From the human T2T-CHM13v2.0 reference genome, Homo sapiens: a stretch of 64,000 nt of DNA. This document shows, in pieces, positions 1-64,000 of this stretch. The stretch lies in assembly GCF_009914755.1 (NCBI RefSeq), contig NC_060947.1; one strand, written 5' to 3'. The translations under genes were made by a program, and so were the position numbers. The notes under the pieces are model-generated. The model had not been told where the DNA came from, searched no databases, and saw nothing but the letters and a program-made list of their open reading frames with translations. Position 1 is the stretch's first letter. The number at the start of each line of letters is the position of its first letter.

Positions 1-219
1 CTGCAATCACTTTATAGTATGACTGTGGGGCCCACAATTAATCAGTTTTAACATAAAACTCCACTGAAGGAGACTCATATTGCTAAAGGTTACTCAAAAA
101 CAAAGGTTAAACTGAGAAGAACTTTATGCTTTAAAAAATGGGCTGGGCCTCTTCATCTTCCTAATTTATTTTTGTTTTTGTTTTCTTTCTATCCTGGAAG
201 TTTTGCACAAAGAAGATCG

Positions 220-1082
220 TGTTGATGAAAAGAGTAAAACTCTGTAAAATATTTGAAAAGATTTATTCTGAGCCAAATATGAGTGACCAATGGCCTGTGA
301 AAACTCTCAGGAGATCCTGAGAATGTGTGCCCCAGGTGGTTGGGTTACAGCTTGGTTTTACACATTTTAAGAAGACATAAGACATCAATCAATACATGTA
401 AGATGTACAACATTGGTTCTGTCCAGAAAGGTGGGTAAACTCGAAGTGGGAGCTTCTAGGTCATATGTAGATTCAAAGATTTTCTGATTGGCAATTGGTT
501 GAAAAGTTACATTATTGTCTAAAGACCAAGAATCAATACAAGAGAATGTCTGTGTTAAGATAAGGGGTTGTGGAGACCAAGGTTCCCATTATGCAGAGGA
601 AGCCTCCAGGTAGCTGGCTTCAGAGAGAATAGATTGTAAATGTTTCTTACTTGAGTTGATTCTCTCCTGGATCAAGAAAAAGGCCTGCACAAGAAAGGGG
701 ATTCTCTTGAGAATGTACATTTCCCCCCACAAGAGACAGCTTTGCAGGACTGTTTCAAAATATGACAAAGAAACACATAGGGTAAAATACTTTTGATTTC
801 TTTCAAGCCTTGCTATCTGTCATGTGATGCTATACTAGAGTTAGGCTGGAAATTGGTGTCTTATTGCCACAGAGTATGTTAGTCTTAAGTTCTGTTCTAA
901 CGTTAAGACTGGTCAGCTGTACACGAATTCCAAAAGGGAGTAGGGAATAATAAGGCATGTCTGACGCCTACTTCCTGTCATGACCTGAATAAGTTTTTCA
1001 GGTTAACTTTGGAATGCCCTTGGCTGAGAGGAGGGATCCATTCAGATAGTTGTGGGGCTTCGAATTTTATTTTTGGTTTACA
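220..1082 (-). mobile_element. Solo LTR, MER4 family (ERV1 class)
   Basis: TG...CA ends; sequence such as GATTTATTCTGAGCCAAATATGAGTGACC and TTTTATTTTTGGTTTACA recognised as reverse-oriented MER4-type LTR. Confidence 0.7.
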
Positions 1083-1860
1083 ATAGCATGAACAAAGCAG
1101 AGGTCTGACAGCTTCGTTCCAGTGAGTGGATATTCTGGAACATTGCTCAGGGTACCATCTTCTTACTCTTCTTTGAGCAGCACTAAATGAAAAGGTCCCC
1201 TTTCACCTTGTAATCAGCAGGAAGTGGGATTCTCTCGAAGATGTTGAAGATGACAAAATAAACTTAAAGGATTGTTCATCTGCTTTTGAGCTAGGGAAGG
1301 TATAACAATATGCTTTCTGGGCCGGGGGGAGGGGAGAAAATGGAGAAGAGCCTCTTTTTGGGCTTAATGAAATTTTTGCTTGTGTTTCTTTTGAAGCAGC
1401 AGGATCTTTGGGGCAGAATAGCTCCTATTCCCCTGTGTCCCCCACAAAAAGGGAGGGCAGTGAACAGAATTTGGAGCATAGTGGAGTGGATCAACGTTCA
1501 GCTGCCACCTTCCCATAAATCCTATGAGTAGCCACCTAGGAAGTTTCTCTTTAGAGTCCAGAATTTGGACTGAACTAGTCAGCATAACTGGAACTCAGCT
1601 TTATCTGGGAATACACTGTTGTCTCACCAGGAATCTGCTTCACCCCTTCTTGCACATATTTGTGGTCCCTAAAGGGGCAAGGTGGTGAGGATGGCATAAT
1701 GGCAGGGGTAGGGAGGGGGAGTGGAGAAGGATGTATGGGTCAGTGCAAACTCACAATGACGCTTGGTAAACTTCTGTGATGTGCAGGGCCTATTGTTGAT
1801 GGCAAGCCAGGGATGTCATTTCATGAAAGATCTCCTTGTCATTTTGTTTAAATGGCTTTC

Positions 1861-2141
1861 TTTTTTTTTTTTTTTTGATATGGAGTCTCACTCTGTTGCC
1901 CAGGCTGAAGTGCAGTGGTGCGATCTTGGCTCACTGCAACCTCTGCCTCCTGGGTTCAGGCCTCCCGCATAGCTGGGATTACTGGTGCCTGCCACCACAT
2001 CCAGCTAATTTTTTTGTATTTTTGATAGAGACAGGGTTTCACCATCTTGGCTAGGCTGGTCTTGAACTCCTGACCTCCTGATCCACCCGCCTCAGCCTCC
2101 TAAAGTGTTAAGATTACAGGTGTGAGCCACTGCACCTGGCC
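1861..2141 (-). mobile_element. Alu (S-type) with target-site duplication
   Basis: Poly-T then Alu reverse complement; TTAAATGGCTTT on both sides. Confidence 0.92.
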
Positions 2142-2227
2142 TTAAATGGCTTTTTAAAAACAATTTGCACCTATACCCTACTAACCACAATTGGCACACA
2201 AAAACAAATATATTGAGAATTTGCCTC

Positions 2228-2233
2228 TTTATT
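2228..2233 (-). terminator. RHOXF1: Polyadenylation signal of RHOXF1
   Basis: TTTATT (AATAAA on minus) about 120 nt past the stop codon. Confidence 0.75.
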
Positions 2234-2351
2234 GATAACATAAGTGCAGAGGAGATAAGGGTAGCCTGAGCGGCATGGGCAGCCCAGGTGTCAGTGGCAC
2301 CAGAAAAACCCATCTCCAAACTAGCTCCTGAAGAAGGATGGCATTCTAGGG

Positions 2352-2462
2352 CTAGTCCACGACGATGTAGACACAGTCGTCTGGGTCAGCACGTAGTTCA
2401 TTGGCGAGCATTAATTCTCTCTGATGTCGCCTACATCTGGCCCTTTTATTCTTAAACCAAAC
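2352..2462 (-). CDS. RHOXF1: RHOXF1 coding exon 3 (VWFKNKRARCRRHQRELMLANELRADPDDCVYIVVD*), homeodomain helix 3
   Basis: Acceptor ...ctgattgtag|GTTTGGTTTAAGAAT; TAG at 2354-2352; 111 nt; exons sum to 398+46+111=555 nt =184 aa + stop. Confidence 0.96.
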   Translation of the reverse strand, partial: VWFKNKRARCRRHQRELMLANELRADPDDCVYIVVD

Positions 2463-2710
2463 CTACAATCAGAGGGAAAAGGGGATTGGTTTAGTATATT
2501 GAACAGTTAATGTCGTAATAGAAAAACACAGGATGCAACTTTATATGCTATTGAGATTTTAAACTGCATCAGGAAAAGCTATTTCCTCATTGCTAAAATA
2601 CCTTAGGAAAGTTAACAACATAGCCCGTGGCCCTTCAGCTCACCCTTAGTGAGGACCAGCTTTGTGCCAAGTCCTGGAATAAGCTTATTACTTTGTATCT
2701 CTCTTCTCCA

Positions 2711-3051
<341 letters not shown>

Positions 3052-5531
3052 TAATATTCTTTAATGGTTACTTCCAGATATTGGATGCAGTTCTGGCTTA
3101 TGAGTTGTTCCAGGTCCTTGCTGTTTGTTAATTCAATGCCTGGCAACAGGGTAACAAAAGGTGTGCATCTGACAAGTGACCATCAACTATCCAGCTGCCT
3201 CCTGCTCCCTCCTCACTAGGGAGAGTTTCATCTTGTTTGTGGGAGAAGTTCGGCATGGTAAAAAGTGGGCCTAATTTCAAATCATTTTCAGGGGATTGTT
3301 TAAAAAATCCATCTTTAGTATGTAGTAAATAATAGGAAAGAGCGCACTGGAATTTTAGACAGGTTTCCTTCCAGGATGTCTAAGGGATCATTCGTCCTCT
3401 GGCAAGAGAGGCCTGGACACTGCCTTGATATTTTAGCCTGTAGCATTAAGGAAAGTTGAAACCAGCTCGACCCAAATTAACTGAAACTCTCAAAAATCTT
3501 TGCTCACCCAATAGTTTAGGGGAAAGAGGCATACCATTGTCACCAATGCCAAATCTTCGTTCTCCAATCTGCTGCACTCTCCAAACCTTCCTGGGCTCAG
3601 GACAAGGTCAGCTCACTCTGTTTTACCTACAGCTCCAGGATCCTGGACTGGAGGTGCTGTAGCCCAGTAAGGCAGGGCCCCCTAGGCCCTGCTACTCAAC
3701 CAGGAGATCTGAATCCCACCCCCTATTCCTAAGGCAGAAAGGTGGAACCAGCATTTTAGGAAGATGGTTAACATCAATGTGGGGGAAGGGTCACAAATAT
3801 GGCTCCTCCCTAAATATCTGCCAACAATTAAAAAGCAAACAGACAAAAAAAGCCTGTCAGTTAGATGTCACTATCCTCTCAGCAACCTAGTTAACGGAGT
3901 TTATATTGTATTTATTACTTTCAAAAGTTCTCAAACTGCAAATTGTAAGCTGCACAAAGGGCCTTCTTTCTCTACCTGACACGTCTTTTTCACTTTCCCA
4001 GTTAAGGATTTGCAGTATTTCTGCTGCATGAGGCCAGTCTCTAAAAGTCTAAAAGAGCTCATTTTGGGAGCTTTCAAGTGTACCACTGGTCAAATCTCTA
4101 TAAACATAACCAAAGTGTACAGTGGGTTAACTGGTATGTTCTGATACTAGGTCTGCATTCCCAATACTGGTTTCATAAACCAGTTGCATTACATCTGCAA
4201 AAGCTATGGGGAAACTATGTATTACTTTCTTGGGGGAAATTTATGCTGTATAGTTTGGAGATACATGAGAGCATTCTGTCTCTTCCCTTATTTGTATCTT
4301 GTGGCTCATATTCTTTTCAGAGCACTAAGGAGAGAACATTATGTCGACTCAGGGAGGAGAAAAACAACTCACCAAGCCTTGTTTTTCTTTTCCTCTGAGT
4401 TTGCCTTACCAGCTGGAGAAAAGTGATCCCAACCTCTTTTCAACTTCTCCAACCCGAACCAGGTGTGATTGTGAGTCCACCCTTTGCCATTAGGATGCCA
4501 GCACTCAGTAACCCGCTTTGTTAGTTTGCTTTTTTGGACAACCCACTACCAGATCGGCAGTGCATTTCCCTCACTACACTCACACATGCACTCTGCATAA
4601 AAGCTAATAATAAGGTCATCCTGATTTTTGTTTTTTCTTTTTTGGGAAAACATCACTTTGATACTATGTATGGTTTTCTTTGGTCTTAAGTGGTCATCAC
4701 TTGAATCCTATGACCTACTAATTAGTTAACACTGCTTAAAGGAATGAAAAGTATTTGAAATTAACATGGGTGTGAATCTACCCTAAAATGAGGGCCACCT
4801 CTCCAAACAAATTCCAGAAAACCCACCTCTTCAAAAAAGTACCACCAAAAAGAAATATAAATCCTTAGATGGATAGAAATTCCTCAAGAGAACAGTCACT
4901 TAAACATTTAGTAGTTTCATAATGTTGAATTTGTATAGTACATGCATAGTATGTGCAAAGCCTATTTTGACCATATTTCTCTCTAACCTTTTCACCCTTC
5001 TTGGTCAACTGAAATGAATTCAATATTACTCATTTTGTTTGCTTCATTCTTTAGACAATTTTCCAAAGCATACAAACCTTACAAACCTTCCTCAATTTCA
5101 AAATAATGTGACTATTTTAGCAATATTTTCAGGTTGACACATCAAAGTATTTTAGAAAATTAAAACTTAGGGCTGCCACTCTCTATACTGCTTTACCAAT
5201 AACTTAAAAACAAACAAAGAAGGACCAGGGGCTTGGACATATAAGCTATCTTCCCATCAGTCTCAGCTTAACTAAGTATACATTATTTAGTCATGTAATG
5301 TGTTCTGTGGGTGAATTACTCCCTCATCCCAATATTTATAAATTCACTCATTTAGCTAAGTGTTTATGCCTGGCCTTAAATAATTTAGTACACTTGAACC
5401 CTCTTATAACCCTGCTCCTCCCTGCATTAACTTGAATACTTCTAAGGTAAGACTGAACCCCACCATGACTCTACACAGAAATTGTTCCTAAAAGATACCA
5501 GCGTTAGAAGGAGTTGAATTTTATTTATTGG

Positions 5532-5692
5532 ATACATACATATATGTATAATATATAATACACATATGTGTATTATACATTATCATACATATATGTATTA
5601 TATATTACACATATATGTATAATATATAATACACATATGTATTATATATAATACATATATGTATAATATATGTGTTTCATATGTATGTATTT
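5532..5692. repeat. (TA)/(CATA)-rich microsatellite in RHOXF1 intron 2
   Basis: Directly visible low-complexity TA/CA run. Confidence 0.9.
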
Positions 5693-5980
5693 GTTTAATT
5701 TTGTATACAGATTAGGAGAAGCAGTTTTTGTTTTGTTTTTCCTTTAGGAAATCATATTCCCTAATTGGAATGGGAAAGAGGAAAGAACCATAAGCTGGAG
5801 CTTACTTCCTTTTCTACCGACAAGGAACCCAAACTTCAAAACTTATTTGTCAACATAAAAAAGACAATAATAAAAACAACAACTTTAGAACGTTCAGGAC
5901 AAAGCCTTCAAAGCCTTCAATGCCCTGAAGCAGGTTTTAGAATGGCTGTCCTCTCAAATTGCTTTTTCAAGTGTACTGAC

Positions 5981-6026
5981 CCGCACTTTGTCTTCAGTCA
6001 CACCTAAGTTTTCGGCAAGTTCCCTT
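5981..6026 (-). CDS. RHOXF1: RHOXF1 coding exon 2 (46 nt, (R)RELAENLGVTEDKVR), homeodomain helix 2
   Basis: acag|AAGGGAACTTGCC...GTGCGG|gtcagt; the 46-nt homeobox mini-exon typical of RHOX/ESX1/ARX-type genes. Confidence 0.96.
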
Positions 6027-6230
6027 CTGTGGAGAGAAGATCACACATGGTTAGTATTCAAAGTTGTGGATGAAATGAAATATATAGTATGTACTATTTA
6101 CTTCATGCTTGTTTTACAATTTATAATCTCCCCTCACACCTCCCCCAAGTATATACTTTTCTCTAATTCCCAGCTCCATGGTTGCTTTAGAAATGGTTTA
6201 CCCTCATCACGAAATTTAAGGTGACGTTAA

Positions 6231-6871
<641 letters not shown>

Positions 6872-6920
6872 CTAATGCACTATTTTAATAAATAACAATT
6901 AATGCAAAAATCTGTGATGA

Positions 6921-7498
6921 GGACCAGGCACTGTGGCTCAGGCCTGTAATCCCAGCAGTTTGGGAGGCCGAGGCAGGCAAATTGCTTGAGCCCAGGAGTT
7001 TGAGACTAGCCTGGGCAACACGGCGAAACCTTATCTCTACACACAAAAAAAATACAAAAATTAGCCAGGTGTGGTGGCCTGTGCCTGCAGTCCCAGCTAC
7101 TCAGGGGGCTGACACGGGAGGATGGCTTGAACCCAGGAAGCAAATGTTGCAGAGAGCTGAAATCGCACTGCTGCACTCCAACCTGGGCCACAGAGAGAGA
7201 CTCTGTCTCAAGACAAAACAAAAAAACCAGAAAAACAAAAAACCAACCAAACAAACAAAAAAAAACTATGATGAACAAATTATCAAAATTTTAAATAAAG
7301 GAAGGATCTAGCACTGTAGTTGCATGACAGTACCTCATTCTCCTTACCCCAATTTCAATAAAATTTTATTTATAAAAACAGACCACAGCTGGGTGTGGTG
7401 GCTCACTCCTATAATCCCAGCAACTCAGGAGGCTGAGATGGGAGGATTGCTTGGGTGACAGATCCCCCACTCAACAAAAACAACAACAACAACAAAAA
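6921..7498 (+). mobile_element. Alu (about 6921-7264) and Alu monomer fragment (about 7388-7498)
   Basis: Alu consensus similarity, A-rich tails. Confidence 0.85.
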
Positions 7499-7504
7499 CA
7501 GGCC

Positions 7505-8350
7505 ATCATCACAGGTAATAAAAGAAAAAATACATAACTTGGACTATATCAAAATTTAAAACTTCTGTATATCAAAAGATGCAATGAACAGAGTAAAAAG
7601 ACAACTCATAGAATGGAAGGAAATATTTGCAAATCACATCTGATAAGGGGTTAATATCCAGAGTGTATAAAGAACTCCTACAACCCAATAACCAAAAAAA
7701 AAGAAAGAAAGAAAGAAAAAGCCACTCAGATTTTAAAATGGGTAAAGGACTTAAAGAGATATTTCTCCAAAGAAGATATACAAGTGGCCACTAAGCACAT
7801 GAAAGGATGCACAACATCACTAATCATTAGGGAAAAGCAAATCGAAACTACAATGAAGTATCACCTCACACCCATTAGGATGGCTATGTAAAAAACCCCA
7901 GAAAATAACAAGTGTTGGTGAGGATGTGGAGAAACTGGAACCCCCATGTACTGTTGGTGTGCACCTGTATCTATAAAATGGAATATTATTTAGCCTTAAA
8001 AAGGAAGGAAATTCTAATATATGCTGCGATATGGATGAACCTTGAAGACCTTATGCTAAGTGAAATAAGTCAGTGACAAAAATGCAAATACTGTATGATT
8101 CTACTTACATGAGATACCTAGAGTAGTCAAAATCATAGAGACATAAAATAGTAGAATGGTGGTTGCCAAGGGCTGGGGAAAGGGGGAAAAGGGGAGTTGC
8201 TTAACTGGTATAGAGACTTAGCTTGGCAAGATGAGAAGAATTCTAGAGATCTATTGCACAACAATGTGAACATACTTAACACAACTGAACTCTATACTTA
8301 AAAAGTGGTTTGGACGGTAAATTTCATATTTCCGTGTATTTTACCACATC
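7505..8350 (+). mobile_element. Old L1 (L1M-type) ORF2 end/3' UTR fragment
   Basis: L1 hallmarks, e.g. GCAAATCACATCTGATAAGGGGTTAATATCCAGA, ATGGATGAACCTTGAAGAC. Confidence 0.85.
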
Positions 8351-8576
8351 TTTATAAAAGGGAGGCACGGACTAGTTTCCAGGTTTCATTCACATAAACA
8401 TTGCAATAAAACATTTACCTTGATGCCCAGGAGGTAAATATCCCCCTCCACACCAGCACAAAGGCAGGCAAGGACCCCCAGTGGCTTTTTCCTCATGATT
8501 GGGTGGGGCAAGGGAGAGAAAAAGATGCCTCGAAACGAACTTGGAGATCTCGTGGCTCCTGGAGCAGGCCACTTAC

Positions 8577-8974
8577 CTTGTGGGCACATCAGGGTATTGA
8601 GTGTGTCGGAAAACACTTTCCAGCTCCTCCACCTGCAACAGCGTGAACTTCGTGCGCCGAGTTCGTGGCTGCATGTTCTCGGGCTGCGGACCCTCCATGG
8701 CCGCCTGGGCCGGCTCCTCCGGCGGGGGCTGCGGCTGCTGCCGAGGCTCCTGGTTTCCACCGCCGCCCTCGGGGATCATGCCGCCATCGCGGTTCATGCC
8801 GTTCTCGTGGTTCACACCGCCCTCAGGGTTCATATTACCCATGAGGCCTGGAGCTCCTTGGCCAACATGGCCTTCTGCGCTTGATGCTGCCCCCAGCTGA
8901 GGTGTGGGGCTTATTTTTACCTGGTATACACTCAGGCAGTAGAACACGGTGTCGTGGACGAGCGAACGCGCCAT
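8577..8974 (-). CDS. RHOXF1: RHOXF1 coding exon 1 (MARSLVHDTVFY...RTRRTKFTLLQVEELESVFRHTQYPDVPT), Rhox homeobox family member 1 (PEPP1/OTEX)
   Basis: Translation matches the RHOXF1 N-terminus and homeodomain helix 1; Kozak GCCATGG; donor AAG|GTAAGT; CpG-rich. Confidence 0.97.
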
Positions 8975-9119
8975 GGCTGGAGCGCTGCGCCCCTGCACAA
9001 ACTCCGTGGCGTCTGCAGCTGGAGTGGGGGTTAGAGGGTGGAGCTAGTTCCTGTTCTCATGCTTGGTATTGGTTACAGTTGCAATGAGTGGGACTTGCTT
9101 ATGCGCACAAGCAAGAGAG

Positions 9120-9465
9120 GGAATGGAGAGGAGTGGGGGGATGGGAAGTTGGGGGGTGCGGGTGGGGAGTGGGGGTGTTGCAGGTGGGAGTGGGGGGTTG
9201 TGAGTGTGGGGTGGGTTGCAGGTGGGGATGGGGGTGTGGGTGGAGGGTGGGGGGTGCACAGTGAGGGTGGGGGTTGCGGGTGAGGGTAGGGGTTGTGGGT
9301 TGGGGTGGGGGTTGCCGGTGGGGGTACATGGTGGGGGTGGGGGTAGCGGGTGGAGATGGGAGGTGTGGGTGGAGGGTGCGTGGTGGGGGTAGGGGTTGTG
9401 GGTGGGGGTGAGGGGTGTGGTATGGGTCGTGGGTGGGGGTGGCAGTTGAGGGTGGAGTGGGGTGG
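9120..9465. promoter_or_regulatory. G/T-rich (GGGGT-like) low-complexity tract in the RHOXF1 proximal promoter; G-quadruplex potential
   Basis: Dozens of G3-G6 runs on the + strand immediately upstream of exon 1; CCAAT at about 9500. Confidence 0.7.
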
Positions 9466-10221
9466 CCAAAACACAGGGGCAGTGTGGAGAAGAAAAGGGC
9501 CAATAGGAGGCATATATGTATGCAACATGGGGCCCCAGCTTGCAGCTTTGCTGACTACACCCTACTCGGGCCTAGTTATTACCCTGAGGAAAGCTGATTT
9601 GGGGGCTCAGAGGGGAGGTGAGATCTCACGGTGACCATAGGACGCCTTGAGTAAAAGTTTGGAGAATATCTCATGGCCTGACCCTCCATATTTGGCAGCA
9701 TGCACAGGGCGCGGGCTATTAATTAAGCAGAAATGATTGACTGGGGGCTGCTTGTTCAGAGTTCCAGCAAAGGCACTGAAAGCAGAGCTGCCATGCTCTC
9801 TTCAGTGCTGGGATCGGGATCTTGGAGATGGGCATGCAGAGCATTCTGGGTGGTAAGATGTGCTCTGCAAGAAATCTAACGCACCCTTTGAGAAAGTCAA
9901 CACAGAATAAACACGAGGCTGAATCTGTTAGCCTGAGACTGAATATCTTTGGCTATGCAAGAGAAACCTGTACTCATGGCAAAATGGAGTGCTATAAGGA
10001 CAAGCAAAAAATAAATAAATAAATAAAATCGGGGATGGTATAGGAAGAGCACCAGTAAGGGCATACCTGCCAAAAATCTCCAATCTTGGGATGGAGATTT
10101 GGGATTTATGGATATGCAGCTTACTGGATGTGGGGCCACTTCTGCTCCACAGAGCCTTGTAACTACACAGCCTTCCTACCACTGACCCCAATAAGCCCAA
10201 TTACGAAGAAAAACCCTGAAG

Positions 10222-10415
10222 AGCCTGGTGCAGTGGCTCCTGCACTAGTCCCAGCTACTCAGGAGGCTGAGATGGGAGGATCACTTGAACCCAGGAGTTT
10301 GAGGCTGTGGTGAGCTAGAATCACATGGCAGCACTCCAGCCTGGGCAACAGACAGAGGCCCCTTTTCTTTAAAATAAATAATAAAATAAGAAATAAAATG
10401 AAAATGAAAGAAAGG
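10222..10415 (+). mobile_element. Alu monomer (FRAM/FLAM-like)
   Basis: Single-arm Alu similarity with A-rich tail. Confidence 0.75.
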
Positions 10416-11095
10416 AAAGCGCTAAGAGAGTCTGTCATGAGGAAGGGCATGGAGATGTCTTTTGAGGGTGGACAACTCATGAATCCTTAATTTTTCTAGA
10501 GATTGTGTGTGTGCTCTTAAGTGATGTTATATACTTTATTTTGTTTTTTAAAAATATTTTTAAAAATTTTATTTTTAAATGTTCTTTTAAAAACTTTCTG
10601 TATCTATTTATATCTATTGGTTATTTGAGGTTTTTTTGGCAGCATATATAAATATGCAGACCCTTTGAGTCTGTAGCCTACCAAGAGAGATAGCTCTCGT
10701 CTTCATGGTGATTCTGAGCATGGAAAGGCCCTTGCACTTGGCAGCATGACAAGGACTAAGCCACTCGCTCCATTAATTGACTGCCATCCACTGGGCTAAG
10801 TGAGATCCTTGCGTTCTATCCCTAGTGAGAGAAGAGAGAGGAAGAAGAAGAAAAATAGAAAGATAATAAGAAAATAGAAAAAGAAATGAATAAATGTACA
10901 TTGTGGGGAGCAGGAAAGGACTACCAGTAATGGGAGGCATCAGCTAGGAGCACAGATCCGAAGCATGACTCACTGTGTGTCCTAGGACACTGGATGAATC
11001 TATCTGGTTCTCAGCTTCCTCACCTATAAAATGGAGATAACAACAGTGTCTCGATCATAGGGTTTTCATGAGAGTTCAATGAGGCAAGGCATACA

Positions 11096-11638
11096 TGTAA
11101 CTGAACACAGCTCCGACTGCTCACCAGTTGCAAAGTCCAGTGAACAAGAACGACGTCTGGTAGAAAGAAAGTGGCTTTATTCCAGAGCTAGTTGAGGGGA
11201 AGTAGTACAGGCTGCCTTGAGGAAGCCACTAAAGCCTTTGGGGCAGAAGGCAGGAGCTTTGAAAGTGGGGCTTGGCGTGAATGGCATGCAGGGGAGAGGG
11301 CGATGAAGTGCAGAGTCTATGTGACTTGCTTCGGATGTCTTATCTATCAGGTGGTCTGGCTGGCACCGTCACGGGCAGAGCTAGGTTGTAAGTTGAGGCA
11401 ATCTCAATTTGCCTCCTGGTAGGAGAGAGTTCTGGAGGTTCCTGGTTTGCTTTAAGGTTCGGTCTCTGTAACTTCTAAGTAAACATGTAGTTAGATAAGC
11501 TTGCTGTGTAGGGAGTGTCTGGTGGAGAGAAGGTAAAGTTTATAATTGCATTCCCAAAGAGCTAAGTAGGAGGTGTGAGGAAAGGAAAAAGGAAAAAATA
11601 ATTCATTTGATTCTTTAAAAAAGAGGTACTTGGTTATA
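11096..11638 (-). mobile_element. Solo LTR, MER4-group ERV1, same family as the LTRs at 20921 and 29510
   Basis: Visible similarity to 20921-22213 and 29510-30462 (AAAGAAAGTGGCTTTATTCCAGAGCT; GTAAAGTTTATAATTG; GTACTTGGTTA); flanks TACA/TATA resemble a 4-bp TSD. Confidence 0.75.
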
Positions 11639-13714
11639 TATAGACTGTTTTATTCTTTTTCTTCAACTCCAAATAGTCAATTTATCAGCAAATCCTGTTG
11701 ACTCCGCCTCAGAAACACATTCCCAAACCTTTAATTTTTTTTCTCTGACATGCTTAAGATAATCTCTATCATCTTAAACCTGGGATATTGCATTAGTGTC
11801 CTGTCTCCCTGCTTTCACCTTTTTTCTCCTATAAACATTCTCCACCCAGCAGCCAGAGTGATCTGATGATGAAAATGTGAATTACACCATGGTGCCCCTG
11901 CTTATCACCTTCATACTGCTTGTTCTTGGGTTGGGTCCAGAGTAGGTACTTAATACATGGTAATGCTTATTACATTATTATTTGCTCTGGTATCTAGGAA
12001 TAAGATATATTAGGCCAAGGAAGAAAATCTGTCTGCTGAGTGAAAGACACACTCTCCTGGCACATTTCCTGGCCCAGGGCTCATACATGCAGCAACCAAC
12101 ATAGGCTTATTGATGGAAGCACATATAGGTACATAGAAACATGGTACGTGTATTGTTTTCACAAGAAGATGCTCTATCTTTATTACATGCTGCCAGAGGA
12201 GAACAATCACTCTCTCTCCCTTGTGAATAAAAAAATATGAAAGTGAGTCAAGTAGGAAATGTGAGGCTGCATGGTCATTTGTGAAATTGTATAATTAAGC
12301 ACCTCAATTAATCCTCAAAACACCTCTATGAATTAGGTATGATTGTTATCTCCATTTAAAAAATTATTAAACCAAGGCAAAATGAGAATAAACTGCTCAC
12401 CAGATTAGCCAGCTAGCAAGTAGTGAGTGAAGCCATGATTCAGATACCTAGTCTGGTTCTAGGGTCACTGCTCACATAAATCTGTTACATCAGGCCGTGA
12501 TTTGTGGCTATTTTTGCTTAGGATGAGGGTTCCATTAGGTACTTAAGGTTTTCAAGAGTGAATCAAAAATTAAAAATTAAATTATATTTAAAGTAAAACA
12601 TTTAAGTAAGTACTAGCTTTTCTGGTGCCCACATAGGGCAACAACACTCACCTAAGATGCCTATGAGTGACTGAAGGTGAGAAAACACCGGGGTACACTG
12701 TGGAAATCTGAGATGTGGAAGAAATCAAGCTGTCACAGACGTCCCAGCTAGTCTACTGCACTCCATGATTAAAACTCTTACATGTCTCTCATGCAGCATT
12801 TGATCCAAGGCTGAAAATTGATCATGAACTGATTAGTTAAGAGAAGGAGAGGGGGCCAGACTCCAACAAAAGTCAGATTTTGGTTGAAGTCAGAGAGAGG
12901 TTGTGAGATTGCCATCCCTTGACATCTTTTTAAAAGTGAATTGTTTAATCACTTTTTTTTAAGCTGATTTCTTAGCCATCTTGCAGAAATATGAGGCAGG
13001 GGCACTTATCCATTAGGTACAGTAGGTAAGGTAACTAAGCCCAATGACACCCTTAGCAGCCCATGAAAATGGTTTAGTTTCTTTCATAAAATGGTGCTGA
13101 AGATAATGATAGTTGCAAAGGAAAAAATACGGTAGACCAATATCATAGTATGTTACCAAGCATAGGGCCTATTATTGGAAGCTATTTCCAGTGCTCAGGA
13201 TATTAACATCTCCTGGAGCGTCTGCAAAACACATCTTGAAGGCAGAACCATAGTCCTCAATTTGGCCTGCCTCTTTTATTTGACAATAAAGTTTTATTTA
13301 TTTCTGAGCATAAGATTGGGATTTTATTTCTAGAAAAAGGGAGAAAAGGTGGAAGGAGGAGGAGGCAGGGAAAAGGTGGAAACTTGCCCAGGCCCATAGC
13401 AGGAGCCCAACACAGGGAACACTTAAGCTTGTGTAGAGTACTTGTAACCAGAAGCCCGGAGGTGGAGCACAGCAGAGGATGCAATGTGCCACTGTCGCGG
13501 CCAGAGCCCATGCAGTGTAAACATTAACATTCTTGGATGCACTAAGCACTGGGCTGCGGTCTACACTTGCATTCTGAGGTGGTGGAGTCATGGCCAAAAT
13601 TTTGGAGTACTTGGACTTTTCTCAAGAAGCGTTGCACTTCTTGTCCGGACCGGGGATTACCGCAGATCGCAGCCCAGAGTCTGCGGAGGCGCACCGTTTC
13701 ATCAACAGCAGGGA

Positions 13715-14914
13715 CTGAAACTTCAGCCCAGGAGAAGCCAAGATGGCACCGTTATCGCACCCTGGGAATCGAGGACCGGGAAGAACTTAATGGTCAGTGC
13801 CTGGATGGTGACAGGTGCTCCAGTGAACTCAGGCAAACTACCTTTTCCTGCGACAGCCGATTATCTTTGTGCAGCTTTCAGTTTGCGGCCCCTAACCTCC
13901 TCCAGCCCATAAACTCAGGCCTCCAGTGTTCTGATCTTTCTCTTTGCCTTTCCGCCTTTCCAGATGCGATTCCTCCCGTGATCTCAGTGATTGTATCAGG
14001 CGAAAACGAGGAGGGCAAAATACCGTCCAGATGTAAACTAGGAGCAGCCGCACCAGCAGCACCAGCAGAATGCCGTGGTAGTGCGGCAGGCCCTGGCCCC
14101 ATGGACAAAGAGAAACTCGTCAGTGGCAGTGGCCACGAACTCAGAAAGCCTGAGGACAGTCAGCAGCTCCTCTGGCTCTTCACTTTCACACTGGTGCAAC
14201 TACAGGAGCTGAAGAACATTTTTCAACTCGTTCCATACCCGGACGTGTTAGGTAAGTGGCATGCTTAGGCGGCACCGACTTTTCACGGAGCAGGGGCTGG
14301 GCTCAGGGCTTATTCTCTTTCCCCAGGCCCCTTCCAAACCTTTCTGAGCCAAAAGCTACCTAGGGGTTTCAAGGCTGCTGGGGCCTGTTTGCCCTTGGGC
14401 TTCAGGGTGGAGGCAATGCCTCCTGGACACCAAGGTAAATATTTTCAAGCAACATTTAAATGAATCAAGTGGGGAAACTTTGGCCTGATAACTAGGTTTG
14501 TATAAATAGAATTTGATTGGAACAAGAACCATGATCAGGGTGAGGAGAGTAAGGCATGGTCGTGCAAGTGGATGGGCAAATTCTGGTTTTATGTAAATAT
14601 TTGATAATTTGCTCATAATATTTTTGATTTTTCAGAGTAGTGCAAAAAGTGTTATTTTTCTGGAATCCTGAGTTTTTTTGTGCCCCCTTACATTCACTAT
14701 GGGGGAAAATCATTCCTAAAGAAAGCCTCAATCTGGATATTACAAAATAGTGTACTCGGGGAGAGGTGTTGGGAGGTAAGTATTTAAAAGCAAGCTTGAA
14801 ATGAACAACATAAATTTTGTTTCATCCACAACTCTAAATACTGAATCTTTGTGGTTTTCTCTCACCAGAAAGGGACTTGTAAGATGCATGAGCATGACTG
14901 AAACCAGTGTGCAG
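13715..14914 (+). pseudogene. Unprocessed RHOX pseudogene, RHOXF2/ESX1-like architecture: exon1 13715-13792, exon2 13964-14251, exon3 14869-14914; helix-3 exon deleted
   Basis: Exon1 aligns codon-by-codon to RHOXF2 exon1 but with CTG for ATG and a 1-nt deletion; intron1 homologous to RHOXF2 intron1; exon2 encodes FTLVQLQELKNIFQLVPYPDV (homeodomain helix 1); 46-nt exon RKGLVRCMSMTETSVQ; GT-AG sites intact. Confidence 0.9.
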
Positions 14915-16371
14915 GTCACTATACCTGAAAAAACTTATTTGGCAGGGCAGCCATTCTACAATCTGCTTCAAGAGGTAGATACCATTGCCCTAGATATTCT
15001 GAAGTTGGTGTGTTTTTGTTGCCTTTTCCAGGTTTGCGAAATAAGTTCAAACTGTGAGTTTTTGCGAATAGAAAATGGGATAAGAAAACCTCAGCTTAGG
15101 GAAATTTCCCATTATCAGAGCATACACGATTTCAAAAAAGGCCAAAGAAAGTAGAACCAAACTACTTTTCTAGTTCCTATATATTAATACAATTAAATAT
15201 GTATGTGAATAATATCAGTATGAAGTATCTAAATATGTTATATTGTATATAAATATAAATAAATAATATGCAGTATATGTGTTTGTATGTATGTGTGTAT
15301 ATATATACACACAAATACATATGTGTATATATATTAGGGAGGACATCTATGTGAAGATTATCGATAAGATGGGAATAAAAGCATTGTCTATGCCATAGAA
15401 TTGAGAAGAGGAATAAATGACAATATATGTAAGTACCTAGCACAATACCTAGTCACAGAGTAAGACCTCAGAAATATTTGTTACTATTACTCTGTAATAT
15501 ATCCTCTCACCACAGTATAACCCATGGAATATGTGACATAACAGAATAAGCCTGGTTAGGAGTCACACATTTGGTTCTTTTGGAGATACACACTGAAATA
15601 TTTACTGATGAAATGATGTGACGTCTAGATGTGCATCACAAAAATCCAGGGGGAGATCCAAGTGTGTTTGAGAATTGGTTAGGGTATTCATGAAACAAGG
15701 TTGTCTATGATAATTGTTGAAACTGGATAATGGGTACAAATAGGGTTCATCTTTACCATTCTCTCTGCTTTTGTATATGTCTGACAGTTTGCATAATAGA
15801 AAAATTGTAATAATCAGAGTTGTAAATTCAAATGTTGACAAGGCCAGACAGGTAACATAAAAGAGAGAAGCAAGCAGGGTAGGGACTGTGGCAAACTGGG
15901 AAAGAATATGTCTCTTCCAAAGGGGCAGCCAGTATTCAGCTCCAGCTTAGTGTTGCTGGCTGGCAATGTTGGGCCAGGACTGCCAGATTTTTCAGTTTTT
16001 CAAGATTGGCCACAAATTATAATGTTGATATGAAACCTTCAGTTCTTTAAATGTTGGTAACTAACTGAAATATGTTTTATTGAAAAGTATGCTGGCCATC
16101 TAAATCAGGTCTGCAGAACAGACTCAGGCTGGAGCTGCTAGTTTGTAAACTCTGCCTGAGAAGCCAATTTTAAGCAATTTTCATTCTCTGGAGCAGTAGA
16201 ATATAATTGACAGCGTTTCTAAAGCCAACAATCCAAGAATGCCATTGTGCTGTCCTGCTGTTCCTTATTGTAAGTCCCGTGCCCATATATGCTTTGCTCT
16301 CTGCCTTCCATCCCTACCTGAAGTTTCTCTAACTTTATCTTTCATTCTCTTTACTTGGTTCTGATCTTAAG

Positions 16372-16775
16372 GTTCAGAGCACTGATGACCAAGACTTCAC
16401 AAGTGTCCAAGAGAGGAGACCTCACAGTAATGAATTAGGCACCAGCTCACCTGATCTTTCTCTCTGGTACATTTTGCAGCTGTTCTTAACAATATGCAGG
16501 TCCTTTGGACAGTTTTCAGAAATATTATGCCTCAAGGGGCAAGGCACCAGGCTGGAAGGGCAGGGCACCCTTGAGAAGAAAAAGGGAATTTTATAAAACT
16601 AGTATCAATTTGTGATCAAGTAGAACTTCCTGAAGTTCAGCAGTTCTTTCAATCTCCCTTTTTTTCTTTTTCTTCTCTTATATTGAAGTAAAATTTAAAA
16701 TTTAATACTTTTTATTTTTTAAAAGCATGTATGGCATCATTTCAGTCTTATTAAATTCTCTCTGCATCCATTCAC
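16372..16775 (+). ncRNA. Candidate terminal exon of a spliced lncRNA from the RHOX pseudogene
   Basis: Branch-point-like CTCTAAC, polypyrimidine tract and TTAAG| acceptor at 16370-16371; ATTAAA at 16750; no transcript evidence available here. Confidence 0.3.
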
Positions 16776-17010
16776 CCATCCTTCTTTTTGTGTGTGTGTG
16801 TAGTGGTCTCTGTGAGAGGGTTCATTAATGTCAATCCTGATCATTTCTTCCTCAAGAGATGTCAGTAGATTTGTTTTTTTTTGCTTTGGACTTTTATGAA
16901 TTGATTGAATTTTTATGCCAATTATTTTTAAAGTATTACATAGAAGAACAAATGGACAGAAAAATTTAAATGCAATCAAATCTTGTTGATTTTGAAGTAT
17001 AGGAAATAAT

Positions 17011-17200
17011 CTTTTTTTTATTATACTTTAAGTTTTAGGGTACATGTGCACAATGTGCAGGTTTGTTACATATGTATACGTGTGCCATGTTGGTGTGCTG
17101 CACCCATTAACTCGTCATTTAACTTAGGTATACCTCCTAATGCTATCCCTCCCCCCTCCCCCCACCCCACAACAGGCCCCAGTGTGTGATGTTCCCCTTC
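17011..17200 (-). mobile_element. Short 5'-truncated L1PA 3' end
   Basis: TTATTATACTTTAAGTTTTAGGGTACATGTGCAC...CCCCACCCCACAACAGGCCCC matches the young L1PA 3' UTR. Confidence 0.9.
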
Positions 17201-17683
17201 TGCATTGTCAGGTAAACTGCAGGACACTCACTTGTATTTGAATTTCAAATAAGCAACAAATATTTTTGTATAAAGTATGTCCCAAATATTGCATGAGACA
17301 CAGTTATCTAAAAATATTTGTTGTTTATCAGTAGTTTGACTCAGCACTCCGTATTTTTATTGCAACTCTCATATAAACATGTCATTTTCATAGGAAATGC
17401 TTTAAATACTTTGTCCTTTTTTTCTCATCCATTCATCCCATTTATATTTTTCTTTTAATTTAGGAGATTAAGGAAAACATTAGGTACTTTGATTTGAGCC
17501 ATCCCTATAATTATACACATGCATATGTTATATACACTCATATATATATTATCTATATACAGATATATGTGACAGTGTGCTCTATATAATACCTGATGTA
17601 AACACACACGAAACACAAACTGAACTGACTGTATTGTTGAAACAGCTGCTCAGTGAAATACGTCTTGTGACCTGTGGTCCTTC

Positions 17684-18483
17684 TGAAACCGACCCAACAG
17701 TTCTATAGACCAGTGGTCCCCAGCCTTATCAGCACCAGGGACTGGTTTCGTGGAAGACAATTTTTCCATGGACTTGGTGGGCGGGGCAATGGTTTTGGGA
17801 TGAAACTGTTCCACCTCAGATCGTCAGGCATTAGTTAGATTCTCATAAGGAGCACGCAACCTAGATCCCTTGCATGTGCAGTTTACAGTAGGGTTCGCGC
17901 TCCTATGACAATAAAACGCCACCGCTGATCCAACAGGAGGCAGAGCTCAGGCGGTAGTGCTCGTTCACCTACCACTCACCTCCTGCTGTGCAGCCCATTT
18001 ACTAACAGGCAACAGACCAGTACTGCTCTGTGGCCCAGGGGTTGGGGAACCCTGCCAAGGACTGTTCATTTTGATAAAAATAGAAATGGACCCTTCTGGT
18101 GTTAAAGTTTGAACCTTACATTTGTTTTATCTGAGTTCCTTCCTCAGGAAGCAACCTTCAGGCCTCTCAAAAAAAAGGGATCAAAGAACTGAAACTCACC
18201 AGATCACTACATCCAGACAGTGAGATGCTAGACCCCTCTTTCATCTTGATTGCTTCCTTGCCCCTCCCTAGTTCCTGTTTTCTTATACATTGTTAAATTT
18301 CTTCCCTGCTATATAAACCCGTAGTTTTAGTGGGTTCGGGGGATGGATTTGAGACTGAGCTTCCATCTCAGCTGCAGCATCCGATTATAGCCTTTTTCCT
18401 TGGCAATACTCACTGTCTCTGTGATTGGCTTTCTGTGCAGTGAGCAGCAGGACTTAGACGGTAGCCTTGGTGTTTTGGTAACA
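17684..18483 (+). mobile_element. Solo LTR (MER66-like) interrupted by a MER1 DNA transposon
   Basis: TG...CA ends, TATA box CTATATAAA, end GGTGTTTTGGTAACA. Confidence 0.65.
17711..18054. mobile_element. MER1B-like hAT-Charlie MITE
   Basis: Terminal inverted repeats CAGTGGTCCCCAGCC / GGTTGGGGAACCCTG; typical TTAGATTCTCATAAGGAGCACGCAACCTAGATCCC core. Confidence 0.85.
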
Positions 18484-20409
18484 CTTCCTTCAGTCGTTTC
18501 GGAATGAGGCAGAGAAAGGACAAGGTCTCCTGTTTAGCTTAGACTTGAATGTCATGTGGAACTGGAAGGAGACAGGGACCCAGTTGCCCTACTGGCTTTT
18601 TTCTTTATCCCCTTATCCCACAGCAGCAGTGAGGTATCTGGGAGTCCTTGGGCTCTGGAGGAAATGTCAAAGTTGTTGGAAAAGCCCCAAGCCCAGCAAA
18701 TCTGCCCACTCCCTGCAGGACTGCTGCTTTCACTTTCACTCTTGCCCATGGCCTAGGGACTGGAATGGCCTCAGCCATCAGCTGGGTGGCCTCTGCCAAG
18801 GCTCTTGAAACCAGTCCTACCGCTCACACTAGTGGTCGTGCTTTCTAGGGTGGCCCTCTGCCCCACATGGCATCCCCTTAGCTTCTGTCTTCTGGTCCGC
18901 CAATTATGGCAGCTACCCACACCCCTATGGGTATGACAAGCTGTGGCCTAGCCTCCTCAATAAGGAGAGGGAGGAGAGCCTGTGGCAGAAGTGAGTGAGC
19001 TCACCTGCCTGCAGAGTCCCTGACATCTTACTTCTGTCTATTCACATTTCCTCTCTGCCTGCCTTGTGTTTTCACCCTTTCAATCCATCTAGCTGATGGA
19101 TCCCTTATGCATCCTACCTACTCCCTTACATTCTTACTCTTCATCACGTCCCTTCATAAGTTGCCCTGGTCTCCTTCTTCTCCCTTTCACCTTCTGCTGG
19201 AGCACACATGGCCAAACACCTCATACTCACTGGAATTTCCTTGTCTTGTGTTATCATTAAAGAAAATTATATATAATATATATGTTATATATTATATATG
19301 TTAATATATTAATATATATTGTATATAATATATATATTATGTAATAAAAATTGTATTTTTTAGTGATGAAGTCTCGCTACCTTGCCCAAGCTGGTCTGGA
19401 ACTCCTGGCCTCAAGCGATCTTCTCACCTCAGCCTCCCAAGTAGCTGGGATTAGAGAGCATGTTTTTATTCCCCACTACACTGAGCTCCTGGAAGGAAGG
19501 ACCTCTGTTTTATTCATCCCAGAATTCTAGTGCTGACAAAGATTCTCTTATTGACCGAATTTTACTCAGGTTCCCTTGAGCTCTTTTTCAACTAGGCCTG
19601 GAGTTTTGGATTTCTGAGTTTGTCTCTGCATTGTCCGATTTCAGCAAGGAAATTGCTAAGTCCTGCTAAGTCTATTTAGTCATCCCCCATATCCAAGCAC
19701 TCTCAATATCTAATCTGGTTCCTCATCCTCCACCATCTCCCAGGTGATGTTTGATCGCCCTGGTGCCTTCAGCAAAAATAATGTTAGGTCGGTTTGGCCC
19801 AAATCTTCCATTATGCCTGATGTTTCCTCTTAGTTAATTTCCATCCATTGACTCCCACCTTGTTCCTTGGCTCTAAATTCCCACTTGCCCACATTGTATT
19901 TTAGCTGATCTCAATCTATCTCCCCCATTGCAAGATGCCATTGCAGTGATTCCTATACTTATCTTGATATTTCCCCCTTGAACACAGTCTTTCTCACCAT
20001 CTTTAACAAGTGTCATTTAAAAAAATTGAACAGTAATGATGCTGTGACTTTTATAGGATCAGATTCATCATTGGACTCCTGGACCTATCACTGCGGACCT
20101 CAAATGTGCACCTTTTAAGCCCTTTCCTTCACTCCTGACTGATTGATTTGGGATCCACTGCTAAGTCAGACTTTTGAACCATTGTTCCAGGCAAACTTCT
20201 GTTAAAGCTGGTAAGGATTGATTTGATTCTTAAGATTCTGAGTATACTCTCTGAAGCAGGTTAGAGTTCCAGGCTTGTTTTGAAAGGTATCTCCTAGGCT
20301 GGATGGTTTCCTTCCTGGATCTCTGTCTTGAGTGGGGATTATTCTCTGGCTCCCTGGGCTGAAAGCTTTTCTTTCTGGCTTTCTATTTTGAGTGGGAATT
20401 ATTCATTGA

Positions 20410-20547
<138 letters not shown>

Positions 20548-21334
20548 TAGCTGGGAGTACAGGCACACGCCACTGTGCCCGGCTAATTTTAATCTTTTTT
20601 TTTTTTTTTTTTTTTGTAGAGACAGAGTCTCACTATGTTGCCCAGGCTGGAAATTTTTTCCTTGTTACTTTGTGAGGCCTCTCTGTTCTATTTGATCCTG
20701 TTTTTCCCACAGGAACTTCTGAGTCAACTGAAACACCATTCTTGAATTCCTACTGACTATATGCTCCACCTACACTGTCCAACTCCTTCTTGTTGACATG
20801 GTTTTGCTGAGGATAATTTGGAACTTCACTGGTCTTTTTGGGAAACTTATCATCTCCCCAAACTGGTGTCTCTAAGACTTCTCTCTTCCCACTGGTTTCT
20901 CTCCTCCTTCCTCCTCTTACTGTAACCAAACGCAGGCTAAGCTGCTCATTGCTTGCAAAATTGAATAACAAGGACGAGGGTGGTAAAAAGAAAGTGACTT
21001 TTATTCCAGAGCTTAGCAGTGGGGAAACAGAACAGGCTCCTGCCTTAAGGGAACTGATTTAACTTTCAGGGAAGAAAGCAAGGGCTTAAAAAGGGAAAGT
21101 TGGTGTGAAGGGCAAGGAGGTGCGGGGTCTACGTGACTCGCTTGGATGACTTATATTGAGTGATGCCATCTGATGGTCTGGTCTGCACCATCATGGATAG
21201 AATTGGATTGTGAATTAATTGTTGTCTTGAGACAATCTCCTGGTGGGGAATTCCAGAGAGTGCCTGTTTTGTTTTGAGATTTGGTCCCTGATACTTCTAA
21301 GCAAACATATATTTAGATAAGCTTTCAGTCTAGG

Positions 21335-22086
21335 TGTTACTGGTGGAGGGTGTCCAGGTTCTTGGCGTTTTGAACAAAGAATTGGACAAAATGCACAAAA
21401 AAAGCAAGTAAAGAGTGAAGCAACAAAAGCAGAGATTTACTGAAATCGAAAGTACACTCCACAGGGTGGCAGCAGGCCTGAGCAGCGGCTCAAGGGCCCA
21501 GATACAGAATCTTCTTGGGTCCAAATACCCCCTAGAGGTTTCCCATTGGCCACTTGGTGCTTACCTCACGTAAATGAAGTGGTGGCCCGCAATCAGTCTG
21601 AATGGTTGCGGAAAGCAACCAATCAGAGGCTGAAGTGAACTTACAAAGGTCACATTCCTATGCAAACATCTGGTGGTTGCAGAAAGCAACCAATCAGAGG
21701 CTGAAGTGAACTTACAAAGGTCACATTCCTATGCAAACATCTGGTGGTTGCAGAAAGCAACCAATCAGAGGCTAAAGTGAAGTCAAAAAGTTGTACTTCT
21801 ATGCAAACGGTGACCTGGCTGGCAATCAATCAGATTGAGCTGAACTAAAGTTATAAAGTTACACTCCTATATAAAGGTCTGATTGGTTGCCAAAATCAGC
21901 CAATCAGAGGTACTTTCAATTTCCCATCTGCAGCAAAGGAAAGGTGGGGGTTTGCAAAGGGAGTAGCCTCTGGTCCTTTTGTTACTTAGGTGTGGAAAGT
22001 TAGGGCTTTCCTTTCAATTTAGTTCTAGGAAGTTAGTGTGAAACAGCTTTAGGTTCCCTGCCTCCAGACCCTATTCTCCTGCTTCA
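21335..22086 (-). mobile_element. MER51-type solo LTR inserted in the 3' LTR of the nested provirus
   Basis: TGTTACTGGTGGAGGGTGTCCAGGTTCTTGGCG start, CCAGACCCTATTCTCCTGCTTCA end, multiple CCAATCAG; flanks TAGG/CAGG. Confidence 0.8.
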
Positions 22087-22344
22087 CAGGGAGTGTCTGT
22101 TGGAAAGAAGGTAAAGTTTATAATTGTATTCCTAAAGAGTAAAGTAAGAGGTGAGGGAAAAAGAAAAAAAGGTAAAAATAATTCTTTTTAAGAAAATGAG
22201 GTACTTGGTTACGACTCCCCACTGTCAAATTCCATTCCATTTTCATGGGATTTGGGCATTGTTTTTATTCTGGCTACTTACTGCTGAAAGTGGGAGGAGT
22301 TATAGGGTACCAGAATGGAACTGATCCATTGGAGTTGGAAATAT

Positions 22345-22665
22345 TCACAAGTACTGGGGTTCACAGACAATGTTTGCTGGAGCATTATGGTGCGAGGCCA
22401 GGAAAGTCTCTTGGGAAAGCCTGTCTTGCATTTCCATACAGAAGTTGCAACAGCAGTAAAATCCACAGCAAAGAAATATGCCTATCCCTGCAACCAGGGC
22501 CAAAGTTATAAGCAGCTTTTGCCACCAGGACGGTCCTGACCTGAACCAGGTTGCTAACCACTGAGCTAGCGACAATGTGGGGTCAGACATAGTTTTGATT
22601 TGTTGGTTCATGTCTTGCAGGGCTAACAAGACATTTTCTGAATTATCTGAGATAATATTTAGCAT
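22345..22665 (-). pseudogene. Retroviral env transmembrane-subunit remnant
   Basis: ORF with WLATWF...WWQKLLITLALVAGIGIFLCC hydrophobic TM and Cys-rich tail directly before the PPT/3' LTR. Confidence 0.65.
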
Positions 22666-24136
22666 TCAGTCTTAATTACTTAATTATCATGCACAGTCCC
22701 CACTATCAATTGTGTCCAGAGTTCTTGTGGGGATATGATGACAGGTGGACTCAATACACAAATTTAACAGTTTTTTTTTAGTTTATATTTCCCACATCTT
22801 TTGGTTAAGACATACAGGAGAGGTCATAAATGTTTATGAAGGCAGTCTTGACACATGTGTATGGAACAAATATGTATGTAACATATGACTCATGTTTATT
22901 TTTGTGTGGGGACTTAACATATAATGTATTATAATTAGGCCCTAGACATCAAAAGGTCTTTTTAGGACATAAAGGCATGCAAATGTGTACTTTTTGTAAA
23001 CTAGCCAGAATTAGCCTATGGTCAGTGGTCTTGTTTATAGTTTGGTATCTTATTGTTACAAAGAATCTGTCTTATCAGTCTTATGATCTCCATTTTAATG
23101 TTAATGCTTGTCAGTTTTGCCTAAATTCCAGAAAGGGTGGGGATGGTGTAGTGAGGCATGCCTGATGCCCTGCTGTCTGTCATGGCCTGAAACTTTTTCT
23201 TTTAGGTTTCTTTGGGATTCCCTTCGGGCAAGAAGGGAGTCCATTTAGTTGGTTGGGGTTTAGGATTTTATTTTTTTTAGTTTATATTCCCCACTGCTTT
23301 TGGTTAAGACATACCAGAGGCAGCATTGATGGCTAAACTTTAATTTTGTCCCGTGTTGTTGCCAGGGTGGTGTGTGTCCATTATGTCCCTTGGTAGGACC
23401 CCTATGGCCAAGGGACGACCCCTATGGCCAAGGGATTAGAGCCAAAAGATTTATAGGCAATTAAACATTCTAGGCCCGATGGGAATGGAGGTAAGCAGGC
23501 ACCCATTAACCTTTAAAATCACTTTCAAGTAACATAAGAGCATACATTTTATGCATTGAGCTATTCTAATTTTGGCTTGTAGCAATTAGGTATATAAAAC
23601 ACAAGCATTTTGTTTAGTGGCTTAGGCATCTGTGTGCCCGTCCTCAATTTGGAGGGTCTGAATTGGTTTTATACCTCAAAACTAGCCCTTATAATCTCAT
23701 ATGCCCACCGCTTGCACAATAGTCCCTGGGTTTGGAACGACTGAATAGTTTTACGCTCTGGAGGCAAAACAAAGATAAAGAATTAGCAGTGTTACAAACA
23801 AAAAAGTTAAAAGCCCTGTCTAGTTTTGAGAAGGGTAAGTTTATAGGTAGCTAAACATTTAAATCATTTAGTATTAAGGCATAGAATAAATTATATTATT
23901 CCAGATAGAGGCAAAATTATTAAATGAATCTTAATGTTTCTGAGGACAGACCTTTCCCTGTGTCTCATGAAAGCAGTTTATTTTGATTGTTGCCTTTGCC
24001 TGAGTCTAAAGAGAAGACTTTGGTTAACTTGAGTCTGGTGTCAGATACTGGCAGGAGTCAGTGTCTTCTTTAGATGAGATATGTGTATCCAGGAGTCAAA
24101 GCCCTATAACTTAACAACACAAAGATTAGTTAATAG

Positions 24137-25043
24137 AGATGCAAGATATTTTCTTGACCCCTTCATTGGATTTGCAACAGGGGTGCCCCATTTACTCAGC
24201 CCACCCCACTCAACCCCTCGTAGGAGGGAATGTGTGAGTGAATGAGTGCAGGAGCCGGAATAAGCAAGTGCAGGAACTGGCTGGCTGCTTTGGTGCCAGC
24301 AGGAGCAAACTTTGTGCAGGCCCTGTGGCATTGTCCAGGTGGGGGTGCCTCCAACCCCAAGGCCCCAGAAGGCATGTTATGATGCTGTCTTAGCTCCACC
24401 ATCCTCAGACAGCAGTGTGTTATTAGTTCAGTGGGCCTTTTGCCTCATCACATGGGGCAGCTTCCCTCTGCCAGTGAGGGTAAAGGGCCAGTGTGACAAC
24501 CTTTTTGGCTACCTGCACTTGGTGAGTCCCAAATTCTTGTCCAGTGCCAAAGAGGAATGAGGTCATGCAGATGAATTGAAAGATGGTGAATGTAGAGAAT
24601 TTTATTGACTGATGAAAGTGGCTTTCAGTGGAGAGGGGAGCTGGAAAGGCGACAGTAAGGGCAGGTCGTTCTACCCTGAAATCAAGCTGCCTCTCTGCCT
24701 CTCTCTTCCAAAGTCAAGTTGCCTCTTTCCGATGTCCACCCACTGTCTCTGAAGTCAAGTCATCTCTCCCTGACATCCAGCCGCTTCTCCTCTCTATCGG
24801 CTGAATCTGGGGTCTTTATAGACACAGGATGGGAGGCAGAATGGGCCTAGGTAGTTTTGGAAAAGGCAATATTCGATTGGGAAAAATACATTATTCAGGA
24901 AGAACCAATTGGGAGAGAGTGGGCACACAGGAATAGAAGTTCTCACTTTGGGCTGTGTGTTTCAGGCTTTTTGGCTCAAAGGTGGGGTTTTACCATGGAC
25001 CCCTCCCATCTGCCTAGAATTTCTCTGCCTCCTGTCGCTATCA
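24137..25043 (-). mobile_element. Solo LTR of the MER52/LTR27/LTR28-like group
   Basis: Perfect 4-bp TSD ATAG on both sides; ends CTGCCTCCTGTCGCTATCA. Confidence 0.75.
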
Positions 25044-26650
25044 ATAGCACCTGATGAGGACTTCTAAGGGGTTGGAGGTGGTAATACTGGAGTTTATGAC
25101 CTGATTGGAAGCTGTAAAAAGATTTTATAACCTTATAGTTATATATATAACTTTGATATATATATCAATTTGATATATATATCAAATTTTTATAACTTTG
25201 ATAAACCTCAGCAGTAAGTTTGAGACTTAATTTAGGATTTGATTTTGAGGACATCTGTCAAAGAGGCTAAAAGGCTTAAAATTGATCAAAACAGAACCAT
25301 AGGTCCTTGTAAAACAAAAGTTGCTAATGTATCCAAGATGATAACTAAGAGATTTTAAAGGCAAGGTGGAAGGTTACATGTATATAAAAACTTAAATCCT
25401 TTTAAATCTCAGTTTTTTAATTAATCAAAAACTTAATAAACTTTATTAAGACAACATAGGAACTATCTTGATAAAATGTAAAATCTTGTTTCTTAAGCCA
25501 GTTATCAAAAAGGCAAAAAAACCCCACCCCTTCTTTAGTGTGACTGTATTTTTAAATTAGAAAGCCCATTTAGATAATCTGAAAGTCAAACTAGATGAAA
25601 AAAGTACTTAACTTTAATCGTACACGGGAAGACTGTGTTTAAGGTAATGAGTATAGCCAGGGAATACATGACTCTGACTAAATGCATGAGAAATTTTCAG
25701 ATTACATTGAAAATTTGGACATATTAAGGAAAGACAAGAGTGCAGAGTCAAGTTATCCTAGAGGAAAACATTACTTTTCTAGACCTTTAAGAGCAAACAT
25801 TTTAGCATTAGGCCACAACAGCAGTTAGAACTGGAAGAAAAATGTTATAGGAGTTGATAAAAAAGCTAAAGGAGAGAGTTGTTACCTTGGGCCCTCTCAA
25901 GGGGAAAAAAAGCTGAATGTAGTGAGATACATCAAAAGTTGAACTTCTGAGATATGATTCCAAGAAGTTTTTAAAAGAAATAGGCTATAGAATTAAAATT
26001 AATAATCTTTTGCAATTTTATTTTTTTAAATTCTGAGTCCTTTTCCCTTTTCTACCTTTTGTAATTTTATTAAGAGTAAATCAATACCTTAAGAAAACTT
26101 TGTTTTACCATAGGTGACCAATCTTTAGAAAGACTATTATAAATAATTCCTTTTTAATTATAGCCCAACTTAATTATATATAAAATTTCTTTCATAAATT
26201 CCTCTTCACAAACTTTATCATGACTTACATAGATTATCTATAACATGCTTGGACTATTTGACTTGTCCTAAATTTTTCTCTTTTCTAAATAACCAGTCAC
26301 TTTATTTTAGGATGAAGATCTTATTTCATATAAAAATTATTTTATTTTCTTTATACCATTTTTAAATTAAAGATATATTTTTATATCCATAACTTTTTCA
26401 TACCTGTCTCCTATTTATTGCCTTTTTCTTTTTTAAAAAAATAACTAAAAAAACCCTCTACATTATATAAAATTATTTTTAAACTAGGAATATAACTTAT
26501 ATAATACTTATTAACTAGAATTCTTATTCTTAGCGACCGTAAATTTTAGTGAAAACCTAGGAAGCAAGAAATTATGAACAATTTAACAGATAATAGTATT
26601 TTATAGAGGAAACCATTCCATAATTTTATTTTAATTAATTAACTAACTAA

Positions 26651-27418
<768 letters not shown>

Positions 27419-28262
27419 TAAACTTTTGACAGTTTATCTAGATTACTTATGAAAACTGAGATATTACACAAAGGTAATCATTATTTAGAGTTAGTTCCCT
27501 GTTAACCATTTTTAAAGTCTGTACACATTAGGTGTTTATTTAAGTAAGAACCTTAAAGTTAAACATATGGGCATTTTGTTGATAATTTAGAAGATTTAAT
27601 TTTTTATTAAACTAACAATATTATATTAGTCTTATTTATTAAAAAAATCACACAAAGATTTTTTTTTGGTGGGTTTATAGGCTTATGACATTTATGTTAA
27701 AGCCTAATACTTTTATTTATAGACAGTGACAAATATAAACCATTTGGTCAATAAACTCAGACAAAAATGTGTGCTGACAATTCTGAAGGTATTTCTATTT
27801 TTATTTCACCAATAATCTTAAGATCAGTTTTATTTATCAAAGATTACTAAATTCATGTGAACTTAAAAAGCATTTTTTGTAGAGGTGGGTGTTTGTCATG
27901 TTGGCTAGGCTGGTCTTGAACTCCTGGCCTCAAGTAATCTGCCCATCTTGGCAGATTGTACTCATTTACTTATAATCCTTTTGGTAGCATGCTAGATACA
28001 ATATATAATACATGTACATACACATGAACAGATCTAAACATGTATACGCACACAAACAAAGGTCCCAATAGCTTTTACCTCAGAATTCTAGCCATCAGAT
28101 AACAATACAAACTCACAACTTTATGAAAGATAGCTGGATCCACATTATTCTTTGATTACATTGGAAGCTGTTTATATGGCTAAATTTTGATTGCCCCCAA
28201 TATATAATCCAATGAAAGCTGTGAACCAAAATTTGGGTAAAGCAGTCTCTGTGGCAGTTTGA

Positions 28263-28297
<35 letters not shown>

Positions 28298-29597
28298 CCT
28301 CTTCTATCTTTTTTTTTTCAGTTTCAGATGAGTTTCCAATGTTTATATTCTAGTTGGACCACAAATAACGAGTCTCATCTCAGCACCCGAAGGTTAGTAA
28401 TAGATTTCAAGCAGGCAGAATAGAAATTAGAGGAAGATGGAGAGCTTTAAAACACTCTGCTTAACTTTCTAGTTGCAGGTTACCACTCGAGCTCTGAATT
28501 TTTCTTGCTGTAATTTTCTCATCATTTAAAAATGTGCACAAAAATACGTCATAATATGTAACCAGCTGTAATTCCAAAGAGAATTAAAATATGAAGTTCC
28601 TGGCAGGCTTCTGTGAAGGAGCTGGGTTTTAAAGGAGAGAAAGAGAAAGAGAAGGAAAGAGAAGGAGGTTTGTGACCCTTCCAGCCCCTGCATGGTGTGG
28701 GTTTGGTACCCCCACCACTCTCATTTACCTCCTGTCAGGGAGAGCCCAAGTACCCTAGACCTGCACAATGTAGGATGAATCCCTCCCCACTCCGCAAGTC
28801 ACTGGTTGAAGTGAACTGTTTCCAGCTGGAGGGAGCTAAAGATACATTTGCCTGAGAGAAGTAACGATGTAGGTGGCTTTGCAAGATAAATCAGGAAGAT
28901 GAAGTCGTAAGTGAAAAGGAAAGGATGAAATCAGGATCCACACACAAAGGTCAAACACTCACACTTACAAACAAATGGTGCACTTCTGAACAAAACCCTG
29001 GTTAAGGGGCTAGGTAAAATCCTGAATGCCTTACCTCAGTTCCAAACAGCTCCACAGGCAGCTAAGTCCAAATGGTGCCAAAGCCCCAATGGTGCCACAT
29101 ATACAAATGTGTTAAACGCCAAAATGGTGCCACCGGCAGCCAAGTCTAAACAGAGCAGATCCCCAGCAACACTGTAGAAGACACAGAGGAAAGTCGAGTC
29201 CACTCCAAGTCACTCACCCAGTTTCAAAGGTTGCCAAATTTCTTCAGAGGTCACATTCTTTATACCAGCAAGGCATTGAAGGCAGCAGACATCATGCAGG
29301 AAAGAGAAAGGGAGGTTACCTGAAAAGAAAGCATTTCGGCAGCTTCTGGGAAATACCCTAATGTTCTTACAACAAGCAGTTGTAAGAACTTGCTTACCAA
29401 CAAGCAGTTGGTGTTCACAGGTGGCCCTGTGCCCTGCCCAGTAGTGTAAACTGGGCTAGTAGGCTCGGACAGCCAGAAATGCACAGTGCTCCCTGTATGG
29501 GCCACCAAATGTTTAACCAAACACAGATTTGGCCGCTCAGCGCTTGCAAAATCAAATAGCAAGGACGAGGGTGGTAAAAAGAAAGTGATTTATTCTA

Positions 29598-30045
<448 letters not shown>

Positions 30046-31410
30046 TTAACCTTTGGGATAGAAAACAAGGGTTTAAAAAGGGGAACTTGGAGTGAATGGC
30101 ATGCAAGAGGGGTGACTAGGTGTGGGATCTATGTGACTCGCTCCAATGCTTACCTTAAGTGATGCTGTGGTCTGATGGTCTGGTCAGTGCCTTCGTGGAC
30201 AGAAGTGGGTTGTTAATTAATTGCTGTTTTGAGGCAGTCTCCCGGTGGGGGAGAATTCCAGAGGGTGCTTTGTTTGTTTTGAGATTTGGTCCCTGGAACT
30301 TCTAAGCAAAAACATAGTTAGATAAGCTTGCAGTGCAGGGAGTGCCTGTTCAAAAGAAGGTAAAGATTTTAATTGTATTCCTAAAGAGCTAAGTAAGAGG
30401 CGAGGGAAAAAGAAAAAAAGGTAAAAATAATTCCTTTTAAGAAAATGGGGCACTTGGTTTCATTGCTACCTTCAATCTTCTCTTCAGCTGCCTTGAATGC
30501 TTTAATATGTCCCTGGCAAACTCCTACCTCTTCCATTCCTCTGTCCACTCCTGCCAGACTTCCCTTTCCATTTTGACCCCTCAACTTCCCAGTCTCTTTA
30601 CCTTTAGGTTGCTTGACCCCATTAGGGGCTCTCAAGGGACTTAGTGACCCCAAAGGCAACTACCTGAAGCTCAAAAGGAAAAAGGATAATTAGAAATAGA
30701 CTGAATATTTTATCCACTCAGATGTGTTTTGGAGATAATCAAACAGCCGCTAGATGTCTCCTTAGTCTCTTGCCTAAAATAGTATCCACGGACTTCATAA
30801 GATTACATATCAGGGTAAAAGAAAATCTTAAAAGTCTTCTCTACAAATATTGATTTAAAAAAGGCTTTAGCCTTTATTCAGTAGGTAACCTTGTCCCATT
30901 TTTGTCAGAAATGTAATTCGGATAAAAATATAAAGAAGATATGAATCAATGAGTTTTGTATTAATGATTCATGGCTAAAAGTTTAGAATGAAACCAAGAT
31001 CTCCGTTTATGCCTGTGTCTATGTTTATGTATGAATGTATGTTATGTATATGTGATTTTTTTCCACCTCTGGATGGTATTAACTAATGAATTTATAAAAT
31101 CTCTTAAAGGAGCTCTATTCAAATTGGCCTAAAGATAAATGAACACTTATCTCAATGGAATATTCCTAAAACTCCCAGTGATATAGAAAGAAACCCAAAT
31201 GCTTTTCAAGTTCACATGACTTGGTTAAATCTTTGGTAAATAAAGTTAGTTTAATATTTTTGGTTTAATAAAAACAGCTGTCTTCTGAGTTGTCAGTTTC
31301 AAGTATAATATGGGCATATATTTTTATTCTATTTGGGTTTACTCATTTAATAAACTAATATTATGTCTGGCAGATGTTTAAGGTTATAAACATTATAAAT
31401 TCAAGCTAAT

Positions 31411-31771
<361 letters not shown>

Positions 31772-32041
31772 CTAACAACAAATGTACAAGTAAAGATGCA
31801 GGTAAAACTGAATTGTCCGATTCCATTACGTCATGTGTGTCAAGCACAGCAGTAAAACAACAAACTCATGCATTTAACTTTTTAGGTTTTTGCTTTTGTG
31901 ATGCCAGTCAAACATGGACATCCTGTAAAAATAGTTAATAGGGAAATAACTTCAAATGATGGCTAGCTTTGTTTAATGTTATGTTTGCCTAAAATAAGAA
32001 CCTAGATCTTTTCTAAGTAAGATAAACCACTTAAACACTAA

Positions 32042-32387
<346 letters not shown>

Positions 32388-33342
32388 TGGTGTTTTATTT
32401 TTATATGATATAGTGAAGCTAAATACATCTGGTTCTGTTAATGAACATGAAAAATTATACAATGAGGAAGCATATTCCTCTAGAAATTGTGAAACTGTGT
32501 GTTCATAAATTTGCTAATCTGCTACAGAACACTAGTATATGACAGTGCTATAGACTCAATGTTTGTGTCCCCGCCAAATTCATACGTTGAAATCCTAACC
32601 CCTAATGTGATTGTATTAGAAAGTGGGGCCTTTGGTAGGTTATTAGGTCATGAGGGTAGAGTCTTCACAAATGGGATTAGTGTCCTTAAGCATTCTCTGC
32701 CTGTTTCTATTATGTAAATACATGTAAAGCCCTGATAAATTTCCCCAAATGTCATTGTTACAAACCTATTTATATCTTTACTACAGAGCATATCGTGGGA
32801 AAATTTTTTATTTGAAATCACACGGTTAAGAGTTCAGAATTGGTTAGAAGAGTAGGGAATGGCTTACGCTAATATATCTACAATGACGTATTTGTGTTCC
32901 TGTAGTGTTAAGGATAGGAAGACAATGGATATTCAACAGCAGCAACAATAATATCAACAATTAATCTAAAGAAACTTACAAGAAAATATGACTAAATATT
33001 TACCCACTTTTGGCATTTGAGTTTTGCTTTCAATTATTTAAACTGGATTTCCTGAAGTATTTAATTTGAAATGTGAATATCTGCTCTCTTCAAGTGATAC
33101 CTTTTTCCTTTGCTGTTTTTAATGTGTTTTCTGTAGCTGTAATAAACCATAAACAGGTGTCTGACAGCTTTTCTGAGTCCAGAAGCACAGAATGCTCTAT
33201 GAAAGACCATGATCCATTCTCTCTCCTATCAACATGTTTTTGTTTGTTCTGTACCCCATTTGTTTTGTCTAGGAGCAAACACACAGAGATCTTAAGCCTA
33301 TTAAAGTTGTGTTTTGGCTTAGTTTCGGTACACATATCCTTT

Positions 33343-33987
33343 TAATACAGCAGTTATTAAAAATTATTTTAGGCAATTAGAAAGGGTAAAGAGTTCTTGG
33401 TGGAATTTTCCATTAATAAAAAGCAGCCCCCAAACCATTTCTTTTCTAACAGAAAGCAGCCTGAAACTTCAAGCTGCAAGCATAGCTATGCAAGCTAGCT
33501 TTCATATGTAAATGCCATCAGCTGTACCTGGAAGCCAGGTACATTCAATATGGCGATTCTCGCTCCCTTTTCTTTGTGGCCACGTGTGCGGGTGTCATGG
33601 CACTAGCCAGGTAAAGTCACATGTGCAGGTGTCATGGTGACAGTCAGATAGAAGCCATAATTGCATAATAAAAGATTAGGGTTGGAGGGCCAGTCTTTTC
33701 ATGGACTGTGTAAATGGAGCACCTGGTCAAACCAATCCCCTGGGCTCTATGTAAATCAATCACCGCCTCCTCAAGCCTTTGTACAAAATTGATCACGTTC
33801 TGCACCTAACCCAGAAACCCTCTCTCAGGTGACCCGCTTTCTCAGCATGAGGAAGCTTATTCTATCTCTCTTCCTTTTTGTCTGTTAAACTTTCTGCTCC
33901 TTAACCCACTCCACGTGTGTGTCCATGTTGTTAATCATCGGCGCGAGACAACTAACTACAGGTATTGCCCCAGAGGAAGTGGTTTCA
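33343..33987 (+). mobile_element. Solo LTR, MER61-like
   Basis: 4-bp TSD CTTT on both sides; AAATTATTTTAGGCAATTAGAAAGGGTAAAGAG start; CCAAT and TATA-like box. Confidence 0.7.
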
Positions 33988-34019
33988 CTTTGAATGGTTT
34001 GGCACTATTGTCAAATATC

Positions 34020-35626
34020 ATACTTGTTATAAGTCTTTGCAGATTTTCTATTTATTCTTGAGTCAGTTTTGGTAGTTTGTGTGTTTGTAGGAATTGTTTT
34101 TCAATGTATTAGGGCATCTAATTTGTTGAAATACAATGTTCATAGTATTTTCTTATAATCCTTTTTATTTCTGTCAAATCAGTGGTAACATCCCCTCTTC
34201 TTTTTCTAAAAAAATAATTTCAGCTTTTATTTTTGATTCAGGGGATACATGTGCAGGTTTGTTACATGAGTATATTGCATGATGTTGAGGTTTGAGATCT
34301 GAATGGTCCTGTCATCCGGATGGGATACTAGTGAACATAGTACCCAACAGTTAGTTTTTCAACCCTTGCCCCCTTCCCTACCTCCCCCCATCAGTCCCTA
34401 GTGCCTATTATTGCCATCTTTATGTCCATGAGTACCCAATGTTTAGCTACCACTATAAGTGAGTACATGCAGTATTTGGTGTTCTGTTCCTATGTTAATT
34501 AACTTAGGATAATGGCCTCCAGCTGCATCCTTGTTGCTGCAAAGGACATGATTTCATTCTTTTTATGTCTGCACGGTATGCCACGGTGTATGTGTGCCAC
34601 ATTTTCTTTATCCAGTCCACCATTGATAGGCACCTAGGTTGATTCCATGTCTTCACTACAGTGAATATTGCTGTGATGAATATATGAGTGAATGTGTCTT
34701 TTTGGTAGAACAGTTTATTTTCTTTTGGATGTATGCCAGTAATGGGATTGCTGGGTCAAATGATAATTCTGTTTTAAGTTCTTTGAGAATTCTCCAAATT
34801 GCTCTCCAAAGTGGCTGAACTAATTGACATTTCCACCAACAGTGTGTAAGTGTCCTTTCTTCTGCAGCCTCACCAGCATCTGTTGTTTTTTGATTTATTA
34901 ATAATAGCTATTCTGATGGGTGTGAGATGGTATCTCATTGTGGTTTTGATTTGCATTTCTCTGATGATTAGTGATATTGAACATTTTTTCAAATGTTTGT
35001 TGGCCACTTGTATGTCTCCTTTTGAAAAGTGTCTGTTCATGTGTTTTTTGCCTGCTTTTTAATGGAGTTACTTGTTTTTTATTTCTTGAATTGTTTCCTT
35101 ATAGATTCTGGATAGTAGGCCTTTGTTGGATGCATAGTTTGTGAATATTTTCTCCCATTCTGTGGGTTGTCTATTTACTCTGTTTATAGCTTCTTTTGCT
35201 ATGCAAAAGTGCTTTAGTTTACTTGGGTCCCAATTGTCAATTTTTGTTTTTGTTGCAATTGCTTTTGAGGACTTACTCACAAACTCTTTCTTGAGGCTGA
35301 TGTCCAGAATGGTGTTTCCTAGATTTTCTAGGGTTCTTATAGTTTGATATCTTACATTTAAATCTTTAACCCATCTTCAGTTAATTTTTGTATATGATAA
35401 AATGTTTGTATATGATAACCCATCTTCAGATAATTTTTGTATATGATATGTAGGGGCCCAGTTTCATTCTTCTGCATATAGCTAGTTAGCTATCTCAGCA
35501 CCATTTACTGAATAGGGAGTCCTTTCCCCATTGCTTATTTTTGTCAAGTTTGTAAGAGATCAAATGGCCATAGGTGTGCAGCTTTATTTCTGGGCTCTCT
35601 ATTCTTTTCCATTGGTCTATGTGTCT

Positions 35627-35659
<33 letters not shown>

Positions 35660-36155
35660 AGTATTATCCCCTCTTTCATTTCTTATTTTAGTTTTTGATA
35701 TTCCCTCTTTTGTTAGTCTGGCTAAAAGTTTGTCAACTTTGTTGATCTTTCAGAGAACCACATTTTGGATCTGCTGATAGTTTATATTGCTTTCCTATTC
35801 TCTATTTTGTTTGTCTCCATTCTTTATTATTTCCTTCCTTCTGCTAGCTTTGGTCTAGTTTCCTCTCCTTTGCTAGTTTCTAAATGTGTAAGTTCGATTA
35901 TTGATTTTGCACATTTCTTCTTTTTTAATGTAGGTGTTTTTAGGTATAGATTTTCCTCTGAGCATTGTTTTTGCTGCATTTCATAGGTTTTGGGAGTTTG
36001 TGTCTTCATTTTAATGCATCTCTAAGTATTTTCTAGTTTCCCTGGTGATATCTTCTTCAATCCATTTGTTGTTTAACAGCATATTATTTATTTCCGCATA
36101 TTTGTGAATTTCCCAGTTTCCCTTCTGCTATTGGTTTCTAATTTCATTTCATGAT
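34020..36155 (-). mobile_element. L1 fragments: L1PB/L1MA-type 3' portion (about 34210-35630) inside an older L1M
   Basis: L1 ORF2-like translations (e.g. [28 protein letters not shown]) and 3' UTR motifs. Confidence 0.85.
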
Positions 36156-39100
36156 TGTGAAAAGTAAAGTAGAGGTTCCTCTTCAAAGACTTTCCTCCCC
36201 ATCTAATTAGGAAGAAATAGTAACTTCTCTTAGAAGCAAAATTTATTCAAAGACCTGGGCTAACATTCTTAAATATCTGTGAGCTGTAATAAAGAAATCA
36301 ATGTACTTTATGTTCTTAGCTTCCACAATTTAGCCTAAATATTTGCCCTGGCATGCTTATACTGGTCCAAGCAAGCATTAGGATAGCCTGTTCCTTTTCC
36401 TTATTTGAAGGTGTTTTTACCTTTCTCAGCATTCCATAAATTACTTCCTCCTTCCTTTGTTCTCCTCTGCCTTTGCCTCTTTTAAAAAGTTCTAAGTTGC
36501 TAGCCAATCAGGACTAATACAGAATGTGAGGTTCCATTCCAGCCAATGGAGACTGGACATAGCAGTAGGGTGGACATGTCAGGTTATAAATGACCCTGTC
36601 TCCCTTGTTCAGTGTACTCTCATGGCAGAACAGCTGGCGAGTGTACCCTTTCTGCAGAAAGTAAAAATGCCCTTGCTGAGGAAATTAAATTTATGTTCAA
36701 GTAAATTTCTTTATGGCACTGGGAAACAAGCATTTCTAACAATTTTGGTGGAAATCCGTACATGGATACGTTCTCTTCTGGGGGCGGTCTCCAGTCCTTT
36801 CTCATGAGGGAGCACACTCCTCTGCCTCATTGCAGTGGCCTCAGGGATATGGAATTAAGATCCACCTGGTGTGATGAATAAACCCAGACTCTCAGCAACG
36901 CAGGAAAAAAAAAACAAAAACTGGCTGGCGATCTGGAGTAAAGGATCCTCACATCCACGTGAACCAGGAAACTCTGTGCCCAAATCGACGAAAAAAAAAC
37001 ACTGGGAGAGCCGGTAAAGTATTTCCTTGGGGTGGTTAAAAAGAGGTGAGAAATCCCCATTGGGGGGGTTAAACCTTAAAAAGAGGTAAGAAATCCCCAT
37101 TGTAGGGGTTGAACCTCAAAAAGAGGTGAGAAATCCCCATTGGGGGATTGAACCTCAAAGAGGTGAGAAATCCCCATTGTGGGGGTTGAATCTCACACAA
37201 ACCTCCGGTAGTAAATATATATTCAAAACTCCCCTTTCCTCTCTTCTCAGGAAAAGAAAAAGGCTAAGCTCCACTCCCACCAGTTGCTCCCCTAGGGGAA
37301 GGGGAAGGAGAGGGGGGAAAACAGCAGCATAGGTGGCTGGCAGAGGCGAAGTCCAGCAGGGAGGAAAAAGAAACCAGGAAAGGAAGTCAGAGAGAAAGAG
37401 CAAAAACAGCAAGCGTGACACCAGACAGGCGCACCAAGGGTTAAGTCCCTCTCCCCAGCCCAGCTCTATGTGAAAAAGAGGGTGGGGAACGGCGCCAGGA
37501 GGAGAGCAGAGGAGGTGAAAGGGCATAATTATTGCAACTTGCAGCAGGCATCTGCCAAGCCTCTGGGCCAGTGATGGCCCGGGGTCTGGACTGCAGCCCC
37601 ACAAATCCCACCCAGCCCAAGAAACTGAGTGTAAGAAGAAAGGAAAAAAGTAAAAAGGGAAATTGGGAAAAGAAAAAAAAAGCAGATGAAACAGACGGCA
37701 GTGTGTGTGTGGGGGCGGGACCCATGCCATTGCCCGGCCTTGCCGGCCGGCAGGAGCAGGAGAACTTGGGAGGGAAAAAGGAACAAGGGATGACGGAGAG
37801 AGAGAGAAAAAAAGAGAGTGCAAATGAGAGAGAGAAATAGAGGGAAAGAATAAGTAAGAGACAGAAATCAAAGAAAGACAGAGGGTGAAACTAGGAAAAG
37901 AAATAGTGTAAAAGGAAGGCAGAAAGTTAAGACATGTTGAAGATTGTCTGTGAAAGTCGTAAGAAAGGTTATAAAGGGAATTTATGCAAGAAATATTGTA
38001 TAATTTAAAAGTAATTAGGCCTCCTGAATGTAAAACTATTAAAAAAACAGTTTATGTACAAAGTATGTAAGAAAAATAAAATATACTTTTAATAAAAGGA
38101 TTATAAGGAGGCATAAGAATATGGATTTTTACCTACATTAAAAGGTTTAAAAATTTTTGTTTTAAAGGTTTAAGCAAGTTTTAACATGTTAATTGTAAAG
38201 GAAATTCTGTGTGTAAACATTTTGGCTAAAGGTAAAGGGTTTATCATCCAGTTTTGCTGTGAACTGAACATTAAAATAAAACCACAATAGTTTATTCTTA
38301 AAGCACTAACCTGCTCTTTAACAAAAAATTTAACATGTTAAAAAGAGTCTATAAAAATCTTACCTTATAGTCAGACATTAAAATTGGATAATATCTACAA
38401 GATTTTATTAAAATTAAGTTTAACATTAATAGCACATTAATATAAAGGTAAAATTTAACTTACCTGGTACAAAATCATACAAAAAGCATTGTCAAATATA
38501 AAATGGTGTTTAGCTTTCTTAAGGTCCGAGGGCAGCTGGGTAAGTCACAAGCTCCTCATCCCCAAGGCCACAATGTGCAGGGGAGATGAAGGCCACTAGA
38601 AGGCCAAGACCTTAAGAGGGGGCAGGGCTGCAGCATCCTGTGAGTGGTGCTGAGCAGGAATGGAGTGGGAGGCATCACCATGGGACCTCAAGCCCCAGAA
38701 TATGCAGCAAAAATTATATACTTTTTATCTTCCACTTTCCCTTCCCTCAGAACTAAAAGTCTTTTAGCACGGGTACCAGCCCTAGAATTTCCAGTACACC
38801 AGCAGCAGCCTGGAAACCACATCCTCATCAAAAGACAGAAAGAAAAAAACTCGAGCCAGCCTGAGAAGGACCCTATTTTATGCTGTTAACCACTGAGACT
38901 GCCATCCTCACAGCTGAGAAAGGATGGACCCACCATACTCAAGTCAAGAAAACATCTTCCTCGTCAGAATCATGGGTTACTGTACTAGGATTAAGCCTTA
39001 CTAAGTTAAAGTTAAAGAAAGCTTAATTTTCATATACCTTCTATATTGCTTCTTTTCCTTTCCTTATTCTGTTACTAGCTCCTTTGTTATTAATGTAACT

Positions 39101-39515
39101 AAGTCTGAGTCACCTCAGACCATTGCCTTTTATGCTTGCTCTGTCATACCTTGTGGAAATGTAAAAGATCAATGACAGCTAGCCTTTTCACACAATTATT
39201 TATGCCTCGGCCCTCTAATTGACACAGTTACCCCTAGCACTCATCGTTGTGATCACCTGCAGCCAAGACGCTGATTTTCTGCTCCTATAGCCTGGCAACC
39301 TTGTGGTACATGGGACTACGTCCTTTAAACTACCCAGGAGCAAAGTTGGACTTCCATGAAAAAGGTTTGTGCAGATCTAAAACCTCTCATCTATTTCACT
39401 AAAAGGACTTCCCCTTCTAACTGTCACCCTTACCAATGTAACCCTGTCCTCTCTATCACCACCTCCACCTGTCTTTAACTAACTCTAGACCTGTCCTTAA
39501 TTGCTTTTATGGTAT
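36156..39515 (+). mobile_element. HERV-I/HERVIP10-type element: LTR10-family 5' LTR 36156-36741, degenerate PBS-Ile, deleted internal region, integrase C-terminus and env start; truncated at 39515
   Basis: LTR start TGTGAAAAGTAAAGTAGAGGTTCCTCTTCAAAGAC; TGGTGGAAATCCGTAC after the LTR; EGPY-like..LLTTETA..AEKGWTHHTQVK at about 38860-38950; ACSVIPCG env motif at about 39130. Confidence 0.75.
37041..37197 (+). repeat. About 40-bp tandem repeat x4 in the ERV leader
   Basis: Unit AAGAGGTGAGAAATCCCCATTGGGGGGGTTGAACCTCAAA. Confidence 0.9.
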
Positions 39516-40943
39516 TGGAATAGGAATTAAAAGAAATTAAAGAATGTGTAAGGAGAAACTCAGTTGTATGTAAGAAAACCCAATTCCCCCTGAGAAAGAG
39601 AAAGAGTTGGAGTCCTTTAAAAATTAACTGCCTGTTTTTCTGTGGCTAGTGAGCCTTATCTCTCCTCCTTTCCCAGACATTGTGAAGACCCTGTTTCTCT
39701 AGCTGTGCAGCTGCAAGGTCACTAGACAGATAAACTCAAGTTGTAAAACATGTTTTTCCTTGAAAAGTAAGAAATGCTGTAATGCATTTCTCAATTAATT
39801 AAATAACTGTCTTTGTTTCTCGCTTCTGTAATATGCTTCCCCCTGCACAGATCTCCACCCACCCTACAAAATGCTTAAAAGGTAACTTAACTCTTTGTTC
39901 TGGGCTCAGTCCTTTGGGCTGAGTACTGGGCCGGTGCACCTAAATAATAAATATCTTCCTGAACCCCATTTGTCTCTCTGATTCCTTAAAAAATCCCGCA
40001 ACATTTCTGGGGACTCGCCTGGGATTGGAGACGACAGATTTACTGTCTCCTTTGCCTGTGGGGACTAGAGCCCAAGGACCGGGGGAGACCCGGCATCCAA
40101 GGTGTATCACAGGGGAGCTTCACCCAGACAGAGATAGGCTCTCCCCGCATCCCAGTGGCCTGCCCAGCAGTGCAATGGAACCGGGGATGGGGCTGCAGGA
40201 AGATACCAGCACTTCAGGAACCGCTGTAAGGAGCAAGGGCCCAAGGCATGAAAGCCCATCCCATAAGGATGAAGGGGAGCTTGGTCACCTCCCAGGGACC
40301 AACCAGTAATCCAACCTAGAGTGGCTGGGGGCGGCAGGAGTGGCTTGCCAATTTGGATGAACCTCGTGTCCCCACTAACAGTGGAACTGGGAAAAGGGAG
40401 AAAATGGGCCGATAGAGTGGCAAGTGCAGCAAGGTACAGCTTGCTGGCAGGGTGGCAAGAGTGGCTTGCCATCCCAACTGGGAGTGTGTGGGTGCATGTG
40501 AACCTACCTGGGACATGAGAGAGGCTCATTTTGTCCGATGAGGAGTCCTGGGGTAGGAGTGGTCTGTGTATGTGTGTGAATGTGGGAGCCTAACTAGGCT
40601 CACCTGGGACACGAGAGAGGCTTGTTTCATCCGATGAGGAGTCCTGGTGCAGGGGAGGTGTGTGAAAGTGTGAGAAAGAGACGGTCTCGGGAGAGGCCAA
40701 TGTGGGGAGTGATGTGGGGAGGCACAGATCCCTCAGCGTGGGCTGTGTGCTCCGAGGCAAGTGTGGGGGAAATCAGACCTAGGACGCTGCATACGGCTGA
40801 TCGAACCAGCTTCACAGCCACAGCAGGCTGTGACAGGGGAAGGCACATTCCTGGCTAAGCAGTGTCCAAAACTCCCGTAATAGGACCTGGTCTGGTGGAC
40901 CCAAGGGTGAAAGTGAAAGGGAAAGTGCACCACAAGGGAGGAA

Positions 40944-42661
40944 ATGGGAGGGAAAGCATTGAAATCAACTCCTTTGGAGTGCATGATATAGAATTTTAAA
41001 AAAAGATTTAGAGGTGATTATGGGATGAAACTGGATGCTCAAAAGCTAAGGACATAACTGTGAAATAGATTGGCCTGCTTTCAATGTGGGGAGGCCCTCC
41101 GAAGGTATAATAGGGAATTAACTGGCCATGTGTTTAAGGTGGTCACTGGAGTTGGAGGACAACCAGGATACCCAGACCAGTTTCCCTATATAGACTCTTG
41201 GCTCAATGTGGCACGAAGTCACCTCAAGTAGCTACAGCCCTGCCTAGAGGGATATTGCAAGGCATTAGTGTCTCATGTGGCCCAACCAAAGGAAGCAGAG
41301 GAACCTAAAGCCCCTAGCATCTCCCAGGAAAAGGAATCCCTGAAGCCTCAGCTGAAACCAGTTCTTCAGGCCCCACCCAAGGAAAGGGAATGTCCGCCCC
41401 CATATGTGCCAGTCTACCCATCTTTGACCAGAATAAGGCAGGAGGCAGAGTCAGGAGTGTCCGGAGAGTTGGGCTCAGAGGAAAGTGAGGCTCAGTCTCC
41501 CCCCACAGAGGACCAGAAGCCCCCATTATAAAAAAACAAGGAAGATGGACAGGGTGAGGCAGCTGGGTGCCTCTGCTCAGGCCGACCACAGGCTTTGCAG
41601 ATGCCACTTTGAGAGACCAGGACACAAGTTTATGATGACCAGGGGCAGATACAAGGCGGCCCTAGGCTTTATGTTTATCAGCCTTTCTCCACTACTGATC
41701 TCTTAAATTGGAAACAACACACCCCCTCCTATATAGAAAAACCTCAGGCTCTCATTGATTTGGTGAATTCTACTATTATGACACATAATCCAACCTGGCC
41801 GGATTGTCAACAACTTTTGCTAACATTATTTAATACAGAGGAGCATAGGAGAGTTAATCAGGCAGCTCTCAGCTGGTTAGAAGGGGAAGCCCCAGAGACC
41901 ACCCCTAACCCACGCCAGTTCAGCAATACCCAAATGAGGACCCTAACTGGGATCCAAATGAGGCAAGGGACATGGAAGGCCTGCAGCAATATAGAAAGGC
42001 ACTCCTGAATGAGAAAAAAGCAGGAGTAAGGAAGACAATGAATATAAGCAAAATATCAGAAGTGTGCCAAAAGCCTGACAAAAGCCCAAGTACATTTAAT
42101 GAAAGGCTTTGTGAGGCCTATAGGCTGTACGTGCCAATTATTCCAGAGGCTCCTGAAAACCAAAATATGATAAATATGATGTTTGTCGGACAAGCTCAGG
42201 GAGACATAAGACAAAAGCTTCAGAAGCTGGAAGACTTTGCAGGGAAAAATATTAGTGAACTCCTGGAAATAACAAACAAAATATACATAAGCCAGGAAGA
42301 AGAGGCAGAGAGAAAGCAAGAAAGAAAAACCAGAAATAGAAACAAAGAGACAGCTCAATTTATAGCTGCTGCACTAGCAGAAAGTAACCCTGGATTTGCT
42401 AGAGGGAGTGGCCGAGGCAGAGGCCGAGGAAGGAGACAGACAAGGGCGGGAGATGAAAGCCAGTCCCAGCTGGACAGGAACCAATGTGCAAGGTGCAGGC
42501 AAATGGGCCACTGGAAAGATGAGTGCCCCGAAAAGGAAAAGGATGGAGATGATGGTCAATGATGTAACAGCCAAGTGTGGCATTCAGTTGCTAGTCGTGG
42601 TGCTTCAAAGGCAGATCCTGATCTGATCGGTCTAGAGCGGGCCGAGAATTTTGAGGACTGA
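40944..42661 (+). pseudogene. ERV gag (disrupted)
   Basis: ATGGGA start, PPPY late domain, THNPTWPDCQQLL capsid motif, CCHC knuckle CARCRQMGHWKDEC; several stops/frameshifts. Confidence 0.9.
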
Positions 42662-46633
<3,972 letters not shown>

Positions 46634-46729
46634 AGCTTGAGAATCCTGCAAGCTCTGCTCTAGTCACAGCCCGGAAGCTGACTAGTCTATGCACAGCCGA
46701 AGCTAAAAGGACCATCTCCGGATAAGCAA

Positions 46730-48984
46730 ATGTGGATACAATTTATAAGCCTAGCTATAATTCTGTCAATACTGGTTATTATGTTATGTTATTACTGCAA
46801 ATGCTGCAAATGTCTATGCCCAGAGGAAGGTTTGCCATGCCCATGTGTAGTGTAAGCATGTTTCTATTATATACACTAATGTTCTTACCATTTCTGCCTA
46901 TACTAAAAAAGGAGAAATCTCTAGAAAGATGCCCATACTGTGTACACACTACCTGGGTAAGAAACACCATAGTTAAAACTCTACTGTACCATACCTACTA
47001 TGAATGTACAGGAACCAAGTTAGGAATCTGCACATACAACCAGACCACCTATTCATTCTGTGACCCAGGAAATAATCAGCTACATGTAGGTTATGACCCT
47101 AAACTCTTACCTTATGAATTCTGGTTTGAGGTACATATTAAATCAGAGGGAGAAAAAGAAGGAGAGCTTATAGCTCGAACCAAAGAAGCCCCTCCCTCCT
47201 ATAAAAGGCGTAGTTCCTTGTACTTTGATGCCTGCCATGCCGCATATGTTCATAATCTTAAAAAAAACAGAAGCAGCCTGCAATGGTTTAACACAAGAGA
47301 GGCTGAGCAGGAACAGCCCTAAACATCTGTATGGAGAACCACAAATCGGATGCCCGGACCGTAACATTCAGTGGTCTATGCTAACACAGCTCCAACACTT
47401 ATATTCAGGATGGACTGCTCTGCTAAGTAGTATGTCAGTCAAACTAAATTGTAAGACAAGGACATGCAATTCTTTAAATTTTACTATCTTAAAGCCAGAG
47501 CTACCTTTTTGGTCTACAGGGCAGGCAGCACTATTATGAGTTGATAGACAAGAAGCAGGCCTTGGAGTTCCACTACTGATTGTCAAAAAGACTAGAAGGA
47601 CTCAAATGTGTCCAATCCCCCAATTCTGGGTCCATAAGTCATTCTATAAGCATTTTGATCAGCCAGTGCCTGAGCTTCCCCCATCACCCAAAAACATATT
47701 TGCTCAACTAGCTGAAAACATAACTGGCAGCTTAGGAATTTCCTCATGCTATGTATGTGGAGGAACTAATATGGGTGACCAGTGGCCATGGGAGGCAAAG
47801 GAATTAATGCCACAAGGTAACTTCACTTTGCCTAACCCTGCCAGTGAACCAACAGCCTCAGCCAGTGTTTGGTTGTTAAAAACCTCCGTAATTAAAAAGT
47901 ACTGTATCACCCGATGGGGAAAGGCTTTCACAGAGGCAGCAGGAGAAACAACCTGCCTAGGGCAACAGCATTATGATGAGACTAAAAACAAAACTCTACG
48001 GAGAAATGCCCAGAATGACTCCTACTTACCAGGTCCAAACCCTTTCTCTTCATTCTCTACTCTAAGCCACACTTGGAATCAGCTAGAGGCTCCAAATGCT
48101 TGGAAGGCATCCTCTGGCCTATAATGGATCTGTGGAGCATGGGTACATCAGCAACTGCCGGCTAAATGGACAGGGGCATGTGTGTTAGGAACAATCAAGC
48201 CATCCTTCTTTCTAATTCCTCTAAAGCAAGAGGAACTCTTAGGATATCCAGTTTATGATGAAAATAAAAGAAGAACTAGAAGAAGCATAATCACAAAAAT
48301 AGACACAAATGTCAAAAAGATGTGGACATAGGAGACTGAAAAGATAATGAATGGTCTCCTGAAAGAATCATTAAATATTATAAGCCAGCTATCTGGGTGC
48401 AAGACGGTTCATGGGGATATTGCACCCCAATCTATATGCTCAACTGCATCATAAGGTTGTAGGTAGTCCTTGAAATTATAACCAATGAAACACCAAGGGC
48501 ACTAGGTTTATTGGCAATACAAGCAACACAAATAAGAAATGCTATACATCAAAATAGATGAGCTTTGGATTACCTCTTAGCCTCAGAAGGAGGAGTATGT
48601 AGAAAATTTAATTTAACCAACTGTTGCCTAGAAATCGATGATAATGGCCAAGCTATTATGGAAATCACTGCTAGAATGGGCGAGTTGGCCCATGTTCTAG
48701 TTCAGACTTGATCCGGGTGGTCCCTGGATTCCTTGTTTGGAGGATGGTTCTCAGCCTTTGGAGGATTCAAAACCCTCATTGGTAGGTTCTTGCTTATTCT
48801 TGGCAACTGCCTCATCCTCCCTTGCCTTTTACCCCTGCTTACTAGGAGTATTCAGTCAACTACAGAGGCAATAGTAACCCGACACACTACCGCACAGTTG
48901 ATGGCATTAACCAAATATCAGCCACTGCCAGTAGAAGCAGCTCAGCTCCGCGAAGAGGTGGCAAGTAGTGGTGCTTTCTATTAA
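46730..48984 (+). pseudogene. ERV3-like env (disrupted)
   Basis: [28 protein letters not shown]; furin site RRTRR at about 48270; [19 protein letters not shown] with CX6CC; TM segment. Confidence 0.9.
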
Positions 48985-50618
48985 CACCTTTGTTATAAAA
49001 AGCACCAAAGGGGGGAATGGAAATAGGAATTAAAAGAAATTAAAGAATATGTAAGCAGAAACTCAGTCGTATGTAAGAAAACCCAATTCCCCTGAGAAAG
49101 AGAAAGAGTTGGAGTCCTTTAAAAATTAACTGCCTGTTTTTCTGTGGCTAGTGAGCCTTATCTCTCCTCCTTTCCCAGGCATTGTGAAGACCCTGTTTCC
49201 CTAGCTGTGCAGCTGCAAGTTCACTAGACAGATAAACTCAAGTCATAAAACATGTTTTTCCTTGAAAACTAAGAAATGATGTAATGCATGTCTCAATTAA
49301 TTGAATAACTGTCTCTGTTTCTCACTTCTGCAATATGCTTCCCCCTGCCCCACGAAATGCTTAAAAAGTAACTTAACTCTTTGTTCAGGGCTCAGTTCTT
49401 TGGATCTTAATCTTACTGGGCCGGTGCACCTAAATAATAAATATCCTCCTGAACCCCATCAGTCTCTCTGATTCCTTATCAATCCCACTACACTATGAGA
49501 ACCTACATCTCAATGGTCAGGCATTGATCAGACATTGTGGCAATCCCCACATTTCTTGCCACAGGGCCCTGTCAACACAGCAGCCAACAAAGGTTTACTG
49601 AGTGAAGTACATATAGGTACAAAAAGACTTATAGAACCATTATTTTCACAATAAAACATCTTACCCCTGTTGCCCACTGCCAGAGAATAGCCATCATCTC
49701 TCTCCTTTCAAGGACCCTTGTAAATAAACACATACAAACTGACAGAAGCAGGAAATGTGAGGCAGCATGTTTAATCATCTCCATCTATTCGAAAACCCCA
49801 TGAGATAGTTATCATTGTTATTCCCATTTTACAGATGACAAAACTAACACAAACGGAGAGTGATCAAGTGAGATTAGCCAGCTAGCAACAGGAAGCAAAG
49901 CAAAATTTCAGATTCCAGCAGTTTAGCTCCAGGAAGAGCCAGCCTGACGAGGAGACATCTTAGTTAAAATCAGAAAGAGGCTGTTAGATCGTCATCCCTT
50001 CCCATCTCTTTGAACGTGAATTGGTCAAATATTTTCCAGCTGTTTTCTTACCCATCCTCTGGGAACATGAGGTATGATGCGTGCACTCATCCATTAGGAT
50101 CAGTCGTTGGGGTGACTGGAACCCACAGTACATGTAGGGGCCCACAAACTAGTTTAATTTCTTATATAAAATAAGGTTGATGAAAAGGGTCATTGTGCAA
50201 GCAAAAATAGAATGAGTCACTCAAACGATGGAGGATAGGTTCTATGGTTAAAACCTACTCTCTATATTCAGGACATTAACAAGTCCTGAAGTATCTACAA
50301 AACACTTCTTAAAGGAAGAATCTTAGAGCACTCAATCTGTCCTGGCTGTGATTATTTGACAATAAATAAAATGTATTTATTCCTAAACAAGAGCTCAGAA
50401 AGATATCTGTAGAAAAGGGCAGGAGTAGAGGAAAAGAGGGCTATGCAGCAGCAGGAAAGAAGGGAAATCACTGCAGGTCCACAGCACCAGCTCAGCACAG
50501 AAGGTAAGTGCGCATTTGTAATGGGTCTGTAGCCAGAGACATAGCAGAAGCTGCGCTATCCACAGTCACAACCAAAGGCAAAGGAAGGATGCCCTGCAAT
50601 TTTAGAAATCTTGGCTGC

Positions 50619-51215
50619 AGCTGGGAACGGTGGCTCACGCCTGTAATCCCGGCACTTTGGGAGGCCGAGGTGGGTGGATCACTTGGGGCCAGCAGTTCCA
50701 GACCAGCCCAGCAAACATGGTGAAACCCTGTCTCTACTAAAAATACAATAATTACCCAGGTGTGCTGGTGCGCACCTGTAGTTCCAGGTACTCGGGAGGC
50801 TGAGGCACTCCTGAGTACCTGCACAATACATGCAAACACCCACCCCATCCTACTCCCCGGCCCCCCCGCCCTACTCCCCCCCTCCACCCTACGCCCCCCC
50901 GCCCTACTCCCTCCCCCGCCCTACTCCCCCCACCCCGTCCTACTGCCCCCACTCCAACACGTGCTCTCCCGTGCCCAAGGCAAGGCCAAGCCCCTGAGGC
51001 ATGCGCACCTCAGCAGGCCCAACCCACAGCAAATAGTGGGAAGAGGAAAGGCAAGAGAGGAGGTCTCTAAGTGGATACACTGTTACTGAATCTAGGTACC
51101 CAGAAGATGGAGGTTGTAGTGAGCCCAGATAGTGCCACTGCATTCCAGAGACAGAGCGAGACTGTCTCAAAAAAAAAAAAAAAAAAAAAAAAAGAAAGAA
51201 AGAAAGAAAAGAAAA
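50619..51215 (+). mobile_element. Alu interrupted by a ~290-bp insertion (50808-~51097)
   Basis: Alu runs to GGGAGGCTGAGGCA (50807) and resumes at ACCCAGAAGATGGAGGTTGTAGTGAG through poly-A. Confidence 0.9.
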
Positions 51216-51504
51216 GCAATCTCGGATGCTCTAAGCATCATTGTGCATGTTTCCACCCTTGCACTTTGATGTGGATTCATTACTAAGAATTAATAGTGGA
51301 CTTTCTCAAGGAGTGTGCTGCATTTTTACATAGTGCATTTGCGCAGCCCACAAGCTTTGCAAATCCAGGCCCAAGCTCCTGCTCCTGGAGACCTAGGAAG
51401 CATGGGGCTAGTGCAAAATCTCCCTTATCGCCATAAAATGGGCTTGCACAATTCAGCACAGCAGCTTCCCCCAAGTTCCACACTCACGCATGCCTGTCTA
51501 CAGG

Positions 51505-51860
51505 ACAACGCATGCAAGCACGCACCCCATCCTACTCCCCCTCCCACGCCCTACTCCCCCCTCCCCCACACCCTACTACACCACTTACCCCTCCCCCCCC
51601 ACACCACCAACGCGTGCTCTCCCTCATCCGGGCAAGGCCAAGCCCCTGACGCATGCGCACCTCAGCAGGCCCAACCCACAGCAAATAGCGGGAAGCAGAA
51701 AAGCAAGAGAGGAGGTCTCTAAGTGGATACACTGTTGCTGAGTCTAGACACCAGAAGAACGTTGCAGGCGGCGACTCACAGTTCTAGCACTGCCTAGGAG
51801 AGCGTGGTGGCCCCAGCTCAGAATCTGCAGAAGTGCACAGCTCCATCCACACCACTCAGG
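51505..51860 (+). promoter_or_regulatory. RHOXF2: RHOXF2 proximal promoter/5' UTR: C-rich CCCTACTCCCC repeats, NRF1-like GACGCATGCGCA
   Basis: Position directly upstream of the ATG; CpG retention; CGCATGCGCA at about 51650. Confidence 0.7.
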
Positions 51861-51862
51861 GT

Positions 51863-51941
51863 ATGGAGCCTCCGGACCAGTGTAGCCAGTATATGACCAG
51901 CTTGCTCAGCCCTGCAGTCGACGACGAGAAAGAACTACAGG
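51863..51941 (+). CDS. RHOXF2: RHOXF2 coding exon 1 (MEPPDQCSQYMTSLLSPAVDDEKELQ)
   Basis: Matches the RHOXF2 N-terminus; donor G|GTCAGT. Confidence 0.95.
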
Positions 51942-52126
51942 GTCAGTACCTTGATGGGACACATGCTTTTGCGAACTCAGGAAACCAAGGTTCTCTGGGA
52001 GAGGCGAGTAGACTGGATGATACCCCTGCACTACCACTGCTCTCAGAGTGTAGCCCCTCACCACCTCCTTCCAACACCCTCAGGACCAATGCCTTGATCT
52101 TTCTCTTGGGGTTTCTACTTTTCCAG

Positions 52127-52538
52127 ATATGAATGCTATGGTGCTGTCGCTTACTGAAGAGGTCAAAGAGGAGGAAGAGGATGCACAGCCTGAGCCTGAG
52201 CAAGGCACAGCAGCAGGAGAAAAGTTAAAGTCGGCAGGAGCCCAAGGCGGAGAAGAAAAAGATGGCGGCGGAGAAGAAAAAGATGGCGGCGGCGCCGGAG
52301 TTCCTGGCCACCTATGGGAAGGAGACCTCGAGGGCACCAGCGGCAGCGATGGCAACGTTGAGGACAGCGACCAGAGCGAGAAGGAACCTGGGCAGCAGTA
52401 TTCGCGCCCACAGGGCGCCGTCGGGGGGCTGGAGCCTGGCAACGCGCAGCAGCCCAACGTCCACGCCTTCACCCCATTGCAGCTGCAGGAGCTGGAGCGC
52501 ATTTTCCAACGCGAGCAGTTCCCCAGTGAGTTCCTGCG
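52127..52538 (+). CDS. RHOXF2: RHOXF2 coding exon 2 (DMNAMVLS...FTPLQLQELERIFQREQFPSEFL)
   Basis: ttccag| acceptor, CG|GTAAGC donor; homeodomain helix 1; WEGDLEG/ELERIF variant and position relative to RHOXF1 fit RHOXF2 rather than RHOXF2B (from memory). Confidence 0.95.
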
Positions 52539-52962
52539 GTAAGCCCATTGCTCTGGTTGGCGCGCGGTTTGCAGGGAGGCGGCGTTTGGCTTTCCCGCAG
52601 TCCCTCTCCTACCCTCTCCCCTCCTGAACCAAAACCCATCTGGGGCCTGGTGTTGCTGCCGTCCCCTCCCCGCAGACCCCTGGCACCTAGTGGGTTCTGT
52701 AGTGGGGCTATGCCTATTAGGCATCATGCAGAATTTAAATGAACCAAGTTGGGCAACTTTGGGCTGAGGTCAGTTATGATAAATAACTCCTATCCCAGGC
52801 GAGGCAGAAATAAAGATGAGGAGATTAAGGTTCTGTACAGCAAGTGCAGGGTCGCATTCTGACCTTATTTAAAATTCTGAGAAGTCCGTCGTTCGTCTGG
52901 GTTTCCTTTGGTGTTAATTTTTCTAAGTTTCAAATAGTAAGTTAGAATGTCATTTATATTGA

Positions 52963-53341
<379 letters not shown>

Positions 53342-53469
53342 TGAGGCTCAGCTGGGTGTTACAGAACAGCCTACTGGGTGTGGGGAGTTGGTAGAATAAA
53401 AAAATTAAACACAAGAATGAAACGACACCCACAACTCCAAATGCTGAACACGTGTGGTTTCTTCCATAG

Positions 53470-53515
53470 AAGGAGGCTGGCAAGAAGCATGAATGTGACT
53501 GAACTCGCAGTGCAG
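53470..53515 (+). CDS. RHOXF2: RHOXF2 coding exon 3 (46 nt, (R)RRLARSMNVTELAVQ)
   Basis: catag|AAGGAGG...GTGCAG|gtcagt. Confidence 0.96.
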
Positions 53516-56500
53516 GTCAGTAAACCGAAAAAGCAATCGGGCAGGGGAGCCATTCTAAAACCCGCTTCAGGGCTTGGACACACTTTGACCCAGACATTGC
53601 CATCTTGGTGTTTTTGTGGCCTTTTTCATGTATAGGCAATGAGGTCTGAACTTTGGGATCTTTGTGGCTGGAAAATGCAGTAAGGAAAGCTCAGCTTGTG
53701 GAAATTTCCCATTACCAGAGGGAACATGACAATCCACGGAAAAAAAAATGAGTACTGAACTGTTTCCTTTATTCCTTGTGTATAAAATATATTATACACT
53801 TGAATAAATTACAAATATATAAATATATGTATTCCAAATTACAAATATATATAATATATAACAGTATAAATTAAATATAGCATAATATATAAGATTGAAT
53901 TCCTAGCACTGGTATCCTTTAGGTAGCACTTCCATGTGGAGGCATCCTGGGGTTTTCTGACATGGGGATTATTCGAACTAATGCTCCAAAGAGCTCCATT
54001 AAACTAAACTATTTAATATATTTAAAACCAAGCATAAACTCTTTGGTTAAGAATTTATAAATGTTTAGGCATTGGGGTAAAGGAATAATTCCCAACCAGA
54101 ACGTATGTTTCCTTAAGCTGAGACTGATGGCGGGGGATAGCATAAAGTTCAAGCGCCTGGCCCTCCTACTATTGTTTTTAAGTATTTGGTGAAGCCTTGT
54201 AGAGAGTGGCAGCTCTAAATTTTAATTTTCTGGAATACTTTGATATGGCAGGCTGAAAACATTGCTGACATAGTTGGTTTTGCATTATGGTAGAGATAGC
54301 GAAAAGGCTTGCAACCTTTGCAAGTTTATCTAGAAACCAAAACAAACTACAAGATCAATTTTTCATAAATTTCCACCAACCTAAGGATGGAAGTGTTAGG
54401 CAAGAATTGTATACAGTCACACTCATGGCTTGGGGAAGCTGCCCCCATTCAACTTTTGAAGCTACCAAATGCATCAGTGAATATTTTCTTGATCAATTTC
54501 TAGCATTTAAGAGATTTTTTGTTTCTTCCAGTTTGTTGTACTAACAGGAAGAGATGTGTTTTGTGGAATGTGTTGATAGTGGGGGATGGCTGTCAGGTCA
54601 GGCTAGACTCTTACCTGTGGTAATTTGAAATACCTTTTTATTTATTTGCTCAGGCTGTGATAATAAATTTGTAGGTCAGTGGATCCAAAGGAGTATTTGC
54701 AAAAAAGGAAGAAAAGAAAGAAAAATCGGGATGACCTTAATAGCTTTTCTGCAGAGCTCATGTGTGTGAGTGCAGTGAGGGAACTATGCTGCGGTTCTGT
54801 CAATGGTGGCATGCAGAAAAGCTGCCTGACAAAACGGGGCACTGAGTGTTGGCATCCTGTTGCCCTCCATTTTCTCAGGCAGGCAATGCCAATTTGGGGG
54901 AGATGAAATATTGACGTTTTGGTGAATTGCCTTTCCCCTCCCTGGGTTTACATAGCATTCACTCAATGCAGTTCTGAAGGCAAAAGGACCACTCTCACTC
55001 AGCAAATAAGGAAAAAGGCATGATGTTCTCATCTATTGCCAAACATTTCAGCATGAATATCTCCAAAAATTTTTAATAGATGTTTCCCCCCTCTGTTTTG
55101 TAAAGATAGTAAGGGCTGGTTTATGAAACCGATACGGAGACTAGGGACCTAATGTTGTCCCATAGCACATTTGGCCCACTTTTGGCATTGCTTATGTTTA
55201 TGAACCTTTGACCACAGGTACATTGGAATTGTCTCTAAACAAGCACTATTACGGTAGGCTTAAAATTTAGACTATGTATTCATGAGGGAGAAGGACTCCA
55301 AATAGTAAGATGGGAGAAGGAAATGGGGCATCAAACAGGGAGAAGAGTCCCTTTGTCCCATAAAATTTGCAGTTTGGGAACTTCCAGAAGGATCAAAATA
55401 CAATGGAAATGTCATTAACTAGAAGCTTGGGGGATAGTGTTGTTTAATTGACAGGTTTTATTTTTTGGTCTTTTAACAATTGGCAGGTGTTTGGGGAGTA
55501 GTGTTTTTTGATACCTCCTCCACATTACTACTGAACGTGTTCAGAGTTGCCTATTTGGACACTCCCGCTTTGGGAATGCTGATGAGATTGGGATCTTCTG
55601 CTCGAGTAGTGAGGCTAGATGGCTGAAGGCGTCCCATGGAACTGGGCAACCAAGTCTCTGTCCCATATCCCAGGACTATAGGGAGAACAAAGTGAGCTGA
55701 CCTTGTCCTTAGCCCAGGAAGATTTGGAGGGAGGGATGAGTTGGAGCGTGCAGAATTAGCAATGCTTCCTTTCTCTCAAACTCTCAACTGGGCAAAGCTT
55801 TTTGAGAATTTTTGTGAATTTGGACAACATTTGTGTCCTCCTTCCACAAAGCTTCAAGCTGAAGTGTGAAGAGTGTCCAGGGCTTCAGATACCCTCATTT
55901 CCCAGCAAGACAATCCACAAACTCCCTGGGCCCCCTATAACGAGACTTGCCTTGCAATATACCATCTTTTTAATTCTCAAGGAGTTTCAGAAGATGAATG
56001 ACCCCTTAGAATTTCTTGAAGGAAAGAAAACTTGTTTTAAAATACAATGTACTCTTACCGATTTTTTACTTTACACTGAAGATGGGCTTTTCAAAACGGG
56101 GGCCTCATCTTCTTGGTATGACTTTAAAAGGCACCCCCGCCTTTTTTTCCAAGCTCAGCTTCCCCCACGACCAGGGTGACAGTGGCCTAGTAAGTAGGAG
56201 TTGGTGGGCAGCTGGGTAGCTGATGGTCAAGTATCTGCAAGCAGACATGCCACACATAGCAATACCAGCAGGGATCGAGTCCCACTCATCAGCTACACCT
56301 GCACCCAAGAGTGGAAAAAGTAATATTACAGATAAAAGGAGAGAGACAAAGAAATAAGCCAAGCCAGAGCGTACGTAGCACATACTTGGAGCTCACTAGG
56401 GGAAAGGTGTGGTGGTCACCTTTCTAAGATATTTTAGTAGTAAGGAAGTAGCTTGTCTTGATACACCCGAAAAGGTTAAGGACATAGAGAGTTGCTTGTT

Positions 56501-56569
56501 GTGTTTTTTTCCATGATGAAATTAAATGCTCAGTATACTAAACCTGTTTCTTTTTTCCTCTGATTGAAG

Positions 56570-56899
56570 ATTTGGTTTGAGAATAGAAGAGCCAAATGGA
56601 GGAGACATCAGAGGGCATTAATGGCAAGAAACATGCTGCCCTTCATGGCAGTGGGCCAGCCTGTCATGGTAACCGCAGCTGAGGCCATAACGGCACCCTT
56701 GTTCATCAGCGGGATGAGAGATGATTACTTCTGGGACCACAGCCATTCCAGCAGCCTGTGTTTCCCCATGCCACCCTTTCCTCCTCCGTCCTTGCCCCTT
56801 CCACTCATGCTTCTTCCACCTATGCCACCCGCTGGCCAGGCTGAATTTGGCCCATTCCCTTTTGTTATCGTGCCTTCTTTCACATTCCCCAATGTCTAA
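56570..56899 (+). CDS. RHOXF2: RHOXF2 coding exon 4 (IWFENRRAKWRRHQR...proline-rich tail...FPNV*)
   Basis: ctgattgaag| acceptor; exons sum to 79+412+46+330=867 nt =288 aa + stop. Confidence 0.96.
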   Translation: MWFENRRAKWRRHQRALMARNMLPFMAVGQPVMVTAAEAITAPLFISGMRDDYFWDHSHSSSLCFPMPPFPPPSLPLPLMLLPPMPPAGQAEFGPFPFVIVPSFTFPNV

Positions 56900-57116
56900 G
56901 GGATAGCCTCTGTGCCACTTTTTGCCAGAGTGTCTTTGAGCCAGATTCATATTTTGCATAGCACCCCATCAAAAGTAGTTCATCAAATGTCTATTAAACG
57001 TTTTAAAGAAAAGTACATCATTGACCCATTTTTAGGGCACTTGTAAAAATGTTTCTATAAATATGTGAAGGGTATGTACATTTGTTTTGTGTGTCACATG
57101 GGGTCAGTAAGTTCTC

Positions 57117-57122
57117 AATAAA
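57117..57122 (+). terminator. RHOXF2: RHOXF2 polyadenylation signal (weaker ATTAAA at 56993)
   Basis: AATAAA about 220 nt after the stop. Confidence 0.7.
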
Positions 57123-59310
57123 AATTGTTAAGAAATGCCATTCAAACCGAATGTCACGGACTCTCGTCTCATGCAGTAATCTTGAGTCACCATCTGGGGG
57201 CTGTGCATGTCACAGAATTTTCCCATGTGCCCATGGCAGGCTTACACCGACCCAGACATTCTCTTCCACCCCCACCCCCAACACCCCATACTCATCTCCT
57301 CTCTGCCCCCATTGATACCAGGTACATGTGCAGGATGGGGTGGTGTGAGTCCCTAATGAGAGAATAGTGTGTTTCAAGTTACTGCCAGGGTGGAAAACAG
57401 CAAAACCAAAATGGTATCGGGAAGGAAGCCATGCCCACTCTTAAAAATTCATTAAGTTTTTTCTTGCTATGGAAGACTTCTTTAAAGTAATTTTCTTGTA
57501 AAAGTGTAAGTGTAAATAATGCCATGAAATTATACACTTATTTAATGGCTAAAATGGCAAATTTTTATATGGTTTACCACAACAAAAGAAAAGAAAAAAT
57601 ATACCAAAAAGTTTTTAAAAAGTGATCATGAACATTGTGGTCATCCTGTGAAGTGATTGCAATGCCTGCAGATAAGGAGTGATGGTTACAACAGTATTTT
57701 CTCTGAAAATTATTTGATGGCCAGTTTCATAATGATTATGTTTTCAGCCTGAAGGAAAATTCCATTTTCTTGGGTGAGCATGAACTTTCTGTCAGGCTGT
57801 CTGCTGCTTTTCATTCCCCACTTCTCTCTTCACAATTGTGGGTGTCAAGCTTCAGCCACGCAATTGCATTTGGTGTGAGGGTTTTGCAAGGAGAAGGAGG
57901 TTTATTCATACCCCTGAAGCCACAAGCCTTGGTGGGAATAAGGAAAGTCCATGAATTCACTATGCATTAATGCATGCCTCTTGGCCAAGTGGATTCTTTT
58001 TTCTTCTCCGATTGAGATTTTCCTTTTTTTTTTTTTTTTTTTTTTTTGCTCTTGTTCTCATTGTATTGTGCTTTGTATAATTATTTACAGTAAGTCGCGC
58101 ATGTCAGTGTACATTCCGTCTGGAAATTGTTTCCATTTGGTACATTTTGTGCCAGTCGGTCTATTCCTGCTCATTATTTTGTTTTTTCTACATTCAGACT
58201 GAAACATTTGGTAGCCTAGAGATACTCAGAAATAGGCAAAGAAAGGTAAAAGGGGAGGAGGGGAGATTGAAATCATACTTCCATTATCCCTCCCCGTGGT
58301 TATCAGATTCATAAAATTTTTACACCATCAAAAGACATTTTTAGCCATATATGTTTCCTTTATGTAGAAAATGAGATCTCCTATACTCAGTTGGCATTTG
58401 TTTTCATGTATCTGATAAGTACCTGTTAGAATTATAGGTCAAGATGTTGTCTAGCTCTGGTAACCTAGATCCTGAACTTCAAAGCAGAGTTCTTGGACCT
58501 TAAGAAATTCAAATTCGTAGAATTATAGTTAGGATGTCATTTACTGACCTTGAACAACACATTGTTTAGGTAGCATACAATGGGACTAGTTCAAGGGGCT
58601 GGGTGGAGAACAAGTTACAATTTTTTCTGATGGAGAACATTACTGGAGACAGTACCCTTTAAAACTTTCATTCCCTTTTTATTAGCAGCTAACGTCTTGT
58701 ATGCCTTTACTATGTGACAAGCAATAAAATAATGTCCTTGGATGATTTTGTTTGATGCTCAAATGAATCCTAATAGTGAGGTTCTAGCATCTTCATTGAA
58801 AGAAGAGGAAACTTATCCATGGTGCAAAGCTAATCAGAGGAACAGGATCTGAAGCCAAATTTGTCTGCCTCCAGAGCCCATGCTTTGTCAAGTTTAATTC
58901 AGCGGTGGTGCACTGGGATGCCACAGTTAGGGCAATCTGGCTTCCAATCCCAGATGCACCACTTCCCAGCTGTTTCCCCCTGGGCATTTTACTTAAGCTC
59001 TGTAGTATCATTATTATTCTCTATAAGATGATAATATTATATCACAGAATTGATGAGAGGGATAAATAACATATGTAAGTGGCCTTCCACAATGCCCAGC
59101 CAGAGTAAGCACACAGAAATGTTTTCTACTATTATTCTATATTATCTCCTATCATCATATTATTATAACCTGTTGTTCCACCTTTCCTATGTGGTATAAC
59201 AGAAAGAGATCTGATTAAAAATAAGGTGGTCTGGGTTCTTGCTGCAGCTCTACGCTGTCTTTGTTACCTTGAATGAGTCGCTTAACCTACTATATCTCTG
59301 CTGTCTCATG

Positions 59311-59723
59311 TGTTAGGCCATTCTTGTTTTGCTATAAGGAAATGCCTGAGGCTGAGTAATTTATAAAGAAAAGAGGTTTAGTTGGCTCACAGTTCTGCAG
59401 GCTTAACAGGAAGTGTGATGCTGGCATCTGCTTCTGGTGAGGACCTCAGGAAGCTTACAGTCATGGTGGAAGACAGACTGGGAGCAGGCATCTCACATGG
59501 TGAGAGCAGGAGCGAGAGAGTGGGTGTGGGAGGTGCCACACACTTTTAAACAACCAGATCTTGTGATAACTCGCTCACTATTGCAAGGACAGCATCAAGC
59601 CATGAGGTTTCCACCCCCATGACCCAAACACGTCCCAACAGGCCTCACCTCCAACATTGGGGAAAATAAGGATTACATTTCAACATGAGATTTGGGCAGA
59701 GACAAATATCCCAACCATATCAT
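59311..59723. mobile_element. MaLR LTR (MST-type)
   Basis: TAATTTATAAAGAAAAGAGGTTTAGTTGGCTCACAGTTCTGCAGG...CCAACCATATCA. Confidence 0.85.
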
Positions 59724-60788
59724 CTCACCTATGGAATCATGACAGTAATAGCATGACTCATGTATTTGGAGTAGGTTTAGTGGTAAAAGTTTATCAGGCA
59801 TATTTCAAAAAATCAGAAAAAATAGGAATGAATGCCTTATGAAAAAAATCATTTCACGCATTGTTTTCTAGAGTGTGGGGAGTACCATTCATGTTTATAT
59901 GCATGCTCGACCCCATTTTCCCAGATCAACAATTACTGTTTGTCCTTTCTTGACAGAGAAAAGGAATCAAATGAAGTGAATAATATGGAGAGGAATTTTT
60001 TAAAGTGAGCAGAGTGGATATTTGTAAAGGCTTTTCCATGTTTTCGCTATGGTAGTGATAACTGTGGCTGTCTGTATAAAAAGGGTGTATCATTTAAACA
60101 TGCCCTGAAATGGTTAATGATGAAATTATGTGATGTCTCGATGTGCTTCCAAATAATCCCAGGTTGGGTGCAGGGATGTTGGAGAAATCAGCAAGGCTAC
60201 TGATGAAACAAGACTGGATATTAATAATTGTTGAATGTGGGTGGTGGCTATATGAGTGTTCATCTTATGTTTGTTTTATATATTTTGGACATTTCCTATA
60301 ATTTTTAAAAAAATAGTAAGGGTCGAAAACCTAGCTGCTAACAGGGCCGGGAAGGTAACATAAATGAAGAAAACAAGCAGAGTGGGGACTGGTAAACTGG
60401 GAAAGGCTATGTCTCCCCCAAAGGGAATGGCCACTACTCTGCTTCAGCCTAATTTTTCTGGTCAGGACTTTGGGGTCCAGATCTGGCAGATTTTCCAGTT
60501 TGTAAAGATTGGCCAGAAATAAGTGTTTACATGAAACCTTCTGATCCTTAGATCTGAGCAATCAATTCAAATATGTTTTATTTAAAATTACACTGGTCAT
60601 CCGAAACAGATCTGCAGACCAGATATAGGATGCAGCTTCCAATTTGCAACCTGTACTTGAGAAGGTAACTTTAAGCAAATTCAAAACCGTGGAGCAATAG
60701 AATATGATTGAAAGCAACTCTAAAGCCAGCAATCCTAGGATGCCATCATTCCACCTTATTTTTTTTCTCATTATAAGTCCTGTTCTCA

Positions 60789-62390
60789 TGTGATAAAAGA
60801 AAAACTTCAGCCAAATTAAAGTTAAAGGAGTTTAATTGAGCAATGGACGATTTGCAAATCGGGCAGCCCCCAGAATGACAGCAGATTCACAGAGACTCCA
60901 GTGCAGCCATGTGGTGGGAGAGTTATAGACAAAAAAGGGAAACTACATACAGAAATCAGAAGTGAGATAGAGAATGGCTGGATTGGTTACAGCTCGACGT
61001 TTGCCTTATTTGACATTTTCATTTTACCAATAATTTTTAAAACTCTCTTTATTTCCCAAAAATTACTTAAGACACATGAACTAAAAGGCATTACACTTTT
61101 TACTTTTCTGACAAAATATGTTATTTAAGCTTTTATTATTTTTAAACCAATTAGTGAAAGCTCTTTTATATATAAACATCAAACACATAATACATATAAA
61201 TCCATAGACAGAAGTTAAAGGACTCATTTTCCAAGCCAGGAATTGAACGCTGAACCCAGGCTGCCATTGTGAAGAGAAAGCATGGCCACATGGTTACAAG
61301 GTCAAGCTCCCAAGGACATACAAGACAAGAGGGAAACCTTATCCAGTTTTTTTTTTGTTTTGTTTTTTGTTTTTTCCAGGGACCTGCAGCAAAGCTTATA
61401 AGTGATCAGTTTGCTTGGCTGTCTTGAACAGCGGGCTTACAGGTGTCCTAAGCCTGTATTCTATCCTAAGGTACCCCTCATTAATGACAGAAAATATGGA
61501 AAGACACACAAAGCATACCAAATTTGGTACAGCTTAAGACTAGCCTTACAAGTGCTTTTTCTGATTAATTTAAACTTTACAGGAGAGTAACAGTGATTTT
61601 TACCATTTATTCAACCTGTTTGCACAGAGAGAGAGAGAGAGAGGCCAGGAGTCTGACTGGTAAGAAATTGTTACCTGTTTGCCAGCATGCCAGGCTTCTG
61701 TGTTCCGTTGCCCTAAGTGGCCCTAGTGACCCACCTCGCTGCACCATAGACCTGGGGGGCCAAGCCACAACACAAAGGAAAATTATCTTTTTCTGTTTGG
61801 GCCAGAGTAAAATATGTGTGACGAAACATAGACATCAGCTACTCTGCTTAGCACCCAATATTAAACTGGCAAGGCTTAAATTTGTCCTTAGATGGCTCCC
61901 GTCATCTTTAATCCAACTTCTGACTAGGAATTTCAACACGTCCCTGGGCAAGATGGTCACCCTGAGTAATAGAAAAGATAAGAAAGGGAAAGGAGAGAGA
62001 GAAAAGCATTGCCTGTGGCAGGGTGGGGAAGGTGAAGAGCTCACAGAGGCCAGAGAAGGACCCACTCATTCATTGCAGTGACACTGAAAATGAAAAGTTC
62101 AGGGGACCACTTGCCAGTAGTGAAGGGATCTTTTCCAGCAGTTCCATCAGCTGTCAGGATTCCCCTTCTGGGGAGGAAAAAGCTCCCCATCTCCCACGGT
62201 CCTGCACATGCCTAATCCTGTCACCCATAGCCGTCAGCAAAAAGTGTAAGACCGATTAATCCAAAGAGAATAGCACTTAACATTCCATAGTGCCAAACCC
62301 GTCCTTAGCCAAAAGGGATTTTACCAAGAGCCCTCATTTTTAAATGTATTTCAATGTGTTGTTGTTCATTTGGAACGTTCCACTGTAAGT
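60789..62390 (-). mobile_element. ERV1 MER4-group (MER57-like) LTR fragment plus internal sequence
   Basis: GAAAAACTTCAGCCAAATTAAA..GGGCAGCCCCCAGAAT; internal part resembles 27780-27870. Confidence 0.55.
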
Positions 62391-62393
62391 ACA

Positions 62394-62593
62394 AGCGATT
62401 CTACTGCCTCAGCCTCCCGAGTAGCTGGGACTACAGGTGCATGCCACCACGCCCAGCTAATTTTTTGTATTTTTAGTAGAGATGGGGTTTCACTGTGTTT
62501 AGCCAGGATGGTCTCGGTCTCCTGACCTTGTGATTCACCTGCCTCGACCTCCCAAAGTACTGGGATTACAGGCTTGAGCCACCGCACCTGGCC
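62394..62593 (-). mobile_element. Truncated Alu
   Basis: Alu consensus similarity. Confidence 0.85.
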
Positions 62594-62619
62594 TCTTGTT
62601 CTCTTATTTTCTCCCGAAC

Positions 62620-64000
62620 ATACAGAATCGCTCTCTCTGTTCTGAGCCAACTAAAGCTGGGGGTGGAGTGACATAGGTATTAACACCCCTGTGGTCACCA
62701 CCACTATGACTGTGCTGGGTCAGACCTGAAGCCAGCACAGGACTGGGTCTCACCCAAGGCCTGCTGTAACCACTCCCTGGCTACTGTCTCTATGTTTGCT
62801 TAAGACCCTGGGCTCTACAATGAGCAGGTGGCAAAGCCAGCCAGGCCTGTGTCCTTCCCTCCAGGTCAGTGAGTTCCCCCAGGCCCCAGGTGGGTCTAGA
62901 AGTATCATCCAGGAGTCAGGGACTAGAGTCAAAAACCTTCGAAGTCTACCTGGTGTTCTATTGTATTGCAGCTGAGCTGGCACTGAAACCATAAGACCTA
63001 GTCCTTCCTGCTTTTCCCTCCCCTTTCCAAAGGCAAAGGAGCCTCACTCCACAGCCACTGACACCCCTGGCCACAAGGAGCACTGACAGACTACCATCAA
63101 TGTTCCGTTAAGGCCCAAGGTCTCTTAAGTTAGCTTGTGGTGAATGCTGCCTGGTCTGGGACTCATCCTTCAGGGCAGTGGGCTCCCCTCTGGCCTGGGG
63201 CAGGTCCAGAAATGCTGTCAAGTCCTGGAATCTGGAACCTCAAGAACCTGCTTGGTGCTCTAGGCCCCGTGGTGGTGTTGGTACCTGAAGCCAGCAAGTC
63301 TCAGAGGCTCATGATGGCCCTCAATGTAGTGCCTGTGCATTGCTGTTGGTTATTCAGGGCCCAAGGGCTCTTCAGTTAGCGGGTGATGAATGCTGGCAGG
63401 ATGGGGTCCTTTCCTTCAAGGCAGTGGGTTCCCTTCTGGCCCACAGTTTGTCTAGAAATGTCATTTGGGAACTAGGGCTGGAACAGGGGCCTGTTGACTC
63501 TGACTGGAGCCCTATCTTGCTGTGGCTGAGTTGGTATCCAAGATGCAAGACAAAGTCCTCCCAACTCTTCCCTCTCCTCTCCTCAAGCAGAAGGAAGGGC
63601 TCTCTTTTAGAGCCACAAGCTGTGCATCCTGGGGTTAGGGGAAAAGTGATGCCAGCATTCCCTTGGCTGTCCTAGCTAGTGTCTCAGCATGTTGTGTTCC
63701 CCGCCCCGCCACCCCCAATCCACTGTGTCTGGGCCTAGTTCATCCCTAGGACTTACCTAAAAGTTGCAGTCCTTATGGCCTAGGCTGCCTTTCAAGTTTA
63801 CTTAGAGACTGACAGCACTTTGGCCCTTCATGGTGAGGTTTGCAGGTACTCAAGTTCAGACTGCTGGGATCAGTGATTCCCCTCTGGCTAGGGCTGGTTT
63901 AAATGCTCCCTCTGTGAGTGGGCATCAACTGAGTTTGATCTGGTTTTCCTTTCTGCTGTAACAGGACATTGCTGAGTGCAATGCTTCACAATTGAATTGT
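62620..64000 (-). mobile_element. Old L1 5' UTR region (L1PB/L1M-type)
   Basis: Typical antisense L1 5' UTR repeats (GGCCCAAGGGCTCTTCAGTTAGC, GGGCTCCCCTCTGGCC). Confidence 0.6.

What the first reader, a model, noticed from the sequence alone, without database searches (positions are those of the whole stretch)
13715..14914. A third, decayed RHOX homeobox gene between RHOXF1 and RHOXF2
Seen: CTG AAA CTT CAG CCC AGG AGA AGC CAA GAT GGC ACC G-T TAT...GAA CTT AAT G|gtcagt aligns with RHOXF2 exon 1 (ATG GAG CCT...AGC CAG TAT ATG ACC AGC...GAA CTA CAG G|gtcagt), 78 vs 79 nt. Intron 1 ends CTGATCTTTCTCTTTG...TTTCCAG|AT as in RHOXF2. Exon 2 encodes homeodomain helix 1 but is 4 nt short at the donor (GAC GTG TTA G|gtaagtggc vs RHOXF1 GAT GTG CCC ACA AG|gtaagtggc), so splicing to the intact 46-nt exon gives ERDL*. 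Its YRTLGIEDREELND resembles the ESX1 exon-1 end as I remember it. Inference: an ancient RHOX paralogue, possibly orthologous to a gene still coding in other mammals. I do not know whether it is annotated as a pseudogene.
Basis: partly seen in the sequence, partly recalled or inferred. Interest (0 to 1): 0.8.

Follow-up and report, generated by a model that had tools for sequence, protein, structure and literature searches.

The report
Decayed ESX1/RHOX homeobox gene relic
Between the human genes RHOXF1 and RHOXF2 lies the wreck of an old, separate member of the ESX1/RHOX homeobox family that has lost its start codon, its reading frame and its last exon, and whose second exon now serves as an exon of the non-coding RNA RHOXF1-AS1.

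Summary
Window 13715-14914 holds exons 1-3 of an unprocessed ESX1/RHOX-type homeobox gene, with introns. Homology to RHOXF2 is collinear from 12061 to 16286 (BLASTN E 1e-12 to 1e-105), and also extends to RHOXF1, ESX1 and the three RHOXF1P loci.

Lesions:
- ATG replaced by CTG at 13715.
- A 1-nt gap in exon 1.
- A 4-nt gap just before the exon 2 donor, so that splicing to the 46-nt exon gives ...PYPDVL-ERDL-stop.
- New here: the stretch matching RHOXF2 53868-59038, which includes exon 4 (recognition helix, C-terminus, 3'UTR), is reduced to 111 bp.

The relic is 57-73% identical to every paralogue. In trees it sits on its own long branch, so it is a fifth old lineage beside RHOXF1, RHOXF2/2B, the RHOXF1P1-3 clade and ESX1. 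It is not a copy of any of them.

It is not RHOXF1P1-3, which all lie more than 90 kb upstream. I found no paper that mentions it. Its exon 2 is exactly the RHOXF1-AS1 exon 13964-14251.

The chimpanzee and snub-nosed monkey orthologues are predicted as 'uncharacterized proteins', and their amino-acid divergence matches neutral drift. No intact orthologue was found.

Verdict: a real, ordinary but apparently undescribed pseudogene, a new member of a known kind.

The parts
12061..13640 (+). Upstream block that belongs to the ancestral duplicated unit. It is shared with RHOXF2, the RHOXF1P loci and ESX1.
   Evidence: BLASTN: 12061-12463 and 12877-13452 match RHOXF2 49548-50537 (E 4e-35 and 2e-57). 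12300-13128 matches the P loci (E to 8e-83). 13198-13643 matches ESX1 upstream (E 6e-30). The own-genome search hits RHOX loci and ESX1 upstream; beyond them come a ~70-bp piece (window ~12294-12366) and two short matches near 13006-13091 that occur at dispersed places.
13660..13714 (+). Relic 5'UTR, conserved CAGAGTCTGCGGAGGCGCAC...ATC.AC. It lies inside a CpG-retaining patch and inside the RefSeq 'silencer' 13644-13825.
   Evidence: Six-locus alignment. CpG observed/expected is 0.80 in 13600-13800, against 0.24 for the whole window. The silencer is from the hub table.
13715..13792 (+). Relic of coding exon 1 (78 nt). CTG stands in place of the start ATG, there is a 1-nt gap between 13750 and 13751, and the donor is G|gtcagt.
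   Evidence: The frame that reaches the donor is open from 13546 but contains no ATG.
13793..13963 (+). Intron 1 (171 nt). Its polypyrimidine tract and acceptor are conserved with RHOXF2 and ESX1.
   Evidence: intron 1 acceptor alignment; BLASTN 13670-14012 against RHOXF2 51814-52175, E 3e-27.
13964..14251 (+). Relic of exon 2 (288 nt, 95 open codons). Its coordinates are identical to an annotated exon of the lncRNA RHOXF1-AS1 (NR_131238.1). Its 3' end (14146-14247) encodes the degraded N-terminal arm and helix 1 of the homeodomain. A 4-nt gap lies between 14249 and 14250.
   Evidence: Hub table for the lncRNA exon; splice sites ccag|AT and TTAG|gtaagtgg; tblastn; Pfam partial match; alignment.
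14252..14868 (+). Intron 2, homologous to the corresponding introns of RHOXF1, RHOXF2, ESX1 and the P loci.
   Evidence: BLASTN blocks 14147-14607 and 14673-15277 (RHOXF2) and 14147-14479, 14496-14630 and 14644-15336 (RHOXF1).
14869..14914 (+). The 46-nt middle homeobox exon. It is ungapped and reads KGLVRCMSMTETSVQ in its native frame, but is out of frame after the exon 2 deletion. The donor is weakened to gtcact.
   Evidence: The surrounding 332 bp are 73% identical to ESX1 and 67-68% to the other paralogues.
14915..15277 (+). Remnant of the 5' part of intron 3.
   Evidence: BLASTN against RHOXF2 53516-53868 (E 4e-36), RHOXF1 5980-5549 and ESX1.
15278..15388 (+). Deletion junction. An AT-rich, low-complexity 111 bp stands where RHOXF2 has 5.2 kb (53868-59038), which includes exon 4.
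   Evidence: No helix-3-like sequence was found by tblastn or by the motif W[FY].N.R anywhere in 14900-51000.
15389..16286 (+). Downstream flank homologous to the sequence 3' of RHOXF2. It contains an old dispersed repeat at about 15574-15815.
   Evidence: BLASTN: 15389-15518 matches 59038-59163 (75% identical), and 15593-16286 matches 60105-60789 (70% identical, E 1e-105).

Best explanation
This is the unprocessed (intron-containing) relic of a separate, old member of the ESX1/RHOX group of X-linked paired-like homeobox genes. It arose when a whole gene unit was duplicated: about 1.7 kb of upstream sequence, four exons and the 3' flank.

It died through four lesions (shown):
- loss of the start codon (ATG to CTG);
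- a 1-nt frameshift in exon 1;
- a 4-nt deletion at the end of exon 2, which puts the 46-nt exon out of frame;
- deletion of the segment carrying exon 4, so that helix 3, the DNA-recognition helix, no longer exists.

It therefore cannot make a homeodomain protein.

What survives is RNA-level and perhaps regulatory use. The acceptor and donor of exon 2 are intact, and the exon is spliced into the lncRNA RHOXF1-AS1 (shown, by annotation). In the chimpanzee gene model the relic's own exon 1 is joined to exon 2 and then to the same Alu-derived exon that human RHOXF1-AS1 uses (shown).

The 5'UTR/exon 1 patch keeps its CpGs. It overlaps a RefSeq 'silencer' and lies about 250 bp from the start of an alternative RHOXF1 transcript on the other strand. 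I infer from this that the old promoter is still unmethylated in the germ line and acts as a divergent promoter or regulatory element. This step is inferred, not shown.
For: Homology and anatomy:
- Collinear BLASTN to RHOXF2 over 12061-16286 (E from 3e-12 to 1e-105), to RHOXF1 over 14147-15336 (E to 2e-64), and to ESX1 over 13088-15151 (E to 7e-52).
- Exon-by-exon alignments show conserved splice sites.

Lesions:
- Start loss, frameshifts and premature stop.
- Exon 4 loss: homology stops at RHOXF2 53868 and resumes at 59038 across only 111 bp of relic.
- In the whole window, tblastn finds exon-4-type sequence at only 2 places, both in the annotated genes, and none in 14900-51000.

Age and separateness:
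- Identity to every paralogue is 0.57-0.73 in four blocks, against 0.81-0.90 within the RHOXF1P clade.
- The ML trees are star-like, with a relic branch of 0.22-0.25.

Not a named pseudogene:
- The RHOXF1P3 peptide HEDTGNPGL (passages of PMC8062694) is absent from the window and present once, in L009 at about -116 kb.
- RHOXF1P1 is at -96 to -91 kb (hub table).
- The RefSeq table for the window lists no pseudogene.
- Table 4 of the review PMC10531175 lists F1P3, F1P1, F1P2, F1-AS1, F2B, F1 and F2.

Neutral drift: exon 2 differs at 2 of 95 residues from chimpanzee, and at 11 of 95 plus one gap from the monkey. Simulated neutral expectation is 2.5 at 1.2% and 10-13 at 5-6.5% nucleotide divergence (the divergence values are general knowledge, not measured here).

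The start loss and the 4-nt deletion are shared by the chimpanzee and monkey sequences.

RNA use: the hub table gives the RHOXF1-AS1 exon as 13964-14251. Chimpanzee P0004 maps to 13484-13720, 13726-14250 and 32106-32216.

CpG observed/expected is 0.80 (13600-13800) and 0.62 (exon 2), against 0.24 for the window.
Against: - Exon 2 is still open for 95 codons in human, chimpanzee and monkey. Under neutral drift at 0.22 substitutions per site only about 14% of simulations stay stop-free. This hints at a late death or some constraint.
- Gene predictors call the ape and monkey orthologues protein-coding.
- The sister pseudogene RHOXF1P3 is reported to make a protein, XCP (passages of PMC13099652).
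- The promoter/regulatory role rests only on CpG retention in about 200-600 bp, on position, and on a RefSeq label whose experiment I did not see.
- The size of the exon 4 deletion is measured against RHOXF2, whose intron 3 may have grown since the duplication.
- GENCODE, HGNC tables and one of the three supplementary files of PMC4584094 could not be read, so an existing annotation cannot be excluded.
Confidence: 0.85

Rival explanations
1. It is still a coding gene for a short, homeodomain-less protein. By analogy, XCP is made from RHOXF1P3 exons 1-2. Such a protein would be translated from transcripts that contain exon 2.
For: - Exon 2 is open for 95 codons in human, chimpanzee and Rhinopithecus.
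- Chimpanzee LOC473763 X1 (234 aa) and Rhinopithecus LOC115898731 X2 (111 aa) are predicted proteins that include it.
- Passages of PMC13099652 and PMC8062694 report a translated product of the related pseudogene RHOXF1P3.
Against: - In human, the frame that enters exon 2 has no ATG between the upstream stop at 13543 and the donor.
- The upstream ATG at 13484 used in the chimpanzee model is in another frame in human.
- Amino-acid divergence equals the neutral expectation.
- RefSeq curates the human transcript as non-coding (hub table).
- The peptide reported for RHOXF1P3 is not encoded here.
Confidence: 0.07
2. It is a recent partial copy of RHOXF2, RHOXF1 or a RHOXF1P gene (a young segmental duplication), and so is simply another 'RHOXF1P'.
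For: The region is known for recent duplication: RHOXF2 and RHOXF2B are about 99% identical (passages of PMC2211742). The three RHOXF1P loci are 81-90% identical to one another.
Against: - Identity to every paralogue is only 57-73%.
- The terminal branch is 0.22-0.25 substitutions per site, as long as those of ESX1, RHOXF1 and RHOXF2.
- The own-genome search finds a single copy.
Confidence: 0.02
3. The conserved features are kept because the DNA is mainly a regulatory module for RHOXF1 (a divergent promoter or silencer plus a lncRNA exon). On this view the homeobox ancestry is incidental to a present function that is under selection.
For: - CpG observed/expected is 0.80 and 0.62 in 13600-14251, against 0.24 for the window.
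- A RefSeq silencer lies at 13644-13825.
- An alternative RHOXF1 exon ends at 13405 on the minus strand, and LINC01402 starts at 12812 (hub table).
- The exon 2 splice sites are intact and in use (hub table).
Against: - No measure of sequence constraint beyond CpG retention was possible.
- Identity of the upstream block to its paralogues (0.58-0.67) is no higher than that of the introns.
- No expression, methylation or perturbation data were seen.
Confidence: 0.3

Closest known systems
RHOXF2 / RHOXF2B (human Rhox homeobox family member 2)
   Same: - Four-exon layout with a short coding exon 1 (79 against 78 nt) ending G|gtcagt.
- A similar small intron 1 with the same acceptor motif.
- Homeobox split by two introns around a 46-nt exon.
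- No basic N-terminal arm: relic QQLLWLFTFTLVQLQELKNIF against RHOXF2 QQPNVHAFTPLQLQELERIF.
- Collinear flanks upstream and downstream.
   Different: - Only 58-67% nucleotide identity.
- No start codon, two frameshifts, and no exon 4.
- Not part of the 99%-identical inverted RHOXF2/RHOXF2B duplication.
ESX1 (Xq22.2)
   Same: - The best match around the 46-nt exon (73% over 318 aligned columns).
- Long upstream homology (13088-13643).
- Exon 1 peptide ends alike: 8 of 14 residues of ...YRTLGIEDREELN match ESX1 ...YRSLAVGEDIEEVN (my count).
   Different: - It lies 16 Mb away.
- ESX1 keeps the basic arm (RKRRRRTAF), helix 3 and a proline-rich tail.
- The trees do not place the relic with ESX1 with any consistency.
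RHOXF1P1, RHOXF1P3 and a third locus (presumably RHOXF1P2) at -91 to -116 kb
   Same: Also unprocessed RHOX-type pseudogenes at Xq24, with the exon 1/intron 1 layout and shared upstream block.
   Different: - They form a young clade (81-90% identical to each other) that is only 57-68% identical to the relic.
- They carry the motif HLKELDSIF, where the relic has QLQELKNIF.
- They have HGNC names, and RHOXF1P3 is reported as translated (XCP). The relic has neither.
RHOXF1-AS1 (lncRNA, NR_131238.1)
   Same: Its exon 13964-14251 is the relic's exon 2, base for base at both splice sites (hub table).
   Different: - The lncRNA starts about 84 kb upstream of that exon and continues into an Alu-derived exon at 32110-32231. 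It is a chimeric transcript, not the old gene.
- In the passages and listings I saw, no paper says that this exon derives from a homeobox gene.

Membership tests
ESX1/RHOX-type PRD-class homeobox genes | Homeobox interrupted by two introns at fixed positions, with a 46-nt middle exon | tested here: met
   The exon 2 donor aligns with those of RHOXF1, RHOXF2, ESX1 and three P loci. The middle exon is exactly 46 nt and ungapped. That this layout defines the family is stated in passages of PMC10531175 and PMC2211742.
ESX1/RHOX-type PRD-class homeobox genes | Location in the X-linked cluster (Xq24) | tested here: met
   It lies between RHOXF1 (2211-13405, minus strand) and RHOXF2 (51725-58742, plus strand) (hub table). 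The paralogous flanks are collinear.
ESX1/RHOX-type PRD-class homeobox genes | A complete 60-residue homeodomain (Pfam PF00046 above threshold, with helix 3 WF.N.R) | tested here: not met
   Pfam scores 13.1 bits against a cut-off of 22.9 and matches profile positions 6-26 of 57 only. No helix 3 is present in 14900-51000. The relic is therefore a descendant of the family, not a functional member.
Unprocessed (duplicated) pseudogene | Homology to a functional gene including its introns, plus disabling lesions | tested here: met
   Intron homology. Start loss, a 1-nt and a 4-nt frameshift, a premature stop and exon 4 loss.
Unprocessed (duplicated) pseudogene | Neutral evolution of the former coding sequence | tested here: inconclusive
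   Amino-acid differences from chimpanzee (2 of 95) and monkey (11 of 95) fit a neutral simulation. However, the nucleotide divergences were assumed, not measured, and no dN/dS could be computed.
RHOXF1P1-3 clade | High identity to the other RHOXF1P loci and position upstream of RHOXF2B | tested here: not met
   57-68% identity to them, against 81-90% among them. Their positions are -91 to -116 kb, against +13.7 kb for the relic (hub table).
Translated pseudogene / microprotein gene (XCP-like) | An AUG-initiated ORF through exons 1-2, with peptide evidence | tested here: not met
   There is no in-frame ATG in human exon 1. Peptide evidence is not testable with these tools.

The most novel reading that the evidence does not exclude
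The relic is the human remnant of a RHOX lineage that is still functional elsewhere, for instance the counterpart of a rodent Rhox subcluster that has no recognised human orthologue. Alternatively, in apes it still yields a homeodomain-less nuclear polypeptide, comparable to XCP from RHOXF1P3. In either case its CpG-rich former promoter would be a live control element of the RHOXF1/RHOXF1-AS1 pair.
Probability: 0.1. Interest if true: 0.55.

Novelty: new member of a known kind. Interest (0 to 1): 0.35.

Why it matters
- It raises the number of old ESX1/RHOX lineages traceable in the human genome to five, and the number of RHOX-type loci at Xq24 to seven. Published surveys count three genes, or three genes plus three pseudogenes (passages of PMC2211742, PMC3141429, PMC4584094 and PMC10531175).
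- This bears on how large the cluster was in the ancestor of placental mammals, before rodents expanded it and primates lost members.
- It also explains where an exon of RHOXF1-AS1 comes from. Many papers use this lncRNA as a cancer marker (listing). Its second exon is a dead homeobox exon, so the 'antisense RNA' is in part a transcribed pseudogene.
- Apart from that it is an ordinary pseudogene.

Tried and rejected
- Is it RHOXF1P3 (XCP)? The published 9-mer HEDTGNPGL is not encoded in any frame of the window. It is encoded in L009 at about -116 kb. Rejected.
- Is it RHOXF1P1 or RHOXF1P2? RHOXF1P1 is at -96 to -91 kb (hub table). A third RHOXF1P-like locus sits at about -108 kb. No RHOXF1P row appears in the RefSeq table of the window. 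Rejected by inference; RHOXF1P2's coordinates were never seen directly.
- Search for exon 4. tblastn with the exon 4 peptides of RHOXF1, RHOXF2 and ESX1, and the motif W[FY].N.R, over 14900-51000 on both strands gave nothing better than E 2.1. BLASTN with the 3' halves of the three genes found only intron 3, the 3' flank and Alu-type repeats.
- Resolving which paralogue is closest. Two concatenated alignments (518 and 1534 columns) gave conflicting internal branches (86-94% support) of length 0.03-0.05. Left unresolved. RHOXF1 was left out of the second set because it has no exon 1 or upstream homology, and RHOXF2B was left out of both as a near-duplicate of RHOXF2.
- Search for intact orthologues.
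  - The two relic-exon-2 searches against the 5.8-billion-protein set returned 2 and 4 proteins, all primate-like or unnamed.
  - The HMMER search of 1.84 billion representatives returned 11 proteins at E <= 0.001. Of these, only P0007 is a distant relative whose best human match is the relic (113 bits against 50.8 for the next locus).
  - I did not inspect two of the 11 (P0008 and P0009, long multi-stretch proteins).
  - A third 5.8-billion-protein search with P0007 as query returned 3 proteins, all unnamed.
  - No intact homeodomain was found in this lineage.
- The review PMC7768892 is not held.
- One of three supplementary files of PMC4584094 could not be searched. It may list the six human loci.
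- Names such as RHOXF1P4, RHOXF3, RHOXF2P, ESX1P and RHOXF4 occur in no held paper. LOC473763 and LOC115898731 occur in none of the 5 papers listed, a search that required two of its five terms, so a paper holding one LOC name alone would not have been found.
Full report
**What is there**

The window is T2T-CHM13 chrX:118482001-118546000 (hub table, confirmed).

- Positions 13715-13792 are 78 nt and end G|gtcagt. RHOXF2's first coding exon is 79 nt and ends the same way.
- A 171-nt intron follows. It ends in the same pyrimidine tract and TTTCCAG|AT acceptor as RHOXF2 intron 1.
- Exon 2 (13964-14251, 288 nt) is open for 95 codons and ends ...FTFTLVQLQELKNIFQLVPYPDVL.
- After a 617-nt intron comes a 46-nt exon, 14869-14914.

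**Is it more than chance?**

Yes.

- tblastn with the annotated RHOXF1 protein matches 14146-14247 (E 1.8e-4, 41% over 34 residues). RHOXF2 residues 138-159 match at 50%.
- Stronger evidence is that BLASTN alignments run collinearly through exons and introns:
  - RHOXF2: 13670-14012, 14147-14607 and 14673-15277 (E 3e-27, 5e-13 and 7e-57);
  - RHOXF1: 14147-15336 (E to 3e-64);
  - ESX1, whose locus I fetched from the same genome: 13088-15151 (E to 1e-51).
- Pfam sees only the first third of a homeodomain: profile positions 6-26 of 57, at 13.1 bits against a cut-off of 22.9.

**The lesions**

A six-locus alignment of exon 1 puts the ATG of RHOXF2, ESX1 and RHOXF1P3 opposite CTG at 13715-13717. 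It also places a single 1-nt gap between 13750 and 13751. The frame that reaches the exon 1 donor is open back to 13546 but holds no ATG.

At the end of exon 2 the relic lacks 4 nt present in all six paralogues, directly before the conserved donor G|gtaagtgg. As a result the ungapped 46-nt exon is read out of frame, giving ...PYPDVL-ERDL-stop.

- Homology to RHOXF2 stops at 15277 (RHOXF2 53868).
- It resumes at 15389 (RHOXF2 59038) and continues to 16286 (RHOXF2 60789; 70% identity, E 1e-105).
- So 5.2 kb of RHOXF2, including exon 4 at 56570-58742, corresponds to 111 AT-rich bases in the relic.
- No helix-3-like sequence exists anywhere in 14900-51000.
- In the whole window, exon-4-type matches occur at only 2 places, both inside the annotated genes.
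- Part of the downstream flank (about 15574-15815) is an old dispersed repeat. The match to RHOXF2 spans 700 bp and is collinear, so the inference stands.

**How old is it, and what is it related to?**

Searching the whole human genome with 13500-15300 gave 15 matches.

- Besides the relic itself, eight fall in six other Xq24 loci:
  - RHOXF1, RHOXF2 and RHOXF2B;
  - the RHOXF1P1 position given by the hub;
  - two further loci, at about -108 kb and -115 kb.
- One falls upstream of ESX1.
- Five are short repeat-like hits on autosomes.

In four alignment blocks the relic is 57-73% identical to every paralogue. The three RHOXF1P-type loci are 81-90% identical to one another.

Maximum-likelihood trees on 518 and 1534 columns are star-like.

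- Terminal branches measure 0.18-0.34 substitutions per site; the relic's is 0.22-0.25.
- Internal branches measure 0.02-0.05 (the deep ones 0.03-0.05).
- The two data sets give different groupings.

I conclude that the relic is a fifth old lineage beside RHOXF1, RHOXF2/2B, the RHOXF1P clade and ESX1. Its closest relative cannot be resolved from human paralogues alone. A branch of that length on the human X suggests an origin around the early radiation of placental mammals. That is an inference from general substitution rates, not a measurement. It agrees with the date of about 105 million years proposed for the family in passages of PMC10531175.

The shared unit includes at least 1.4 kb upstream of exon 1. 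This block matches the RHOX loci and ESX1 upstream; beyond them come a ~70-bp piece (window ~12294-12366) and two short matches near 13006-13091 that occur at dispersed places.

**Is it already known?**

- RHOXF1P3 is described as encoding peptides and a 132-residue protein, XCP (passages of PMC8062694 and PMC13099652). Its published 9-mer is not encoded in the window but is encoded in L009 at about -116 kb.
- RHOXF1P1 lies at -96 to -91 kb (hub table).
- The third RHOXF1P-like locus, at about -108 kb, is presumably RHOXF1P2. I did not see its coordinates.
- Published surveys count as follows:
  - three human Rhox genes (PMC2211742 and PMC3141429, passages);
  - six loci (PMC4584094, section 6 read in full);
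  - 'three genes and three pseudogenes' (PMC10531175, passages). Its table lists F1P3, F1P1, F1P2, F1-AS1, F2B, F1 and F2.
- None of these mentions a relic between RHOXF1 and RHOXF2.
- Searches for plausible names found nothing. The two LOC names occur in none of the 5 papers listed, which required two of its five terms.
- RefSeq annotates the spot only as an exon of RHOXF1-AS1 and as a 'silencer' (13644-13825).
- GENCODE, HGNC and one supplementary file of PMC4584094 could not be consulted, so 'undescribed' is provisional.

**Relatives in other species**

Protein searches with exon 2 found:

- a chimpanzee model (LOC473763 isoform X1, 234 aa, 93 of 95 residues identical);
- a snub-nosed monkey model (LOC115898731 isoform X2, 111 aa, 83 of 95 identical);
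- several unnamed near-identical ORFs;
- one unnamed distant ORF (P0007/P0015, 44 of 96 aligned columns identical).

P0007's best human match is the relic, at 113 bits against 50.8 for the next locus. It is therefore probably an orthologue from a distant mammal. Its helix 1 also looks degraded (...FTLLQVQEQESILQQIPYSGML).

The chimpanzee and monkey sequences share CTG at the old start and the shortened exon 2 end. Both lesions therefore predate the split of apes and Old World monkeys.

Amino-acid differences are 2 of 95 for chimpanzee and 11 of 95 plus one gap for the monkey. A neutral simulation gives 2.5 at 1.2% nucleotide divergence and 10-13 at 5-6.5%. The divergence values are assumed from general knowledge. 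So there is no sign of protein-level constraint. No intact orthologue was found, but genomes of other mammals could not be searched.

**What it does now**

It cannot encode a DNA-binding homeodomain. Its exon 2 has intact splice sites (ccag|AT ... TTAG|gtaagtgg) and is exactly the RHOXF1-AS1 exon 13964-14251 (hub table).

The chimpanzee model joins the relic's own exon 1 to exon 2, and then to the Alu-derived exon that matches window 32106-32216 (97% identity). That is the same junction human RHOXF1-AS1 uses.

CpG observed/expected is 0.80 in 13600-13800 and 0.62 in exon 2, against 0.24 for the window. RHOXF2's 5' end scores 0.48 and RHOXF1's 0.51. This patch overlaps the RefSeq silencer. It lies about 250 bp from the minus-strand start (13405) of an alternative RHOXF1 transcript.

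I infer that the relic's promoter is still unmethylated in the germ line and works as a divergent promoter or regulatory element. No expression, methylation or perturbation data were available, so this is the weakest link.

**Rivals**

- *A recent copy of a known paralogue.* Excluded by the identities and branch lengths.
- *A truncated coding gene of the XCP type.* Not excluded, but unlikely. The human sequence has no in-frame ATG, divergence looks neutral, and the transcript is curated as non-coding. Against my own reading, exon 2 has stayed stop-free, which only about 14% of neutral simulations do at 0.22 substitutions per site.

**Verdict**

This is a real, old, unprocessed ESX1/RHOX pseudogene. 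It appears to be unnamed, and part of it is reused as a lncRNA exon. It is a new member of a known kind, of modest interest for homeobox-cluster evolution and for the annotation of RHOXF1-AS1.

Noticed in passing
L009 (chrX:118362001-118372000, + strand), L010 (118370001-118380000, - strand), L011 (118384001-118394000, - strand): The three 'RHOXF1 pseudogene' loci are not copies of RHOXF1. They are 55-67% identical to RHOXF1 in the two blocks where RHOXF1 is truly homologous (A and B), about the same as to RHOXF2, ESX1 and the relic. They also carry the RHOXF2/ESX1-type exon 1 and upstream block that RHOXF1 lacks. They form their own old lineage, which triplicated recently (81-90% identity). 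Several unnamed proteins (P0010-P0013) match this lineage best and have an intact-looking helix 1.
   Followed up: partly
window 13484-13792: In chimpanzee a 1-nt difference near 13721-13725 joins an upstream ATG (human 13484) to the exon 1/exon 2 frame. This gives the predicted 234-aa LOC473763 protein. In human the two frames are separate, and the ATG frame stops five codons into exon 2.
   Followed up: partly
window 13600-14251: This is a CpG-retaining patch, with observed/expected 0.80 and 0.62 against 0.24 for the window. That is higher than at the annotated 5' ends of RHOXF1 (0.51) and RHOXF2 (0.48). It overlaps the RefSeq silencer 13644-13825.
   Followed up: partly
window 32110-32231: The RHOXF1-AS1 exon that follows the relic's exon 2 lies in an Alu-type repeat. 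The same peptide-like translation matches about ten Alu copies in the window. Its splice sites are ag|ATGGAG ... CTACAG|gtgcgt.
   Followed up: no
window 9527-9616 and 12760-12879 (+ strand): An unnamed monkey-like predicted protein (P0006, 317 aa) starts with segments matching these two places and then runs into the relic's exon 1 and exon 2. This suggests further plus-strand exons upstream of the relic in some primates.
   Followed up: no
window 15574-15815: An old dispersed repeat with dozens of 69-93% identical matches on many chromosomes. It lies inside the 3' flank that the relic shares with RHOXF2, so it probably predates the duplication.
   Followed up: no
window 8577-9025 versus 13715-13963: RHOXF1 has no detectable counterpart of the exon 1/intron 1/upstream block shared by the relic, RHOXF2, ESX1 and the RHOXF1P loci. 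Its homology begins only inside the homeobox-bearing exon (relic 14147 onward).
   Followed up: partly

What the first reader, a model, noticed from the sequence alone, without database searches (positions are those of the whole stretch)
50785..51106. Copy of the RHOXF2 core promoter inserted inside an Alu, with a fold-back junction
Seen: 50823-~51097 duplicates 51505-~51750 (C-rich repeats, GGCAAGGCCAAGCCCCTGA, GCATGCGCACCTCAGCAGGCCCAACCCACAGCAAATAG, GTCTCTAAGTGGATACACTGTT) and replaces about 15 nt of the Alu right arm. The left junction CTCCTGAGTACCTG (50808-50821) is the reverse complement of Alu 50785-50798 with one mismatch; the right junction shares CCAGAAGA microhomology. This pattern fits template switching (MMBIR/FoSTeS or polymerase-theta templated insertion). 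The result is a second promoter-like cassette about 680 bp upstream of the real one.
Basis: seen in the sequence. Interest (0 to 1): 0.7.

Follow-up and report, generated by a model that had tools for sequence, protein, structure and literature searches.

The report
Promoter copy pasted into an Alu
A 275-base copy of the RHOXF2 gene's own core promoter sits inside an old Alu repeat about 650 bases upstream of the real promoter; it looks like a fixed scar of error-prone DNA copying, it is identical at RHOXF2 and RHOXF2B, and whether it is active is untested.

Summary
One Alu (50620-51217, with its own target-site duplication) is interrupted after 50807. The interruption holds three pieces: a 14-nt inverted copy of the Alu's bases 50785-50798 (13 of 14 match; the mismatch is at a CpG), one base (50822) that fits no template, and a direct copy (50823-51097, up to 51107) of the RHOXF2 promoter 51505-51747 (up to 51758), i.e. 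-220 to +23/+34 around the annotated start. Between 14 and 24 Alu bases are lost. There is no target duplication and no poly(A). In the whole assembly this sequence occurs only four times: promoter plus insert in the RHOXF2 arm, and the same in the RHOXF2B arm, where the structure is 100% identical. So it is not a repeat family or a local assembly slip, and it predates the last homogenisation of the two arms. About 6% divergence from the donor suggests an age of tens of millions of years. The best reading is a single multi-step templated insertion: a local fold-back, then copying from a template about 680 bp away, then return. Which enzyme did it, and DNA versus RNA template, cannot be settled here. 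Promoter activity is untested and no transcript is annotated there. It is a clean new example of a known kind of mutation. It also matters in practice because RHOXF2/2B is a standard epigenome-editing target.

The parts
50607..50618 (+). Left target-site duplication of the host Alu
   Evidence: A 12-nt direct repeat with 51218-51229, 10 of 12 identical (read). It shows that both Alu halves belong to one insertion.
50620..50807 (+). Host Alu, 5' part (left monomer, A-rich linker, start of right monomer), ending at the break
   Evidence: Aligns to 11 other window Alus. Weak 7SL/SRP match at 50620-50736, E = 6.7e-8, below the gathering score.
50785..50798 (+). Template arm of the fold-back, within the Alu
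   Evidence: I2. It carries a G where 10 of the 11 other window Alus have C at that position, and the inverted copy carries the matching base.
50808..50821 (+). Inverted 14-nt copy of 50785-50798, starting right at the Alu break
   Evidence: 13 of 14 complementary. The mismatch lies opposite the CpG at 50793 (one search lists that CpG). It is the only inverted repeat of this quality in 64 kb that is not simple sequence.
50822..50822 (+). Orphan base between the inverted piece and the promoter copy
   Evidence: It is a C. Continuing the fold-back (complement of 50784) or continuing the donor (51504) would each predict a G (read). It is either untemplated or a later substitution.
50823..51097 (+). 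Direct copy of the RHOXF2 promoter and first bases of exon 1. It contains the C-rich array 50839-50953, GCATGCGCA at 50999-51007, and the start-site equivalent at 51073.
   Evidence: In the ungapped 117 nt (50979-51095 vs 51631-51747) there are 7 differences. Identical blocks of 19, 38 and 34 nt.
51098..51107 (+). Right junction zone that can be assigned either to the donor or to the Alu
   Evidence: It aligns to the Alu columns. Its last 8 nt equal donor 51751-51758.
51108..51217 (+). Host Alu, 3' part and A-rich tail
   Evidence: A-run at 51169-51215.
51218..51229 (+). Right target-site duplication of the host Alu
51505..51758 (+). Donor: the RHOXF2 core promoter and first 34 nt of exon 1 (annotated start at 51725), intact
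   Evidence: plus the annotation supplied with the finding. The homologous RHOXF2B stretch from -186 to +16 is described as a methylation-sensitive promoter in passages of 10.1101/2023.09.26.559662.

Best explanation
This is the fixed scar of one complex templated insertion in the germline of a primate ancestor.

A break or stalled fork arose in the right monomer of an old Alu, 0.7 kb upstream of RHOXF2. The free 3' end first copied 14 nt of its own neighbourhood in reverse-complement (a fold-back, or short template switch). It then moved to a template about 680 bp downstream and copied about 250-285 nt of the RHOXF2 promoter and start site in direct orientation. Finally it rejoined the other Alu end at a short stretch of imperfect homology, with the loss of 14-24 nt of Alu.

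What is shown: the anatomy, the uniqueness in the genome, the presence in both RHOXF2 arms, and the intact donor.

What is inferred:
- That it was a single event.
- The order of the steps.
- That the template was DNA.
- The age, roughly 10-40 million years.
- That the copy is most likely a passenger without an independent promoter role. It is nevertheless a near-duplicate target for anything aimed at the RHOXF2/2B promoter.
For: - One Alu with one TSD flanks the whole insert, so the inner sequence arrived after the Alu.
- The insert is a copy of -220 to +23/+34 of the neighbouring gene. It runs across the annotated start, and the homology ends inside exon 1.
- There is no TSD, no poly(A) and no A-run at the insert ends, and there is a 14-24 nt microdeletion.
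- The 14-nt inverted piece abuts the break exactly, copies bases 10-23 nt away, and carries the same G that only 1 of 11 other window Alus has.
- Genome-wide, the 351-nt query gave 12 matches. Four are the insert and the promoter in each RHOXF2 arm. Six are unrelated C-rich arrays (four on C12, one on C18, one on C20). Two are matches of 33-34 nt to the Alu flank only.
- The 24-nt Alu/fold-back junction occurs only in the two arms, allowing up to 2 mismatches; the reversed-pattern control gave 0.
- The arms are 99.58% identical over 26,276 aligned bases. Over window 48000-54000 they differ at 5 mismatches and 1 gap, none of them in the insert, the fold-back or the promoter.
- Divergence from the donor is 7 of 117, plus 1 of 14 in the fold-back. 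That is younger than the Alu TSD pair (2 of 12).
Against: - No microhomology can be shown at junction 1. The terminal bases of the Alu end do not pair next to the templated stretch; the fold only finds a 2-bp GC:GC pairing with A50807 bulged.
- Junction 2 has an orphan base.
- A tract of about 275 nt is far longer than the polymerase-theta insertions described in PMC4912351 (median 7 bp in their in-vitro system, passage).
- An RNA template is not excluded.
- Only one human assembly and no other primate could be examined, so fixation and age are inferred.
- On 'passenger': the copy keeps 9 CpGs, three CCCCGCCC boxes, the GCATGCGCA palindrome, and 34 nt identical around the start-site equivalent. 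Activity is therefore not excluded.
Confidence: 0.75

Rival explanations
1. RNA-templated patch. A double-strand break in the Alu was filled with a reverse-transcribed piece of an RNA spanning the RHOXF2 promoter, as proposed for class 2 templated sequence insertions.
For: The junction features match the class 2 description in PMC5110952: no TSD, no poly(A), microdeletion, a possibly untemplated base, and an intact donor (passages; anatomy).
Against: The copied stretch starts 220 nt upstream of the only annotated start (annotation supplied with the finding), so it needs an unannotated read-through or upstream RNA. The donor is 680 bp away in the same orientation, which a local DNA template switch explains without further assumptions. 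The inverted 14-mer is copied from DNA next to the break.
Confidence: 0.1
2. Two or more independent events. The promoter copy and the 14-nt inverted repeat arose at different times and only happen to be adjacent.
For: Short template-switch mutations are common in ape genomes (PMC5453318 passages; PMC7954356 seen only in the search listing). An orphan base separates the two pieces.
Against: The inverted piece fills exactly the space between the Alu break and the copy. It is the only inverted repeat of this quality in 64 kb that is not simple sequence. Chance expectation for such a repeat anywhere in the window is about 0.2 by my arithmetic: 64000 positions x 18 loop lengths x 43/4^14.
Confidence: 0.07
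3. The copy is a working distal promoter or enhancer of RHOXF2/RHOXF2B. Its origin is as in the best explanation; only the function differs.
For: The copy spans the segment (-186 to +16) that is treated as the methylation-sensitive promoter in 10.1101/2023.09.26.559662. It keeps 9 CpGs, GCATGCGCA, and 34 identical bases around the start-site equivalent. It has gained three CCCCGCCC boxes against none in the donor. Mouse Rhox5 uses separate distal and proximal promoters (PMC10531175 passage).
Against: No transcript starts there in the annotation supplied. In the 3' part only 2 of the donor's 6 CpGs are kept, with 1 CpG private to the insert. That looks like decay of methylated DNA, although without an outgroup the direction is not certain. 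Identical blocks of 38 and 34 nt are not surprising at 6% divergence (0.94^38 is about 0.1). The copy sits in an Alu, which is normally methylated (general knowledge).
Confidence: 0.12
4. An assembly artefact, an unrecognised repeat family, or a tandem duplication.
For: None was found.
Against: The same structure occurs twice in a telomere-to-telomere assembly, 80 kb apart in inverted arms. There are only four homologous places genome-wide. The flanks of the copy are Alu on both sides and are not repeated next to the donor.
Confidence: 0.01

Closest known systems
Class 2 templated sequence insertion (TSI/TSIP; PMC5110952, passages read)
   Same: A copy of an intact donor is inserted at a break. 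It has no TSD, no poly(A), no L1 cleavage-site signature, and shows a microdeletion and a possibly untemplated base.
   Different: There the donors are described as distant and enriched for transcribed sequence, and an RNA intermediate is favoured. Here the donor is 680 bp away, spans an untranscribed promoter (by the annotation), and is preceded by a local inverted copy.
Short-range template switch mutations (four-point model; PMC5453318, passages read)
   Same: A short fragment from a few bases away is copied in reverse-complement, creating a new hairpin. The 14-mer is a textbook case.
   Different: That model is one switch and an immediate return. The authors say they do not model long-range or successive switches. 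Here a second switch copies about 275 nt in direct orientation before the return.
MMBIR / FoSTeS replicative template switching (primary papers recalled, not read; the names appear in the PMC5453318 passage)
   Same: Serial switches to templates close by, a mix of inverted and direct pieces, and a small loss at the original site.
   Different: Those models were built on kilobase-to-megabase rearrangements with microhomology at each join. Here the scale is 14 + 275 nt, and microhomology is demonstrable, imperfectly, at only one of three joins.
Polymerase-theta end joining with snap-back and in-trans templated insertions (PMC4912351, passages read; PMC2943611 and PMC5728401 seen only in the search listing)
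   Same: A complementary tract copied in cis next to the break, alternation between templated and untemplated synthesis, and a final join at short homology.
   Different: The reported tracts are short (median 7 bp in vitro). A 275-nt tract copied from 680 bp away would be unusual for this enzyme alone.
Mouse Rhox5 distal/proximal promoter pair (PMC10531175, passage read)
   Same: Two promoter-type elements in tandem upstream of a Rhox-family gene.
   Different: The Rhox5 promoters are experimentally defined and independently regulated. Here the upstream element is a recent copy of the downstream one, and its activity is unknown.

Membership tests
Class 2 templated sequence insertion | No target-site duplication around the insert | tested here: met
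   The Alu columns on either side are contiguous apart from 14-24 nt that are lost; nothing is duplicated.
Class 2 templated sequence insertion | No poly(A) tract or polyadenylation signal at the insert end | tested here: met
   The insert ends in the junction zone 51091-51107, which has no A-run.
Class 2 templated sequence insertion | Donor site intact, i.e. a copy and not an excision | tested here: met
   Promoter 51505-51758 is present and continuous with exon 1.
Class 2 templated sequence insertion | Donor distant and transcribed (RNA intermediate) | tested here: inconclusive
   The donor is 652-682 bp away. 220 of its bases lie upstream of the only annotated start. Expression data were not available.
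L1-mediated (class 1) insertion or retrocopy | TSD of 5 bp or more, poly(A) tail, T-rich cleavage site | tested here: not met
   None of the three is present at the insert boundaries. The only TSD and poly(A) belong to the host Alu.
Short-range template switch (four-point model) | A fragment copied in reverse-complement from nearby sequence | tested here: met
   50808-50821 against 50785-50798, 13 of 14.
Short-range template switch (four-point model) | A single switch followed by immediate return | tested here: not met
   The inverted piece is followed by one orphan base and a 275-nt direct copy before the Alu resumes.
MMBIR / FoSTeS | Microhomology at every template switch | tested here: inconclusive
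   Junction 1 has none. Junction 2 has 0-2 nt, depending on the original state of 50822. Junction 3 has 8 nt of present-day identity, but the other window Alus differ there.
MMBIR / FoSTeS | Several templates in close proximity, in mixed orientation | tested here: met
   The templates lie 10-23 nt away (inverted) and 680 bp away (direct).
Polymerase-theta templated insertion | Short templated tracts (a few to tens of nt) from the flanks of the break | tested here: inconclusive
   Met for the 14-mer, not for the 275-nt tract. Compared with the median of 7 bp in PMC4912351.
Alu SINE (host element) | Dimeric 7SL-derived body, A-rich tail, flanking TSD | tested here: met
   Aligns over its whole length to 11 window Alus. 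SRP match at E = 6.7e-8, below gathering. A-run at 51169-51215. TSD 10 of 12.
Functional promoter | Transcription start sites and open or unmethylated chromatin in the expressing tissue | not testable with these tools
   No expression or chromatin data were available. The supplied annotation lists one RHOXF2 transcript, starting at 51725.

The most novel reading that the evidence does not exclude
A single replication or repair error gave RHOXF2 (and later RHOXF2B) a second, working copy of its own methylation-sensitive core promoter. The result would be a distal/proximal promoter pair like that of mouse Rhox5. The copy has extra GC boxes and a larger G-quadruplex-prone array, and it could contribute to germline or cancer-testis expression. 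This would be promoter birth by templated insertion.
Probability: 0.12. Interest if true: 0.65.

Novelty: new member of a known kind. Interest (0 to 1): 0.4.

Why it matters
1. It is an unusually legible natural example of a multi-step templated insertion. Because it landed inside an Alu, both break ends, the lost bases and all three junctions can be read against a known sequence. That makes it a useful case for people who model template switching beyond the single-switch model.

2. It shows one way in which a complete core promoter, start site included, can be duplicated next to its gene without duplicating the gene.

3. It has a practical consequence. RHOXF2/RHOXF2B is a routine target for CRISPR activation and TET- or dCas9-based demethylation work (search listing; passages). 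Of the 57 NGG protospacers in 51505-51760, 15 also have a site in the insert with at most 2 mismatches and a PAM: 3 perfect, 10 with one mismatch, 2 with two. Each locus exists twice. Guides, bisulfite amplicons and short-read methylation or ChIP signal at this promoter can therefore come from four places rather than two.

4. I found no mention of this in print, within these limits. Searches 'RHOXF2 + promoter' gave 99 papers (25 listed) and 'RHOXF2 + Alu' gave 7 papers. Passages from PMC3214919, PMC4349744, PMC8143547 and PMC10531175 do not mention it. Richardson et al. 2014, the main paper on RHOX promoter methylation, is not held and could not be checked.

Tried and rejected
- **Repeat family.** Rejected: only four homologous places in the assembly.
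- **Tandem duplication of a 650-680 bp unit.** Rejected: the sequence flanking the copy is Alu on both sides and is not repeated beside the donor.
- **Copy extends further left than 50823.** MAFFT aligned 50800-50822 to 51483-51504 at roughly 60%. However, 50798-50807 is clearly Alu, and 50808-50821 fits the fold-back at 13 of 14, against about 8 of 14 for the donor. I kept the fold-back reading. The partial similarity may have helped the second switch.
- **Inverted 14-mer from another, antisense Alu.** The antisense Alu in RHOXF2 intron 2 (about 52980-53300) would give 4 mismatches by my reading, and the host Alu gives 1. One other window Alu (at about 29700) has the same 14 bases as the host, so a distant Alu donor is not strictly excluded. 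It is only less economical.
- **Snap-back priming.** The fold offers only a 2-bp GC:GC pairing with a bulged A, which is not convincing.
- **Rfam scan of 49500-52500.** It found only the Alu's SRP similarity and three sub-threshold chance-level hits.
- **Selection on the copy.** The identical blocks are not longer than expected, so no claim is made.
- **Host Alu age.** A crude majority consensus of 10 window Alus gave 40 of 264 non-CpG differences. About ten of these come from insert bases forced into Alu columns, so I use the figure only qualitatively ('old Alu').
- **Richardson et al. 2014** could not be fetched.
- **Not run:** protein tools, structure tools and complex prediction, because the feature is non-coding.

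Full report
**What is there.** Reading 50400-52000 and aligning the host element with 11 other Alus of the window shows one Alu on the + strand. These 11 came from the 14 other Alu places that one search found. I left out two Alus at 6677-7112 and a 67-nt fragment at 19390-19456; a 15th row was a second hit in an Alu already used. The host Alu runs from 50620 to an A-rich tail ending at 51217. It is flanked by a 12-nt target-site duplication, 50607-50618 and 51218-51229, 10 of 12 identical. Its left arm gives the expected weak 7SL/SRP match (E = 6.7e-8, below gathering). The element is interrupted after 50807 and resumes at 51098-51108. In 10 of the 11 other Alus, 14 alignment columns are filled that the host lacks. 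The eleventh has its own deletion there.

**The interruption has three pieces.**

1. 50808-50821 is the reverse complement of 50785-50798 with one mismatch (I2).
   - The mismatch lies opposite the CpG at 50793, so later CpG decay explains it.
   - The template arm has a G where 10 of the 11 other Alus have C, and the inverted piece carries the matching base. This favours the host Alu itself as the template.
2. 50822 is a single C. Continuing the fold-back, or continuing the donor, would each have given G there.
3. 50823-51097 is a direct copy of 51505-51747.
   - The next ten bases (51098-51107) fit both the Alu and the donor; the last eight of them equal 51751-51758.
   - With the annotated RHOXF2 start at 51725, the copy covers -220 to +23, or to +34 if the shared bases are counted.
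   - The start-site equivalent is 51073, which is 652 bp upstream of the real start.

**More than chance.**

- The promoter matched the query at E = 2.6e-54 in the genome search.
- I scanned the window for short-range inverted repeats of 14 nt, at most 1 mismatch, loop 3-20 nt. That gave 45 raw hits, 15 after a low-complexity filter and 7 merged places. Six of the 7 are AT-rich simple sequence, and the seventh is this junction.
- By my arithmetic, about 0.2 such repeats are expected anywhere in 64 kb, and far fewer exactly at a breakpoint.
- The hairpin folds at -15 kcal/mol as DNA, and 0 of 200 shuffles fold as well.

**Not a repeat family, not an artefact.** The assembly that holds the window was searched with 50780-51130 and gave 12 matches.

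- Four are the insert and the promoter in the RHOXF2 arm, and the same two in the RHOXF2B arm. The RHOXF2B insert is 100% identical over 351 nt.
- Six are unrelated C-rich arrays: four on C12, one on C18 and one on C20.
- Two are matches of 33-34 nt to the Alu flanks only.
- The tool warns that its counts for repeats are lower bounds.

The 24-nt Alu/fold-back junction occurs only in the two arms even with 2 mismatches allowed, and the control gave 0. The two arms form an inverted segmental duplication that reaches from window 42313 to beyond 68571. It is 99.58% identical over 26,276 aligned bases. Between 48000 and 54000 the arms differ at 5 mismatches and 1 gap. The nearest differences lie in the Alu's A-tail (51186, 51190), and none fall in the insert, the fold-back or the promoter. 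The event therefore predates the duplication or the last conversion between arms. Niu et al. report no fixed differences between the two human copies and parallel copy-number changes in primates (PMC3214919, passages).

**Age.**

- In the ungapped 117 nt (50979-51095 vs 51631-51747) there are 7 differences. Two of them are at donor CpGs.
- The fold-back adds 1 difference in 14.
- A cluster of differences at 50971-50978 and the C-rich arrays are much more diverged.
- The arrays differ in size: 5.2-6.3 units of 17-19 nt in the insert against 2.3 in the promoter, with 75% identity over their first 65 nt.
- The Alu's own TSD pair differs at 2 of 12, which is consistent with the Alu being older.
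- With a recalled primate neutral rate of about 1e-9 per site per year per lineage, 6% pairwise divergence corresponds to some 25-30 million years. The Poisson range on 8 differences is wide, roughly 10-60 million years. CpG sites inflate the estimate, and gene conversion between copy and donor would deflate it. I therefore state only 'tens of millions of years'. No primate genome was available to test this.

**Mechanism.**

- L1-type insertion is excluded. There is no TSD, no poly(A), and a small deletion instead.
- The features match the 'class 2' templated insertions of PMC5110952 (passages). Those are described as coming from distant, transcribed donors, probably through RNA.
- Here the donor is 652-682 bp away, in the same orientation, and mostly upstream of the only annotated start. 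It is preceded by a copy of DNA lying 10-23 nt from the break.
- This pattern of several nearby templates, one inverted and one direct, followed by a return, is what serial template switching predicts.
- The 14-mer alone is a standard short template switch (PMC5453318, passages) or a polymerase-theta snap-back (PMC4912351, passages).
- The single untemplated-looking base also fits that polymerase's alternation of modes.
- The 275-nt tract is long for it, given the median of 7 bp in their in-vitro joins, and suggests a more processive copying step.
- I could not show microhomology at the first junction. The fold offers only a 2-bp pairing with a bulged base.
- At the second junction, both possible templates predict the same base in place of 50822, which would have given 1-2 nt of overlap.
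- At the third junction, the eight shared bases are present-day identity. The other window Alus differ there at several positions, although two of them have drifted to similar strings. The original overlap was therefore probably shorter or imperfect.
- The sequence cannot decide between replication-based switching, break repair with an ectopic DNA template, and an RNA patch. I rank them in that order.

**Function.**

- The copied segment contains the stretch (-186 to +16, 9 CpGs) that one group uses as the methylation-sensitive RHOXF2B promoter. Targeted demethylation there reactivated the gene 35-fold (10.1101/2023.09.26.559662, passages).
- The copy keeps GCATGCGCA (50999-51007) but loses the CpG immediately before it. 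It keeps 38 and 34 identical bases around that palindrome and around the start-site equivalent.
- The copy has 9 CpGs, as does the donor span.
- The copy has three CCCCGCCC boxes where the donor has none.
- It has 15 C-runs of 3 or more in its first 138 nt, against 9 in the first 106 nt of the donor.
- Calling these motifs NRF1-like, Sp1/KLF-like and G-quadruplex-prone rests on my recall, not on a tool.
- Against activity: no transcript starts there in the supplied annotation.
- Also against activity: in the 3' part the copy keeps only 2 of the donor's 6 CpGs and has 1 of its own. This looks like decay of methylated DNA, but it cannot be polarised without an outgroup.
- The identical blocks are no longer than expected at 6% divergence.
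- I put activity as a distal promoter or enhancer at about 0.12. The parallel with the distal/proximal promoter pair of mouse Rhox5 (PMC10531175, passage) is only an analogy.

**Practical consequence.** Of the 57 NGG protospacers on both strands of 51505-51760, 15 have a site with a PAM and at most 2 mismatches in the insert: 3 perfect, 10 with one mismatch, 2 with two. With two arms, reagents and short reads aimed at 'the' RHOXF2/2B promoter can address four places.

**Literature.**

- 'RHOXF2 + promoter' returned 99 papers, of which 25 were listed.
- 'RHOXF2 + Alu' returned 7 papers.
- 'RHOXF2, RHOXF2B, duplication, primate' returned 6 papers.
- I read passages in PMC3214919, PMC4349744, PMC8143547, PMC10531175 and PMC8339558. 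None mentions a promoter copy or this Alu.
- Richardson et al. 2014 is not held, so a description there cannot be excluded.
- No supplementary files were consulted.

**Verdict.** This is a well-preserved, apparently undescribed instance of a known class of mutation. Its functional weight is unknown and probably small, but it has a real practical bearing on work at this promoter.

Noticed in passing
window 52246-52287: A perfect 21-nt tandem duplication (two identical units) inside RHOXF2 coding exon 2. It is in frame, adding seven residues (D6). Niu et al. mention indel polymorphisms in exon 2 of chimpanzees.
   Followed up: no
window 42313 (inner edge) to beyond 64000; partner at G000:C23:118436001-118462260: The inverted segmental duplication carrying RHOXF2 and RHOXF2B is at least 26.3 kb long and 99.58% identical. 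Its inner boundary is at window 42313. A further 881-nt alignment at 85% covers 39508-40380. The outer boundary was not reached.
   Followed up: partly
L005-L008 (G000:C12:133007668-133008091; C18:58410007-58410118; C20:64113018-64113110): C-rich minisatellite arrays elsewhere in the genome resemble the promoter's C-rich repeat at 72-76% identity. The C12 array lies within about 0.3 Mb of the contig end as I recall its length. This is probably compositional similarity only.
   Followed up: no
window 50971-50978 vs 51624-51630: There is a tight cluster of differences between copy and donor (6 changed bases and 1 indel within 8 nt), next to stretches that are otherwise nearly identical. In the copy the result is a short direct repeat of a 5-nt unit. 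This looks like a separate small slippage or template-switch mutation.
   Followed up: no
window 51140-51150: The host Alu lacks 6 columns near its 3' end that all 10 other full-length window Alus fill. This is an unrelated small deletion.
   Followed up: no
window 50753-50804: A sub-threshold match to the Alu-derived mir-1268 family (26 bits against a gathering score of 83, E = 0.07) ends a few bases before the break. It is expected for Alu sequence and was not pursued.
   Followed up: no
window 51483-51504: The bases just upstream of the donor segment resemble both the start of an Alu and the fold-back piece at about 60% identity. This could be chance, or it could have eased the second template switch.
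   Followed up: partly
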